Source: Squalus acanthias
Lineage: Eukaryota
Direction of reading: 5' to 3'
DNA length: 64,000 nt
Assembly (NCBI GenBank): GCA_030390025.1
Contig: CM059432.1
Location: 98,148,001 to 98,212,000, forward strand
Shown here: one piece after another, positions 1 to 64,000 of the stretch
Layout of the letters: each line of letters begins with the position of its first letter
How positions within the stretch are numbered: the first letter of the stretch is position 1
The notes under the pieces: model-generated
Told to the model about the DNA's origin: nothing
Databases searched by the model: none
What the model saw: only the letters and a program-made list of their open reading frames with translations
Program-made: the position numbers and the translations under genes

Positions 1-1599
1 GTAAATAACAGATGGATACTCATTACAACTCTATGGAAAATGGGCACAGGCCACTGAATCACAACTGAACAAGGAAAGGGAGATTGTGAAACTCATACTA
101 CATTGGAGCATTTCTTGGTTTCTCGCAGAGGCCTCTGAATAAAAACAGAAGGTACCATCCATCAGTCATGCCTGGTAATTAGAAGGTTGTGTAGAAACCA
201 TTTTAGCAAGTTGGTTCCCCTGTTACCGTGATTGAATAAAGATGCAGACACTGACATTCTTGGGGTAGCTGAGGGCGGTGTAATAGTGAACTGGCAGTAG
301 TGGTCAGAATTTGGGGCCATACTCTTATTTCCATCATTTATGCTCTTAGAAATGCTGGACACCAACAACTTTGCCAGGACCATAGGCGGGGACTGGGGGT
401 GCATATTTGCAAATTCAAAGGTTGATTTTGATCATGTAATCAATCACCAAAACAGGCAGAAGAAGGAAACAGAGAGCTTTATAACAATTTTTGTTACCTT
501 AGCACAGTCCCGTGGGTCTGTTGGGGTTATGGTAAGGTGCTACAGCAAAATTGCTTCCCCCAACGAGCTCAGGTGGGTTCAACAATTGCACTGAGAATGG
601 CATAGGTCACTGCTCTGAACATTGAAATGACCCTGGCCTTTGAATTTTGGATGGGATTAGACACATTAGCTGCTGGCAGAAGGAAGTTCTGTCCCACCTT
701 CCTCCCACATAAGGCCTTCCCAGGAATGTCAAGATCTGTGTTCTTTAGTTGAAGTGATTTAAACACGAACTAGTAAGCAACAAATTAAGATCTACCATGC
801 AACTGCTAACTGTCAGCATATATTTTAAGGCATTTAGAAAAGTTCCTACCATACAAACACCTATACCACCTGAATTCAGGAGGATGCCAAGCCTTACTTT
901 CATAATGCATTTTTTTGGAAGCTTTTGAAAGCAGAGCACCACCGGACAAAAATGAATTTCTTCAGCAAAACAATTATTCCTTGCTCCCTACAGACCAATT
1001 CTGAAAACCTTGCAAACCTTCATATTTTCAAAAAAAATTTTTTTTCTCACAATCTGAAAATGTGTCTTCAATCTACAATCCTATTTTCTGGCTCCTGGCA
1101 CTGGTGATTACCATGTCCTTCAGACAGGGAAAGAGTAGGATTTGATGCCAAAGGCAAGGACGTGTGAAAATAGCAGATCAACATTTAGCACAAAAGACTT
1201 CAGAATACATTTCAAGGAAATTGTAAAATACGGAATCCCTTTTCATCATAGCTGCAACCCAATGCTTTTCCAGGGGACGTCACATGACGACTAGTAATTC
1301 TGAAAACTGCTTCAATCCTAATACAGAAGGAGTGGTTATTTAGCTCTTGCTTATAGTCTCAACCATAGCTAGGTCAGAGAGGCACATGCATTTGTTCATC
1401 ATTATATATGAAAAAAAAGAACCTGGATTTTCAAATCAGGCAAGCCATAGTGCGTTGACCCTGCATGTAATGCCGGGGTCAGTAAGTACAGTGTGGAAAT
1501 TGAATGCTGCAGTAGGCTTTAAAGGCCAACAGCATCTTAAAGGTACCGGTTGTATTTTAAGATTTAGTTAACAGGAAGATTCTGCTACTGATGTACATC

Positions 1600-4250
1600 T
1601 GCAAAGAGTGGAGCTGGCTACAGCACAGCCCAGCTCTGTGATGGATCTGTAGCGATTCTGAAAGGAAGTGAAGCAGAGAAGTCAGCTCTCTTTGGCACTG
1701 ACTTCACCATGGCAGCAGCTCGGGAGGCAAAGGCAGGAGGTGGACAATGCCACTGTCTCCTCCGCAAACCATGCACAATGAAATGGTGCAAGGAAAAGTT
1801 CAAATACCATACCAGGTTAATCAAGGTAGAAGAACCCACCATGAGCTTCCATTAAGGCGATATACTAAGATAAAATGGCATACATGGTATTTACAATTAT
1901 TTTCCCCTCTGTAGAATTCGCAAAATTATTGCGATTTTATAAAAATAAGAAGGAGACATAAAGTTTCGTATAAACAGCTTTATTTCAGCAGAATGCTGTC
2001 AGGTTTCAAAACGGACACAAACAGCCTGTAAAATGGCCGCCACGCCTCGTGGCAGAAAGTTCTAGACTTTCAGTAGGCAAACAAGATGGCGTTCCAATAA
2101 ACATTTGTGCAAGATCGAAAAGATCCAACATGATGAGATAATGACAAGACGCGATGGGTTTACACTTTAAACATGAATACTGAAATCGGTCTCCCAGGTG
2201 CAAACAAGGGCTATTGTACTGAGCGATCAAGGACCCATCCAAAGACATTAATATGCAAAATCCCCACGACTCTACGATGAGAGAGCCGTTTGCGGGTACT
2301 CACAGCAAGCATTTGGATGCCCCAAAACCCCTCCAGGGAGACTACTAGCCGGTTCCACAATGGGAGAAATATTAACGGGTACTCAGACAGTTACGAGTGT
2401 CACCGAAACCCATTAAAGACTGAGATCACCCCATACAAGAAGTTTGAGTGCCAAAACCCTGACAAAAGATAGACATTAAGATTGGGCGGGAAAAAGAGGA
2501 ATTACAGCACTATAACTGTAAGGTATAACCGTCCATCTTTCTCTTGCTGCTTTGACTCGCTGGAAGGCTGCTGAACCTTTATTCTCTTGCCTGATGGCTC
2601 TGGACTCTGATCCGCTAGGATCAACCTCGTGGCTTGCCGTGAAGATCTGTGGAGAACTGGGCTGTGAGGCCTGGAAGCGGGCGCACCATCCCGAGAAGTC
2701 GGTAAACGGTGTTGGAACCGAAGGCCCGAGAGGAGATGAGATGAGATGAGATGAGAAGAGAAGAAGACGACAATACGTATCGCCACGGTCAGTAAGCCCC
2801 GACCGCGCCTATAGGTCGAATAAACACTTCTTCGAATTTTATCGGCTACTCCACAACTGGCCTAGGAAGACTCTTCTTCGAGTTCTATCGAACCGGTGTA
2901 GGGCACAGGAAGACTCTTTTTTGAGTAGTATCAGAACTCCGAGGGCAACACAGATCTTCATGACAGCAGACGGTCCAGCCTGCTAGCCGGAGCAGAAACG
3001 AGTAAACAAGTGGGGTACAGAGACCCCTGATCAACACGTGGATAGTCAGGCGCTGTGGTAAAAACATCCGAGCAGAGTTTCGGAATTCTCCGAGTTATCA
3101 CGAGTGGTGAGCATGAGTCTCGATCCTACAAATCTAGATTAGGACAGGTATTGATAGGGGAGGGTTTAAGTTTTAAGGATAATTATAATGTGTGTCCCCT
3201 TTTACGATGTGTCGTGCGCTCCTCGTTTCCCTAAAATTAGTTTCATAACTGTGTGTAAGATTGTACTGTCGTTAATCTGTGCTTATGACATGTATCTCGT
3301 AATCTTGAATAATATGCAATAAAGATTTTCCATTTCGCACTATTCAACCGGGTCTACCTGAGTTTTCTCTGCATTATTGCTCTCGCACCTAAGTCCAGTG
3401 TCAGAACCGTAAGGGCGAGTGGGTCGAACCACTCACAGGTGTCTAGTGTTACCAGGCTGGCTGGAGACCAGAACAGGCAACAAGGCCTAACCCCGCACTA
3501 GCACTCAGGCTAAGCACAGAGCCACAGGTCACCCCTTACACCTCACAACATCTTAAAGTACTTTCAAACCATACCATAAATGCCTAGTAGACAGTGGGGT
3601 GTCCTTTACACCCCCAACTGAAAATGTTCCTTCACACAGGTCCTTACAAGTAGGCAGCACAGAAGAATCCTCCCATTTACTGGAGCTTACTGTTGCAAGT
3701 ATATTTCCTTATTGTTGCTAAGGATTCCATGTTGACTACATGTCATTCTAACAAAAAAAAATCACTTCTTGAAGTATTCTTGCAGGAGAAGACAGCCATA
3801 ACAACTCTGGGAGATAGCTTACAGGAGGAGGACCTGTAGCTTTAAATTACTTATCAGATATGAGGAAGAAGCTCTTGAAATCTAGGGAAGAGGGGCCACA
3901 GAGGGTGCTGGAGGTAAGGAATTAGTCGAGCAGCTATCAACTTCTGCTTCTTTAGCAGTTTCTGCGGCTCTTCCTTCTTATCCTGTTCTCTTGTTCACCT
4001 ACTGTCAGCCAATCATATACTGAGGATCTTTACCACACCATTCCTGAAAGCTCTGTGAAGGCTGCTTCAGCAGGACACCATTCTAAGCTGTATCTATTTC
4101 CCCCTAGATGTGTCAGATGAAGGCAAGCCAGGCACCATTGCATCTGAGCATGCAAACACTTCACAGCATGCATCATTGCTCACTCCCTCCATCCCAAGCA
4201 CTAGCTCAGATACACTACATCAGGGGATTGAGGCCCGATTTTCTGATTGG
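1600..4250 (+). mobile_element. Very old Harbinger Myb/SANT-gene remnant, split by the solo LTR at 1910-3540
   Basis: Around 1781-1828 the sequence resembles the end of Myb exon 1 (TGCAAGGAAAAGTTC...AAGGTAGA). Around 3781-3920 it resembles exon 2 (CAG|GAGAAG...ACAGGAGGAGGACC) of better-preserved copies in this window. Boundaries are uncertain. Confidence 0.3.
1910..3540 (+). mobile_element. Solo LTR, family A, 1631 bp
   Basis: Starts TGTAGA and ends CCCCTTACA, with a 4-bp TSD CCTC (1906-1909, 3541-3544). AATAAA at 3318-3323. Colinear homolog on the minus strand at 45965-47551. Confidence 0.9.
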
Positions 4251-4726
4251 TTACGCTCTCTTTATGCTAGAAAATTGGGCATAACCAACCATAAAATCTA
4301 TCCTAAGGAATCCTTCCAGGTGAAGCATTGTTATATGAGAGCTAATTTTACAACTCTGATCTCTTATATTCCCGATATGTGCTTCCAGTAGGCAAAACTC
4401 CATGAATTTGGCAACGTTCTATGTTTATTTATCTATAAAATATGCTTGCATGCTCCATCATTGTGTATTTAACTCAAACTAGTTACACATTGTTTACAAT
4501 ATCACTGTATGAAGGAACAAAAACATGTTTAGTTCAGTATGTTGGACATCTTGAAGAGATATATGTTGGACATCTTGGGGAGGTAAGGGGTAACAGTCAA
4601 ACTCCTTTGTGTCTTGAAACAACAGGCTTTCCAGGACTTCCAATATAAACAGGATGACTTTGAAGTGTCATGCGGAGAAAGCATAGCTTGTCTTCTGATA
4701 TGTAAAGTGCTTGTGTAAGGAATATT

Positions 4727-6685
4727 GGGGGAGAATTCAGTTGGCTAGCGCCTCACATTAGCACCTGGCAGGGGGGCGCTAATGGGGCACTAATGGAGTA
4801 GCACCGGGGCAAGGCGAATCCAGCGCCGCACGTCAAATCCAGTTGCCCCTTAGCGCCGCCGCTAACAGTTAGCGCCTGGGGCTTTAGCGGCAGGCAGATC
4901 ATGATGTCAGTGAGCGTGCAACGCTCACTCAGCGCCCGATCTGCCAAATTGATTATCGCCCCCCCCTGCCTTTGCGGCTCGCCCACATTGCCCTTCATCC
5001 TGATGTGTGTACCACCCCAATCCCCTCACTCTGCCTTCCCAAGCCTACTCCTGCACATCATTCCTCACACCAGCCTACCTTGCAGGTGCACCCATCCCTC
5101 TTTGTCTATGCAACTGCTCACGTCCCCATCTGACTATCCACCACTGACACTCACCCTCATCCTAATGCAGTCATAGAATCATAGAAATAACGCTACAGAA
5201 GGAGGCCATTTGGCAATGTCACTCCACTGCCTCATAGTCACCCTCTATCGATGTAGGCCATCCATCCCCTACACTCATTCCATCACTCGCAGTCAAAGGT
5301 CTCTTGTTTCCCTCCTTGCAGGAGAAGAGAGTGCAGATCACGCGTGAGAGGCAGAGAACCGGAGGTGGCCCTCGGTAACGACACCACTGACCATGGCAGA
5401 GGAGGAGGCGCTGGAGATCAGCAGAGTTGCGGAGCTGCTGGCACTGAGAGATGGAGAAGGGAACCTTCCAGGTACCTGGTGACAAAATTAAATATCATAC
5501 AACCACATGGCATACAATAGTCACTCATGGTGACTTGATGTCAGAAGCCACTGAAATATGATCATGTGCATAATGGTAACTTAAAATATTCTGATCATAA
5601 CAGTTCTCATTCATCTCTTTACTCTCCCACAGGTCCATCAAGTGCCCCCCTCCCCCCCACACTGTCCAGAGGAAGCTACAGTCTCTGAGGGTGCGCCATC
5701 ACCAGACCCATGCACACCCAGCACCAGCGCAAATACGCACACATCAGTGGGTCCAGGGAGAGAGAGAGTAGTGTTGTCACCCAGTGTCTCACAGATCACA
5801 TGGGAGCAAGAGCAGATGGTGGAGACAGGGACAGCAGTAGAGAGTCCTCGTCGGAGGGTGCAGGATGATCCAAACAGTGCTCAGCTGGACGCAGATGCTG
5901 AATCTCGGGAGCCGTCGAAAAAGAGGATGATTCTTGAGGAGCAGCAACAAATGTGGGAAGCTCTAGTAGCTTTTCCAGCTGTGATGTGCTCGATTGTAGG
6001 GAGAATGGAGGAGTCCATCTCCAGCATGACCAGCATGATGTCGCAGGCGATGACTACAATGTGCTCTTCATTGGGAAGGGTGGCCACCTGCACGGAGCAT
6101 CAAATGAGCCAGTCAAACGAGTGCATGCTTGCTGTGAACAACAGCTTGCAGAGTCTGATTGCAGCCATATCTAGGATGGATAGAAGCCTAGAGTTGGCCG
6201 TTCATCACCCCACTGATGTGCAGCAAAGTGCTCTCCAGCTCCTTGCTAGCAGGGAAGTTCGGGTGGGCCGTGAGAGGGATGATGGTGAGAGGGGACATGG
6301 ATGTGGGGACTCTGTTCAAAGTGCTCCAACTTCTACCTGGAAAGTGGCCTTGTCAGTTGGAGTGAATGATAAGGCATTACTTAACCTCGAGCAATGAGTG
6401 TGTGTGACGGGAATGGTTTGGTCATTTTAGGACAGCTTGTGGTGGTGGGTGGGTGAAGTTGGTTCAGCATCTGGATGCCATAATGGGGGAACTGGTGCAA
6501 CTTAACTAAATTGTGCCATTATGAGGCCATCCTGGGCCTCCTGGGCAGCAATATGTGCCACTGTTGGTGCCATGTCCACTTCAGGTTCGTCCTCCTTCTT
6601 CTGCTTCACATCCTCCTCCTCGTGTTCCTCCTCATCCTCCTCCTTCTCCTCCAAAGAAGCTCTGCGCACTGTGCCTTGCTCCTTC
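4727..6685 (+). mobile_element. Internally deleted Harbinger element (Myb exons 2-3 on +, transposase 3' end on -)
   Basis: TIR-like GGGGGAGAATT at 4727 followed by GGCGC-rich subterminal sequence. ORF 5642-6397 closely resembles the Myb-gene exon 3 at 40376-41328. An acidic transposase C-terminal remnant lies at ~6500-6680. Confidence 0.8.
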
Positions 6686-7898
6686 TTTTTTTATTCATTT
6701 ATGGGATGTGGGCATCGCTGGCAACGCCAACATTTATTGGCCATCAAATTGCCCTTGAGAAGGTGGTGGTGAGCTGCCTTCTTGAACCGCTGCAGTCCAT
6801 GTGGTGAAGGTACTCCCACAGTGCTGTTAGGGAGGGAGTTCCAGGATTTTGACCCAGCGACAATGAAGGATCGGCGTTATACTTCTAAGTCAGGATGGTG
6901 CGTGACTTGGAGGGGAACTTGGAGGTGGTGGTGTTCCCATGCATCTGCTGCCCTTGTCCTTCTAGGTGGAAGAGGTCGTGGGTTTGGGAGGTGCTGCCGA
7001 AGAAGCCTTGGCGAGTTGCTGCAGTGCATCTTGTAGATGGTACACACTGCAGCCACGGTGCGCCGGTGGTGGAGGGAGTGAATCTTTGTGGTGGTGGATG
7101 GAGTGCCAATCAAGCGGGCTGCTTTGTCCTGGATGGTGTCGAGCTTCTTGAGTGTTGTTGGAGCTGCACTCATCCAGGCAAGTGGAGAGTATTCCATCAC
7201 ACTTCTTACTTGTGCCTTGTAGATGGTGGAAAGGCTCTGGGGAGTTAGGAGGTGAGACACTCGGAGCAGAATACCCAGCCTCTGACCTGCTCTTGTTGCC
7301 ACAGTACTTACGTGGCTGCTCCAGTTATGTTTCTGGTCAATGGTGACCCCCAGGATGTTGATGGTGGGGGTTTTGATGATGGTAATGCCGTTGAATGTCA
7401 AGGAGTGGTGGTTAGACCCTCTCTTGTTGGAGATAGCCATTGCCTGGCACTTGTGTGGCATAAAGGTTAACTGCCACTTATCAGCCCAAGCGTGAACGTC
7501 GTCCATGTCTTGTTGCATGCGGACATGGACTGCTTCATTATCTGAGGAGTTGTGAATGGCACTGAACACTGTGCAGTCATCAGCGAACATCCCCATTTCT
7601 GACCTTATGTTGGAGGGAAGGTCATTGATGAAGCAGCTGAAGTTAGTTGGGCCTAGGACACTGCCCTGAGGAACTCCTGCAGCGATGTCCTGGAGCTGTG
7701 ATGCTTGACCTCCAACCACCACAACCACCTTCCTTTGTGCTAGGTATGACTCCAGCCAGTGGATAGTTTCCCCCCGATTCCCATTGACTTCAGTTTTACT
7801 AGGGCTCCTTGATGCCACACTCGGTCAAGTGCTGCCTTGATGTCAAGGGCAGTCACTCTCACCTCACCTCTGGAATTCAGCTCCTTTGTCCATGTTTG
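6686..7898 (-). mobile_element. 5'-truncated CR1/L2-group LINE (RT C-terminal half and 3' tail)
   Basis: ORF 6877-7818 contains GVPQGSVLGP and FADD RT motifs. A-rich tail at ~6686-6700. Confidence 0.9.
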
Positions 7899-8612
7899 GG
7901 CTTAGCAGGCCAATTAAGGGAAAGCCGGTTGCAGAGAACGTCAACGTATGACGTTTCATCTGTCAAAAATTTTTGACAGATGAATTGTCATTGGTTGACA
8001 GCTCTGTGAAGCTGTCAAACAGTGACATTCTCTATAGTTTGATGAGGTCTTGAATTCAAGACCTCATCAAACCTCTTTCTTTCGCAGAAATGAGATGGTT
8101 GTTGCATTGGAGAATCCAACGGCCATCTGTCATCTCTACCACGGAGGTGTGAGACTCTCCGCATACCCACCAACTGAAGCCTGCAGGTAGAAACAAAGGT
8201 AAGTACAATTTTTCTAACACTTTCCACGTACCTGAGATACTCACCTCTCCACTCTTGCGCCCATCACTTACCTACACAGTGCACTTTTGCCCCCCGCCGA
8301 CCCCCGCAGACCCACTACTCGCCTCGGTGACCCTGACGGTGTAGGAGCCTTCGGGAAGCCCGCACTTGTGTGGGAAAAATGGAGATAAGCCTATTTTCTG
8401 CCTGTTAACTACCTGTTAACAGGTGGTTAAGTGGCTGTAATCCCTTCCCGCATCCAAGGAGACGGGACCTGGCGAGGGACGGCTACCCGCCTCCTGGCAA
8501 GATGGCACGGAAGCGGGTTGGGGGCGTGTTGGGCACCCGTCCCCAGATTCTGCCATTTTCCCGGCAGTCCCGCCTATATACCCGCCTCCCCAGGGCTGGC
8601 AAAATCGCGCCC
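7899..8612 (-). mobile_element. Non-autonomous Harbinger-type element, truncated
   Basis: Ends AAAATCGCGCCC, matching the TIR family of 33988-34831 and 35032-36988. Internal sequence is homologous, inverted, to 33988-34831. Confidence 0.7.
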
Positions 8613-8835
8613 AGACGACTATCTTATATTGATGGCCTCTAGTTTTGCTCTTCCCCACAAGTGGAAACATTCTCTCTGTATCCACGCTATCAAAACCTTT
8701 CATAATTTTAAAGACCTCTATTAGGACCTACTTTTTTCAAGAGAAATGAGACCCAGCCTGTTCATCCTTTCCTGATATGTATACCCTCGCATTTCTGGTA
8801 TCATCCTTGTAAATCTTCTCTGCACCCTTTCCATT
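8613..8835 (-). mobile_element. CR1 LINE fragment (ORF2 C-terminus)
   Basis: Translates to MKGFDSVDTERMFPLVGKSKTRGHQYKI, matching the ORF2 end of the full-length CR1. Confidence 0.8.
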
Positions 8836-9130
8836 GTGTCAGGATCATTGTAAGTTTTAAAAGGCACAAAGACTTTGCAAATGTAACAGTTTTTTTTTAT
8901 TTGTCAAAAGTTTTTTTTTTATTTAGTTGAAAGCTGCGAGAAGCTGTGTGACCCAAGCTGACATTGATTGATGATATCTGGGTTTGTCTTCTTTTGAAAT
9001 GCAAAAAATGAAGTCAAAGCAGCTGTGTTTGTTTTTTGCTTTCTAGTATCAGATTAATTCTGTTTTAATTCACTTTGCAACAACTTCTGCATTGCTGAGT
9101 GTAAACATTTTGGGTATTTTTAAATTTTAA

Positions 9131-9577
9131 GGGGGAACAATTCGTTTGATTTGCGCCTCCCATTAGCACCCTATTAGGGCGCTAACGGGGTGCAAAGCAA
9201 CTAGCGCCTGGGCGCGGCGTCCCGCTAACACCTCCGCGAAATTCTGCGGAGGTTAGCGGCGGCGGTAACCGTCAGCGCCCCTCGGCGCTGCGCCGCCGGC
9301 TGCAATCATCAGTAGCGCCCCCTGACTTACCGCTGGACGCTATGTCCGACAGGGTCACAGGGGCCTACCTGCGGCCGGGGCGGTGCAAATTAAAGGGAAG
9401 ATGCCGGGCGGCCATTTTTGTTGCTGGCCGCCTGCCAGCACCTGCTCGCTTTGCCATCCCCGGCCTTCTGTGCAGCCCCCCAGCGGAGTGCCGGCTGCGC
9501 GCACTCCGATCCCTGGTGGCCCAGCTGGGCCCCGGGTCATGCTGTGCTCGGCCCCTCCCCTTTAATAAGGGGAGGAA
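9131..9577. mobile_element. Harbinger terminal fragment
   Basis: TAA|GGGGGAACAATT...TTGCGCCTCCCATTAGC is homologous to the right end of 59040-63348 and to the start of 25551. Confidence 0.8.
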
Positions 9578-10012
9578 GGCCTGTAGTATCACATCCTTCC
9601 TGGAATGGGGTGACCAGAACTGTACACAGTACTTTCGCTGTGGCCTAACTAGTGTTTATACTGTTGAAGCATAACCTCCCTTCTCTTATATTCAATGCCT
9701 CGGCTAATAAAGGAAAGTATCCCGTATGCCTTCTTAACCACCTTATCTACCTGTCCTGCTACCTTAAGGGATCTGTGGACATGCACTCCAAGGTCCCTTT
9801 GTTCCTCTACACTTCTCAGTATCCTACCATTTATTGTGTATTCCCTTGCCTTGTTAGCCCTCCCCAAATTCATTATGTCACACTTCTCTGTATTGAATTC
9901 TATTTGCCACTTTTCTGCCCACCTGACCAGTCCATTGATATCTTCCTGCAGTCTACAGCTTTCATCCTCACTATCAACCAGACGGCCAAATTTTGTATCA
10001 TCTGCAAACTTC
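9578..10012 (-). mobile_element. CR1 LINE RT fragment
   Basis: KFADDTK at the upper end. ORF 9649-9873 reads EEQRDLGVHVHRSLKVAGQVDKVVKKAYG. Confidence 0.9.
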
Positions 10013-10259
10013 TTACATCAGTCTTAATTATAAGAACAGTCATTCCAGACTAGGAAATGTTTTGTTATTGTTGTGAAATAACTGCTATTGGTTATCATAA
10101 TAAATACCACTCATTGGTTATGCTTCTCCCTTCATATGACTAGCCTCAATTCTAAATTACTATACAATGCAATAACTTAATGGCTGGAATATTGTATGTA
10201 AACTCTTTGAGGTCCCAGGCTGAATTCACTGTATCTGAAGAGTTAACTGATTGGAACCA

Positions 10260-10683
10260 AGGCAGGGACAGGATATACCCAGGGATGGTGATGGAGGAGT
10301 CTGGGATGTTGGCTGAGAGGTATGATTCTGTCAGTATGACTATGTCAGGCTGTTGCTTGACTAGTCTGTGGGACAGCTCTCCCAATTTTGGCACAAGTCC
10401 TCAGATGTTAGTGAGGAGAACTTTGCAGGGTCAACTGGGCTGGGTATGCTTTTGTCGTGTTCGAAGCCGATGCCAAGGTTGATGCCGGGTGCTCTGTCTG
10501 GTTTTATTCTTATTATTGTTTTCTGTAGCTGTTTGGTACAACTGTGGGGCTTGCTAGGTCATTTCAGAGGGCAGTTATGAGTCAACCACATTGCTGTGGG
10601 TCTGCAGTCACATATAGGCCAGACCAGGTAAGGATGGCAGATTTCCTTCCCTAAAGGACATTAGTGAACTAGATGGGTTTTTA
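10260..10683 (-). mobile_element. LINE fragment (APE endonuclease N-terminus and upstream sequence)
   Basis: ORF 10152-10394 reads KLGELSHRLVKQQPDIVILTESYL...IPGY, a typical LINE endonuclease start. Confidence 0.8.
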
Positions 10684-11526
10684 TGGTAGTTCGATACAGA
10701 AGTCTTATGTGAGACAATTCTAAAAATATACAGATTTATTAAAGAACCGACATTTAATTTACAGTTGGTGAGTCAATCGCAACATTAACAGTTCCAAAAA
10801 GAGAAAGCTTTACAATCTTATTATCAGAGATCCTTACTCTCAAATCTTAACTTTGCTACAGTTTTACAGTTCTTAGTTTTATTCAGGATATCCACCAAAA
10901 TCAAATACAGTACCTTTGATCCCCGAGGTACAAAGAGTTGGAGACTTACAGAGCCGCCTCTGAAGCCTGAGAATCACTTTGCCCCTTTACAGTGAGTCTA
11001 CTATCCCATTTGAGAGTTCAATATTTATACCCTTTTCCAGTGGTATTTCCTTTAAGGTTTTCTGCTGATGTAAGCTAATTATCTCTAGTCATTTTTATGC
11101 TGACCCCTGCAATTCTTACAGTCACCTCAGCTGGTAGCATTACAGAATTGTGTCTCTTCTCTAGGTGTTCTAAGTTTACCATAAAAAACGGTGTAACAGC
11201 AGGTGCGTTTTTTACTTGATGTCATTTTTACGAAGGCAGATGTTTGTGCTTCTTTACGAAGTGTAAATTAGAACACCTTAACCAGGGTGAACTATTGTCT
11301 TGTTCCCAAAGGTCAGTCTGTCAGGAGCCTTTAACCTTCTGTTTCAATAAGGTTATTGATTCAGTCTCAACAACTATCTTATCTCTATAGCCAGAATGCT
11401 ATCACAGCTTTTCCATAGTTAGGTTTTTAGATTTCCAAACCCAGTTTGTCATGTTTTAATAAGGCCAGAATTCTTTCATAGAATGATGTATTTTTCTGAA
11501 TAGGTTTTATGGCTTATTCCTTCACA
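10684..11526 (-). mobile_element. Partial LTR (U3-R, no U5) related to the foamy-like provirus LTR
   Basis: Reverse complement begins TGTGAAGGAATAAGCCAT versus TGTAATGGAATAGCCAT. It shares ATTAAAACATGACAAACTGGG, the TATA region, AAGTTAAGATTTGAGA..AAGGATCTCTGATAA and AAATGTCGGTTCTTTAATAA with 51894-53373. Confidence 0.85.
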
Positions 11527-13002
11527 GAATGTCCAATCCTTTCTTGTTCATTTTTGTCTTTAATAGTCTTGAGTTAGGATCCAGTTCTTAGAAGGCTGTT
11601 GGAGAGGTGTAGACTAGTTAGAAGGAGAAAGATTCAAGAGGTATCCTACTGTTCATCTATTCTCTGTCTGTCTTCTGACTGAGCATCAATCTGTTGGCCT
11701 TAACAATGTCAGTTTAGCTGATTGATCTGCGATTGAGGAAGGTGTTTGCATTTGTTTTCTAATAGTGTATTAACCCTTGCTGGAAGCTTAAACTTTTTAT
11801 TCAGTAGGATCAAATTGGATTTGCAGCTTTTGTTTTATGTACACCTAAATGTTAGGCTCTCCAGTATTAAATTTAATTGTGAATTGTTACCCTTGTCTTA
11901 CATGTTCCTGAAACACTGCACTGTAATATGCCTTTCACACAATCTCTAGCACTGTCCTTGATTTTCTTACACTCAAATGCCACATTTTGGAAAAGCTCTG
12001 TGGTCCGTTGAGATTTCCATGCATTGACTATCTCTATGGGTTTCAGTTCTACACAGGTCACACCTCAGCTGAATAGCTAACCACCTGCTAAGGATTAAAT
12101 CTGCATCTCACGACAGCATGAATAAAATTCAGTGCATAATACCCACAGCGCTCATGGATCTACACAACTAAAACCTTGTCTTTTGGCCGTCAGTAAACGT
12201 CAATGAAATTGTTTGCTAAATTAATCATAGTATTTGAGTAGTTAATTAATTGAAAATGACATTAGTAATGCCCTTTTCTGTCACTGTTAGTATTACCGAT
12301 AATGAAGCCTAATTGATATAAATGCAGTTTATCTCACCTTTTATTTCCTTTAAGAGGCATACAGAACCTTCATTTTATAGTGTGGTTGCATGAAACTGTG
12401 TGTTCCTGTCTGTTAAGTAGCCAACAGCATAAACTTCACAATACACATATGTCTTATTCAGATGCTATACAAGTATTCTGCCTTTAGTTCTACTTTCATG
12501 TATTAAATGTTTTATCATAGTTTCCCCCCAAAACTTTACCTTCATCTGTGCAAAAAATCTTTGAAAATATACCAGTAAATTGGAAAATGTACTATACGTA
12601 TTAAAAAAAAAATTAGAATACAGTCTTTTGAAGCATATGAATAGCTTTCTTTGACTATATTATTTCACATACGGCCGTGGTCTTTAAATATAACATAGAA
12701 TCCATATTATTGTAATGCAGCAATTATCCAGACAATGAAGTTGTATGGAATGAAGCTGAGCATACCGGTCAACTGTTGCATTTTAACTGGGACGGCCTCA
12801 CATTAAGTTCCACTACTGAGAATAGCATCAGTGCAGCTTACTACTCTCAAATAAGGAAGTTAGTGAAGAGCGCAAAATACTACTTCTTACGGCCTCTGTG
12901 ACACCAAAACAGGTGCTTCAATGGTTTTAAAGAAAACATGCAGAACTTATTTAGTTATGTTATTAGTAGACACATGTTACATTTTGGGGTCTTTCTAACT
13001 TT

Positions 13003-13122
13003 CTTATCCTACATTACAACAGTGACTACATTTCAAAAAAGTATTTCATTGGCTGTAAAGAGCTTTGGGACGCCCTGAGGTCATGGAAGGTGCTATATAT
13101 GTGCAACTTATTTCTTTCTTCT
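13003..13122 (+). repeat. 3' tail of a Deu-domain/AmnSINE-like SINE
   Basis: CCTACATTACAACAGTGACTACA...CATTGGCTGTAAAG.GCTTTGGGAC...TGCTATATA, recognised from memory of this SINE tail. Confidence 0.6.
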
Positions 13123-13181
13123 TAGATTATTTTGGCTCTCATATTTTAAATCCTCTCTTGGGTGTGTCCCAACACCCCATA

Positions 13182-13545
13182 AAGGAAACTCTTTATTAAC
13201 CGGCACCCAAATATCCGGAAATCTCTCTTAACCGGCAAAATTCTTGAGTAGGTAACCGGGGTTTTCCTTCATCTCTCGTTTAAAATTAACTTTAAAAAAA
13301 ACCCCGAGGCGTTTGCCTTGTATCGAAGCGTGTAGATTGGGAGGGGAATGTGCAGCCCGGGTAGGCAGCGGACACGACAGATGGTCAGCTGGCGGTCCAC
13401 GGGGAGACGGAGCTCCGAATGCAGGCGCATGTCAATGTGTACGGGGCTCTCGTACGTTGGGAGATATAACTCTCCGTTATCCGGACTTTTTGATTAACCG
13501 GCACCACGCCGGTCCCGTCGGTGCCGGTTAATAAAGAGTTTCCTG
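13182..13545. mobile_element. Tc1/mariner-pogo (Tigger-like) MITE
   Basis: Perfect 25-bp TIR AGGAAACTCTTTATTAACCGGCACC at 13183-13207 and 13520-13544, TA on both flanks, internal repeats of TTAACCGGCA. Confidence 0.9.
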
Positions 13546-13716
13546 TATTTTGGAGGATGTCTACCCTTGCCTTGAGATCTAAGTAAGGTTTCGGTAATAT
13601 GCCTGGATAAACAAACAAGAAATCCTGAAATCCTATTTGGTAATAGCTTTTAATATCTTATGCCTACATAAGATCCCACTTCAGTCTTAAAGTGGCAGAG
13701 GCTCACATCCGACTTT

Positions 13717-13898
13717 GGGGATAAATTTCAATTTCGGTGAAGGCAATAAAATGACGGTAGCAGATCAGCTGCCCGTTACACACCGTGTCTGATTTTCCTT
13801 TCCATTGAAGTCAGTGGAAAGGAAATTGGGCGGAGTGTATTATGGGTAGCTGATTTGCTTACGACATTTTACTGCGCCTCCGAACATAAAAATTACCC
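13717..13898. mobile_element. Fold-back MITE, Harbinger-like ends
   Basis: GGGGATAAATTT...AAATTACCC ends. Imperfect palindrome centred on TTTCCTTTCCATTGAAGTCAGTGGAAAGGAAA. Confidence 0.65.
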
Positions 13899-14319
13899 TC
13901 TTATCTTTAAGTTTAAAAATACCAAACAAATGTATTAAACAATAAACAAGTAAATACTCTAATAGTGATATAATACAGTTATACAGTTACGGTCGGAAAT
14001 CTTTTATCTAACTTGAGTAGATAAAATCATTTTTTTTTAAATTATGATCTTAAACCTCCAGTCACCGTTTCTCACCTAAAACTTTCTGTTCCTCTGCAAC
14101 AACAGTTCCCCCAACATCGGTCCCAGTCCATCCTTAACACTGCAATTTACCCAAACACCAGCATGTGGCTTTCTAACTATACACAATGCATAGTCATCAA
14201 ATGCACACCAAACTCTGCACAACAAGAATTTTGAAAAAGAATGTAAGTTACAGTTCTCTTTACTCCTGCCATTAATTACTGTTCACCTTGGTGCAACACC
14301 TTAATGCTTGTCCTGAGTG

Positions 14320-15316
14320 CTCTTCTGCCTACTATAGTGCTTTTACGTGGTGCTGCTCAAGTGGCTTCAGTTTAGGATGTAGAAGGATGTAGAGGTCGGG
14401 CCTGAGAAAGTTAGCTGCTGCCGGAGAAGCCTGAGCAAAGCTGGCTTTGTGACAGCAGAACTGTCACTGGACGAGGGGGTGGTGGGGGAGCAGGCATGCT
14501 GTGATGCTGAGAGAGGACAGCTTGTGCCTCTCCCATGGTGCCACTGTCACTCGATCGGGGGGGAGAGAAGACTGCAAGACTGCTTTCATGTCTTCGAAGA
14601 TCCTACACATGCTGGAGGAAATGGAGGAGCTCAGAGTCTGCACGGCCTCTGTATCTGCATGCCAGAGAAATGCTACCACTGCTGCGAGAGACTCCTGGTT
14701 AGTGGTCCTAACTGCCGTCTATATAGAGGTCACCATATGCTCCATGTAGACTGTAGTGACTCCATGACATGCGTGAGTACCACACACAAGTTGGAAGTAG
14801 ACTTCTCGACACTCTCAAAATATGTTGCATAGCATTGCCAACCCCACCCCCAACAAGCCGACAACTACACCTGACCATTCCCGGTATGCAGATAGTACTC
14901 ACCTTTTGAACGCTGGGCCCTGAATATATTTTAACTTGTATTTCACTTGCCGTTAACCAGGAAGTAATGGCCTCAAAATGGGGTTGATCGCCTATTACCT
15001 CTGACGAACCAGCTGGTACCATTTTGAAAGGGGCCTACCACTGGGTGCCCAAATGCTTGGCTGTTTCAGGCCGTAGGCCCGCTTCAATATGCAAATTCAG
15101 GTCCCTGATTCCCATTTAAAGGTTGGAAATGTGCATGTCCGATCATTTCTAAGGCCGATAGAACCACAGATGCCGACCCAAGCAAGGTAAGCTTGAGAAG
15201 AAGCATGCCGGGCCCCCCAGAAAATAAGCTAGGCAACTGCTGCTCCGGGACCCCAGTCCATCATTGCGTGAGCTTACTTCACACCCGTTTTGGGCGTGAG
15301 TTAAAAGTTTCACCCC
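14320..15316 (-). mobile_element. Decayed Harbinger remnant
   Basis: TIR-like AAAGTTTCACCCC at ~15304-15316. Minus-strand fragments resemble Myb exon 3 of other copies. Confidence 0.5.
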
Positions 15317-18300
15317 GAAATCTCTTTTTATATCCTGCAAAAGAATTATCGGGACATCCTGGTTTTTGAATAACTAGCCACTCCACTTCAATTCAGTCAA
15401 ATACAACGTGAACCAATTCTGAAGCCTGTATATATTAAGTAAATCATGTGTTATACTATCTCTCAGCAGCCTGTTGCTGGTGCAGCAAAAATAGCAAACT
15501 TCACTTCATGGTATTTCGATGGGCTTTAGTTGGATGCTTATCACCCTTATTTGGAATTTTGCGCCATTTCTCTTGGGTTTCTGACGACCTTCACTGAAGT
15601 TACATTGGAAGATCAGGGAACCCCGTAGAAGTTCTTTTGCACAATGACTGACAACTACCAAAACAACATCAGACAAAAATACCTCATTTAAAAAGCAGAT
15701 GGGCCATTTAAGTAATACGTTGGAATGAGATAATGCAGAGTATCAGGAGAAGCCAGATCTATTACATAAGGGCTGATTCTTCACATCAGTACTCACAAAT
15801 GTGGTCAAATTTCAGTTCCAGCCATTTTGGCTCAGGAACCTACAACAACAACAACTTGCATTTGTACAGCAAATATATAAACATTGGTAAAATTGAGGAA
15901 CATCAAAAATTGAGGAAAAAAAAGCACAGAAATATTCCGCCTTCCCAAAGCCCAAAGTTCAAGTCCAATATCACATCTGCTCCAAATAATTTGGTCCCCC
16001 TTTAAAAACAGACATCCTGTCAACCCCAAATGTGCCTGACCCTGGCTGCCAGTTTCACATGCATGCTCTAAGCACACAGTAAGTTCCACATGATGAACTT
16101 AGGGAAATCATGCTCCTGCGCTGATTTGCATCTCATTAACATATTTGAATATTAAATTGAAGCTCTTGTGCACTTTAGGTTGGTCAAAAAGGCCAGCTGG
16201 AAGATCATTCACAGCGCACAACAGATTGAGATCTGGCAAGAGAGATCTCTGCTCAATTACCCATCCCCTGATCGGCCGTTCCACTATAGCATCACTGGTC
16301 ATGACAACTGCAGAGTTGGCCCGAATATTTTTATGTATTAGCTTGATATAAACCATTGATATTAAACTTATATTGTTTGCAGTAAGAATTTCTGCAAATA
16401 TGTTACTTTCTTAAAATGTATTTGTTCAGTAATCTGCTTACTTGTGTCACTCCAGCCAATAGATCATTGTGAAAGCAATACTACAGCTTTAATTTGCAGA
16501 CTGCTTTATGGTTTATCATCAACCCTTTGGTTTCTGGTGATGTACCTAAATTGGTCTCACATTAACTGCGAATATCATCACATTGTACATCTGACCTCGG
16601 TGACAAGTCAGAATTTCATACGATCACACTGCAGATACAAATCTCATATCACACTTCAGGTGATGTAAAGTCTGGGTACTAGACATCTCCAGCCAAATGT
16701 CAGGAATGCTTCAATCACACAGTGGGCAGTCATCACCCACTATGAAGCATAACTTGCAATGCATGAGATACCAAATGACCTTTCTCTGCTTGCAGCCTTA
16801 GAATAGTTATATAACTAATATTTTTCCTCAAAAGTATATTTTGTGACATAAAGAACGCATAATCCCTGATGATTTTATCAGTTTAATCTTCTTTGGACTG
16901 ATGAAAGGCTTATCTTTCTAAAAAGTTTTTTTTTGCAACAATGTAATTTGCCAAGTTAGTTGAAGAATTATGACAGGCTGTAGAAGCCCACGTGCAAATG
17001 GCAGCTGATGCATATTATTCACTAATACCTTTATGCAAATATAGATCTGGAAATGCTAAAGTATTCACTCTGGTTTTCTAACTTCCGCTACCGAGATAGT
17101 TGACATTTAAGTCGACTCTGGTTAGCAAGATATACACTGTTGTATGACCTTCTGTTGTCTCTGCGAAAATGTTCTGCACACTGCTACATACTTGCAAAAG
17201 AAGATAGCCTTCAACCAGTCCAAACTGATGGTGGCACACAGCATCTGAAACCCTGCAGCCATAGCATGGATAATATAATTGAAATTATAAACTGGGGGGT
17301 TGTACAGGACAGGCGGAAGGCTGTGCAATATGTTCATTATGTGAATTATTTTGACTTCCAACAGCTTAAAAGCTTTGCTGGCGCTCTTCCATGAAACATA
17401 GCATGTAATGTCAGTGCAATAGTAATATGCTCAGTAATGCCCACATGCTCATCCTTTGACATTGATTGTTCTTATTGGAAGGGCCAGAAGCCTATGGAAT
17501 GAACCTGATCCCTCTGCAGGGGCACAATCAATCCAGCACTATGTGCCCCTCACATCACTTAAAGCAGACACCAGCATAGTAACAAATACCCCAGAGTAAC
17601 TTAGTGAGGAGGGAATAAAGGGAGAGTCACTGGGTTATGGGTAAGGAAGGAGCACAGGTGGTGTATGAAAAAGAGCTGACAGGTGTCGGGTAGAAGTCCA
17701 GCATGGATATGAACTCTGCTGAGTTGCTTTGTCATTCTAACCTCCTGAGGCTCAATTTTTTTTGGACCAAGTTTTTTGGGGGTGAGAAGTGTGATGTGTA
17801 AATAAACCCCTCCTTTTGAGAGGCCTGATTTTTGTATTAAAACACTTTCTGAAATCGTCATGAGCTGAAAGTGATGAATAACTCTTTTTAGGAGATGATG
17901 AAAACTTGTCTGGATGCAATGTGGATTTGGCCACTCAATTGGGCAATGATGTGCAGTATGAGTGATCCGTACTGTAGATTCCAAATCAGCAGCATATGCA
18001 GAAGAGGCATAAGGCATGTTGGTAGCAGCAAGGCCTGAAGATCACACTATGCCCTTGAACCTTCTAAGCTAGAATCTCCTCCTGTTCTTGCTGTTTCGCT
18101 TCCAAAATATCTAGCAAAGACTTGTGACTGCACCCATCCGATAGGATTCATTATATCTCCTGCTCTGCTACCCATTGAAGCTCTGTTTGCTCCCTTCAGT
18201 GTTTTAACACAAATTTTATATTGGAAAAAAATTAGGTAAGTTTATGTGAATGTTTCCCATTAATTACTGCTTCACAAATAAGAAATGCATTAATGTCAAA

Positions 18301-18555
18301 TCTGTGCATTGGAAAAATTTACTCACAGGAGCAAACTCAGGAACCTGCGCTAAATTCATCACCTGCTCTGTTAATGTTAACACAGAAAATGGCAATTCCT
18401 TAATATGTATAATAATTTAACCACCAATATAGCTATCGCATTGGGAGATCTTGTGGATGTCAATAACTACAGAGCCACCATCAATAATACAGCAAATAAA
18501 AAAGGATGAGCGTGTGGATTTATGTCTGGTGTTTCCATGTAAACAAAAAGACAAT

Positions 18556-19312
18556 GGCCCAGAATTTGTTGGAGCGGGGCATCTCATAGTGAACCCTGTA
18601 GTTAGACTTACTCCAGCATCCTCCAGCTCAAAAATATTTTGCCCACAAGGTTGCTGGAAGTGTGAGCTGATAACGATGCAATGAGGTCAAAAAGGCATCT
18701 GGGACCTTGGTGAACCATGGAACAAACAGTCTATCTCCTTAACCAATGAGATTTAGGATTTAGAAATAAACAGAGGAAGGACTGAGAAGGATGGTGAATT
18801 AGAGTGGGTGAATTCAATGCAAATCAGGTACAGAATGAGAAATAGAGAGGGAAAAAATTGGACTAAAAGAGAGTGAAAAAAGAGACAGAAAGGAAAAGTA
18901 AGAAATGTTACTTTTTTAAAAATATTGACACGTTAAAAATCTTCAACAACAATTCACTACCTGAAGGAATGAGACTCCACACTTTTAATTGTTCTTTTTT
19001 TCTGGGCAAGAGAGGTGATTAGCAGTCAATAGCAATTATCATGACATTAAAAGGGTATTTAAGCTATTAATTACTAGACTTAACTTTCTGTGGTGAGTAT
19101 AATGGGCAATTAATGTGCAAATGCAGCAATTTCATGAAAATCACGGGGAGGTTAAGGGCACAACGCCGTTTTTGTGAAGCTAACCGCATAAAAAATCGGC
19201 CAGCAACTTATGGTGATTTGCAATTCACGGGGTATCTCTTCCTCTCCACAAGTTGCTGGCCGATTTGCACATTAATAATGACATGAATAATTTTTTCAGA
19301 AAATTCTGGAGC
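18556..19312. mobile_element. Non-autonomous DNA transposon with Harbinger-like TIRs
   Basis: Imperfect TIRs GGCCCAGAATTT...AAATTCTGGAGC and no coding capacity. Confidence 0.45.
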
Positions 19313-21431
19313 ATAGATGTGGAATATCTGTGAACAGTGTAGTTTATGGTTGCAGCACAATACTACACATATAAGTGGGTGAGTCCATGCTCGTATATTC
19401 CTACTAGGGAACCATGCTCACAGGTAGCAAGGGTTGGAGAATAAGGGCTACATTGTGTAGCTACCTTCTGGGAGTGCAGGATCACAGAGTCACCCTTATA
19501 ACAAATGAATCACACCCCCAAAACTAGCTAACATCCTTAGGGTAAGGGACAATTAAAACCACTTCACCAATTAATCATTTCTCTGCATTAAAGACCACTG
19601 TTTATGCAGGCAGCAGATCAGAATTACATTTAAAATAGTATCTGAGGTTACGAGAAAAAAGTTGGTTCCAGATAAACCCTACTTGGTCCATAGTTATAAG
19701 GCCAGGGAAAACCTTGTCCAACCAACTGCTATCACTTCAACTAATACATTGCATTTGAGGATGAGTAAGTAGGGTAGCTCTGCATATAGCACAGATGAAT
19801 CAAATTGTTCTTTCCCGATAAAATACAAAAATTAAATGATTCCTAGTGTCCCCAGTACTTTAACTAACCAGCAAGATCAAGCAAAGACTTGACACAGAGG
19901 ATGGTGAGAGTATTTAACTAAATTTACAGTAAAACAATGGCGCAAATATATGTACCAGTATGTGGTTTAAAAAAGAATTTAACGTGATACAGAACCAGTT
20001 TATATCCCTGAGGGGCAAGAGCTCTACTTGCCAAAAAAGATGGACAACTACGAAGGTAATGGACAGCATAAAACAAAAGGAAAGAGCATGCAAAAATGCA
20101 AAAAATAGCACGGATCCTGACGAATGGGAAAGATACAAAGAACAGCAAAGGGTCACAAAACAGATAGTAAGAGCTACAAAAAGGAAGTATGAAAAGAAAC
20201 TTGCAAGGGATATCAAAATCAATATGAAGAACTTTTATAGTTACATTAGGAGAAAGAGGGCAGTCAGGAGCAATGTTGGCCCCTTAAAAACTGAAAGTGG
20301 TGATATTGTCAATGACAATGGGGAAATGGTGGGCATGTTGAACAATTACTTTGCATCAATATTTACAGTAGAAGAAGAGGATAGCATGCGGGAAATCCCA
20401 AGGAAACTAATATTGAATTGGGGAAAGGGTCTCAATAAAATTAACGTAGGTAAAATAAAAGTAATAAAGAAAATAATGGCAGTAAAGAGTGACAAATCCC
20501 CAGGGCCAGATGGTTTCCATCCCAGGGTTTTAAAGGAAGTAGGTGAGCACATTGCAGATGCCCTAACTATAATCTTCCAAAGTTCTCTCGATTCAGGAAC
20601 TGTCCCTTTAGATTGGAAAATTGCGCATGTCACTCCGTATTTAAGAATGGCGAGAGAGGGAAACCAGGGAATTATAGACCAGTTAGCCTAACATCTGTAG
20701 TCAGGAAATTACTAGAGTCTATAATTAAGGATAGGGTGACTGAACACCTCAAAAATTTTCAGTTGATCAGAGAGAGCCAGCATGGATTTGTGAAAGGTAG
20801 GTCATGCCTGACAAATCTGATTGAATTTTTTGAAGAGGTGACTAAAGTAGTGGACAGGAGAATGTCTATGGATGTTATTTATATGGACTTCCTGAAGGCA
20901 TTTGATAAAGTCCCACATAAGAGACTGTTATCTAAGGTCGAAGTCCACGGAGTTGAGGGCAAATTATTGACCTGGTTAGGAAATTGGCTGAGCGGCAGGA
21001 GACAGAGAGTAGGGATAATGGGCTTGTACTCAAATTGTCAGGATGAGACTAGTGGTGTCCCGCAGGAATCTGTGTTGGGGCCTCAACTATTCACAATATT
21101 TATTAATGACTTAGATGATGGCATAGAAAGTCATATATACAAATTTGCCGATGACACAAAGATAGGCGGCATTGTAGGTAGTGTAGATGAAAGCATAAAA
21201 TTACGAAGGGATATTGATAGATTAAGTGAATGGGCAAAACTGTGGCAAATGGATTTCAATGTAAGCAAATGTGAGGTCATCCACTTTGGACCTAAAACGA
21301 ATAGAACAGGGTACTTTCTAAATGGTAAAAAGCTAAAAACAGTGGATGTCCAAAGAGACTTGGGGGTTCAGGTACATAGATCATTAAGATGTCATGAACA
21401 GGTACAGAAAATAATCAAAAAGGCTAATGGA

Positions 21432-21943
21432 ATGGGTCACCACACTATAGGAGGGATGTGATTGCATTGGAGAGGGTGCAGAGGAGATTCACCAGGATGT
21501 TACCTGGGCTGGAGCGCTTCAGCTATGAAGAGAGACTGGACAGGCTGGGGTTGTTTTCCTTAGAGCAGAGAAGGCTGAGGGGGGACCTGATTGAGGTGCA
21601 CAAAATTATGAGGGGCATAGATAGGGTAGATAGAAAGGAACTTTTCCCCTTAGTAGAGGGGTCAATAACCAGGGGGCATAGTTTCAAGGTAAGGGGCAGA
21701 AGGTTTAGAGGGGATTTGAGGAAAAACTTTTTCACCCAGAGGGTGGTTGGAATCTGGAACTCACTGCCTGAAAGGGTGGTAGAGGCAGGAACCCTCACAA
21801 CATTCAAGAAGCATTTAGATGAGCACCATAGCATACAAGGCTACGGACCAAGTGCTGGAAAATGGGATTAGAATATACAGGGCTTGATGGCCGGCGCGGA
21901 CACGATGGGCCTAAGGGCCTCTTTCTGTGCTGTATAACTCTAT
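21432..21943 (+). mobile_element. Second CR1 3' end nested in the first
   Basis: ORF 21458-21871 (LERVQRRFTRMLPGL) is followed by a 3' UTR and CTCTAT tail that resumes at 22836-22846 after the MITE. Confidence 0.85.
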
Positions 21944-22835
21944 GGAGGAAAAATTCAGTATCGCCCCTGTTTGGGGCGCCATTATCAGCCGTGCGCAAAG
22001 TTTAGCGCCTGGCGCTAATTATCGCCTCCAACTGCAAACTTGACTTTTATCGCCCCTGGAGGTGATTGGAGCGCTAAATCAGGCGCTACACACCTGTCTT
22101 AAGGCGCAAAGGCCGAGGAGCGAGGTGCTACCTCAGAGCGCTGGTGAAGCTCATGTGATGTCAGTCAGCAATGGAACACAGACACAATGGCACCGGCCAG
22201 TTCTTAAAAGGGAGGGTTGATCTTGCTCTCCATCCACATCCTACTCATTGCAGCCTTGAATCTCGGCCTGGAGAGACCTGTACATCAAATCTGCTGGAAA
22301 GAACAATGGAGAGCCCAGGGAAAGAGCTCAGACTGCAGCCCCCATTTTCTCTTCTAAATCGATGCAAGGAAGATCAAACCAGAAAGAACCTGCAAAATGC
22401 TGCTCAGTACCCAAAACTCCTCAACACAGCTTTGAATATCTCCTGCAGTCTTTCTCTCTCACTCAGAATGCGTGGTGCAAAAATTTCGGCGACAAAAAAA
22501 GGCAGGAAGCTGTCGCCTTTAAATAGTGCTCCCCCAGTCCCATCCTGACTGCAAAACGCTCCCCTCAACCTGTCGTTGCTAGCGGCAGGTGTTAAGACAG
22601 GGGGCGCCACTCAATATCCGGTCCGGGGCGCTACCAGGGCGTTGCACTCTCGAATGACGTCACAATCGGCCGGCGCAGGAGATCGTGGCGGTAGTGTTTA
22701 GCGCCGCTGCAAAATGTCTAGTTAATTTCGTGAGCGGCGCAAACATCGCCGTGCACGGGCGCTAGTTGCTTTGCGCCCCATTAGCGCCCTCTTAAGGCAC
22801 TAATGGGAGGCGCAATCCAACTGAATTTTTCCCCC
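21944..22835 (+). mobile_element. 892-bp non-autonomous Harbinger derivative
   Basis: GGAGGAAAAATT...AATTTTTCCCCC with flanks TAT/TGT. Both ends are highly similar to 59040-63348. Confidence 0.92.
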
Positions 22836-23564
22836 TGTGTCTCTATCTGGAGGACTAGAGTACAAGGGGGTAGAAGTTATGTTGCAGCTATACAAAATCT
22901 TGGTTAGACCACACCTGGAATACTGTGAGCAGTTCTGCGCACCACACCTTAGGAAGGATATATTGGCTTTGGAGGGAGTGCAGCGTAGGTTTACCAGAAT
23001 GATACCCGGACTTCAAGGTTTAAGTTACAAGGAGAAATTACACAAATTAGGATTGTATTCCTTCGAATTTAAACGGTTAAGGGGTGATCTGATCGAAGAT
23101 TTCAGGATATTAAGGGGAGCAGATAGGGTAGATATAGAGAAACTATTACCGTTGGTTGGGGATTCTAGGACTAGGGGGCATAGTCTAAAAATTAGAGCCA
23201 GACCTTTCAGGAGTGAAATTAGCAAAACACTTCTACACACAAAGGGGGGTAGAAGTTTGGAACTCTCTTCCGCAACAGCAATTGATGCTAGATCAATTGT
23301 TAATTTTAAATCGGAGATTGATAGCTTTTTGTTAATCAAAGGTATTAAGGGATATGGCCCAAAGGCAGGTACATGGAGTTATGTCACAGATCAGCCACGA
23401 TCTCATCAAATGGCAGAACCGGCTCGAGGGGCTGAATGACCTACTCCTGTTCCTATGGATTGCCCGAGATGGATTTGTCCAGTGGAGCCTGCATCATACC
23501 TGTAAAGGTACACAGATCATGTTACATTATGTTCTGTTATGTACTTAGGATGAAAGAATCATAA

Positions 23565-24587
23565 GGCTAAAAATTCGATTACTTACCACTACCAGTTACC
23601 GGCAGGTTCGTAAAACAAAATGGAGGCCGCCTCACTTGCACTTGCCTTTGGCGCGAGAATTGGCGGCTGCCATCTTGCTGAGGGTTATAGCGCTTCCCAT
23701 TAGCAGCGCTGGCCCTAGACATCCAAATCTGGAGAGCACAATGTTAGTCATCGTGCAACGATGACTTGACGCCACGCACTGCGAACTTGGACCTTTGCAT
23801 TGAGTTTAGCATTGGGTCCTACGCTTGCTCTGAAAAACATATCTTTCAGGTAAGTTGACATTTAAGCTTTTGGACTGGTTGTTTTAAAATTAATTGAAGT
23901 AGTGGCTTGGTGCAATAGATGTTAAAAGTTTTTAAAGTGTGCAGGGAGTGCTGCTGGATGCTTGCATGGCTTCAGATGGTAAAGGAAGGCCTATGAGAAG
24001 ACAGAAAATGCTGGAAATACTCAACAGGTCAGACATCAACCGTGGAGAGAGAAACCGAGTTCATGTTCAAGGTTGAGATGCTGCCTGACCTGCTGAGTAT
24101 TTCTAGCATTTTCTGCTTTTATTTCAGATTTACAGCATCCGCTCACAGAGGGAAGAGGAAGACGCAGATGAGGAAGATGCAGACGAGGAAGATGCAGATG
24201 AGGAGGAAGCAGAAGAGGAGAAAGGAGAAGGAAGGTAGTAACCTAGACAGCCCTTTTCTGGCCAACATATCCGGGATGGAATCACCTGCCTGCGGTACCA
24301 GTGACCGCAACCCCAATTCCCCTTTCAACATTTGACCCACACCTTACCTTCCATCTGTTACTAACCATCACAGCATCCTCTTAGCCACAATGCTGAAGTA
24401 ACAGCTACCACAAAGCAAACTTTCCAATCCAACTTTATACATCTACCCATCCAATATGACATCAAGAAATCAACTCATCACCCTTATGCATTCCCTTAGT
24501 GACTGTCTTGTGTGCCTTTGCCTATCTTACTGATGTCATGCAGTGCTACCCCAGTGGCTGCAGCATGGCTGGTGGAAGGCTGCTGAA
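23565..24587. mobile_element. Decayed Harbinger remnant containing a short Penelope-like inverted piece (~24001-24140)
   Basis: GGCTAAAAATT start and an acidic transposase-tail remnant at 24145-24300. The inverted pair CAGAAAATGCTGGAAATACTCA...TGAGTATTTCTAGCATTTTCTG is recognised from memory as Penelope-like. Confidence 0.5.
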
Positions 24588-25060
24588 GAAGTTACAAGAT
24601 TGGAAACAGGCCATTCAGCCCAACCAGTATTAATCTCCTGTGATCACACTGTTCCTATTCCTTATTCCCTTCTCCTCCATCCACCTAGCTAATCTAATCT
24701 TGAATGTTAACATAGTTTCTGCCTCAACCACTAACCCTGGAAATTAACATCACATTCTCAAACTGTCTGTGTAAAATAGTTTCTCTTCCTCTCTGTTCTA
24801 AATCTCCTACATTTAATCTTCTATCTATAGCCACTTGTTCTAAATCCCCTCAACTATTGCAAACAGTCTGCTTTTCTCTATCCTGTCCTACCCTTTCATA
24901 ATTTTAAACAATTCTATCATGTTGCCCTGTATTGTTCTATGTACTTACATAGAAACATAGAATCTAGGAGCAGGAGTAGGCCATTCGGCCCGTCGAGCCT
25001 GCTCCGCCATTCAATACGATCATGGCTGATCATCCAAATCCAGTACCCTGTCCCTGCTTT
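24588..25060 (-). mobile_element. Two short CR1 3'-end fragments
   Basis: AGGCCATTC(A/G)GCCC 3'-UTR motif and CATAGAAA tail units. Confidence 0.7.
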
Positions 25061-28000
25061 ATGGCTTTATTCATCCATGGAGTCTCATTATTGTTTAATT
25101 TGTTCTTTCCTTTTAGCGGAATATATTTTTCCTGCACTCTGTTGAACACCATTTTAAATGTTTCCCATTGCTGTTCTACATCGTTGTTTGCCAATATTGT
25201 TGCCCATTTTTTTCCTAAGTTCTATTCTCAGCCCCTCAAAATCAGCTTTTCTCCAATTTATTAACCTGGTTTTCGTCATACTTATGTCCTTCTCAATTAT
25301 CATCTTAAAACGTATTATATTATGGTTACTATTGCCTATATATTCCCCTACCTTTACTTCTCTTATCTGCTCTGGTTCATTCCCCATTACTAGATCCAAT
25401 AGCGAATCCTGTGTTGTTGGGCTTTTTACATATTGGGTTAGAAAGGAGTCCAGTACACATTGTAGGAACTGCATTCCCTTATCCCCTTTACCTACCTCTT
25501 CTGTCCAATTAAAATCAGGGTAGTTGAAATCCCCCATGATAATATTCTATGGGGGAAAAATTCAGTTGGTTGCGCCTCCCGTTAGCGCCTTAAGAGGGTG
25601 CTAATGGGGCGCAAAGCATCTAGCGCCCAGGCGCGGCGAAGTTTGCGCCGCTCGTGAAATTAACTAGACATTTTGCGGCGGTGCTAAACACTACCGCCAC
25701 GATCTCCTGCGCCGGCAGATCGTGACATCAGTCGAGTGCGCAACGCCCCGGTATCGCCCCGGAGCGGATATTGAGTGGCGCCCCCTGCCTTACTGCCTGA
25801 CGCTAGCAACGACAGGTTGAGGGGAAGCGTTCTGCAGTCATGAGGGGAAAGGGGGGGCGCTATTTAAAGGTGACCGCTTCCTGCCTTTTATTGTTGGTGA
25901 CATTTTTGAACTACGCATTCTGAGAGAGGGAGAGAGACTTCTGGAGAGATTCAACGTTGTGTGAAGGAGTTTTGGGTACTGAGCAGCACTTTGCAGGTTC
26001 ATTTTGATTTGCCATTCCTTGTATCGATTTAGAAGAGACTCTGGGGGCTGCACTCTGAGCTATTTGCCTGGTACTCTCCATTGTTCTTTCCAGCAGATTT
26101 GATGTGCAGGTCTCTCCAGGCCGAGATTCAAGGCTGCAATGAGCAGGATGTGGATGGAAAGCAAGATTAACCATCCCCTTTAAGAACTGGCCCGTGCCAT
26201 TGTGTGTGTGTTCCATTGCTGACTGACATTACATGAGCTTCGCCAGCGCTCTGAGGTAGCGCCTCGCTCCTCGGCCTTTGCGCCTTAAGACAGGTGTGAA
26301 GCGCCTGATTTAGCGCTCCAATCACCTCCAGGGGCGATAAAAGTCAAGTTTGCAGTCGGTGGCGATAATTAGCGCCAGGCGCTAATCTTTGCGCCCGGCC
26401 GATAATTGCGCCCCAAATGGGGCGATACTGAATTTCTCCCCCTATGTTTTTTACTCATTTCCCTAATTTGTCTGCATATTTCTTCCTCCACCTCCCTTTC
26501 ACTATTAGCTGGTCTGTAGACTACGCCTATTAGTGTGATTGATCCTTTATTATCTTTTATCTCTATCCATATGGATTCTATTTTTGTCTTGCTGATATCT
26601 GCGTCACTTTTTTCAACTGCTATTATGTTATCCCTAATAAGTACAGCTACTCCACCTCCCCTTTTTCCCTCTCTATCTTTTCTAAATATGTTATACCCTG
26701 CAATGTTTAATTCCCAGTCCTGATTTTTCTGTAGCCATGTCTCAGTAATCCCTACTATGACTGGTTCCTCGCAATGTATGATTGCCTCCAGCTCCCCTGT
26801 TTTATTACGGACACTGTGCGCATTGCTGTACAGTCAGTTTAACTCATTTTTAATAGGATTTCCTCTCACTTTATGTTTAACCATCTTTTTAGACTTCTGT
26901 TCTATAACTCTATTTATTCCCTACCATGAATGTCCTCCCTTACTTTATTCTTTCCTATGTTCTCTTTTCCTGTTTTGTTTATATTTAGGCTGGTTACGTT
27001 TCTTGTAGATCCCTCCCCCCATCTTACTAGTTTAAAGCCTTTGCCACTTCCCTATTTACCCTTTCCTCTAGGACATGGGTCCCATCCCGGTTCAGGTGGA
27101 GCCCATCCCATCAGTACAGCTCCTTCCTGTCCCAGAACTGGCGCCAGTATCCCATGAAAAGGAACCCCTCTTTCCCACACCAGCCCTTTAGCCACGTGTT
27201 AATTCTCCTGATCTGTCTGCTTCTATGCCAATTTGCACATGGCTTGGGCAATAATCCAGAGATTATTACCCTCGAGGTCCTGCTTTTTAATTTAGATCCT
27301 AACTCCTGATACTCTTTCAGCAGGACCTCCTCCCTGTTCCTACCTATGTCGTTTGTTCCAACATGGACCATGACAACTGGATTTCCACCCTCCCTTTCCA
27401 AGTTCCTCTTCAGCCGTCATGAGATATCCCTTACCCTGGCACCGGGTAGGCAACACACCCTTCGGGATTCTCGTTCTTGGCTGTAGAGGACGCTATCTAT
27501 CCCCCTAATTATAGAGTCCCCTATCACTACCACATTTCTATTCTGCTCTTCCTCACCTTGGACAGCCTTCCGAGCCACGGTGCCTTGGTCTGCATTGTGG
27601 CTGTCCTCCCTGCAGTCTTTCTCCTTGCTCTCACAGGTAGTGAGTACATCATACCTGTTGGACAGGACCAGTGTCTGCAGGACCTCCTTCTCAACCTCTC
27701 CTAAATCCCCGCTACCCGTCTCCCTAACAGTCACACCCTCCCCTTCCTGAACCTGTGCTTTCCTCTGGGGTGTGACTGTATTCTGGATAAAACTGTCCAG
27801 AAATTCCTCCCCCTCCCTTATGTGTCGGAGTGTCTCCAACTCGCACTCCAGCTCAATGCCACTGAGCCGGAGAGATTCGAGATGGAGACATCTCCTGCAG
27901 ACGTGTTTGCTCAGGACAGTCTCACTGTCCACAAACTCCCACATACTGCAGTCCAGACACACAACCTGCTCTGCCATATCTTAGTCTAGCCTTATTTTAT

Positions 28001-28320
28001 TTATTTAATTAGTTAAAGTCTTTAAACAATGATTATTTATAGTTATATTAATTAGTTTAACTAGTTAAGCTATAAATTTAATACAGTATGTTATATTTTC
28101 CTGCTCTTAGTTTAAAACACTGTCCTAGGTTAGAGAGAAAAAAAACCTTAATACACACCAACCAATCATCTACCTGCTGTCCTGTGACATCACATCTTGT
28201 TTTTCTTGGAAATTGTGGAAGGTCCCGCCGCCGCTGATACCGCCTCTGATTAGGTCTGCCCTGTTCCTCCGCTCTCTGCTTTATGGCCCACCGCCGCCAC
28301 TGGTGCCTCCAAGGCACCCT
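25060..28320 (-). mobile_element. Decayed CR1 LINE 5' half (5' UTR, ORF1, endonuclease), interrupted by the MITE at 25551-26442
   Basis: ORFs 27417-27977 and 27111-27401 give CxxC...CxxC zinc finger, GDS and HVGTND (SGNH esterase). ORF 25154-25537 gives MGDFNYP...LDL of the endonuclease. Confidence 0.9.
25551..26442 (-). mobile_element. 892-bp non-autonomous Harbinger derivative, inverted sister of 21944-22835
   Basis: GGGGGAAAAATT...AATTTCTCCCCC with a perfect TSD TAT (25548-25550, 26443-26445). Confidence 0.95.
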
Positions 28321-29121
28321 ATCAATTCCAGGGCACTAAGGACAATAATATATCATCAGGCAGGGCAGAATCAGCTAGAGTTCCACCTATGAATGCCATC
28401 CCATGATCCCTGTGTTTCTGCTTGGGCGTTCTCCCCTGTTTACAACTGGACAACCATTTCCATAAGCAGACTGTCCCTGGTTAATGTAGCCCAGGTTCAA
28501 TGATAACCAGATATGTATGGCAGAGGCCCATGCCTGATCTGTATGGGCATTCAGGCCACTGTTAAACTGGTCGCTGCCATTTTTTAGGTGGCCCTGGTGA
28601 CTGCCTGAAATGAATGCAGGCCTCATTTCAATATAGAGCCGCCTGTAAAAAATTTGATTTCCTCTTTTATGCCAGATGCCTTTTATTTCCCTCAACAATT
28701 CTTAATAAACCCCAATATTAAACCTAACCCTGAATAAATCCAAATTTTTATTTGAATATATGATAGTGATTATTATGATATGACTGTACATCACAAAACA
28801 TATAGCACAAGACTAGCTAGTATAATTGCAGAAAATATGAAGTAAGAGTTCAGGAACATCACTTGTGTTTATGCTTTGATTGCAATTAGTTATTTCAGTC
28901 ATTAGCTTTTTGGTGTAACTTAATTCTAAAAATGAAGTAGAACATAATTACAAAATAAACAAGCAGGCAAATTTTCAAATGCACAATTTCCCTTGTCACA
29001 CTAGCAGAGAAGAATAACAAATTAGAAGGAATAAAACATAGAACATAGAACATAGAACAGTACAGCACAGTACAGGCCCTTCGGCCCTCGATGTTGTGCC
29101 GAGCATTGTCCGAGACCAAGA

Positions 29122-32028
29122 TCAAGCTATCACACTCCCTATCACTCTGGTGTGCTCCATGTGCTTATCCAATAACCGCTTGAAAGTTCCTAAAGTGTCC
29201 GACTCCACTATCACAGCAGGCAGTCCATTCCACACCCCAACCACTCTCTGAGTAAAGAATCTACCTCGGACATCCCTTCTATATCTCCCCCCATGCACCT
29301 TATAGTTATGCCCCCTTGTAACAGCTGCCTCTACCCGAGGAAATAGTCTCTGAACATCCACTCTATCTATCCCCCTCATCATCTTATAAACCTCTATTAA
29401 GTCGCCTCTCATCCTCCTCCTCTCTAAAGAGAAAAGCCCCAACTCACTCAATCTTTCCTCATAAGACCTGCCCCCCAAACCAGGCAGCATCCTGGTAAAT
29501 CTCCTTTGCACTCTTTCCAATGCTTCCACGTCCTTCCTATAGTGAGGTGACCAGAACTGCACACAATATTCCAAATGTGGTCTCACCAAGGTCCTGTACA
29601 GTTGCAGCATAACCTCACGGTTCTTAAACTCAAACCCTCTGTTAATAAACGCCAACACACCATAGGCCTTCTTTACTGCTCTATCCACTTGAGTGGCAAC
29701 CTTCAGAGATCTGTGGATATGAACCCCCAGATCCCTCTGCTCCTCCACGTTCCTCAGAACCCTGCCGTTGACCCTGTAATCCTTATTCAAATTTGCCCTA
29801 CCAAAATGAATCACCTCGCACTTATCAGGGTTAAATTCCATCTGCCATTTTTCGGCCCAGCTCTGCATCCTATCAATGTCTCTTTGCAGCCTACAACAGC
29901 CCTCCACCTCATCCACTGCTCCACCAATCTTGGTGTCATCAGCAAATTTACTGATCCACCCTTCAGTCCCCTCCTCCAAGTCATTGATAAAAATCACAAA
30001 CAGCAGAGGACCCAGCACCGACCCCTGTGGCACACCGCTGGTAACTGGTCTCCAGTCCGAAAATGTTCCATCCACCACCACCCTCTGCCTTCTATGAGAT
30101 AGCCAGTTACTTATCCAATCGGCCAAATTTCCCTCTATCCCACAACTCCTTACTTTCTTCATGAGCCGACCATGGGGAACCTTATCAAACGCCTTACTAA
30201 AATCCATGTATACGACATCAACTGCTCTACCTTCATCTACACACTTAGTTACCTCCTCAAAGAATTCAATCAAATTTGTTAGGCAAGACTTACCCTTCAC
30301 GAATCCGTGTTGACTATCCCTGATTAAGTTGCCCCTTTCCAAATGGTCATAAATCCTATCCCTCAGGACCTTTTCCATTATCTTACCAACCACCGAAGTA
30401 AGACTAACCGGCCTATAATTACCAGGGTCATTCCTATTTCCTTTCTTGAAGAGAGGAACAACATTCGCCACTCTCCAGTCCTCTGGCACCATTCCCGTGG
30501 ACAGTGAGGACCCAAAGATCAAAGCCAGAGGCTCTGCAATCTCCTCCCTTGCCTCCCAAAGAATCCTAGGATATATCCCATCTGGCCCAGGGGACTTATC
30601 GACCCTCAGGTTCTTCAAAATTGCTAAAACATCTTCCCTCAGAACATCTACCACCTCCAGCCTATCCACCTTTATCACACTCTCATCCTCAAGAACATGG
30701 CCCCTCTCCTCGGTGAACACTGACGAAAAGTATTCATTCATCACCTCTCCTATCTCTTCTGACTCCATGCACAAGTTCCCACTACTGTCCTTGACCGGCC
30801 CTACCCTCACCCTGGTCATTCTTTTATTTCTCACATAAGAGTAAAAAGCCTTGGGGTTTTTCTTGATCCGACCCGCCAAGGACTTCTCATGCCCCCTCCT
30901 AGCTCTCCTAAGCTCTTTTTTTAGCTCATTCCTTGCTACCTTGTACCCCTCAATCGACCCAACTGAACCTTGTTTTCTCATCCTTACATACGCTTCCTTT
31001 TTCCTCTTGACTAGACATTCAACCTCTTTTGTGAACCATGGTTCTCTCACTCGGCCATCTCCTCCCTGCCTGACAGGGACATACCTATCAAGGACACGCA
31101 GTAATTGCTCCATGAAAAAGCTCCACTTTTCGTTTGTGCCTTTCCCTGATAGTTTCTGTTCCCATCTTATACTCCCTAATTCTTGCCTAATCGCATCATA
31201 ATTACCCCTCCCCCAATTATAAACCCTGCCCTGCCGTATGGCCCTATCCCTCTCCATTGCAATAGTGAAAGTTACCGAATTGTGGTCACTATCTCCAAAG
31301 TGCTCTCCCACATACAAATCAAACACTTGGCCCGGTTCATTACCCAGTACCAAATCCAACGTGGCCCCACCTCTTGTCGGCCTATCCACATATTGTGTCA
31401 GGAAACCCTCCTGCACACACTGTGCAAAAACTATCCCATCCGAACTGTTTGACCTATAAAGGTTCCAATCAATATTTGGAAAGTTGAAGTCACCCATGAC
31501 AACTACTCTGTGACCTCCACACCTATTCATAATCTGCTTTGCAATTTCTTCCTCCACATCTTTATTACTATTTGGGGGCCTGTAGAAAACTCCTAACAAC
31601 GTGACCGCTCCTTTCCTATTTCTAACTTCAGCCCATATTACCTCAGACGGCAGATCCCCCTCGAACTGCCTTTCTGCCGCTGTTAAACTATCCTTGATTA
31701 ACAATGCTACTCCTCCACCTTTCTTATCAACTTCCCTACTCTTACTGAAACATCTATACCCCGGAACTTCCAACAACCATTCCTGTCCCTGTTCTAACCA
31801 TGTCTCCGTAATGGCCACCACATCGTAGTCCCAAGTACCAATCCACGCTCCAAGTTCTCCTACCTTATTCCGGATGCTCCTTGCATTGAAGTAGACACAC
31901 TTCAAGCCATCTTCCTGTCTGCCGGTACATTCCTGCGACCTTGATACCCTCCTCAGTACCTCCCTACACTCACCACTGGCTCGTGGACTACAGCCCTTTT
32001 TCCCATCCCCCTGACAAATTAGTTTAAA
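29122..32028 (-). CDS. CR1 ORF2p (APE endonuclease and reverse transcriptase), uninterrupted, start mechanism unclear
   Basis: YFNARS, ITETW, GDFN, SDH, then KSPGPDG, GVPQGSVLGP, FADD. The track start at 32139 is TTG; the first ATG lies well inside the endonuclease. The 5' boundary given here is the slippery site. Confidence 0.93.
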   Translation of the reverse strand, partial: FKLICQGDGKKGCSPRASGECREVLRRVSRSQECTGRQEDGLKCVYFNARSIRNKVGELGAWIGTWDYDVVAITETWLEQGQEWLLEVPGYRCFSKSREVDKKGGGVALLIKDSLTAAERQFEGDLPSEVIWAEVRNRKGAVTLLGVFYRPPNSNKDVEEEIAKQIMNRCGGHRVVVMGDFNFPNIDWNLYRSNSSDGIVFAQCVQEGFLTQYVDRPTRGGATLDLVLGNEPGQVFDLYVGEHFGDSDHNSVTFTIAMERDRAIRQGRVYNWGRGNYDAIRQELGSIRWEQKLSGKGTNEKWSFFMEQLLRVLDRYVPVRQGGDGRVREPWFTKEVECLVKRKKEAYVRMRKQGSVGSIEGYKVARNELKKELRRARRGHEKSLAGRIKKNPKAFYSYVRNKRMTRVRVGPVKDSSGNLCMESEEIGEVMNEYFSSVFTEERGHVLEDESVIKVDRLEVVDVLREDVLAILKNLRVDKSPGPDGIYPRILWEAREEIAEPLALIFGSSLSTGMVPEDWRVANVVPLFKKGNRNDPGNYRPVSLTSVVGKIMEKVLRDRIYDHLERGNLIRDSQHGFVKGKSCLTNLIEFFEEVTKCVDEGRAVDVVYMDFSKAFDKVPHGRLMKKVRSCGIEGNLADWISNWLSHRRQRVVVDGTFSDWRPVTSGVPQGSVLGPLLFVIFINDLEEGTEGWISKFADDTKIGGAVDEVEGCCRLQRDIDRMQSWAEKWQMEFNPDKCEVIHFGRANLNKDYRVNGRVLRNVEEQRDLGVHIHRSLKVATQVDRAVKKAYGVLAFINRGFEFKNREVMLQLYRTLVRPHLEYCVQFWSPHYRKDVEALERVQRRFTRMLPGLGGRSYEERLSELGLFSLERRRMRGDLIEVYKMMRGIDRVDVQRLFPRVEAAVTRGHNYKVHGGRYRRDVRGRFFTQRVVGVWNGLPAVIVESDTLGTFKRLLDKHMEHTRVIGSVIA

Positions 32029-32945
32029 CCCCCCCGAAGAGCCGTAGCAAATTTCCCTCCCAGGATATTGGTGCCCCTCTGGTTCAGGTGCAAACCATCC
32101 TGTTTGTACAGGTCCCACCTTCCCCAGAATGTGCTCCAATTATCCACATAACTGAAACCCTCCCCCCTACACCATCCCTGCAGCCACGTGTTTATCTGCA
32201 CTCTCTCCCTGTTCCTCAACTCGCTAGCACGTGGCACCGGCAACAAACCAGAAATTACAACATGGTTTGTACTGGCTCTCAGCTTCCAACCTAGCTCCCT
32301 AAATTCCTGTTTTAAATCCCCGTCCCTTCTCCTACCTATGTCGTTGGTACCGATGTGTACCACGACTTGTGATTGTTCCCCTTCCCCTTTGAGGATTCTG
32401 AAAACACGGTCCGAGACGTCACGGACCCTGGCACCCGGGAGGCAACATACCATCCGTGAGTCTCTTTTGCTGCCACAGAACCTCCTATCTGTCCCTCTGA
32501 CTATTGAGTCCCCAATAACTATTGCTCTCCTGCTCTCCCCCCTTCCCTTCTGAGCCACAGGGACGGACCCAGCGCCGGAGATCCGGTCACCGTGGCTTAC
32601 CACTGGTAAGTCGTCCCCCTCAACAGTATTCAAAGCGGTATACCTGTTACTGAGGGGAACGACCACAGAGGATCCCTGCACTGACTGCTTCCTCCTAGCC
32701 CCTCTCACCGTCACCCATCTATCTTCATGCTTTGGAGTAATTACATCCCTGAAGCTTCTATCTATGACCTCCTCTGCCTCCCGAATGATCCGAAGTTCAT
32801 CCAGCTCCAGCTCCAGTTCCCTAACACGGTTTTCGAGGAGCTGGAGATGGGTGCACTTCCCACAGGTGTAATCAGCAGGGACACCTACGGCGTCCCTCAC
32901 CTCAAACATTCTGCAGGAGGAACATTTCACTGCCTCTCCTGCCAT
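32019..32945 (-). CDS. CR1 ORF1p (zinc finger, coiled coil, SGNH esterase-like), 308 aa
   Basis: CSSC...CGKC, LENRVRELELELDELR, then GDSIVR, HIGTND and DGLHL motifs. Confidence 0.95.
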   Translation of the reverse strand: MAGEAVKCSSCRMFEVRDAVGVPADYTCGKCTHLQLLENRVRELELELDELRIIREAEEVIDRSFRDVITPKHEDRWVTVRGARRKQSVQGSSVVVPLSNRYTALNTVEGDDLPVVSHGDRISGAGSVPVAQKGRGESRRAIVIGDSIVRGTDRRFCGSKRDSRMVCCLPGARVRDVSDRVFRILKGEGEQSQVVVHIGTNDIGRRRDGDLKQEFRELGWKLRASTNHVVISGLLPVPRASELRNRERVQINTWLQGWCRGEGFSYVDNWSTFWGRWDLYKQDGLHLNQRGTNILGGKFATALRGGLN

Positions 32946-33987
32946 CCCCTCCAGCTAACTTGCAGATTAAACTAGAACAAAAAAGAGCTTACCTGATAGT
33001 CACTCACCTCCTTTAGGTTAGAGGAGGAGGAAGGGTGGGGGACACTACAAGTGTAGTGTCTCGGGTTTAGGAACCGCCCAACTTAAATACAGGTAAAAAT
33101 TAATCACCTACCCAGCAACCACTGCGTCCCGCACTTTAAAAGCCTCTGTAGGCCTACCTGGTCGCCGCCGCCTCTTGACTCCTCCGCCTCGCCGCATAAG
33201 GGGGAATTGGAACTCCCTCCACCAAGTGAAAACCAGGCGGAATGGGAGTTAAGTTACTGATCGAAGCCTGACCCGCAGCCATTTTAATGTTGTTTGCAGA
33301 TGGCTGAGGCATCCACCTGACTGAATTGGGAGCCTCATAAATTTATGCAAATAGTGGTTCCATCACTTAGATTGGACCCAGATAAAATTTTAATGGCCGA
33401 CTGAGCTGGCAGTAAAGTAAATTTGGCAGGCAAAAAGTGGATTCCCTCCAAGCAATATTCCCTTTAATTTTTTTTTGGGTGCGCGGCCCATTCAAAATAA
33501 CATGCATGCGTGGTTTTTCCTATTTAAAAGCCATCTCACCGGCTGCGCAGGAGCTGCAGAGCACTGCCGAGCTGCGTGGCTTAAAGGGAACGCTGCCTGT
33601 AAGGTAAGGTTCTCTTTGTGTGGCCAGGAAGATTAGGAGTGCTCCTCTGGGCCCCACAAAGACATTTTGGGCCACGGTCACCCGGGCTCTCGCACCCGCT
33701 CCACCCATGAAACCCTCCTGAACTCCCGCGACTTACCTGACTGCCGGCCTGGTGGTCTGGGCCACCTGCTCTTTGAAGGCCAAAACTCGGTGAGCTGCGT
33801 CAAGTTGCCCATTTTGAGTGGGCAGCAGGCTAGCGGGATGTAAATGAGGCCCGGCTGTTAAAATGGACCGGGCCTGCCACTACTGATCCAGGCCAGTGGA
33901 CCACGCATCCCAATGGCTTCCCACTCGGAGGTTAACATTCCCTCTATAGAGCCTTAGCCAGTGAGGAAGAAGAAAATGACAGAGATT

Positions 33988-34831
33988 GGGCAGAATTTTC
34001 ATTGACCCGTGGAGGCGGGTTTGGAGGCGTGTGGGGTGGGAAAATAGCAGATTCGGTGGTCCTGAACCCATCCCGCCCCCAACCCGCCTCCATGCCAGTT
34101 TCGCTGGAGGCGGGTACCCGACCTGTGCTGGGAGCGGCCTCCCCGAGGCGGGAAGGGGATTCGTGACAATGAACTGCCTGTTAACAGGTAGTTAACAGGA
34201 AGTTTTTTGCCTAATCCCTATTTTTAGCCCTGAAGTGTGGGCTTCCCAACAGGTCCGAACCACGCCGATTTAGCGAGGCGGACCGTCGGTCTGGAGGGGT
34301 TGGAGGGGTCGATATGTCCGGTGGGCAGGTGAGTGATGGGTGCATGTGTGCAGAGGTAAGTGTGTAAGGTAAGTGTAAAGTATGGAAAAAAGTTTTACTT
34401 ACCTTAACTTCCTCCTGCAGGTGTCAGCCCTTCAGGTCTCGGGAGTCAGAAATCTCACCGGCAAAGAAAGCAGAATGGCCGTTGAGCTGTCAAAAGCTGC
34501 AGTCTCTGCTTTCTGTGCTGGATTGATTTCTAACTGAGTCTAAGTACAGGGACTCACGTTAGAAATCATATTGTCAGTGTTTGACAGCTTCACAGAGCTG
34601 TCAAACATTGAAATTTCATCTGTCAAAAGCTCTTGACAGATGAAATTTCAATGGCTGACGTCACCTGTATCCAAGGGACCCTTGATTGGCCTGCTAAGCC
34701 CGCTGGGCGGGCTTAACAAGGTCAATCAAGGGAAAATACAGTGGGTTGGCCACAAGTCAATGGAGGCGGGACTACAACCCAAAAAGTGGGAGTTCCGCCT
34801 CCATCACGTCCCCATTGACAAAATCCAGCCC
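33988..34831 (+). mobile_element. Non-autonomous Harbinger-type element
   Basis: GGGCAGAATTTT...AAAATCCAGCCC with a 3-bp TSD ATT. Confidence 0.85.
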
Positions 34832-35031
34832 ATTGAATCACACATGGCAGATGCAAAGGGAAGATTTTCTTCCCTGTTGCACCTAGGGAATGCCCGGAGG
34901 AAGTCAAAGTACTTTTGAAAAATGAAGTTACTCCCCTTTGGGAGTCTTGGTCAGGAACTGATGGGTCCTGGGTTCCCATCTGAAGCTCAGTACACCTCAC
35001 CTCATTTTACATACTGATGCCCAGATACACT

Positions 35032-36988
35032 GGGCTTGATTTTGCCATTGGGGTCGGGCTGGGACGTGTCAGGTGGTTTTCGTGTCAGGACCCCGACTCC
35101 GATGTGAAGTGGGAAGAAAGTGCGATTTTCCCCTAATTGGGCACTTGATTTGCAGCGTGTGGGAACCACTGGCCCAATTAGTCTTTCCATCCTGAAAGTC
35201 GCCTCCGATGACGTCATCAGTGCTGCTGGATTTAAGGCCTGCAAGCAGCCTTGCTTCTTCTGGAGACTGGAAACGCTTTGGACATTGTATGAAGGACTTC
35301 ATTTACTGACCATGTCCACCAGCAAGCAAAAGTGTGCACCTCACTTTGATGAGCCCTCCCTCCAAGCTCTTGTGCAGGGAGCAAAATCTAATAAGGAGGT
35401 GCTCTTCCCTTCCTCAGGGAGAAAAAAGCCACTACAACAGACTAAAGCTGTGTGGCTGCAAGTGGCCCAGGAGGTCAATGCCATCTCTATGTGCCGCAGA
35501 ACCTGGCTGCAGTGCAGGAAGAGGTTTCATGACCTTCTCCGCACAGGAAAAGTGAGTATGACTTTCTCATCACCCTCAATCTCATCCCCATCCCCATCGC
35601 CTCTCCTCACCAGCACTCTGCTTTGCCAACCTCGTCCTCCACATCCCACTTGACACTGACATCCCTGCACCCTTACCCATTCCCTCTCTCTCTATGGTCA
35701 CATTCACTTAACTATTCGACCATGCAGCCCTCACACTCCCTATCACTGTGACGCAATGACAACAACTTACAACACACAGAGAGGGCCCTTTGTCTCCTTC
35801 TAAGCATTTATGCTATGGAGTCTCTACACTCACTCCTTCATTCTCACTCAAACTCCACTTGTGTCCCTCATTGCAGGAATAGAGAGCCCACAATAAGAGG
35901 GAAAGAGCAAGGACAGGAGGAGGGCCACCCTCAGTAGCCCAGCTCACCACCTCGGAGGAGGCGGCCCTGGAAATTGCCGGGATCGAGGAGGATTCCCAAG
36001 TGGGGGACGGACAGGCGGGCGCATCACAGCAAGCTGGTGACAGAATAGTTTGGCATCTCTCTCATTGACATTGCATGAGTGACTGATAATGATTCTAATG
36101 CTCTAACAGATTGACTTATGATCATCTGCACAATTCAATGTGCATGCAACCTTTGCCTCACATCTCTAACTCTTTCCTTTACTCCCCCACAGGACCATCG
36201 ACAGCCCCCGTCCCCACTGTCCAGGAGGAAGAGCCTGAGCTTCCAGACTCCTCAGAGGAAGCTGTAACCTCTGAGGGCGCTCCGTCGGCAGAATTAAGCG
36301 CACCCTGCACCAGCGCAGACACTCACACCTCGGTGGGACCTTCGGGACATAGAGTAGAGTTGTCACCTGGTGTATCACAGCTCACAAGTGAACATCAGCA
36401 GATGGTGGAGACAGGGACAGCAGTGGAGAGTCCTCGTCACAGTGGAGAGGACGCCCCCAGCTCGGCCATGCTTCTGGTATGTGCCTCAGTTGAGGAAGCG
36501 CTCAGTCAAGGTGGCGAGAGGGATTTCCCAGGAGGTCACACTGGAGATGGGTGTCAGGCTCCAAACTTTCACAACAATGGGTATGCCTGCAAAAGTTCCC
36601 CCAGACCTGAGACAACAAAGTTCTGCCACCTGCAAATGATGATTGCTGAAAACTCCTTTTTAATGGTGGAGCTGCAGCTGTTAGTAAGCAGTCCACTTGT
36701 GAGGCCGCCAGGATTCACTGGCATGTTCCAGAGGAGACGTGCAGGACGTGGGAAAAGTGGGAAAATCAGAAAGGCCTCTCAAAATGGGATTATAGAGGCA
36801 CTTAACTGGTTGTTAAGGGCCTTAAGGGCCTATCCCGCCTCTTGGAGGCGGGATGGAAATGGGGTCAGAAAACACGCATTTGGGAAAATTGCTCGGAGGC
36901 AGGATGGAGGCGGGATCGGGCCCACCCGCCATTTTTTGCGATTTTACGCCTCCAATCCCGCCTCCTCGGGCCTGGCAAAATCGAGCCC
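35032..36988 (+). mobile_element. Harbinger deletion derivative (Myb exons 1-2 and part of 3, no transposase)
   Basis: GGGCTTGATTTT...AAAATCGAGCCC with TSD ACT. Exon 1 at 35312-35551 (W...RTWLQCRKRFHDL then GTGAGT). Exon 2 starts at 35877 with an in-frame TAG at its second codon. Confidence 0.9.
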
Positions 36989-38255
36989 ACTGCCTCCCAA
37001 ATGAGCACTGGAGCAGGATATCCCTCCCCATCACCACCCCCATTCCCCCCCCTCTGCTCTTTGCACAAGGAATCCCCGCCCCTGGCTCTTCCCTGTAAAG
37101 GGGAAGGCTGAGCTTCCACCCCTGACAAGGCAAGGATACTCCCAGAGATGGCAGACAGCCAGCACAACTGAGTCCAGAATTTTCTGCAGAATTCCACCAC
37201 TTTCCCCCTGGAGTTACAGCAAGTGAATGACAGAACCCTGAGGAATTTCAGCCCCAGTATGTTTTGGCTCACCATGTAATGCTGCACTAAGTGAAATATT
37301 TCCCAGCACTTTCTGACTGAAATAACTGCTGGTGCTTTTTTACTCCTGGGTATCAATTACTGATAATATTAGATCAATCTATTCTTACTTCCAAGTTTTC
37401 ACTGTTGAAATTGCATCGCTTACAACAGACTAAGAGATATTTCAGTCCGCTGCCAAAAATACATACTTTGACATGGTACAATGAGTCGAATTGCAGTTTA
37501 TTAAAGGCAGTCTAAACTGCAGTGAAATTTGTCTGCAGCAATTGAAGAGGAAGCTAGGTGCGGTACCTGATTATGCAGTTTAAAGAATCACGGTGCAAGA
37601 CTTCGGGATCCTTCAAAGGATTGTTTAAATATATGGGAAGACCAAAAGCCATGGAACAGGGTCACATTTCCCTATGGATACCCAATCTAGTGCCCTGGAT
37701 GAAAATTAGCAAAAGAAATCACACAACACTTTAAATACTGATAGACATGATTCCACAGTAACAATAGTGAAAAGCGAAAACAGAAACCCTTATACTGTTT
37801 ATTAACAACAAACTAACTCTAAGTTCATTAGTATGGTTCAGTCTCTTACCCCGAGACCCTCTCCTGAACATTAGTCCTGTCAGTAATTAGTTACAGTTCT
37901 GTAGCAAATGAGAAAAGATTGAAAGCTATTTAAATCTGAAAAATGAATAAGCTAAACCAGTTTGATTATTTACCAGAAAAAAGCTGCTGAAATGTCTTGA
38001 ATATTATTGAAAATGCTGATTTATTTTAGTATTTGAATATTTTTTCTTCAATTCTAGTTCTGAACTTATTTTAAATTTAACTACTTAGGCTACCTCTTAT
38101 TTTCTTCACAATCCAAATCCTGTAGTGTTGACATTCCTAGCAAGCAAAGATCGTTGGCATATTTGTATTTTTTCTTAACTTTGCTATAGGCTGAACAGTA
38201 ATATTGTGATAATATGGACTAAATTAAGCTTTCTCCGTACGATTAAGCACTCAAT

Positions 38256-41200
38256 GGCTGGAATTTTCCCATTGCTGAGCGTACGGGATGGGGGCGAGTC
38301 GGCAGTTAAAAGTGTGGAAATTGACAGCACGTCGGGAACCCGCTGTCATCCCGCTGACTTCCGCATTTAACTCGAACGTGTTTCGGGGCGCTCCACGGAC
38401 CCGCTCGGGAGAGTCAGGCGACCTCATTGAGGTAGTTAACTGCTCGTTGAGAGACCCTTAACTGCCTTTTTAACCTCAGGTTTTGGCTTTAACTTCTTGC
38501 GCACGGGATTCACACACCTTGGGAAGCTCGCCTGTGAAGGGGAGGCGGAAGCTCAGTGGCCATTGTGCGAGTCCATTACGTGACAGCTGGAAAAAACACA
38601 CACGTTACACCTGCTTCCTTGCCGAAGGGAAAGGCTCTTGCTGGCACCATTTTGTGCAATGATTTAGCTGTCAGGAGTTTGCAGGTCATTTCTGCAACCT
38701 CGGAAGCCACTCTCACCACATTGCTAGTCACTAGCAGTACATTGAAGGATTGTGCCTCTGCACTCTACATTACCTGCCATTTATTAGATCAGCATGGGTG
38801 CCGCTTATACTGTCTCACCTTGGACCTCAGAATTGGACCAAGATGAGCCCCAACACCAGCAACACCAGCCACACCAGCAGCAGCAGCCACAACACCAACA
38901 GGAGCAGCCTTCTCCTCAATGACCTGATGCTCCACAGGAGAGAGGGGGTCAGCACAGGGGTGCACCTCACCAGGGGCAATACCCCAACACAGGGTATACA
39001 GGCAGAGGATGAGCTTCCTGGACATGACTGAACAGCAGTGCCTCAGGAGGCTCAGGCTATCGTGCCAGGTCATCGCAGACATTTGTAGCTTGCTAGAACA
39101 AGACCTGCTGCCCAGAGGACCTGGTGGACATGCCTTACCAGTGGCTGTCAAAGTCACCACCGCCCTCAACTTCTTCGCCTTAGGCTCGTTCCAGGATCTG
39201 CAGCAGACATTTGCAGGATCTCACAGTCGGCTGCCCACAGATGCATCACCTAGGTGACTGATGCCATGTTTCACAAGTCAGCCAATTATGTAAACTTTGC
39301 CACTGATGAAGCCAGTGTTACTGAGCGGGCGCTCGGCTTTGCACCTCTGGTTGGCTTCCCACAGGTGCACAGCATCATTGACTGCACACATGCAGCAATC
39401 AAGGCACCCCCACATCACCCAGCCACATCTGCAAGGGCTTCCACTCCCTCAATGTGCAGCTCATCTGCAACCATAAAAAGATCATCATGCATGTGTGCAC
39501 CAGGTTTGCTGACAGCTGTCATGACTCTTTCGTGCTGCACCCGTCCACCCTCCCTCAGCTCTTCGCACCTCCAAACAGACTTATCAGCCGGTTGCTTGGA
39601 GACAAGGGCTATCCACTGAAGACGTAGCTGATGCCACCCTTGAGGAGGCCAAGCAATGAGGCCGAGGTGCATATTACCGAGGTGCTTATTAATGACAGCC
39701 ACATGTCCAACAGTTGTGTTATAGAGCAAGCAACTGGCATGATGAAGATGGGCTTCAGACGCCTTGACTGATCTGGTGGCACCCTTCAGTATGCACCAGC
39801 CAGGGCCTCCAGAATCATCGTCATATGCTGCGTGCTGTAAACATAGCGCAGCAGCAAGAATTGGAGCTGTAGGAGGAGCAAGGAGCAGGGCACAGAGCAC
39901 ACAGCCTCTTCGGAGGAGGAGGAGGAACAGGTGGAACACGAAGAGGAGCAGGAGGATGAGGAGGAGGAAGAGGAACCTGAGGTGGAGATGGCACCAGCAG
40001 TGGCACACATTGCTGCCCGGGAGGCCCGGGATGGCCTCATAATGGCCGGATTTACTTAACTTGCACCAGTACACCCATAAGGCTCCCAGATGCTGTACTA
40101 ACTGCACCCACCACCCCAACAACACCACAAAGCAGTTCCACAATGACCAAGCCATTCCTGTCACCCAAACCCCCATTGCTCAAGGTTAAGTAATGTCTCA
40201 CCATTCACTCCAAATGATAAATGCACTTCCCAGGTAGCAGACAAAAATGGACAAGACGGTAATGTTGTGCAAAGAAATAAATTTATGTGCATCATAAATA
40301 TAACTGAAACTTAACATTAACATTTTTTCATGCACCCATGTGCTGACCCTTGTGCATCTAGGATTGTGTCTTTTTTCATTTACGTGTGCTTCTACGAGGT
40401 GCAACCCCTATGGCTTCAGCAGAGGCAGGCTGCTCCCTTCCCTGCTGTGACTGCTTAGACACTTCTGGCGATGTCCTTTGGGTTTTGAAGCTGTGAGGGC
40501 CCCGCCAAAGACTGCTCCTCCTGCAACAGTGCAGGGCAGACTCGGCCATCAGGATCCGAGGCAGCATGTGGGGCTCTGACTGAGGGGGAGGCAATGGGGG
40601 AGAAGTGGGAACGCTTTGAGAAGAGCCTCTACTTCCATGTCCCCTCTCACCATCCCTCTCATGGGCCACCCACACTTCCCTGCTAGCAAGGAGCTGGAGA
40701 GCACCTTGCTGCACAGCAGTGGGGCCATGAACGCCCAAGTCTATGTTTATATCCCTCCTCGAGATGAGGCCAATGAGCGTCTGCAATCTATTGTTCACAG
40801 CAAGCATGTTCTCGTTGGACAGGCGCATTAGCTGCTCCATGCAGGTGGCCATCCTTTCCATGGAACAGCATACCATCGCCATTTCCTGTGAGATGGTGGT
40901 GCTCATGCTGGAGATGGACTCCTCCATTCTCTGTACAGTTGCACACATCGCGGCTGCAAAAGCTGCCAGAGCCTTGCGCATTTGTTGCTGCTCCTCCAAG
41001 ATCACCCTCTTTCTCGATGGCCCCTGAGGTTCAGCATCTGCATGCAGCTCAGCAGAGCGTGGAGCATCCTGCGCCCTCCGGCGAGGACTTTCCACTGCTG
41101 TCCCTGTCTCCACCATCTGCTCTTGCTCACTTCTGATGTGTGAGACAACAGATGACAACACTAATCTATCTCTCACAGGACCCCCCGAGGTGTGCGTATC

Positions 41201-41635
41201 TGTGCTGGTACTGGGTGCACATGGGTGTGCTGACGGCACACCCTCAGAGACTGGAGCTTCCTCTGTGGAGTCGTCTCCCTCCTCTGGCTGGACAATGGTG
41301 GGTGGGGGGGAAGGGGCATGTAATGGACCTGTGGGAGAGTAAAGAGATGAATTGGAAGTCTTATGATAAGAATGGGTAATGTTACCATTAAGCACATGAT
41401 GGCATTTTACTGGCTGCTGACATCAGTCACCATGAGTGACTGTTGTATGCCATGTGGCTGTATGAGATTTAATTCTGTCACCAGGTTGCTGGGAGGTCCC
41501 CCTCTCTCCATCTCCTACCACCAGCAGCTCTGCAACTCCAGAGATTTCGAGCGCCTCTTCCTCTGCTGGAGTCAAATTGGTGAATATTGAAGGGCCACCT
41601 CCGGTTCTCTGCCTCTCCCTGTTATTGTGGGCTTT
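38256..41635 (+). mobile_element. Decayed Harbinger: transposase pseudogene 38794-40059 (+), Myb exons 2-3 on - (exon 3 40376-41328), one end missing
   Basis: [30 protein letters not shown] and IIDCTH in shifting frames. GGCTGGAATTTT left end. Confidence 0.9.
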
Positions 41636-42547
41636 CAATTGATGCAATTGAGTTAAACATGCAGTGTAGAATGCGCTGTTGAAAAGTTTGGGATTGCTGT
41701 TGGCAGATTGGTGATTCAGCATATTAGAACCTTAAATTGCACTCTACCACTTTTTTTAATGTGGAGTCAGGCTTATTTAGTATTCTGTTTCCTGATATTT
41801 GTGGATACAGCTGCACTGACTCTGGGGAGAAATAATCACCAATAAACATCTGAAATCAATTTGAAAAAAAAGACACAAATGACATTCATAGTCAGTGTTT
41901 TCTCTTCCAAATGCCTGTTGCAAGAAAAGGGAAGAAGAAGCCCATCAATATGTATAAGCTAAGACTATGGGAAGAATTTTCTTCCAAATTTTGGGCAGAC
42001 ATCCAGCTGCTAGGGGCAGACAATTGAGCAGGGACCCATTGTACCAGAACCCCAATCATTTCTACAGTTGTCCCGACCCTGAGGAATCACTCCTGCCAGA
42101 TGCCAACAGCACCCACCCAGATACGAGGGACGTATTTAATTCAGGTGGTAATGATGGTGTGATGTTGTACATTGCATTTTCCATAATGAGTGCCTCAGTA
42201 ATGTGAGGACATAAGGAACACCTGCATACAACAGTCATCAAGTTTGCGAAGTGATGCAAAATGCATTAAACAATTTAAATGGCTAGAGCAGGTACTGAGA
42301 TCGATAGAGAGATGATTAATCGTGATTTCCACATTATTTAATGATAGAATCTTTGTCAGGGGCAACAATATGGATCTATTTTTGGAGGCTGCCTGGCCTT
42401 TAAAGCTGCAGCTGTCCAGATCCTATAGCCACATCTGTTTCCTCAGTCTCCCCCAATGATGAACTCAGAAGCGCAAGTCATAATATCAGCAGGACCCCTT
42501 CAAAAATATGGACCTGACTGCAGAAAATCTGCTGTCATTAACACTGA

Positions 42548-45500
42548 GGCCTAGAAATTCAGGGGTTTAGCTTTGGCTGTTAATGCCTGTTTTGATGAAA
42601 AATGGCAGCTGACTCCTTCTGGCAGGTCCCGTGGTGGCTGCCATTTTGGGCAGGTCGGCAGCACTGCCGTTGCCTGCGCTGGCTGCAGAAACGGAAATGA
42701 GGCAGATTGTGATGTCAATGAGTGTGCAACGCTCATTCGACGCCTCATCTGTCATTTTCGACGTCGCCGCTCCAGTTACCGCTCTCTCTTAATCACGACC
42801 AGCTGACCAAGCGTTCAGTAGCAGGTAGGAGCCCCCAGCAGCGCTATTTAAAGGGATCATCATCAACAACTTTCAGCTGACATGGTTTCTCAGTTTGACT
42901 GGCGCTGCCTAAGTTTCTGCAACTCTTGCAGCTTTCTAAACTTGTTTACGTTTGCTGAGGTGACGGAGTGTTGGTGCAAGTGGAGAATGCCTTCATTTTC
43001 ATTTAAAGGCTTCCGCTCACACTACTTGCTCACAGTCATGGAGGCTCTACTTGCAGTCCCCCTCGCGCTCGAGTATCTTCAGGATAGGGAGCAGAGCGGA
43101 GCAGCGAAGAAGAGGAGAAAATGCTCGCAGAGGAAGGAGGAGCAGGAGGACTCCCAACAGGAAGCCTTAACCACCTAGAGTCTTCTGAGAGCACTTTGCT
43201 TACCGCCACTTAAGCGAGGAGCAGTGTATTAGGAGGCTCCGCTTCACCAAGGTGATGGTCACAGAACTCTGCTACCTCCTGCAACCAGACCTGCAGCCTC
43301 AGAGCACGGCGAACACGGCTCTCCCAGTGGCCCTCAAGGTCACCGTGGCCCTCAATTTCTTCGCCAGTGGATCCTTCCAGACTGCAGCAGGAGACATAGC
43401 TAACATCTCCCAGTTCACCATCCATCGCTGCATGCAGGAGGCCACAGAGGCTCTGTATTCCAGGAGAAAGGACTACATTGTCTTCTCTCTGAACAGAGAG
43501 AAGCAAGACGAGCGCACATGTGGCTTTGCCAGAATAGCAGGCTTCCCCATGGTGCAGGGCGCCATCGACTGCAGACACGTGGCTTTGCAGGCACCGTATA
43601 CCAATCCTGAGATGCTCCGTAACTGCAAAGGCTAACACTTAATGTGCAGTTGTTGTGCGACCACGCCAAGCGATTCCTCAATGTCAATGCTCACTATCTT
43701 GGTAGCAGTCATGATGCCTTCATCCTGCGCCAGTCCGGTGTACCAGCAATCTTCCAGCCAAATGCCAAATCCGAGGGTGGATGCTTGGAGGCAAGCGCTA
43801 TCCGCTCTGCACCTGGCTGATGCCTCCCCTCCACAACCCCACCACTCCTGCCCAGCACTCATATAATGACAGCCACGCTGCCACCAGGAACTTCAGTGAT
43901 CGGACCATCTGCCTTGACTGCACGGGAGGAGCCCTTTAGCACTCCCGGAGCTGGTGTCCCATTTTGTGGTGGTCTACTGCACGCTCCTCTACTTGTCCAT
44001 CATGCAAGTGCAGCCCTTGCCACCAGGGATTGCAGGACCATCCCAGGAGGAGGAGGAGGAAGAGGAGGGAGGGAGGAGGCAGGCAGCAAATCCCCATTCT
44101 GTACAGCTGTCTGTGAACTTCTCCTCAGACACCGATTCCATTGAATGAAACCACAGATCCCCGTTGCTCACCACTTCCCCATCATACCATCCCTCTGTCA
44201 CGGAACATCACACCGTCCTCCTGGGCACAAAGCTGAAATGAGAGCCACCACAAGACACACATTCCAAACAAAAATCATAAATTTATCCAAATCCAATCAA
44301 AATTACAATATCAACTCATCACCCATGTGCATTCCCTTAGTGCCTGTCGTTCGTGTGCCTTTACCTACTCTCATGCTGCTATGCAGTGCTCACCCAGCAT
44401 GGCTATTGGAAGGTTGCTGACTTTCAGTGGGGGAGACAACAGATGGCCTCAACCAGCTGTGGACCTAGAATGCCTGGCTGTAGACTGCATCACCTCGGCA
44501 TGGGCGGCAGCAGTCTGGACTGGCTGGCTGATAGGCAGTAGCAAGGGCAATGGGGGAGTGGCAGTGGTGGAGGTAGGAATGCTGTCATCATGAGAGAGGA
44601 CAGCAGGTTCTTGATTCACAGACCCACTGCCACTCCCCCAGGGCAGTGTCTCAGCATCCTTAGCAATCTGTTGAAGGACAGATTGCTGGGCTGCTGCAAC
44701 ACCTTGCAAGCCTCTTTCAACACTTGTAAACCCAGCCACAATGGCAGCAGTCTGAGATTGCGTGGCAGCAAGCTGACCCTGCAGGAGAGCAGTCTGCGCT
44801 TCCATTGGGTTGCTTCCGCCTGTGCTGCAATGGAAGCCGTGACATCGCCATCACACACAGCATCATGGTTGGGTCCACAAGGTCTCTCCTGAAGTTGTCC
44901 ATCATTTCCATCCTGGAAATCATGGGCTCCAAGCTCTGCAAAAAGCCCCGTCCAATGTTGGAGCCGGACTCCTCCATGCTCCTTGACACTGACAAGAGGC
45001 TCTCTGGCAGGCTTGCCATTGCACCAAGTATTTCTGTGTGCTTGCCCATCACCCTTCTTCTGAAGGCTGCCCCATTGAGGTCATCATCTGAGCCCTGTGC
45101 GGCGATCTCGCCCTCTGGGGAGCTGGAACCCGAGCTACCCCTTCCCCCTGGCCTGGCTGCAGCCCACTCATGCCCGGTGCCTCACCATGTGCAGATCCTT
45201 CCTCTACCCTCTAAATTCCGCGCAGTGCCAGTTTCTGAGCTGGTGTCTGCGAGTATCAGATGCAGTGCTGATATGTCTTCTTCTTCTCCTCCATCAGTCT
45301 CCTCCTCAAGTTCAGGGACAGGCTGGCCTGCTGGCAGTTCTTGGGTATCTGAAAGCAGAAAGGCACAAGGGTCAGCTTATGGTGAGGGGAGTGGGAGGGG
45401 AATGCTATATATCTACGCATTACAATCAGCAGCTTTTAAGTGAGAAGAGATTGTGGGATGAGCGGGAAGTGGGATGTGAGAAGAAGAATTAGGTATGACC

Positions 45501-47995
45501 ATACCGTCATTATCAGCAACGGCTTCATCTTCTCTGGTGGCCATGGACGCCGTCACTGCCCCTCCAATAATGTCAAGCACTGATTCCTCCAGGTCGTTGA
45601 GGTTCTGTATTGTGGCTTGGCCACCTCCCATCTGCCGTTGCTCCCTCCTGTTTTGAGCCACCTTTGTCTGCAAGAGAAAGGGAAGTGTGTGAGTGAATGT
45701 GGTGCAATGTGTTTGGGTGATGTGCCTGCCATAGTTGAATAGCTGTCAGTGTGTGCAAGGTGAGAGATGTGGGTGTGAGTGTTACAGCAGTGGTAAGGTT
45801 GTGAGGGTGAAGTGAAGCTATGATTGTGAGGTATGAGTGATGATATGTAGAGATTGTTGGTAGCTGGGGGTGGTGCATTGAGCAGTGTGTGAAACTTGTG
45901 GTGCAGATGGTGGGATATGGCATTTGCTGAAGCCTTCACTCACCTTGACCTGCCGTGTGAGGTCTGTAAGGGGTCACGGTGCTGGTGCGAGGTGAGGCCT
46001 TCGTTGCCTATACTATTGCTTGCTCTGGTCTCCGGCCAGACTTTTGCAATAAGCACCTGTGAGTGGTTCGACCCACTCGCCCTTATGGTTCTGACACCTG
46101 GACTTAGATGCAAGGAGCAGTAATGCAGAGAAAAGACTCAAATAGACCCGGTCGAATAGCACGAAATGAATATCTTTATTGCATGGCGTCTAAAATCATG
46201 AAATACATGTCATAGGCGCAGATCAAAGAGAGTACAAGTATACACACGTTCATAAAGCTTGGTCTATGGAAATGGGGAACACACGACACATCGTAAAAGG
46301 GGGAACACATTATACATTAACCTTAGAAAAACCACCCTCCCTCAATATACCTAAACTACGTCTGGATTTGTAGGATCGGAAAACATGCTCACCACTCGGC
46401 TCACTTCGGAAATTTAAAGTGAGGCACTCAGCTCGTGTCGCTGCAGCGCCTGACTGTCACGTGGTTGTAAGGGTTTCTGCACCCCACTTGTTTACTCTCG
46501 CTGCCGCGAAAGGCAAGCCAGACTCCCTGATGTCATGAAGTGGTCGATGGATTCAGACCGGATCGTGCAGTAATCCGTAGAATTCAAAGGAAACGGTTCA
46601 TGTACTAGTCTGTAGAATTCAAAGATGGATTATGTCATCATATCTTCGGACGCGGTCGGGGTTTACTGACCGTGGCGGCACGTGGAATTTCTTCTCGTCT
46701 TTCTTCTCGTCTTTCTTCTGGTTGCTCGGGCCTCTGGGTCCGGACACCGTTTACCGACGCTCGGGATGGTGTACCCTGTTACTTGCCCTGTTGAGGCGGC
46801 TCGTTCCGATTGAGCTCCACCCAACACTCGAATAACCGACCAGCACGGCTAAGAGTCATGAGCCAAAAGTCAAGGAAGAGTCCAGGAAGGGAGAGAGAGA
46901 GTCAAGAGACCGATGGACATTTGTCCTCTATAGTTATACTGTTTTGTCGGCCTTATCTCCCGCTCAAATCTAAATGTAATCCTTTGTGTGATTTTGGCGG
47001 CCAAAACTCCCAGCATGGGGCGATTATCTTCTTAACGGGTTTCGGTAACACCTGAAACTGGCCAACTATCCGTTAATACCTTCCCCATTGTTGAGCCAGC
47101 CAGGATGTGTATGGATCGTCTCCTCGACTGGTTTTGGGGCCCCCCAAATACTGGCTTAATCACCCGCCAATGTCTCTCTCATTGTTGAGCCGGGGGGGTA
47201 TTTGTGTATTGATGTGTCTGGATGGGTTCTCGATGGCCCAGTTCAATGATCCTTACTGTGCGTAGGAAACGATTCCAGCACTTATATCATTGCTATTGTT
47301 CAGGATGCAAACGGGTTGCATCCTGCCTTTTCAATGTGTACCGAGTATGATCCGATCTCATACTGAATGTATATTCGACGCCATCTTGTCTGCCCACTGT
47401 GTCTCTGGAAGCTTCTGCCACGATGCGCGGTGGCCATTTTACAGGCTTCTGTGTCCTTTATTATCAGGACAGCATTTTGTTTAATAAAAATGATCAATTG
47501 AATCTGCTTCTCTCATGTTATTTTGAATCGCGATAATTGCAAAACTCTACAGGTCATTAAACTTTTTCAGCACTGGATCCCGGTCCTTGGGACAACACTG
47601 GTGGCCGTGATGGAGTCAGCAATCTTCTCCCACAGCCTTTTGCAAATGGTCCTGGATGGCCTCCTGCCACCCTGTGGGTACAGGACAGCCCACCTTCATT
47701 GCACGGCCATGACCAAGGCCTCCAGTGCAGCATCTGAGAACCTTCTTGCTTGCTCCCTTGGTCATTATGCCAATGCTTGCTGTACAATGACAGTGAGGTG
47801 CTTCTGCAACAAAGCATCTCCCCTTTAAGTAGTGCAGAGAGCCTAGGCTTTACTTTCATACAAAAGCAAAATACTGCGGATGCTGGGAATCTGAAAAAGA
47901 AAATTGCGTGCTGCCTGCACCACTTTGAACAGGCGCAGGCAAATAGCGCTGGCTATGACACCACACACTTTTGGGCCATATCCAATTTCTAGGCC
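42548..47995 (+). mobile_element. Decayed Harbinger with both ends: transposase pseudogene 43038-44144 (+), Myb gene on -, exon 1 split by a solo LTR
   Basis: Perfect 12-bp TIR GGCCTAGAAATT and TSD TGA on both sides. GAIDCRH motif. The KKFNDLTRQVK coding sequence is split at 45964/47552. Confidence 0.93.
45965..47551 (-). mobile_element. Solo LTR, family A, 1587 bp
   Basis: Minus strand reads TGTAGA...CCCCTTACA with TSD GGTC (45961-45964, 47552-47555). AATAAA at 46175-46180. Confidence 0.92.
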
Positions 47996-49225
47996 TGAAT
48001 ACGTTGGGCGGCGGATACCCCCCCACCCACTCCCCCTTCCCACAACACTTCCACCAGATATTGCATCAGCGAGGAAAATCTTGTCCTGCCTTATTCACAC
48101 ATGAAAATAATACACAGAAGCAGAAAGATAGACACAATGGCCCTGAAATTCTACTGTGGGAGACCAGCAGAACCCTCAAGGATACAGCATAAATAAGAGT
48201 TATGGTGGGAGTCAAGGTGAACTCTCGCTGAATTTCAGGGTCAAGTGCAATATAGTGCAATAATTTAACTTACACTACTACACACAAACTGGCTTGCCTG
48301 TTTAAAAGGACAGTTCTTTAAACTGACAGTATTTGCATAAACCTTTATCATCTTTTCATGTATAGAAGCATGGCAAATCAAACACTGAAAGCCATGTGAA
48401 AATCTCTAGATTATAATTATATTTCCTTTTGAAGACAAAGCACATTCCTGGAAGATTGTATCACCTATTTAACTTTGATTGCATTGGGCATCAAAGCAAC
48501 AGTGATGTATTATAATGTGCCATTGATACCAATCCCAAACAACCCTTCAGAATATAGAATTCCAAGTGCTTAGCAATCTTGGAAAACTCTCAATCCAACA
48601 GGTGGAGCATCATAGTAGTTACATCTCTGCCTGTCAAGCTATATATATCAGCACCATTTAAACCTGTTTACCAGGTATCAAAGGCAACCCTTTTATCAGC
48701 TATCTCTCTCCTGCAGACTAATTTGCCTAAAATTTCCAGATTGGGCATGATCCTGACTGGATGTGGGGCAGAACGGGATTCATACTTGTGCAATGTAATG
48801 AATGTGATCCCACCATAATTTCTGGGGTCAGCCTCATTTGAATAATTGGGGCAAGCTCCATGTGTTAGAAATGCATCTGATTGGGAGCTTGCCTGATAGC
48901 GGGTGAAAGATAGTATGCAACAAAAAGGGCTAGGCAATATCTCAGTAGTTTTTGCTTCAGTAAAGAAATTACTAACTTGAACATTGTTTGTGAGGTCTAT
49001 TCAAGGGCAGAAATTCCTTTGCGCTGTGAATTCTGCTGTGGAAGTACTGCTACAGGAGATCAGGCAGAGAAGGAAGTTGTTCTTTGGGACAGAGGGATGA
49101 AGGACCCCCAATGCTAAAATCTAGTGGGAAGACATGGCCAGGACACTCAGTGCCAAATCTAGCACCCCATGCACAGTGCTGGAAAATGCTTAACAACCCT
49201 ACCAGGTAAGAGGAGTCAGCTGTAC

Positions 49226-50255
49226 CTTCAGAGAATGTGGAACTCACTACCATATGGAATAGTTGAGGTGAATAGCATAGCTGTATTTAAAGAGAAGCTA
49301 GGTAAGTACATGAGGGAGAAAGGAATAGAAGAATATGTTGATAGGGTGAGATGAAGTAAAGTGGGAGGAAACTCGTGTGGAACATAAATACCGACATACT
49401 TGTCTTCAGTCCCCGCCACAAACTCTGTTCCTTAGCCACCGACTCCATCCCTCTCTCTGGCAACTGGTTGAGACTGAACCAGAACATTCGCAGACTTGGA
49501 GTCTTATTTGAACCTTGAATTGAGCCGGTACATCACCAAGACCACCTATTTCCACCTCCGTAACATTGCCCAACTCTGCCCTTGCTTCAGCTTATCTGCT
49601 GTTGAAACCATCATCCATGCCTTTGTTATCTCCAGACTTGATGCTCTCAATGATGCTCGATTCCAATGCTCTCCTGGCCGGCCTCTCATCTTCCACCCTA
49701 CATAAACCTGAGCTCATCTAAAACTCTGCTGCCCGTATCCTAACTCCACCTAGTCCCATTCACCCATCACCCCTGTGCTCACTGACCTACATTACCTCCT
49801 GGTCCGGCAACGCCTGTATTTTAAAATTCCCATCCTTGTTTTCAAATCCCTCCATGGCCTCACCCTTCCCTATCTCTGTAACTTCCTCAAGCCCTACAAC
49901 CCTCCGAGATCTCTATGCTTCTCCAATTCTGGCCTCTTGCGCATCCCTGATTTTAATCGCTCCACCATTGGCGGCTGTGCCTTCAGCTGCTAAGCTCTGA
50001 AATTCCCTCCCTAAACCTCTCTACCTTTCTACCTCTGTCTTGTCCTTTAAGACGCTCCTTAAAACCAACCACTTCGACCAAGCTTTTGGTCATCTGTCCC
50101 AATATCTCCTTATGTGGTGCGGTATCAAATTTTGTTTAGCAACGCTCCTGTAAAGTTCCTTGGAACGATTTACTATGTTAAAGAGCTATATAAATGCAAG
50201 TTGTTGTTGGGCTGAATGGCCTGTTTTTGTGCTCTAAAATTCTCTGTAATTCTAG
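49226..50255 (+). mobile_element. CR1 3' end with an L2-type LINE 3' fragment (~49400-50209) inside it
   Basis: QRMWNSLP (CR1). YFHLRNIAQL...HAFVISRLD and LTDLHYLLVRQRLYFK (L2-type RT C-terminus). Tail TAAATGCAAGTTGTTGTTG. Confidence 0.85.
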
Positions 50256-50559
50256 AATGCACTGTACTGAGCTTGTTGTAAACTTTCACTGACTTCCCTC
50301 TCAAACTGTGCTAAATGCTTGAATTGTATATTCTCTAAGATAGTGCAGTGCCTTGTACACCCCTGACCTTCAACTGGAAGTTACCCTCCACTCACAGCCT
50401 TCACCCCAAATGCCTCACATGGAATATAATTGTTTGTTGCATTCATCTGTCATCACACCCATGATGGGCTCCATGCTGACACTTTGGTTTCCCTGCATTT
50501 CATTGAAAAAAAATGCAATTTTTACTTCTTGTCTCCTTTTTCAAGTGGAAGACACTCCG

Positions 50560-51790
50560 TTACAGTCGAAAAAGAGCTGCAGATGGAGAGGGTCCCCAAA
50601 CCTCAGACATATAATCACATAGAAGCGTACCAAATTCTGGGGATGGAGGCCATGGAGGATGTCAGGGATGGGGAAGTAGCAGGTAAGCTGAGGTTTTGCC
50701 ATTCTGCTGCTATTCCTTCTATACCACAGGCTGTCAGTGAACCATATCAGGAAACCCTCATGTCAACCTTTTACTGAAAATGACATGCAAGCTCCACTCC
50801 TCAGGAAACCATTTTAACCTCTCTTTCTCTTTACTTCCTCTAAATGTTCTGCAACAAGAAGACATATACCTTTTAGCATTTGGCTATGTCAGCACTTTGT
50901 AGCATGCACTGTAATTCCCTCTATCCCTCCTGAGCACCAAATCAGAGACATCCAGCCCAGGGGAGTTAAACATTAAGCCAGAGGGGAATGCATTGGGTAA
51001 CACGCAGAGCACGAGTGAGCAGGAACACCTGGTGGTGGCACATAGGGAGAAAGATATTGCTGGCCAGAGTATCAGGAGGTGTCACCTCTTAGAAAACCTG
51101 AGGATCCTGTGTTTAAACGGATGATACTAGCAGAACAGCAAGCATTGGTTCAGAAATTGGGAGCGGAATCAAATTGTGCTGCAGATGGTGTCTTGAGTGA
51201 AGAAATCCACAAGTGCCATGTATAGTACATTGGAGGATGCTTAAACCACACCATAGCACTAAATGGAACAGGTGGCAGCCCCAAGGACATCTGCAGCGGA
51301 GATACTTGTGACTGGCCCAAAGGCAGTCTTCACCTCTTCTATGGATGGTCTGGCTGCTGCTATGGAGGCCTGGAGTGCCAGCTTGGAGAGGGCTGCCTTT
51401 TCCAGCTTCAACATGCTTAGCAGTGGTTAGACACCCATGAGTGTGGGCTTCACTGATCTCATTGGTGCCATTAGGTCTACATTTCTGCCGATCTGTGGTC
51501 ATAGTGAGACATTTCCCAGAACGACTGGGATGACAGGAAGGCACACAGAGAATGGTGCTGCCCATCAGCATAGCAGTGCATGTGTGTCCTCCCCCCAACC
51601 ACCTACTATTCCTACACATATGACTGAAGCAGCCACAAGAGGTGCAGCCTGCAGTAGGTCCATTCCAGAACTTCACTGTGCAGACCCAAGAGGCCCCAAG
51701 TGGAACATGTTTTACACACTTCTGTCTTGACACTTAGTAGCGCCTAGGAGAAGCACTAGCTTAGAGTATAGAGCTCCTACAGCACATACT
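50560..51790 (+). mobile_element. Very old Harbinger Myb-gene remnant
   Basis: Patchy similarity to exon 2 and to the exon 3 end of other copies. Confidence 0.35.
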
Positions 51791-51893
51791 GACGCTAGAC
51801 CCTAGCTGGACTGTATTGTAAGATACCCCCAGATTGATCCAGGCACCAGGAGCGCAACTTCCATATGCTCAATTGTGAATCTGTTGGCCACAT

Positions 51894-53373
51894 TGTAATG
51901 GAATAGCCATATTTCAGAAAAATACACCATCCTATAAACAGATTTTTGATAATATTAAAACATGACAAACTGGGGTTAAAAATCTGAAAGCCTCGGCGAC
52001 ACAGGCTGTAAAACAGAAATACAAGCTTATGAGATAAGATGGTTTGTTAATACAAAGCTGTGAACACAAGCTTTGAAATGGGAATTGGTTTGTAAATACA
52101 GAGCCAAAGCCCCTATTGAAGCAAACGATTGGCGCTTCCAGAATGTCTAGAGTTTGGGAGAAACACAATGGAATGACCCAAGTAAAGTGTTATAATCTAA
52201 CACATCGAACAGGTGCACAGAACATTAACAAAATTAGGTGCCTTTGAAAAAATGACATCAAGTAAAAGAAATACCTGTCGTAAAATAGTTTTATGTTAAA
52301 CTTAGAAACAGGAAACACGATTAAATATGCAACTAATTGAGATAGCAAGAAAACAAGTAAACACCCTAAGAGAAGTGTTTTCAATTTACAAGTTGTAAAA
52401 TATACCGACAGAAAGGCTTTGAAAATATAACATCAATAGATGACATCAAGCAATTACATTGTTTTTGTATTGAAAATGGAATAGTTAGGAGACACGACGT
52501 CTGGCTTACAAGTAGTTAAGTGATATTAGAAATTCAATAGAAAGACATCCTAAGAATCATATCAAATAAATACTACTGTCATATTGTTTTTTATGATGGT
52601 TTTTGAAACACCTAAACCGGAGACAAGTCAAAAAGCTAACAGCTGATATGACAATAAAGAATAGAAGGTCAGCAAAGAATGACTTGAAACAATTATCTTA
52701 CAACAGGAAAACTTCAAAGGATAAACCACCAAAAAAAGATATAAAAATAAGAGCTTTTCAAATGGAAAGTCAGAAGACGCTGGGAAGGCAAGCGTTTCTC
52801 AACTTCACAGACACGCTCTGTAAGTTTACAATTCTGAGTCTCGGGTAATCAAGGCATTTGATTTTGGTGGATATTCTGGATTAAGAAATAAGTAGAAGTG
52901 TGGAAAAGTAACGAAGTTAAGATTTGAGAAGAAGGATCTCTGATAAGAAATGTAAACTCTTTGTATTTTGAATGGTTAAAATTACGATTGCCATAACAGA
53001 TGTTAACTAAATGTCGGTTCTTTAATAAGTCTATATATTTTTAGAATTATCTCACAGAGTATTTCTGTATAAACTCGCAAACTCAATTTCTGTACACTCT
53101 TCAGTGAGGAGTTGCAGAATTCTGGGGGGTATTCCGGACCCTCATAATATCCGGAAGGTTACAGTCTAGTTAAACTTATTAAAAGTACTATCCGGAGGAC
53201 GGTAACATTTTCAGACCGTTTCTTTCCTTTAGGGAGAGGTAGTCTGACCTTTAGACCCAATTAAGCGTCTTATGGGATCCGGCTATCTCTAACTTTAGTT
53301 GAAGGTGAACGTCTGGGGAATACACCTGATCTGGGGTAGTCCGAAAGGGCTAGGACTTGTAATTTTCCCTTCA
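51894..53373 (+). repeat. 5' LTR, 1480 bp
   Basis: TGTAATGG...CCCTTCA. TATAAAA at 52740-52746. AATAAG at 53024-53029 aligns with AATAAA in the relative near 10.7 kb. Confidence 0.97.
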
Positions 53374-53375
53374 GT

Positions 53376-53393
53376 TGCCGCCCAATGTGTGTG
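53376..53393 (+). promoter_or_regulatory. Primer-binding site, degenerate tRNA-Lys1,2 type
   Basis: TGCCGCCCAATGTGTGTG two bases after the LTR, 13/18 match to TGGCGCCCAACGTGGGGC, the primer type used by foamy viruses. Confidence 0.8.
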
Positions 53394-53669
53394 TTAACGA
53401 GTTGGTACAGAACCTATACTTATATTTATATCTATATATATCCTGTAGATTGTTAAGTATAGAAGGAGTGTTTTACTGACAGTGGTTCTAAGACCCAGAT
53501 TTAAGTCTCGAGAGACGACAAGTCCCTGATCAGGCCTTGTAGAACTTAAATCAGAACTCCCTCAATATGCCATTGAGGTCTAGAAGCTTCTTATAAAGTT
53601 CAAATTAAACCCTAACCAAGGTTAGGTCCTGACGCAATTAAATCCTAACCGAGGTTAGGTCCTGAAGAA

Positions 53670-55250
53670 ATGGCAAACCCTGTCGGAATTGGCCAAGTCT
53701 TTTTGTTAGAAAATTTAAACGATTGCTTTATTAGTGGAAATAATCCTATCCCTGAACCTCCACAAGACCAAGTGATAATTTTTGAAATAGAAGGCTTTGA
53801 TGCCGAAGGAGCCGTTAGAACTCATGTCACGATTAATGTTGATCCCCAGAACCAGGGGATACAGAATATCCTGTGGGATAATCAAACAAATACTCCAGAT
53901 CCAAAAATTCCTTAATGATAAGGTGCACACCTGCACAATTGGGAGGCCTAATGAACGGTGCCCAACAAGGTGGTGGCAACCTTGGACGAATAGCAGGACC
54001 CGGAGCAGCCTATGTTCCTGGTGGCCATGGATTCCGGTTAAGGTGGCAAACTCATGAAGAAATAAATGACCAAAATCTTCGAGAAAACTATAGACAGCTT
54101 AGAATTCATTATAATCAATGCTGACAGGCACTGGCTCACTCTTATCTAAATGCTGGAGGCGCAATGATTACTGGTCCAGTAAACCAACCCCAGCAACCAC
54201 AAATTGCACCCCTAGGTCAAGTAAACCTGAGTTCTATCTATACGATGTGTGGTAAACCAGGAAACACCAGCCAGGAAAAAACCTGCTGGATTCTAAATAA
54301 CCTTGATAAATTGGAAACCTGTTGCCAAGATTGGAATGCTCAACACCTGAGGCAACTACTGCAAATGATACTAAGTTCAGACTTAATTCCCCCATTAAAC
54401 CAGTGTAACAACTGGGTTCAAATATACGCTTATGTTCTCACGGCAACTCAGGAGGGCATGTAATGGGTTCCATCAAGGAAATACTCACTAATACAGCCAC
54501 AACTAAAGGGCTGGTAGCTGCCTACAGAATAGGCAAAGTACTTACACAGGATAATTGGGATATTGTCCACGGTTGCCTGGCCAATCAATACCAAAATACA
54601 GCCCTCAAACTTGCTTGTGAGGGTGCTCTAAATGATTATCGAGATAACCAACAAAAATGGGATAATGTCAATCGCATTATCCAATTAAATCATGACCTCT
54701 TAGTTCTACCCCAAACTAAACCTATGATGAGATCAGAAACTAGGGATAAAAAAAACAGAGAAGGTACCTTTGGTACTCAGAAAGAAGGACTGTATAGACC
54801 CAAGTCTCAAGTCCACCCCGCCCAGACACAAACTCGTGGCTCGGGACCCCCAAGAGGGTATTCCAGAAGGTTTACAACCCCAACTCGCCCACAATACGAG
54901 AAAGATTTTTCCACAGAAAGATGGGATAGACGAGGGGCTAGACCTCGAAAGGAAAGCGAAGGACAGTGGACTCCCTATGGGGACAGCTTTTACACTGGCC
55001 AAAGTTATCAAAGAGCCATGGGAGGATATCGGGAAAACCAATATGGGGATCAAAAAGATTCCCGGCAGAACCAACGTCCACCCCAACAGGAGGATCGTCA
55101 AGATCATAAACGGTCCGACAAAACCCCTCAGGGATCTGGAAAACATGAAACCACCAAGAGGGAGGAACAAAAATCAGTTAAAATAATTAAAGACAAAGAA
55201 GCGAATAAAACTCAGAATTCTGAGGATGAACAATCCCAGGATTGGAGGCC
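53670..55250 (+). pseudogene. gag: Foamy-type gag, broken by frameshifts and stops
   Basis: Consecutive ORFs at 53670, 53915, 54164 and 54463. N-terminus LENLNDCFISGNNPIPEPPQDQVIIFEIEGF resembles the spumavirus Gag N-domain. G/R/Q-rich C-terminus with no CCHC knuckle. The 3' end is approximate. Confidence 0.75.
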
Positions 55251-57370
55251 TGGCACCCAGCCAGGGCCTCTTGAATTCCCCTATGCCTCGGCAACCTTGT
55301 CCACAACCACACAAGTGAAAGCCCAATTTGTAAAAAAAACCATTAGGGGGATTGACACAAGACAAAACCAAGATAATTAATTTATACAAAATACCTATTA
55401 CTATATATGGAATTACAGTGACCCTAGATGTAGGACTGGTATCACAATTGGCCTGTTCCCTCATTATAGGACAAATAGACATGCAACATTACCTTAAAAT
55501 TTCAACCAAACCTGTACAAGCATCCACATGGATGACAGGGAAAAACATGTTCGAACACAGCTTGATCGAACTTGCCTAGAAGGGGGAGGCAAAAGACCTC
55601 CTCGAGCAACTCATTAAAAAATATTACCCTTATCTATAACGCCATCCAAATCAATGTGGAAAGATAGAGCATCCCCATCATGGAGGATGATGATACAGAG
55701 GAGGGAATCAGACAAATACCTATGAGACCGCTTATAGAATACCATCAAGTTATTTACTGTGATGGATCGTCAACGACGATTAAAAAAGAGACATCCCATA
55801 AATCTTCAGCTGGGATGGGGATAGTAGTAGGGACCTTTCGAGTTTCCTATTCTTTTTATACAGAAGAATTTCTGTCTAAACCCCTTGACCATAAGACAGA
55901 GCAATATGCTGAAGCCACAGCATTACGGTGTGCTTTAGAGAAAGCAGACTTTATTAAACCCACACTGTGGGAAGAAATTCTCCATTCGAGGATGGAGAAA
56001 CAGAATTGTCAGGTGATTAATGTAAACGGGCGTACCACTGGAATAAGTACACTCAAAAGGAAACAGCCTTGCTGACGAACAAGCGAAACGTTCGGTCTGC
56101 ATGACACCCCCTCGAGAGGGGCCTGCCAATGTTAATGTAATCACTAAGGCAGAACGGGCAGCTAATCAGGATGATGAGCTGATTCAGCTATTAGACCCGA
56201 TAACAGAGCATTCCACCAGAATATCCACCAAAGTACTTTTACTCGGAAACCCCTACGGGTATTGTACTAGTTAAGTTGCCCAAGGGAAACCGAGAAGTAC
56301 CCGCGAGCCACAAATGAGAACAGCTTGTAAAAGAAGCTCACAAGGGCATGAGTTAAGTACATTGTGGTGCCAGAACAACATTCTGTAAATTGACCCTCTT
56401 ATATTGGTGGCCAGGCATGCTTAGAGCCTGTAAAACATACGTGGCAAATTGTGAGCCATGATATTTGACTAGTAAGTCATCACTAAATTAAGCCACCACC
56501 ATTGGCTCTTGTGAAAGCTGATGAGCAAATGGGAAAATTCTTTATTGACTTTATTGGACCACTACCCCCATCTTTGGGATATAGACATGTTCTTGTTTGT
56601 GTGGATGGATGCACTTCCTTTTGCTGGCTGGTCCCCACAAAAACTGTTTCGGAAAACGCACTCGCCAGGGCTATTTCTGATATAATTACTGTAGCTGCTG
56701 CACCCAAAATCTTACACTCCGTTAAAGGCGGGGCCTTTGTATCCAAGGTCTTCATAGCCTACTGTGAACAAAGGGGGATTGGGTTAGAGCACAGCACACC
56801 ACGTCATCCGCAATCAGCGGGGCTGGTGGAATGTAAAAATCGGGAAGTAATAAAGTTATTGGTCAAACTGTTGGGAATCAGGGAGAATAAGTGGACCGCC
56901 ATCATTACGGAAGTACAGCTATCACTCAATAATGTGCCCACATCTGCATCAGGGACAGTGTCCCCTAACACTCCATATTATCTGATGTATGGGGTTGAAA
57001 TGCATACACTGCTTACCCATAGTTCTTTTATTGCCTCTACACACTCTGAGTCCTTGACCCGACAGCGACAGTTAGATTTTTTTTTTAAAGTAACAGAGGA
57101 GATTCATCGAATTGATCAGATCAGAGGATAAGGGAAGCAAATAGGCAGAAAAAATTGACAAATAAAGCATGACAACCCATAGTAGGAGAATGGGTACAGG
57201 AAAAGAAGTTCGAGCAGAAACCTGGTTTAAGACCGAAGTGGAAAAAACCTGTTCAAATACATTCTGTTATTAATGAAAGAACAGTTCAAGTACATGTTAA
57301 CCAGCTGAATGGCAAGCATATTTTTAAAACTGTCTCCATAGACAATATCAAAAGATGTCCTGCAGGATAC
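55250..57370 (+). pseudogene. pol: pol remnant: protease traces, RT polymerase domain deleted (~55680), RNase H, integrase
   Basis: RNase H VIYCDGS...SSAGMGIV. Integrase AH...HCG...YWWPGM...CEP, core FFIDFIGPLPPSLGY...HSTPRHPQSAGLVE, C-terminal LRPKWKKP...KTVSIDNIK. The second catalytic Asp reads Val (LHSVKG). Confidence 0.92.
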
Positions 57371-57990
57371 CGAAAAGGAGGAACAATACAAGGTGCAGTC
57401 ATACACTGTCTTTTAAGACCCAGCTTGGAGCACGACACAGGAAATGGATGCGATCGAATTACTGACGATGGGAAGTCAGAAGGTGTCATCGGCTCTTCTA
57501 CACGTTGCTTGGCAACGCATCAGGATTTGGATTTGTGAAAAGCAACAACCGAAACAAGGAAAGATCAACGAGTTACTTTAACGAAGGAGGAAGACATTGC
57601 GGATAAAGAAGGAATCAACTGAATGCCTCGCAAGGCCTTTATGAATACAAGCATCGGTACACACACCGGATCGAAGGACCAGCATGTCAAGCTTCAACTA
57701 GTTTCAAATTACGTCTCCTTGACTCGTGTGAATACCTCACCTATACGGAACATACATCTGCCGATTGGACATTCTAAGTACATGTTGTTTCGCTAATAGC
57801 ATGACTATGTACTATCATCCTTTTAAATTGTGTTCAATTTACAATAAGGCAAAACATAGTCTTAGGATGATTTAAAAGGAATTTTCATGTAGCACATGAT
57901 TGTGCATCTCGTGAACTTAATATGCTATTATAACCTTATGAGTATCATTGACCAAACTCTGCCATGAATTTTTAAGCTCATCTTTTGGTC

Positions 57991-57999
57991 AAGAGGGGG
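57991..57999 (+). promoter_or_regulatory. Polypurine tract
   Basis: AAGAGGGGG directly abuts the TG of the 3' LTR. Confidence 0.9.
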
Positions 58000-59396
58000 T
58001 GTAATGGAATAGCCATATTTCAGAAAAATACACCATCCTATAAACAGATTTTTGATAATATTAAAACATGACAAACTGGGGTTAAAAATCTGAAAGCCTC
58101 AGCGACACAGGCCGTAAAACAGAAATACAAGCTTATGAGATAAGATGGTTTGTTAATACAAAGCTGTGAACACAAGCTTTGAAATGGGAATTGGTTTGTA
58201 AATACAGAGCCAAAGCCCCTATTGAAGCAAACCATTGGCGCTTCCAGAATGTCTAGAGTTTAGGAGAAAAACAATGGAATGACCCAAGTAAAGTGTTATA
58301 ATCTAACACGTCGAACAGGTGCACAGAACATTAAAAAAACCAAGTGCCTTTGAAAAAATGACATCAAGTAAAAGAAATACCTGTCGTAAAATAGTTTTAT
58401 GTTAAACTTAGAAACAGGAAACACGATTAAATATGCAACTAATTGAGATAGCAAGAAAACAAGTAAACACCCTAAGAGAAGTGTTTTCAATTTACAAGTT
58501 GTAAAATATACCGACAGAAAGGCTTTGAAAATATAACATCAATAGATGACATCAAGCAATTACATTGTTCTTGTATTGAAAATGGAATAGTTAGGAGACA
58601 CGACGTCTGGCTTACAAGTAGTTAAGTGATATTAGAAATTCAATAGAAAGACATCCTAAGAATCACATCAAATAAATACTACTGTCATATTGTTTTTTAT
58701 GATGGTTTTTGAAACACCTAAACCAGAGACAAGTCAAAAAGCTAACAGCTGATATGACAATAAAGAATAGAAGGTCAGCAAAGAATGACTTGAAACAATT
58801 ATCTTACAACAGGAAAACTTCAAAGGATAAACCACCAAAAAAAGATATAAAAATAAGAGCTTTTCAAATGGAAAGTCAGAAGACGCTGGGAAGGCAAGCG
58901 TTTCTCAACTTCACAGACACGCTCTGTAAGTTTACAATTCTGAGTCTCGGGTAATCAAGGCATTTGATTTTGGTGGATATTCTGGATTAAGAAATAAGTA
59001 GAAGTGTGGAAAAGTAATGAAGTTAAGATTTGAGAATAAGGGGTAGAAATTAGGTCGCGCCCCATTTGGGGCGCAAATATCGTCCGAGCGCAAATATTAG
59101 CGCCTGGCGCTAATTATCGGCACTGACAGGAAACTTCACTTTTACTGCCCCGGGAGGTGAGTGGAGCGCTAAATTAGGCGCTGCACACCTCTCTTAAGGC
59201 GCAAAGGCCTAGGAGTGAGGCGCTACCTCAGCGCACGAGCGCAGCGCAGCTGCTGCCAGTTAGCGAGGGAACACAGACACACTGGCGCCGGACACTTCTT
59301 AAAGCGGGGGGGGCCACTTGCTCCCCAGCCACACCCTGCTCATTGCAGCCTTGAATCTCAGCCTGGAGAGACCTGTAATCCATTTTGCTGCCAAGC

Positions 59397-61381
59397 ATGG
59401 AGAGGGTGAGAGAACGCGCTCATCGCTTCACCGAGCGGGCCTTGGATGCTCTGGTTGGCGCAGTGGAGCGCAGACGATGCATGCTGTTCCCGGAGAGTGG
59501 CAGGAGGCCTTTGTCACGCGAGTTCAGAAGAGTGTGGAGGGAGGTGGCTCAGAGCGTCTCCTCCAGGAGCATGGTGCCCAGGACCCATGTTCAGTGCCGC
59601 AAAAAATTCAACGACCTCACTCGGGTCGTCAGGGTGAGTGGTTTTTTCTCAATACCTCTCCATCCCTCCATCTCAACCTCACTATATGGCCAGAGGGTCT
59701 TAAAACCCCAATGCACAACACTCATGCAACACCTATGGCCCTTTCATCAAACACACACACACATTCCACACTTTGCATACAGTAAGGGCTATTCACCTAT
59801 GGGAGGCACATCAGGCAAGACCATGGCTGCATATTGTAAGGGCTATTCACCTATGGGAGGCACATCAGGCAAGACCATGGCTGCATATTGTAAGGGCTAT
59901 TCACCTATGGGAGGCACATCAGGCAAGACCATGGCTGCATATTGTAAGGGCTATTCACCTATGGGAGGCACATCAGGCAAGACCATGGCTGCATATTGTA
60001 AGGGCTATTCACCTATGGGAGGCACATCAGGCAAGACCATGGCTGCATATTTACTCAGATGCTGTCCTTTTTCTTGCAGGCTAAGCTGGCTCATAATCGG
60101 AGACAACAGCAACGGACGGGTGGAGGGCGGCTTCAGCTGCAACCCCTCAGCGATCTGGAGGAGCGCGTCCACAGGATTGTGGCAAGCCGGGTGATCGGTC
60201 CCGTCGCCACTGGGGACGCCGACCCCATTGTGGACAGCAATGGTAAGGTCATCACCTTTTTGTCCTCTGTCCTTCCACTTGTCCCTCACAATACCAGCCT
60301 TTGACACTTTCAATCCAACTTGCTAACTCGCTGCACTTATTCCTCCCTTACTGCCACCCTGTCCTCACGCTAAAGCCACTCTTGTACCTCCCTGCTTTCA
60401 GATGGTGATTCACCAGCTGAGGAGACGGGCCCTGAAGCTGCCACTGGGAGTGATGCTGCAGCTGAGGAGGAAGAGGAAGCCGGAGCATCAGTGCCACCCT
60501 CTCCCGAGGAAGCCCATGGCCACACTGGGAACACGCCTTCCCCGGAGGGGAGCAGGGGGGAAGGGGCTGATGATGGTGAAGCTCCAGGACCCAGCGGGCT
60601 GCAGCAACGCCATGGGGGGGGGAGGGAAGAACGGGAGCCTTCTCCCCAGAGGGAGAGTATGCCAGACACTCCTACTGCAATGGACGCAGAGGAGGAGCGG
60701 CTGATTGCAGAAATGAACAGCCAGGCGGTGGGCATGCACACTGAGCTCATGGGTGCAGTGGGAAGGGTGCCCGAATGCATTGAGGCACTGGCAAGGAGTG
60801 TGGAGCACTTCGCTGTAGCACAGGCGGATGCCACACTAAAGCTTAGTGCTGCAATTCAGTCACTGGCTGCCAGGAACCCATCTGAGACTGCTCTCATGCA
60901 GACTCAGATTGAGGCCACGCGAGCACTGACTGCTGCCATCCTCGATGGTTCGTGCACATGTCCCCGGGGCTGTCACCGCGCCGCAGCAGGCCAGCAATCT
61001 GTTCTCCGGCAAATTGCTCCGGATGCTGAAGTGCTGCCCCGTGGGAGTGCCAGTGTGTCGGGCGAGCAGGGATTTGCTGTCCTCTCTCACGATGACAGCA
61101 TTCCTGCTGCCAACACTGTCACTTCTCCACTGCACTTGCCACCGCCTGTAGGACAGACTGCTGCCGCCCATGCAGAGTTGGTGCAGTCTGCAGCCGGGCC
61201 CTCCAGGCCCAGAAGTGGTCGAGGCCGTCCTTCAGGGGCAGCTGCAGTGTCAGGGTCTGACGAGCAGCAGCCTTCCACCAGCCTTGCTGCAGCCACTGAG
61301 GTCCCATTACGGAGGAGCAGTAGGGTTAGAAGGGGGGAAGTGCGCAAGGGAAGGAGATCACCCTCGAAGGGCAAAAAGTAG
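59397..61381 (+). CDS. Harbinger Myb/SANT-like DNA-binding protein, exons 59397-59633, 60080-60242, 60402-61381, 459 aa
   Basis: RFTERALDALV...WREVA...RTHVQCRKKFNDL. GT-AG introns in phases 0 and 1 join 237+163+980 nt into one stop-free frame ending at TAG. Confidence 0.9.
59782..60051 (+). repeat. Minisatellite, 5 x 54 bp, in Myb intron 1
   Basis: Unit GTAAGGGCTATTCACCTATGGGAGGCACATCAGGCAAGACCATGGCTGCATATT, with no visible differences between copies. Confidence 0.97.
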
Positions 61382-61675
61382 GAGGTGTGCCAAAATGCTG
61401 GTCATTTTTTTATTAAAGGCCGAGGTTCATGGCCCAACTTTTGTTTAGTGTTTTGGACATTATCTCCAGGTTGTGAGAACCAGTTATGTTATTGACTGTT
61501 TTTTTGTGTTTATTTCTATGAGTTTGTCATGAGGAATTGACACACACAGAGTTTGTACAATAAATAAGTTTCTGTATTCAAAATATACATGGCTGGTGGT
61601 TGGAATTATTGGTGCCTTGGCCGGCTTAGGGGTTGCGTGCTGGGTTGATTCGTGTTTGTAGCAATGGCAGGGGCC

Positions 61676-62836
61676 CTAGAAGCGGCTTGCTATTAGTCGT
61701 TGACGGACGGCCCTTGCAGTTTGACCATTGTGGGCCGCCCTCCTGCCTTGGTGCTGCTGATGATCATCGTCCTCGTCCTGTTCCTCCTCTTCCTCCTCCT
61801 CCTCTGGTGGTGCTGCAAGGCCTGGTGGCATTGGCTGGGTCCTGAGGATTGCCATGTTGTGCAACATGCAGCACACGACTACGAAGTTCGAAACTTGCTC
61901 AGGCGAGTACTGCAGGGCTCCTCCGGAATGGTCCAGACAGCGGAACCGTTGTTTCAGCACGCCGATTGTGCGCTCAATAATGTTCCTGGTTGCTTGATGG
62001 CTTTCCTGGTACCGCAGCTCAGCAGGGGTGTTTGGCGCACGGAGCGGTGTCATCAGCCAGGTGCTCAATGCGTACCCCTTGTCCCCCAGAAGCCAACCAA
62101 CTGGCTGATGCGGTGCCTCGAAAATTTCTGCCACAGTAGTCTGGCGCAGGATGAAAGCATCGTGGCAGCTGCCCGGATAGTGGGCATTGACAGCGAGAAT
62201 CACCTGTCTGTGGTCACAGACCAACTGCACATTCAAGGAATGGAACCCCTTTCTGTTCCTGAATTCCTCTGCATTCTCTCGCGGAGCACGCAAAGCCACA
62301 TGCGTGCAGTCAATGGCGACCTGCACCATGGGGAAGCCCGCTACCCTCGCAAAGCCCATAGCACAGTCATGCTGCTTGTCTGGGGTCATAGGGAAAGAGA
62401 TGAAGTCTCGTCTCCTTCTGAAGAGGGCATTGGTGACCTGCCGGATGCAGCGATGCACCGCAAACTGGGAGATATTGGCGAGGTCCCCAACAGCAGCTTG
62501 GAATGAGCCAGTGGCGTAGAAGTTCAAAGCCACTGTGACCTTCACTGCCACCGACAGAGACGTCCTGGACCTCAGCTGAGGCTGCAGATCTGGCTGCAGC
62601 AGGTGGCAGAGCTCAGTGACCACCTCCTTGCTGAATCGCAGCCTTCGCAAACACAGCTCCTCGGACATATGGATGTAGGAGAGCTGTTCACGATATACCC
62701 TGGGAGGGTAAGCTCTCCTGTACATGCGCCTGATGGCCCTCCTCCGTCTGGCCATCATTGCCACTCTCTGTCTGCGTCTCACTATCCTCCGATTGAGCTG
62801 GAGCAGGACGACGCCCCCAATCATTGCAGCCCCCAT
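61676..62836 (-). CDS. Harbinger DDE transposase (HARBI1-like family), 386 aa
   Basis: [48 protein letters not shown]. Open from ATG to stop. Confidence 0.96.
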   Translation of the reverse strand: MGAAMIGGVVLLQLNRRIVRRRQRVAMMARRRRAIRRMYRRAYPPRVYREQLSYIHMSEELCLRRLRFSKEVVTELCHLLQPDLQPQLRSRTSLSVAVKVTVALNFYATGSFQAAVGDLANISQFAVHRCIRQVTNALFRRRRDFISFPMTPDKQHDCAMGFARVAGFPMVQVAIDCTHVALRAPRENAEEFRNRKGFHSLNVQLVCDHRQVILAVNAHYPGSCHDAFILRQTTVAEIFEAPHQPVGWLLGDKGYALSTWLMTPLRAPNTPAELRYQESHQATRNIIERTIGVLKQRFRCLDHSGGALQYSPEQVSNFVVVCCMLHNMAILRTQPMPPGLAAPPEEEEEEEEQDEDDDHQQHQGRRAAHNGQTARAVRQRLIASRF

Positions 62837-64000
62837 ATTCTCTTTGCCAGAAAAGTAATGAGGTACAGCAACTAAAGTAGCAGCAAAGTTAGGATGAACT
62901 AGGCCAAACTACCTCACAAAGCGTTGAGTCAATGTAGAAGTCTCTCTCTCTCTCTCTCCGAATCTCTCTCTCTCTCTCAGAACGAGTGGTGCATAAATGT
63001 CGACCACAGAAAAAGACAGGAAGAGGCCCCCTTTAAATAGCGCCCCCCCCAGCCCCACACCGATTGATAACGTTCCAGTCTTCCGGTCGTTGGAAGCGCC
63101 AGGCGGTAAGGCAGGGGGCGCCACTCAATTTCCGCTCCGGGGCGCCCCAAGGGCGTTGCACCATGGAATGACGTCACAATCTGCGCGCGCAGGTGGTCGC
63201 AGCGGTAAGTTTTAGCGCCGCCGCACAATCTCAAGTTAAGTTCTCGAGCGGCGCAAACAGCGCTGTGCCCGGGCGTTAGCGGCTTAACGCCCCATTAGCG
63301 CCCTCTTAAGGCGCTAACGGGAGGCGCAACCAACTGAATTTTTCCCCCTTAGGATCTCTGATACGAAATGTAAGCTATTTGTATTTTGAACGGTTAAAGT
63401 TGTGATTGCCATAACAGATGTTAACTAAATGTCGGTTCTTTAATAAGTCTATATATTTTTAGAATTGTCTCACAGAGTATTTCTGTGTAAACTCGCAAAC
63501 TCAATTTCTGTACACTCTTCAGTGAGGAGTTGCAGAATTCTGGGGGGTATTCCGGACCCTCATAATATCCGGAAGGTTACAATCTAGTTAAACTTATTAA
63601 AAGTACTATCCGGAGGACAGTAACATTTTCAGACCGTTTTTTTCCTCTAGGGAGAGGTAGTCTGTCCTTTAGACCCAATTAAGCGTCTTATGGGATCCGG
63701 CTATCTCTAACTTTAGTTGAAGGTGAACGTCTGGAGAATATGCCTGATCTGGGGTCGTCCGAAAGGGCTAGGACTTGTAATTATCCCTTCAACATGAACC
63801 TCAATATACCAGTTTTCAGTTCACTTCCTGTGGTCCTAGTTGCAAACTGGCTGTACATTGAGAGAATGGAATCCTTTCCTGTTGATATCAGTGATGGCAT
63901 TGATCAAGGGAACACATATGGTGACATTGGCCTTTCTATAACTTCTTGGACTTTCAGGAATTCTGCAATTCTATAAAATTACAGCGCCCCTTCATGCTAC

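Follow-up and report, generated by a model that had tools for sequence, protein, structure and literature searches.

The window analysed here, a 64,000-nt stretch of the Squalus acanthias genome (contig CM059432.1), carries an intact CR1 LINE, as the original prediction had claimed: the copy is full-length, with an esterase ORF1 and an ORF2 encoding an APE endonuclease and a reverse transcriptase (RT). Its features, in window positions, are:

29037 to 33196, minus strand: full-length young CR1 LINE copy; its 5' edge at 33196 is common to other copies, to which it is ~99% identical
32019 to 32945, minus strand: ORF1, 308 aa, with an N-terminal Cys-pair motif, a C-terminal SGNH/GDSL esterase and the end GGLN-stop
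32022 to 32028, minus strand: slippery heptamer U_UUA_AAC (TTTAAAC), in ORF1 phase T-TTA-AAC, kept in family copies and subfamily majorities
32019 to 32021, minus strand: ORF1 stop TAA, directly 3' of the heptamer; TAA or TAG in 11/11 subfamily majorities
29122 to 32028, minus strand: ORF2 counted from the slip site, APE endonuclease plus RT, no stop (Pfam Exo_endo_phos E 2e-21, RVT_1 E 4.5e-37)
31894 to 32028, minus strand: 45-codon linker with no Met, open only in the -1 frame (stops: 0 in -1, 3 in frame 0, 4 in +1)
31994 to 32011, minus strand: G-rich tract GGGGGATGGGAAAAAGGG, predicted unpaired, a candidate stimulator that lies 10 nt past the heptamer; all 11 majorities are G-rich here
31528 to 31530, minus strand: first in-frame ORF2 ATG, inside the endonuclease fold, codon 167 from the heptamer; Met167 aligns near residue 133 of the human L1 endonuclease
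27027 to 27036, minus strand: the same heptamer followed by TAG in a second CR1 copy, diverged and broken

The domain layout, the tail and the homologs of its ORF1 identify the element as an esterase-type CR1 LINE of full length. The ORF1 esterase matches Pfam Lipase_GDSL_2 (E 3.8e-13) and PDB 4c1b, an 'ORF1-encoded protein' (E 5e-29); the 3' end is (TTCTATG)3 at 29057-29037, a short tandem repeat and not poly-A, and dispersed CR1 copies are 5'-truncated with staggered 5' ends. In membership it does not differ from the canonical vertebrate CR1 LINEs of PMC13343379 and PMC3905857, which likewise have an esterase ORF1, an ORF2 with APE and RT, and a short 3' repeat tail. Frameshifting is absent from the main text of both papers, and we found no earlier report of a CR1 frameshift in the literature searched, which does not include the classic CR1 papers.

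The junction between the two ORFs has the layout that had been described for it. The heptamer (32028-32022) lies in phase immediately before the ORF1 stop (32021-32019; protein end GGLN), the G-tract follows at 32011-31994, and ORF2 is open in the -1 frame from 32139 to 29122, reading GFKLICQGDG across the slip site, with its first ATG only at 31530. The endonuclease motif YFNARS begins 135 nt from the heptamer start. Seven ATGs lie between 32140 and 31800, all outside the ORF2 frame; a start at the first in-frame AUG would cost ~130 endonuclease residues, and the catalytic Glu (Glu75, aligned with L1 residue 43) lies upstream of it. An ORF1 that ends on U_UUA_AAC plus a stop, with ORF2 one base back and lacking a usable AUG, makes frameshifting likely. 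The sequence TTTAAAC is by itself frequent, occurring 20 times in the window when both strands are counted, so that a single copy is weak proof and the case rests on conservation.

The original prediction had proposed conservation of heptamer and phase as a check. We found the -1 phase in every well-sampled subfamily, and the heptamer far beyond this genome. The slip site is kept in 30/30 best copies of the window element's family. Among 100 loci chosen only by the upstream esterase motif, 75 have an exact TTTAAAC+TAR within 40-200 nt, 54 of the 100 at an identical offset. The heptamer is exact in 10/11 subfamily majorities, one small group having TTTAAAT; the 69 nt before it are only 54-96% identical among these majorities, yet heptamer and stop are kept. 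The 11 majorities leave out A4 (whose majority is broken by an upstream G-run expansion), B5 (two damaged copies) and five singletons, and as the subfamilies are related to each other they are not independent trials. Protein-based locus scans gave no matches.

The distance from heptamer to endonuclease varies among the majorities (135, 165, 174, 192, 207, 213 and 261 nt) but is always a multiple of three, as is the 150-nt linker of 13/15 A4 copies. None of the 11 linkers has a stop in the -1 frame, while frame 0 has 3-11 and +1 has 2-13. Upstream of the heptamer the -1 frame is closed within 1-5 codons in 10/11 majorities, and none has an upstream Met, which implies that ORF2 opens at the slip site. 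Some copies depart from this phase. Subfamily B1 seemed to have a frame-0 layout (4/6 scored copies at 208 nt), but this was rejected as an effect of G-run expansion: 21/30 further copies have a 7-nt G-run, and the linker of the majority measures 207 nt. Mixed phase in C and B4 (5/12 and 9/18 scored copies in phase) was likewise discarded, the column majorities being 207 nt and open. The second CR1 copy in the window has a linker of 206 nt and stops inside ORF1; its subfamily majority is 207 nt and open in -1.

Protein constraint, on Leu-Asn in ORF1 or on Phe-Lys-Leu in the ORF2 frame, could conceivably have produced the heptamer as a by-product, or the heptamer could be a cis signal of another kind, for instance an RNA-protein site, with ORF2 made by other means. 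The constancy of LN in 20/20 aligned ORF1 proteins is in keeping with this, but Leu-Asn requires neither TTA-AAC nor a T before it. The Leu codon of the heptamer is TTA in 11/11 majorities, while at codon 13, another invariant Leu, four different codons occur; TTA makes up 3/25 Leu codons in ORF1. The first U of the heptamer is constant even though the codon that it closes varies: Gly or Ala in this genome, His, Asn, Tyr or Ala outside it. Among 18 neighbouring codons, however, 3 have an invariant third position, the first U of the heptamer included; such constancy of several third positions in this genome is in keeping with a by-product, and the first U alone is weak evidence. The closure of the -1 frame just upstream, in 10/11 majorities, means that Phe-Lys does not belong to an overlapping ORF that extends further. 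In addition, the L2-type esterase homologs P0116, P0118 and P0120 have a C-terminus without LN, and the solved zebrafish L2-type esterase matches ORF1 up to residue 304/308, which places the terminal LN outside the matched fold. We regard a by-product origin as improbable.

The same junction layout is found in relatives of bird type and of fish/amphibian type, and in very distant ones. Of 80 ORF1 homologs in which the DxLH motif can be recognised, 65 end in Leu-Asn; they range from rays to frogs, turtles and lizards, and this ending was no criterion of the homolog search. A heptamer-pattern search of outside collections gave 40 matches, of which 16 were discarded for lack of ORF1 homology; of 11 loci from this search with a scored endonuclease match, 8 are in -1 phase and the other 3, decayed copies carrying stops, are out of phase.

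A different route into ORF2 would be termination at the ORF1 UAA followed by a restart a few codons on in the -1 frame, at an AUG or a non-AUG codon, yielding a separate ORF2p as in L1. Mammalian L1 and SART1, like CR1, have a bicistronic RNA and need little ORF2p, and SART1 uses UAAUG coupling. Such stop-start coupling is absent in the window family, and a TAATG overlap in the ORF2 frame occurs in only 1/11 majorities (subfamily B2). In a distant group, 4/6 loci carry an ATG in the ORF2 frame at a distance of seven codons from the slip site, 8 nt past the stop. With an entry point close to the stop the linker would likewise stay open, and L1 ORF2 is thought to start AUG-independently (PMC5009743, PMC1965478); L1 tolerates loss of the ORF2 AUG according to PMC1965478, so AUG-less entry alone does not require a fusion. 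Nevertheless, reinitiation leaves unexplained both the perfect X_XXY_YYZ before the stop, from sharks to birds and beyond, and the constant -1 phase. There is also no common start codon, the codons after the stop varying among subfamilies. The original prediction had named an AUG ahead of the endonuclease as evidence against frameshifting: no such AUG occurs in the window family, which is among the 5/11 majorities without a linker Met, whereas the other 6/11 do have an in-frame linker Met, at positions that are not common. On balance, reinitiation is an unlikely rival, although less so than a by-product origin.

A spliced or internally started transcript could also give ORF2 a start, with the AG before the G-tract as acceptor. 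The window family has a weak acceptor-like sequence after the heptamer and two donor-like hexamers in the 5' UTR, but the polypyrimidine tract is absent and the AG context is not common to the B and C subfamilies. Contigs of close relatives from 4 sequencing runs show no joints over 31400-33250, and several span the junction unchanged, a weak argument as the RNA status of these contigs is a guess; no run with the sequence is recorded as RNA. Two joints near the junction in other contigs were set aside because their organism is more distant and its linkers differ. We consider this explanation very improbable.

The frameshift reading is supported by the sequence tests that the original prediction had set for it, and we propose that ORF2 is likely made by programmed -1 frameshifting, as a 1274-aa ORF1-ORF2 fusion. 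In a minority of ribosomes, the Leu-tRNA on UUA and the Asn-tRNA on AAC would shift back to pair with UUU and AAA; these ribosomes would pass over the UAA and read CUA next, producing an esterase-linker-endonuclease-RT protein of that size with the junction ...GGLN-LICQGDG.... Most ribosomes would terminate and release the 308-aa ORF1p, so that the slip would set a high ratio of ORF1p to enzyme, as in gag-pol. The adjacent stop possibly adds to the pause that favours the slip.

Heptamers that lack a stimulator usually frameshift weakly, and the pause is the least certain step of the proposed mechanism. We were not able to identify a local hairpin or pseudoknot after the heptamer: in the 11 majorities none stood above dinucleotide shuffles (z -0.8 to +1.9), and the local fold of the window family (z +0.2 to +0.6) has no predicted stem-loop. 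The folding program has no pseudoknot model, but there is no stem present to build one on. The label 'canonical', given earlier to this signal, therefore fits only in part, as it implies a hairpin or pseudoknot 5-9 nt downstream and neither is predicted. Only the distant group with the early in-frame ATG has a hairpin, of 8-9 bp and 4-5 nt past the heptamer, and its covariation is not above shuffles (194/500). Our best guess for the pause is the unpaired G-tract 8-11 nt downstream, acting perhaps as a weak G-quadruplex or through a bound protein. Its G4Hunter score is 1.56 in the window element, and ViennaRNA predicts a G-quadruplex in 7/11 majorities, the window family not among them. Pairing of the G-tract with the element's own 3' end (BYDV-type) is unsupported in the window element (z +1.4); in 12 other copies, two of which had a wrongly chosen 3' end, z lay between -2.4 and +0.8 by lenient mononucleotide shuffling. 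The best long-range partner of the G-tract, in ORF1 (32570 region, -22.9 kcal), was rejected as no better than G-matched control 22-mers, which gave -17 to -30 among 40 listed of 227.

PMC5009743 places U_UUA_AAC among the most shift-prone heptamers on mammalian ribosomes, and the IBV coronavirus -1 site described there resembles CR1 in heptamer, phase and a polymerase in the -1 frame. Viral sites of this type use a downstream pseudoknot or stem-loop, whereas none is predicted at the CR1 junction. L1 differs in that a spacer sets its ORFs apart and two proteins are made, while the CR1 frames overlap at the slippery site. The contrast drawn earlier with other LINEs is less sharp than had been implied: for the APE-type non-LTR elements TRE5-A and TRE3-A of Dictyostelium, the review PMC5911963 states that ORF2 needs a -1 frameshift. 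That review places them in the L1 clade; their ORF1 is unlike that of CR1.

More tentatively, it is possible that esterase-type CR1 elements, which dominate among the retrotransposons of most vertebrates, have produced their RT as a -1 frameshift fusion with ORF1 since before the split of sharks and birds, with the slip driven in vertebrate lineages by an unpaired G-tract, as G-quadruplex or protein-binding site, and not by a hairpin or pseudoknot. Natural G-quadruplex frameshift stimulators were unknown as of 2016 according to PMC5009743; CR1 would then be a natural case of a G-tract stimulator so far shown with synthetic constructs. The way in which LINEs translate ORF2 is still debated, L1 included. 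Should CR1 frameshift in the manner of gag-pol, the enzyme would be tethered to the ORF1 esterase, which would bear on particle assembly and cis preference; CR1 ORF2 annotations that start from the first Met would miss part of the endonuclease, and engineered CR1 constructs would have to retain the junction.

The window holds an intact CR1 LINE and a second, diverged CR1.

About 33196-29037, minus strand: full-length LINE carrying the junction studied
32945-32019, minus strand: ORF1, 308 aa, SGNH esterase (domain match; PDB 4c1b match)
32028-32022, minus strand: TTTAAAC heptamer in phase T-TTA-AAC, ORF1 stop immediately after
Minus strand: ORF2, APE endonuclease and RT, stop-free
Minus strand: (TTCTATG)3, the 3' end of the intact LINE
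27977-26440, minus strand: diverged second CR1, with stops within ORF1 and ORF2 truncated inside the endonuclease
27036-27027, minus strand: heptamer and TAG of the second CR1

The heptamer lies in the phase first noted, directly before the ORF1 stop, and ORF2 occupies the -1 frame, uninterrupted across it. The original observation of no ATG before the endonuclease motifs also holds in this family: the earliest in-frame ATG of ORF2 is codon 167 counting from the heptamer, and in an alignment to the L1 endonuclease its Met falls close to residue 133, beyond Glu75, the ORF2 residue matched to L1 residue 43 (E43, which is catalytic). Heptamer and TAA are present in all 30 fetched copies of the family; the first Met is at the same place in 28, and in 21 ORF2 runs without a stop as far as the fetched sequence extends. 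Searching the 3.7 Gb genome with the junction gave near-identical sequences as the best 40 matches, and the flanking alignment showed copies ~99% identical with staggered 5' ends, so this family is young. Sharks and rays are the source of the closest named ORF1 homologs among those listed, and the layout is that of a canonical esterase-type CR1 (PMC13343379), an assignment made by domain layout, 3' tail and ORF1 homologs.

Several other features were seen. The element's first 55 bases recur upstream in one copy (L014:201-483), suggesting a tandem 5' promoter unit, and the 5' UTR of the intact element has two splice-donor-like hexamers (33007-33002 and 32992-32987, minus strand). An ATG in strong context at 32006 (minus strand), within the downstream G-tract, opens a 17-codon frame in the ORF1 frame 12 nt past the stop; its counterpart is common to A-type subfamilies and absent from B-type. 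A Myb/SANT-like domain (Pfam PF13873, E 7e-11) is encoded by an open frame at 35108-35653 (plus strand), which may come from a DNA transposon.

Because the heptamer by itself is a frequent sequence, we sampled copies by the upstream esterase motif, leaving the heptamer out of the pattern. The pattern matched 19,950 times in the genome; of the first 100 loci, 75 had an exact TTTAAAC with TAR nearby; the remainder were mostly one-base differences or old rearranged copies. Individual copies decay neutrally, and selection is therefore visible only between lineages. Copies were sorted by linker (heptamer start to endonuclease motif), four thinly sampled groups were enlarged by 30 copies each, and column majorities were computed, 11 of which could be scored. 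Ten carry TTTAAAC and one, built from two copies, TTTAAAT; TAA or TAG adjoins the heptamer in all 11. Their linkers measure 135, 135, 165, 165, 174, 192, 207, 207, 207, 213 and 261 nt, and a twelfth group has 150 nt (13 of its 15 copies), every length being divisible by three. The linkers have no stop in the -1 frame, versus 3-11 in frame 0 and 2-13 in +1, and upstream of the heptamer the -1 frame closes within 1-5 codons in 10 of the 11 majorities; the reading frame of ORF2 thus begins at the heptamer and is uninterrupted from there on. The groups form about three related clades and so are not independent trials, but the eight distinct linker lengths imply at least seven length changes, every one phase-preserving. 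The feature is real, with heptamer and -1 phase conserved across subfamilies as expected. A cause of the heptamer lying outside translation seems very unlikely, and splicing hardly credible.

In old copies, G-runs next to the junction have expanded far more commonly than they have shrunk, and the apparent frame is consequently scrambled from copy to copy. The second CR1 in the window has a linker of 206 nt, one base below its subfamily's 207. A third TTTAAACTAA at 28116-28107 (minus strand), in the AT-rich 5' region of this element and away from any ORF end, is probably due to chance.

The same junction is found beyond this genome. Of 120 ORF1 homologs listed, a DxLH motif could be recognised in 80, and among those 65 end in Leu-Asn, spanning ray, coelacanth, bony fish, frog, turtle, snake and lizard; four longer entries (two named: ray, tortoise) continue through FKL, which is what these bases encode in the -1 frame. 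A heptamer-containing DNA pattern gave 40 matches in three outside collections, 24 with ORF1 homology, a set informative on phase only. An endonuclease hit could be scored at 11 of the outside loci; eight of these show the -1 phase, and the other three are decayed copies, all from one assembly. Bird-type elements are included, by likeness to P0112, an ORF1 homolog presumed to be bird-type, and so is the distant CR1-like group described below. A shark-type CR1 ORF1 labelled Pseudomonas aeruginosa (P0006) and a vertebrate-type CR1 junction in a Jeotgalibacillus assembly (L328, a contig of 257 bases) look like contamination.

We consider it probable that -1 frameshifting makes ORF2, on the basis of the heptamer, its phase, the stop, the open -1 linker, the lack of an early AUG in the intact family, and conservation. 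Tandem tRNA slippage on the heptamer, in perhaps a minority of ribosomes, would yield a 1274-aa fusion (308 + 966 residues), and the G-tract may play a part. The expected lack of an ATG upstream of the endonuclease holds in the intact family, but six of the 11 majorities have an in-frame Met within the linker, which speaks against the frameshift reading. One of these, subfamily B2 (L034, L053, L070 and others), combines the heptamer with TAATG, the ORF1 stop overlapping an ORF2-frame ATG. The lack of a predicted classical stimulator also speaks against a -1 shift, as does L1, which enters ORF2 without an AUG and shows that LINEs can do so (PMC1965478 and PMC5009743). We find reinitiation near the ORF1 stop unlikely.

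The stimulator is the weak point of the frameshift reading. G-tracts do follow the site, a G-rich tract starting 8-11 nt past the heptamer being common to the majorities, but the signal is not "canonical" as first described: no classical stimulator is predicted, and none of the 11 majorities folds downstream better than shuffles. A two-tier G-quadruplex is predicted in seven of them, the intact window family not included. Since the tract also encodes Gly-rich residues of the linker, and G-runs in these copies change rapidly, protein constraint may account for part of its conservation. Pairing of the tract with the element's 3' tail fails in the intact window element. A distant CR1-like group of six loci (L293, L295, L304, L307, L316, L322), with ORF1 identity of 25-33%, has the same heptamer followed after 4-5 nt by an 8-9 bp hairpin with a G-rich loop (89% of cells paired, versus 30-48% when slid); covariation across the six is no better than in shuffles. 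Two members have an intact ORF2 (977 and 985 codons, counted from the heptamer), and four have an ATG at codon 7. Among natural elements, this group offers the best test of a classical stimulator.

We found no report of CR1 frameshifting in the literature searched, PMC4255032 included; the classic CR1 papers, which lie outside it, may mention the overlap. In the text searched, PMC5009743 does not mention CR1, "frameshift" is absent from PMC3905857 and had no match in PMC13343379, and PMC11835228 names it for retroviruses only. PMC5911963 states that TRE5-A and TRE3-A require a -1 frameshift. For Paramecium LINEs a +1 frameshift, reinitiation or readthrough is suggested (PMC5405496). The likeliest reading of the feature is programmed -1 frameshifting within a known LINE family; its stimulator would be unusual or missing.

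What the first reader, a model, noticed from the sequence alone, without database searches (positions are those of the whole stretch)
51894..63791. Two-LTR endogenous foamy-like retrovirus in a probable cartilaginous-fish genome
Seen: 1480-bp LTRs, ACAT TSD, Lys1,2-type PBS, PPT, Gag without a zinc knuckle, and an integrase whose N-terminal extension, HHCC region, core (FFIDFIGPLPPS) and C-terminus (TVSIDN) track prototype foamy virus as I remember it. Known: this combination is characteristic of Spumaretrovirinae, and foamy-like ERVs occur in fish and amphibians. Inference: this may be an undescribed lineage with fully defined ends.
Basis: partly seen in the sequence, partly recalled or inferred. 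Interest (0 to 1): 0.85.

Follow-up and report, generated by a model that had tools for sequence, protein, structure and literature searches.

The report
Gutted shark foamy-virus hitchhiker element
This is a dead foamy-type retrovirus in a shark or ray genome that lacks its copying enzyme and any intact envelope gene, shares the enzyme deletion with copies in other species, and so was likely spread as a passenger by longer helper copies.

Summary
The provirus is real: 1480-bp LTRs (2.3% apart), an ACAT target duplication, a degenerate Lys-type PBS and a 9-nt PPT. Its Gag, RNase H and integrase are closest to foamy viruses. Integrase scores 143-159 bits against 17 foamy genomes and at most 86 against non-foamy elements. 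The host is an elasmobranch.

The RT-less junction is bridged by diverged contigs from two organisms, one of which seems to lack this insertion, and longer forms branch off at the same point. It is therefore most likely a helper-dependent subfamily, not a one-off ruin. The kept pol part corresponds to the foamy Pol-encapsidation signal, a correlation only.

Foamy ERVs of sharks and rays are published (CFEFV, 2023; paper not held, identity untested). This scan has already reported foamy-like deleted copies elsewhere in this genome. Verdict: a new variant of a known kind, moderate interest.

The parts
51890..51893 (+). left 4-bp target-site duplication (ACAT)
   Evidence: contigs of runs X8 and X6 follow the flank and stop matching at 51893 and 51892 (records 25, 17)
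51894..53373 (+). 5' LTR, 1480 bp, TG...CA; TATA-like 53032, donor-like 53104 and ATTAAA 53178 in foamy-like spacing (alternative TATA 52740 with donor-like 52820)
53376..53393 (+). degenerate tRNA-Lys1,2-type primer binding site, 2 nt after the LTR
   Evidence: 13 of 18 to the foamy 18-mer; spacing as in 6 of 6 foamy genomes
53603..53668 (+). two 33-bp tandem units just before the likely gag ATG; predicted stem-loop, candidate dimerisation or packaging signal (inferred)
   Evidence: fold z = -2.6, 3 of 200 shuffles as good
53670..55380 (+). gag, broken by stops and frame changes; capsid-like central part matches foamy Gag, the N-terminal part matches nothing; no Cys-His box
   Evidence: Gag_FV_central E 1.6e-8; foamy Gag profile 54463-54828 39 bits and 54161-54439 7.9 bits, 0 of 300 shuffles
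55376..55678 (+). C-terminal half of protease plus the linker before RT (foamy Pol profile positions 56-152); no D[ST]G motif in any forward frame of 55150-55450
   Evidence: 8.6 bits, 0 of 300 shuffles
55668..55672 (+). junction at which about 430 codons (RT and connection domain) are missing
   Evidence: profile jumps from position 152 to 581; bridged by X8 record 25 and X11 record 9; loose ends at 55668 and 55672 in X1 and X13
55710..56094 (+). RNase H remnant with a second internal loss (profile 660 to 729; junction near 55966) that removes the region of the third catalytic acid
   Evidence: best PDB hits are 5 of 5 foamy PR-RT or RNase H chains; junction bridged by X1 records 6 and 7 and X13 record 21
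56204..57385 (+). integrase (N-terminal extension, zinc-binding region, core, SH3), broken by stops and frame changes; the second catalytic Asp is absent in this copy
57386..57990 (+). about 600 bp where env and accessory genes would lie; only a faint match of 57706-57840 to the foamy Env leader peptide
   Evidence: 2.7 bits, 9 of 300 shuffles as good; no Pfam Env hit
57991..57999 (+). 9-nt polypurine tract; GGGTG across the PPT/LTR junction
   Evidence: motif described for foamy and fish foamy-like ERVs in PMC5210030 (passage)
58000..59039 (+). 3' LTR, first part
   Evidence: 98.6% identical to the 5' LTR
59040..63348 (.). Harbinger/PIF DNA transposon inserted in the 3' LTR: Myb/SANT gene on +, open DDE transposase frame 61679-62908 on -, short terminal inverted repeats, TAA/TTA flanks
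   Evidence: Myb_DNA-bind_5 E 3.9e-8 and DDE_Tnp_4 E 3.8e-38; ends
63349..63791 (+). 3' LTR, second part
   Evidence: 95.7% identical to the 5' LTR
63792..63795 (+). right 4-bp target-site duplication (ACAT)

Best explanation
This is a dead, integrase-inserted copy of a foamy-type endogenous retrovirus that has no reverse transcriptase and no recognisable envelope gene, and it likely belongs to a helper-dependent subfamily whose RNA was copied in germ cells by proteins from longer relatives. Shown: provirus anatomy; foamy affinity of Gag, RNase H and integrase; absence of RT; the same RT-less and RNase H-shortened junctions in contigs from other organisms; longer forms branching off at both junctions. 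Inferred: the deletions arose in a master copy before this insertion. Its LTR-driven RNA kept the PBS, the 5' leader, the 3' part of pol (where foamy viruses hold the Pol-encapsidation signal) and the PPT. It was packaged, reverse-transcribed and integrated in trans, which left a 4-bp duplication. Afterwards the copy decayed and a Harbinger landed in the 3' LTR. Age roughly 15-100 million years, depending on LTR part and assumed rate.
For: The feline foamy virus Pol matches the window only at residues 588-653 and 729-1130. A 17-genome Pol profile jumps from position 152 to 581 within 32 bases. An RT-only profile finds nothing, and no YxDD or LPQG occurs on the coding strand. The junction is bridged with at least 31 letters on each side by contigs of 2 of 4 runs (X8, X11; organisms C and D), each with 14 differences from this copy; summed depth in the junction bin is 21712 (X8) and 11754 (X11), against 38-51 on the unique flank in X8. 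X8 and X6 contigs follow the flank and leave it at the duplication, so the X8 organism seems to hold the junction at other loci. Loose ends at 55668 and 55672 (X1, X13) and at 55966 (all four runs) show longer forms. Complementation in trans is an established route for ERVs without working gag, pol or env (PMC8922424, passages). PFV's CasII Pol-encapsidation sequence (nt 4881-5884; PMC6669543, passages) maps by my arithmetic to about Pol residue 845 onward, which is kept.
Against: No whole genome was available, so no copy census was possible. The tool warns that contig depth is no copy number. No contig spans the element. Of the listed records, X1 record 1, X11 record 10 and X3 record 14 cross the junction with under 31 letters on one side and were not counted, and X13 lists none. 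What the longer forms carry was not identified. Gag is kept at about full length although it is dispensable in foamy vectors (PMC3738957, passage), so the 'kept only cis signals' pattern is imperfect. No exact copy of the 3' PPT was found in the kept pol part, although foamy viruses have an identical central PPT there.
Confidence: 0.62

Rival explanations
1. The deleted RNA was spread as a defective passenger inside infectious particles made by an intact or exogenous shark foamy virus, by reinfection of germ cells, not by copying inside one cell.
For: Foamy capsid export needs the cognate Env (PMC3738957, passage), so a helper with env is the textbook route. The kept segments resemble a foamy vector genome.
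Against: Contigs of run X17 cross the env-less 3' region (records 6 and 8) and depth is continuous there in all four runs. The N-terminal, Env-binding part of foamy Gag is not detectable. An env-bearing helper was not seen.
Confidence: 0.18
2. The deletions happened after insertion, in one or a few old copies that were then multiplied by segmental duplication or gene conversion; the element never moved as an RT-less RNA.
For: The two LTR parts differ unevenly (15 of 1041 against 19 of 439; Fisher p 0.002), which hints at conversion or recombination. The long bridging contigs have depths of only 80 and 29.
Against: This copy has its own perfect 4-bp duplication and near-identical LTRs. The junction occurs in an organism whose flank appears to lack this insertion. 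Both internal junctions recur in other organisms.
Confidence: 0.1
3. The parent is not of the foamy lineage proper but a mosaic, or a sister lineage, that acquired a foamy-like RNase H and integrase; without RT the usual marker is missing.
For: RNase H and integrase were acquired several times in retroviruses (PMC8922424, passage). Tree support for the foamy group is moderate (84/79, 87/88). One quick tree paired the element with an unnamed single-frame Gag-Pol protein, P0004 (SH-aLRT 81). ERV-L, snakehead and loki elements were not sampled.
Against: Gag, the protease-linker remnant, RNase H, integrase, PBS spacing, PPT length and LTR layout all point the same way.
Confidence: 0.1

Closest known systems
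Cartilaginous fish endogenous foamy virus (CFEFV; Wang, Chen and Cui 2023, J Virol 97:e0181622, PMC9972966)
   Same: Foamy-type ERV in sharks or rays, rooting outside the other vertebrate foamy viruses (title seen in reference lists; content recalled, paper not held). Our integrase also falls outside the mammalian clade.
   Different: Sequence identity is untested. Whether RT-less, high-copy forms are described there is unknown to me.
Exogenous Spumaretrovirinae (prototype, simian, feline, bovine, equine foamy viruses; loci L001-L017)
   Same: Integrase core 44-51% identical; Gag central domain; RNase H; no Cys-His box; Lys-type PBS 2 nt after a long LTR; 9-nt PPT; 4-bp duplication; TATA, donor and poly(A) spacing.
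   Different: No RT, no recognisable env, tas or bet; no detectable Gag N-terminal domain or protease active site; apparently very abundant, whereas endogenous foamy records are called extremely rare (PMC8922424, passage).
CmiFLERV of elephant shark and frog or salamander FLERVs (PMC5512871, passages)
   Same: Foamy-like pol in a cartilaginous fish. Two frog (Pelodytes) proteins group with our integrase.
   Different: Only pol was detected in elephant shark, whereas here LTRs, gag and both ends are present. No sequences were compared.
ERV-Spuma.0-Sca of small-spotted catshark (PMC10699275; text parts 1-2 of 4, supplement 2 part 1 and a row search)
   Same: Foamy-clade ERV at high copy number (293 elements) in a shark.
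   Different: 866-bp LTR, 9220 bp with pol and env, no conserved Gag domain reported, clusters with ray-finned-fish FLERVs; ours has a 1480-bp LTR and a foamy Gag domain.
Non-autonomous ERVs mobilised in trans (mouse ETn and IAP deleted subtypes; names recalled, mechanism in PMC8922424 passages)
   Same: Works like these: defective internal genes, intact ends, helper proteins.
   Different: Those derive from orthoretroviruses. My two searches listed no foamy-derived example by title or abstract.

Membership tests
Spumaretrovirinae / foamy-like ERV | RT groups with foamy viruses | not testable with these tools
   RT is absent from this copy and no longer copy could be fetched
Spumaretrovirinae / foamy-like ERV | Integrase groups with foamy viruses, not with Gypsy or orthoretroviruses | tested here: met
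   143-159 bits to 17 of 17 foamy genomes against at most 86; clade support 84/79 and 87/88; ERV-L, snakehead and loki not sampled
Spumaretrovirinae / foamy-like ERV | Foamy-type Gag central domain and no Cys-His box | tested here: met
   Gag_FV_central 34.8 bits, cut-off 30; PFV Gag structures the only PDB hits, weak; no CCHC
Spumaretrovirinae / foamy-like ERV | Foamy Gag N-terminal domain | tested here: inconclusive
   no match to the sub-profile, Pfam or the Atlas; region broken and divergent
Spumaretrovirinae / foamy-like ERV | tRNA-Lys1,2 PBS, GGGTG PPT junction, 4-bp duplication, long LTR | tested here: met
   the PBS is degenerate (13 of 18)
Spumaretrovirinae / foamy-like ERV | Spumavirus A9 protease at the start of Pol | tested here: inconclusive
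   C-terminal half and linker match a foamy Pol profile (0 of 300 shuffles); no Pfam hit; N-terminal half and active site not found
Spumaretrovirinae / foamy-like ERV | Pol made apart from Gag from a spliced mRNA (pol in +1 frame in 17 of 17 genomes) | tested here: inconclusive
   the protease remnant lies in the +1 frame to the Gag tail, but the Gag frame stays open about 40 codons past the last Gag-like match, and this copy has frame changes elsewhere
Spumaretrovirinae / foamy-like ERV | Foamy env, internal promoter, tas/bet | tested here: not met
   about 600 bp between pol and the PPT; at most a faint leader-peptide trace, 9 of 300 shuffles. So this copy is filed as a deleted derivative, not a complete foamy virus
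CFEFV (published shark/ray foamy ERV) | Sequence identity or clustering with CFEFV Pol | not testable with these tools
   paper not held
Non-autonomous ERV subfamily | The same internal deletion in independent insertions | tested here: met
   junction bridged in 2 of 4 runs, second junction in 2 of 4; independence inferred from the apparently empty flank in X8
Non-autonomous ERV subfamily | An autonomous helper with matching ends | tested here: inconclusive
   longer forms branch off at both junctions; their content was not identified
Ty3/Gypsy LTR retrotransposon | Integrase within Gypsy; Gypsy-type RNase H | tested here: not met

The most novel reading that the evidence does not exclude
A shark foamy virus became a genomic parasite and spawned a natural 'gutless foamy vector'. 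This RT-less, env-less satellite kept the leader and the 3'-pol Pol-capture signal and was copied to hundreds of loci across several shark species over tens of millions of years. That would show that the foamy way of packaging Pol in trans through signals in 3' pol dates back to the base of jawed vertebrates, and that foamy viruses can amplify inside a germ line.
Probability: 0.3. Interest if true: 0.72.

Novelty: new variant of a known kind. Interest (0 to 1): 0.5.

Why it matters
Endogenous foamy viruses are usually rare, and modern foamy viruses need Env to leave the cell and RNA signals in pol to load their polymerase. An abundant RT-less subfamily in sharks is a natural deletion series: what hundreds of copies kept or lost can show which RNA signals an early foamy virus needed. 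RT-based screens, as used in PMC5512871, would miss such copies entirely. The host range itself (sharks and rays) is already in print, which limits the surprise.

Tried and rejected
No genome is held for this window. Word-based protein searches with the integrase core found nothing, and neither did scans of viral contigs or metagenome contigs with it; these are low-sensitivity blanks. The Rfam and tRNA scans were empty. The Atlas gave no usable hit for the Gag N-terminal piece. PDB search of one frame of the protease region gave only two chance hits.

An env remnant was considered: a by-eye likeness to the leader peptide scored only 2.7 bits (9 of 300 shuffles; 44 of 300 with the full Env profile), so it is kept as a hint. 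A central PPT identical to the 3' PPT was not found in the kept pol part. Purine runs in integrase follow conserved codons and were not counted as independent evidence.

Expression: no RNA holder was listed. X17 is only guessed to be RNA, so nothing is claimed. The RT-alignment scan returned only foamy genomes and one other element, so ERV-L, snakehead and walleye viruses stayed unsampled. Earlier-finding look-ups by sequence and by relatives were empty. The CFEFV paper could not be read, and its supplements may bear directly on novelty. A single LTR date was rejected because the two parts disagree.
Full report
OBSERVATION. The ends are as described. The 5' LTR runs 51894-53373 (TG...CA). The 3' LTR starts at 58000 and ends at 63791, and ACAT flanks both ends. 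Leaving out a 4.3-kb insertion, the LTRs align over 1480 sites with 25 transitions, 9 transversions and no gaps (K2P 0.023). The insertion (59040-63348) is a Harbinger transposon, with Myb/SANT and DDE_Tnp_4 hits, short inverted ends and TAA/TTA flanks. The PBS matches the 18-mer shared by foamy genomes at 13 of 18 letters. Seven places in the window reach that score, but this one lies 2 nt after the LTR, as in 6 of 6 foamy genomes printed. A 9-nt purine run and the GGGTG junction precede the 3' LTR (motif in PMC5210030, passages). One of three TATA-like sites (53032) gives TATA-to-donor, TATA-to-poly(A) and TATA-to-PBS distances of 72, 146 and 344. Among the 16 of 17 foamy genomes printed, the donor lies at 60-82 in 13, the poly(A) signal at 130-222 in 15, and the PBS at 285-408 in all. 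I chose the fitting site, so this is weak support.

HOST. A CR1 ORF1 elsewhere in the window has as best named hits Mustelus (74%), Stegostoma (68%) and rays (50-62%); one 74% record labelled Pseudomonas is probably contamination. The first named bony vertebrate is at 40% (125 hits). The host is an elasmobranch.

AFFINITY. The integrase core matches PFV integrase at E 1e-42 to 1e-45 and HIV at 5e-6 or worse. In 1.8 billion representatives the best hit is feline foamy virus Pol. Domain scores are 143-159 bits for 17 of 17 foamy genomes, 118 for an unnamed Gag-Pol (P0004), 103 for a frog protein and at most 86 for the rest of 167 candidates. Three trees were built: 63 rows, quick; 32 hand-picked rows; and 34 rows with added orthoretroviruses, 5 near-duplicates left out. 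All put the element with foamy viruses, the frog proteins and P0004 (support 90; 84/79; 87/88), outside the mammalian clade (97/96; 98/97). Gamma-type, lenti-, beta- and one epsilon-like integrase (labels inferred from their sequences, recalled) score 8-42 bits and form a separate group. ERV-L, snakehead and loki elements were not sampled. RNase H hits only foamy structures (5 of 5). Gag hits Gag_FV_central above cut-off, a foamy Gag sub-profile also matches 54161-54439 (0 of 300 shuffles), and no Cys-His box is present. The Gag N-terminal part matches nothing.

WHAT IS MISSING. The internal region is 4626 bp. Feline foamy Pol aligns only at residues 588-653 and 729-1130. A profile of 17 foamy Pol proteins matches 55370-55678 at positions 54-152 and resumes at 55710 at position 581; the first match beat 300 of 300 shuffles. 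An RT-only profile found nothing, and YxDD and LPQG are absent from the coding strand. RT and the connection domain are therefore gone. RNase H lacks positions 660-729, and no protease active-site motif was found. After integrase only about 600 bp remain, with at best a faint Env leader trace (9 of 300 shuffles). All genes carry stops or frame changes.

ONE RUIN OR A FAMILY. Twenty of 24 listed runs, under 8 organism codes and 8 studies, hold words of the internal region (best share 0.38). Laid contigs cover every bin of the element in 3 of 4 runs, at summed depths of thousands to hundreds of thousands, against 0-51 on the unique flank. The tool warns that this is no copy number. On a 601-base stretch the RT-less junction (55668-55672) is bridged by X8 record 25 and X11 record 9, each with 14 differences from this copy; X1 record 1 and X11 record 10 fall short of 31 letters on one side, and X13 lists no bridge. 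The RNase H junction (55966) is bridged by X1 records 6 and 7 and X13 record 21. Loose ends at 55668 and 55672 (X1, X13) and at 55966 (all four runs) show forms with extra sequence at these points; that they carry RT is an inference from position. Flank contigs of X8 and X6 stop matching at 51893 and 51892 with 289 and about 170 letters left over, which suggests an empty site. If so, the X8 organism holds the RT-less form at other loci, and the deletion predates this insertion.

MECHANISM. An RT-less RNA cannot copy itself, yet this copy has near-identical LTRs and a clean 4-bp duplication, the marks of reverse transcription and integrase action. Complementation in trans (PMC8922424, passages) is the simplest account. 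Foamy vectors need CasI (leader and 5' gag) and CasII in 3' pol, with a Pol-encapsidation sequence at PFV nt 4881-5884 (PMC6669543, passages). Using L004 coordinates (start site estimated from the TATA box, PFV identity recalled), that stretch runs from about Pol residue 845 into the first 50-odd codons of env. The homologous part is kept here, while the 5' part of CasII is partly lost. Against it: gag is also kept though dispensable in vectors (PMC3738957, passages), and no identical central PPT was found in pol. How the parent expressed Pol is unresolved. Age: 23-53 million years overall at the two published shark rates (PMC10699275; PMC4422223, part 1 of 2 read), but 15-33 and 45-102 for the two LTR parts, which differ significantly.

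COMPARISON AND NOVELTY. Foamy-like ERVs are published for elephant shark (pol only; PMC5512871, passages) and catshark (866-bp LTR; PMC10699275). A 2023 paper names a cartilaginous fish endogenous foamy virus (seen only in reference lists; not held; content recalled). Identity with it is untested and plausible. Searches for non-autonomous foamy ERVs and for shark foamy ERVs listed no RT-less foamy subfamily by title or abstract; the library lacks most subscription papers. This scan has noted env-deleted or gutted foamy-like copies elsewhere in this genome. These are unchecked AI notes, and whether they are the same family was not tested. The element works like a non-autonomous ERV and belongs, on Gag, RNase H and integrase, with foamy-like ERVs; it is not a complete foamy virus. 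Verdict: new variant of a known kind, interest 0.5.

Noticed in passing
window 59040-63348: Full-length Harbinger/PIF transposon with an open 410-codon transposase frame and an intron-split Myb/SANT gene; it holds a 54-bp tandem repeat (59720-60105). It is younger than the provirus.
   Followed up: partly
window 51894-53373 against 58000-63791: LTR divergence is three times higher after the Harbinger site (19 of 439) than before it (15 of 1041), and CpG decay does not explain it. Possible gene conversion.
   Followed up: partly
window 10694-11526 (-): Older LTR fragment 62-72% identical to this LTR: a related, more diverged family.
   Followed up: no
window 29125-32954 (-): Near-intact CR1 LINE (311-codon ORF1 frame, 1005-codon ORF2 frame), used here to place the host; already noted as e1-8155988.
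   Followed up: partly
protein P0004 (1687 aa, unnamed contig of 10956 bp): Single-frame Gag-protease-RT-RNase H-integrase whose integrase sits in the foamy group but whose Gag has no foamy Gag hit: a foamy-related element with fused Gag-Pol.
   Followed up: partly
protein P0101 (Scyliorhinus torazame): Predicted catshark protein whose first 100 residues are 42% identical to the integrase C-terminal core.
   Followed up: no
window 53603-53668: The number of 33-bp leader units seems to vary among copies (joints 53609 to 53644 in X8 and 53660 to 53604 in X6).
   Followed up: no
window 45347-45387 and 60363-60403: 41-nt inverted match between the Harbinger Myb gene and an upstream region, probably another old Harbinger copy.
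   Followed up: no
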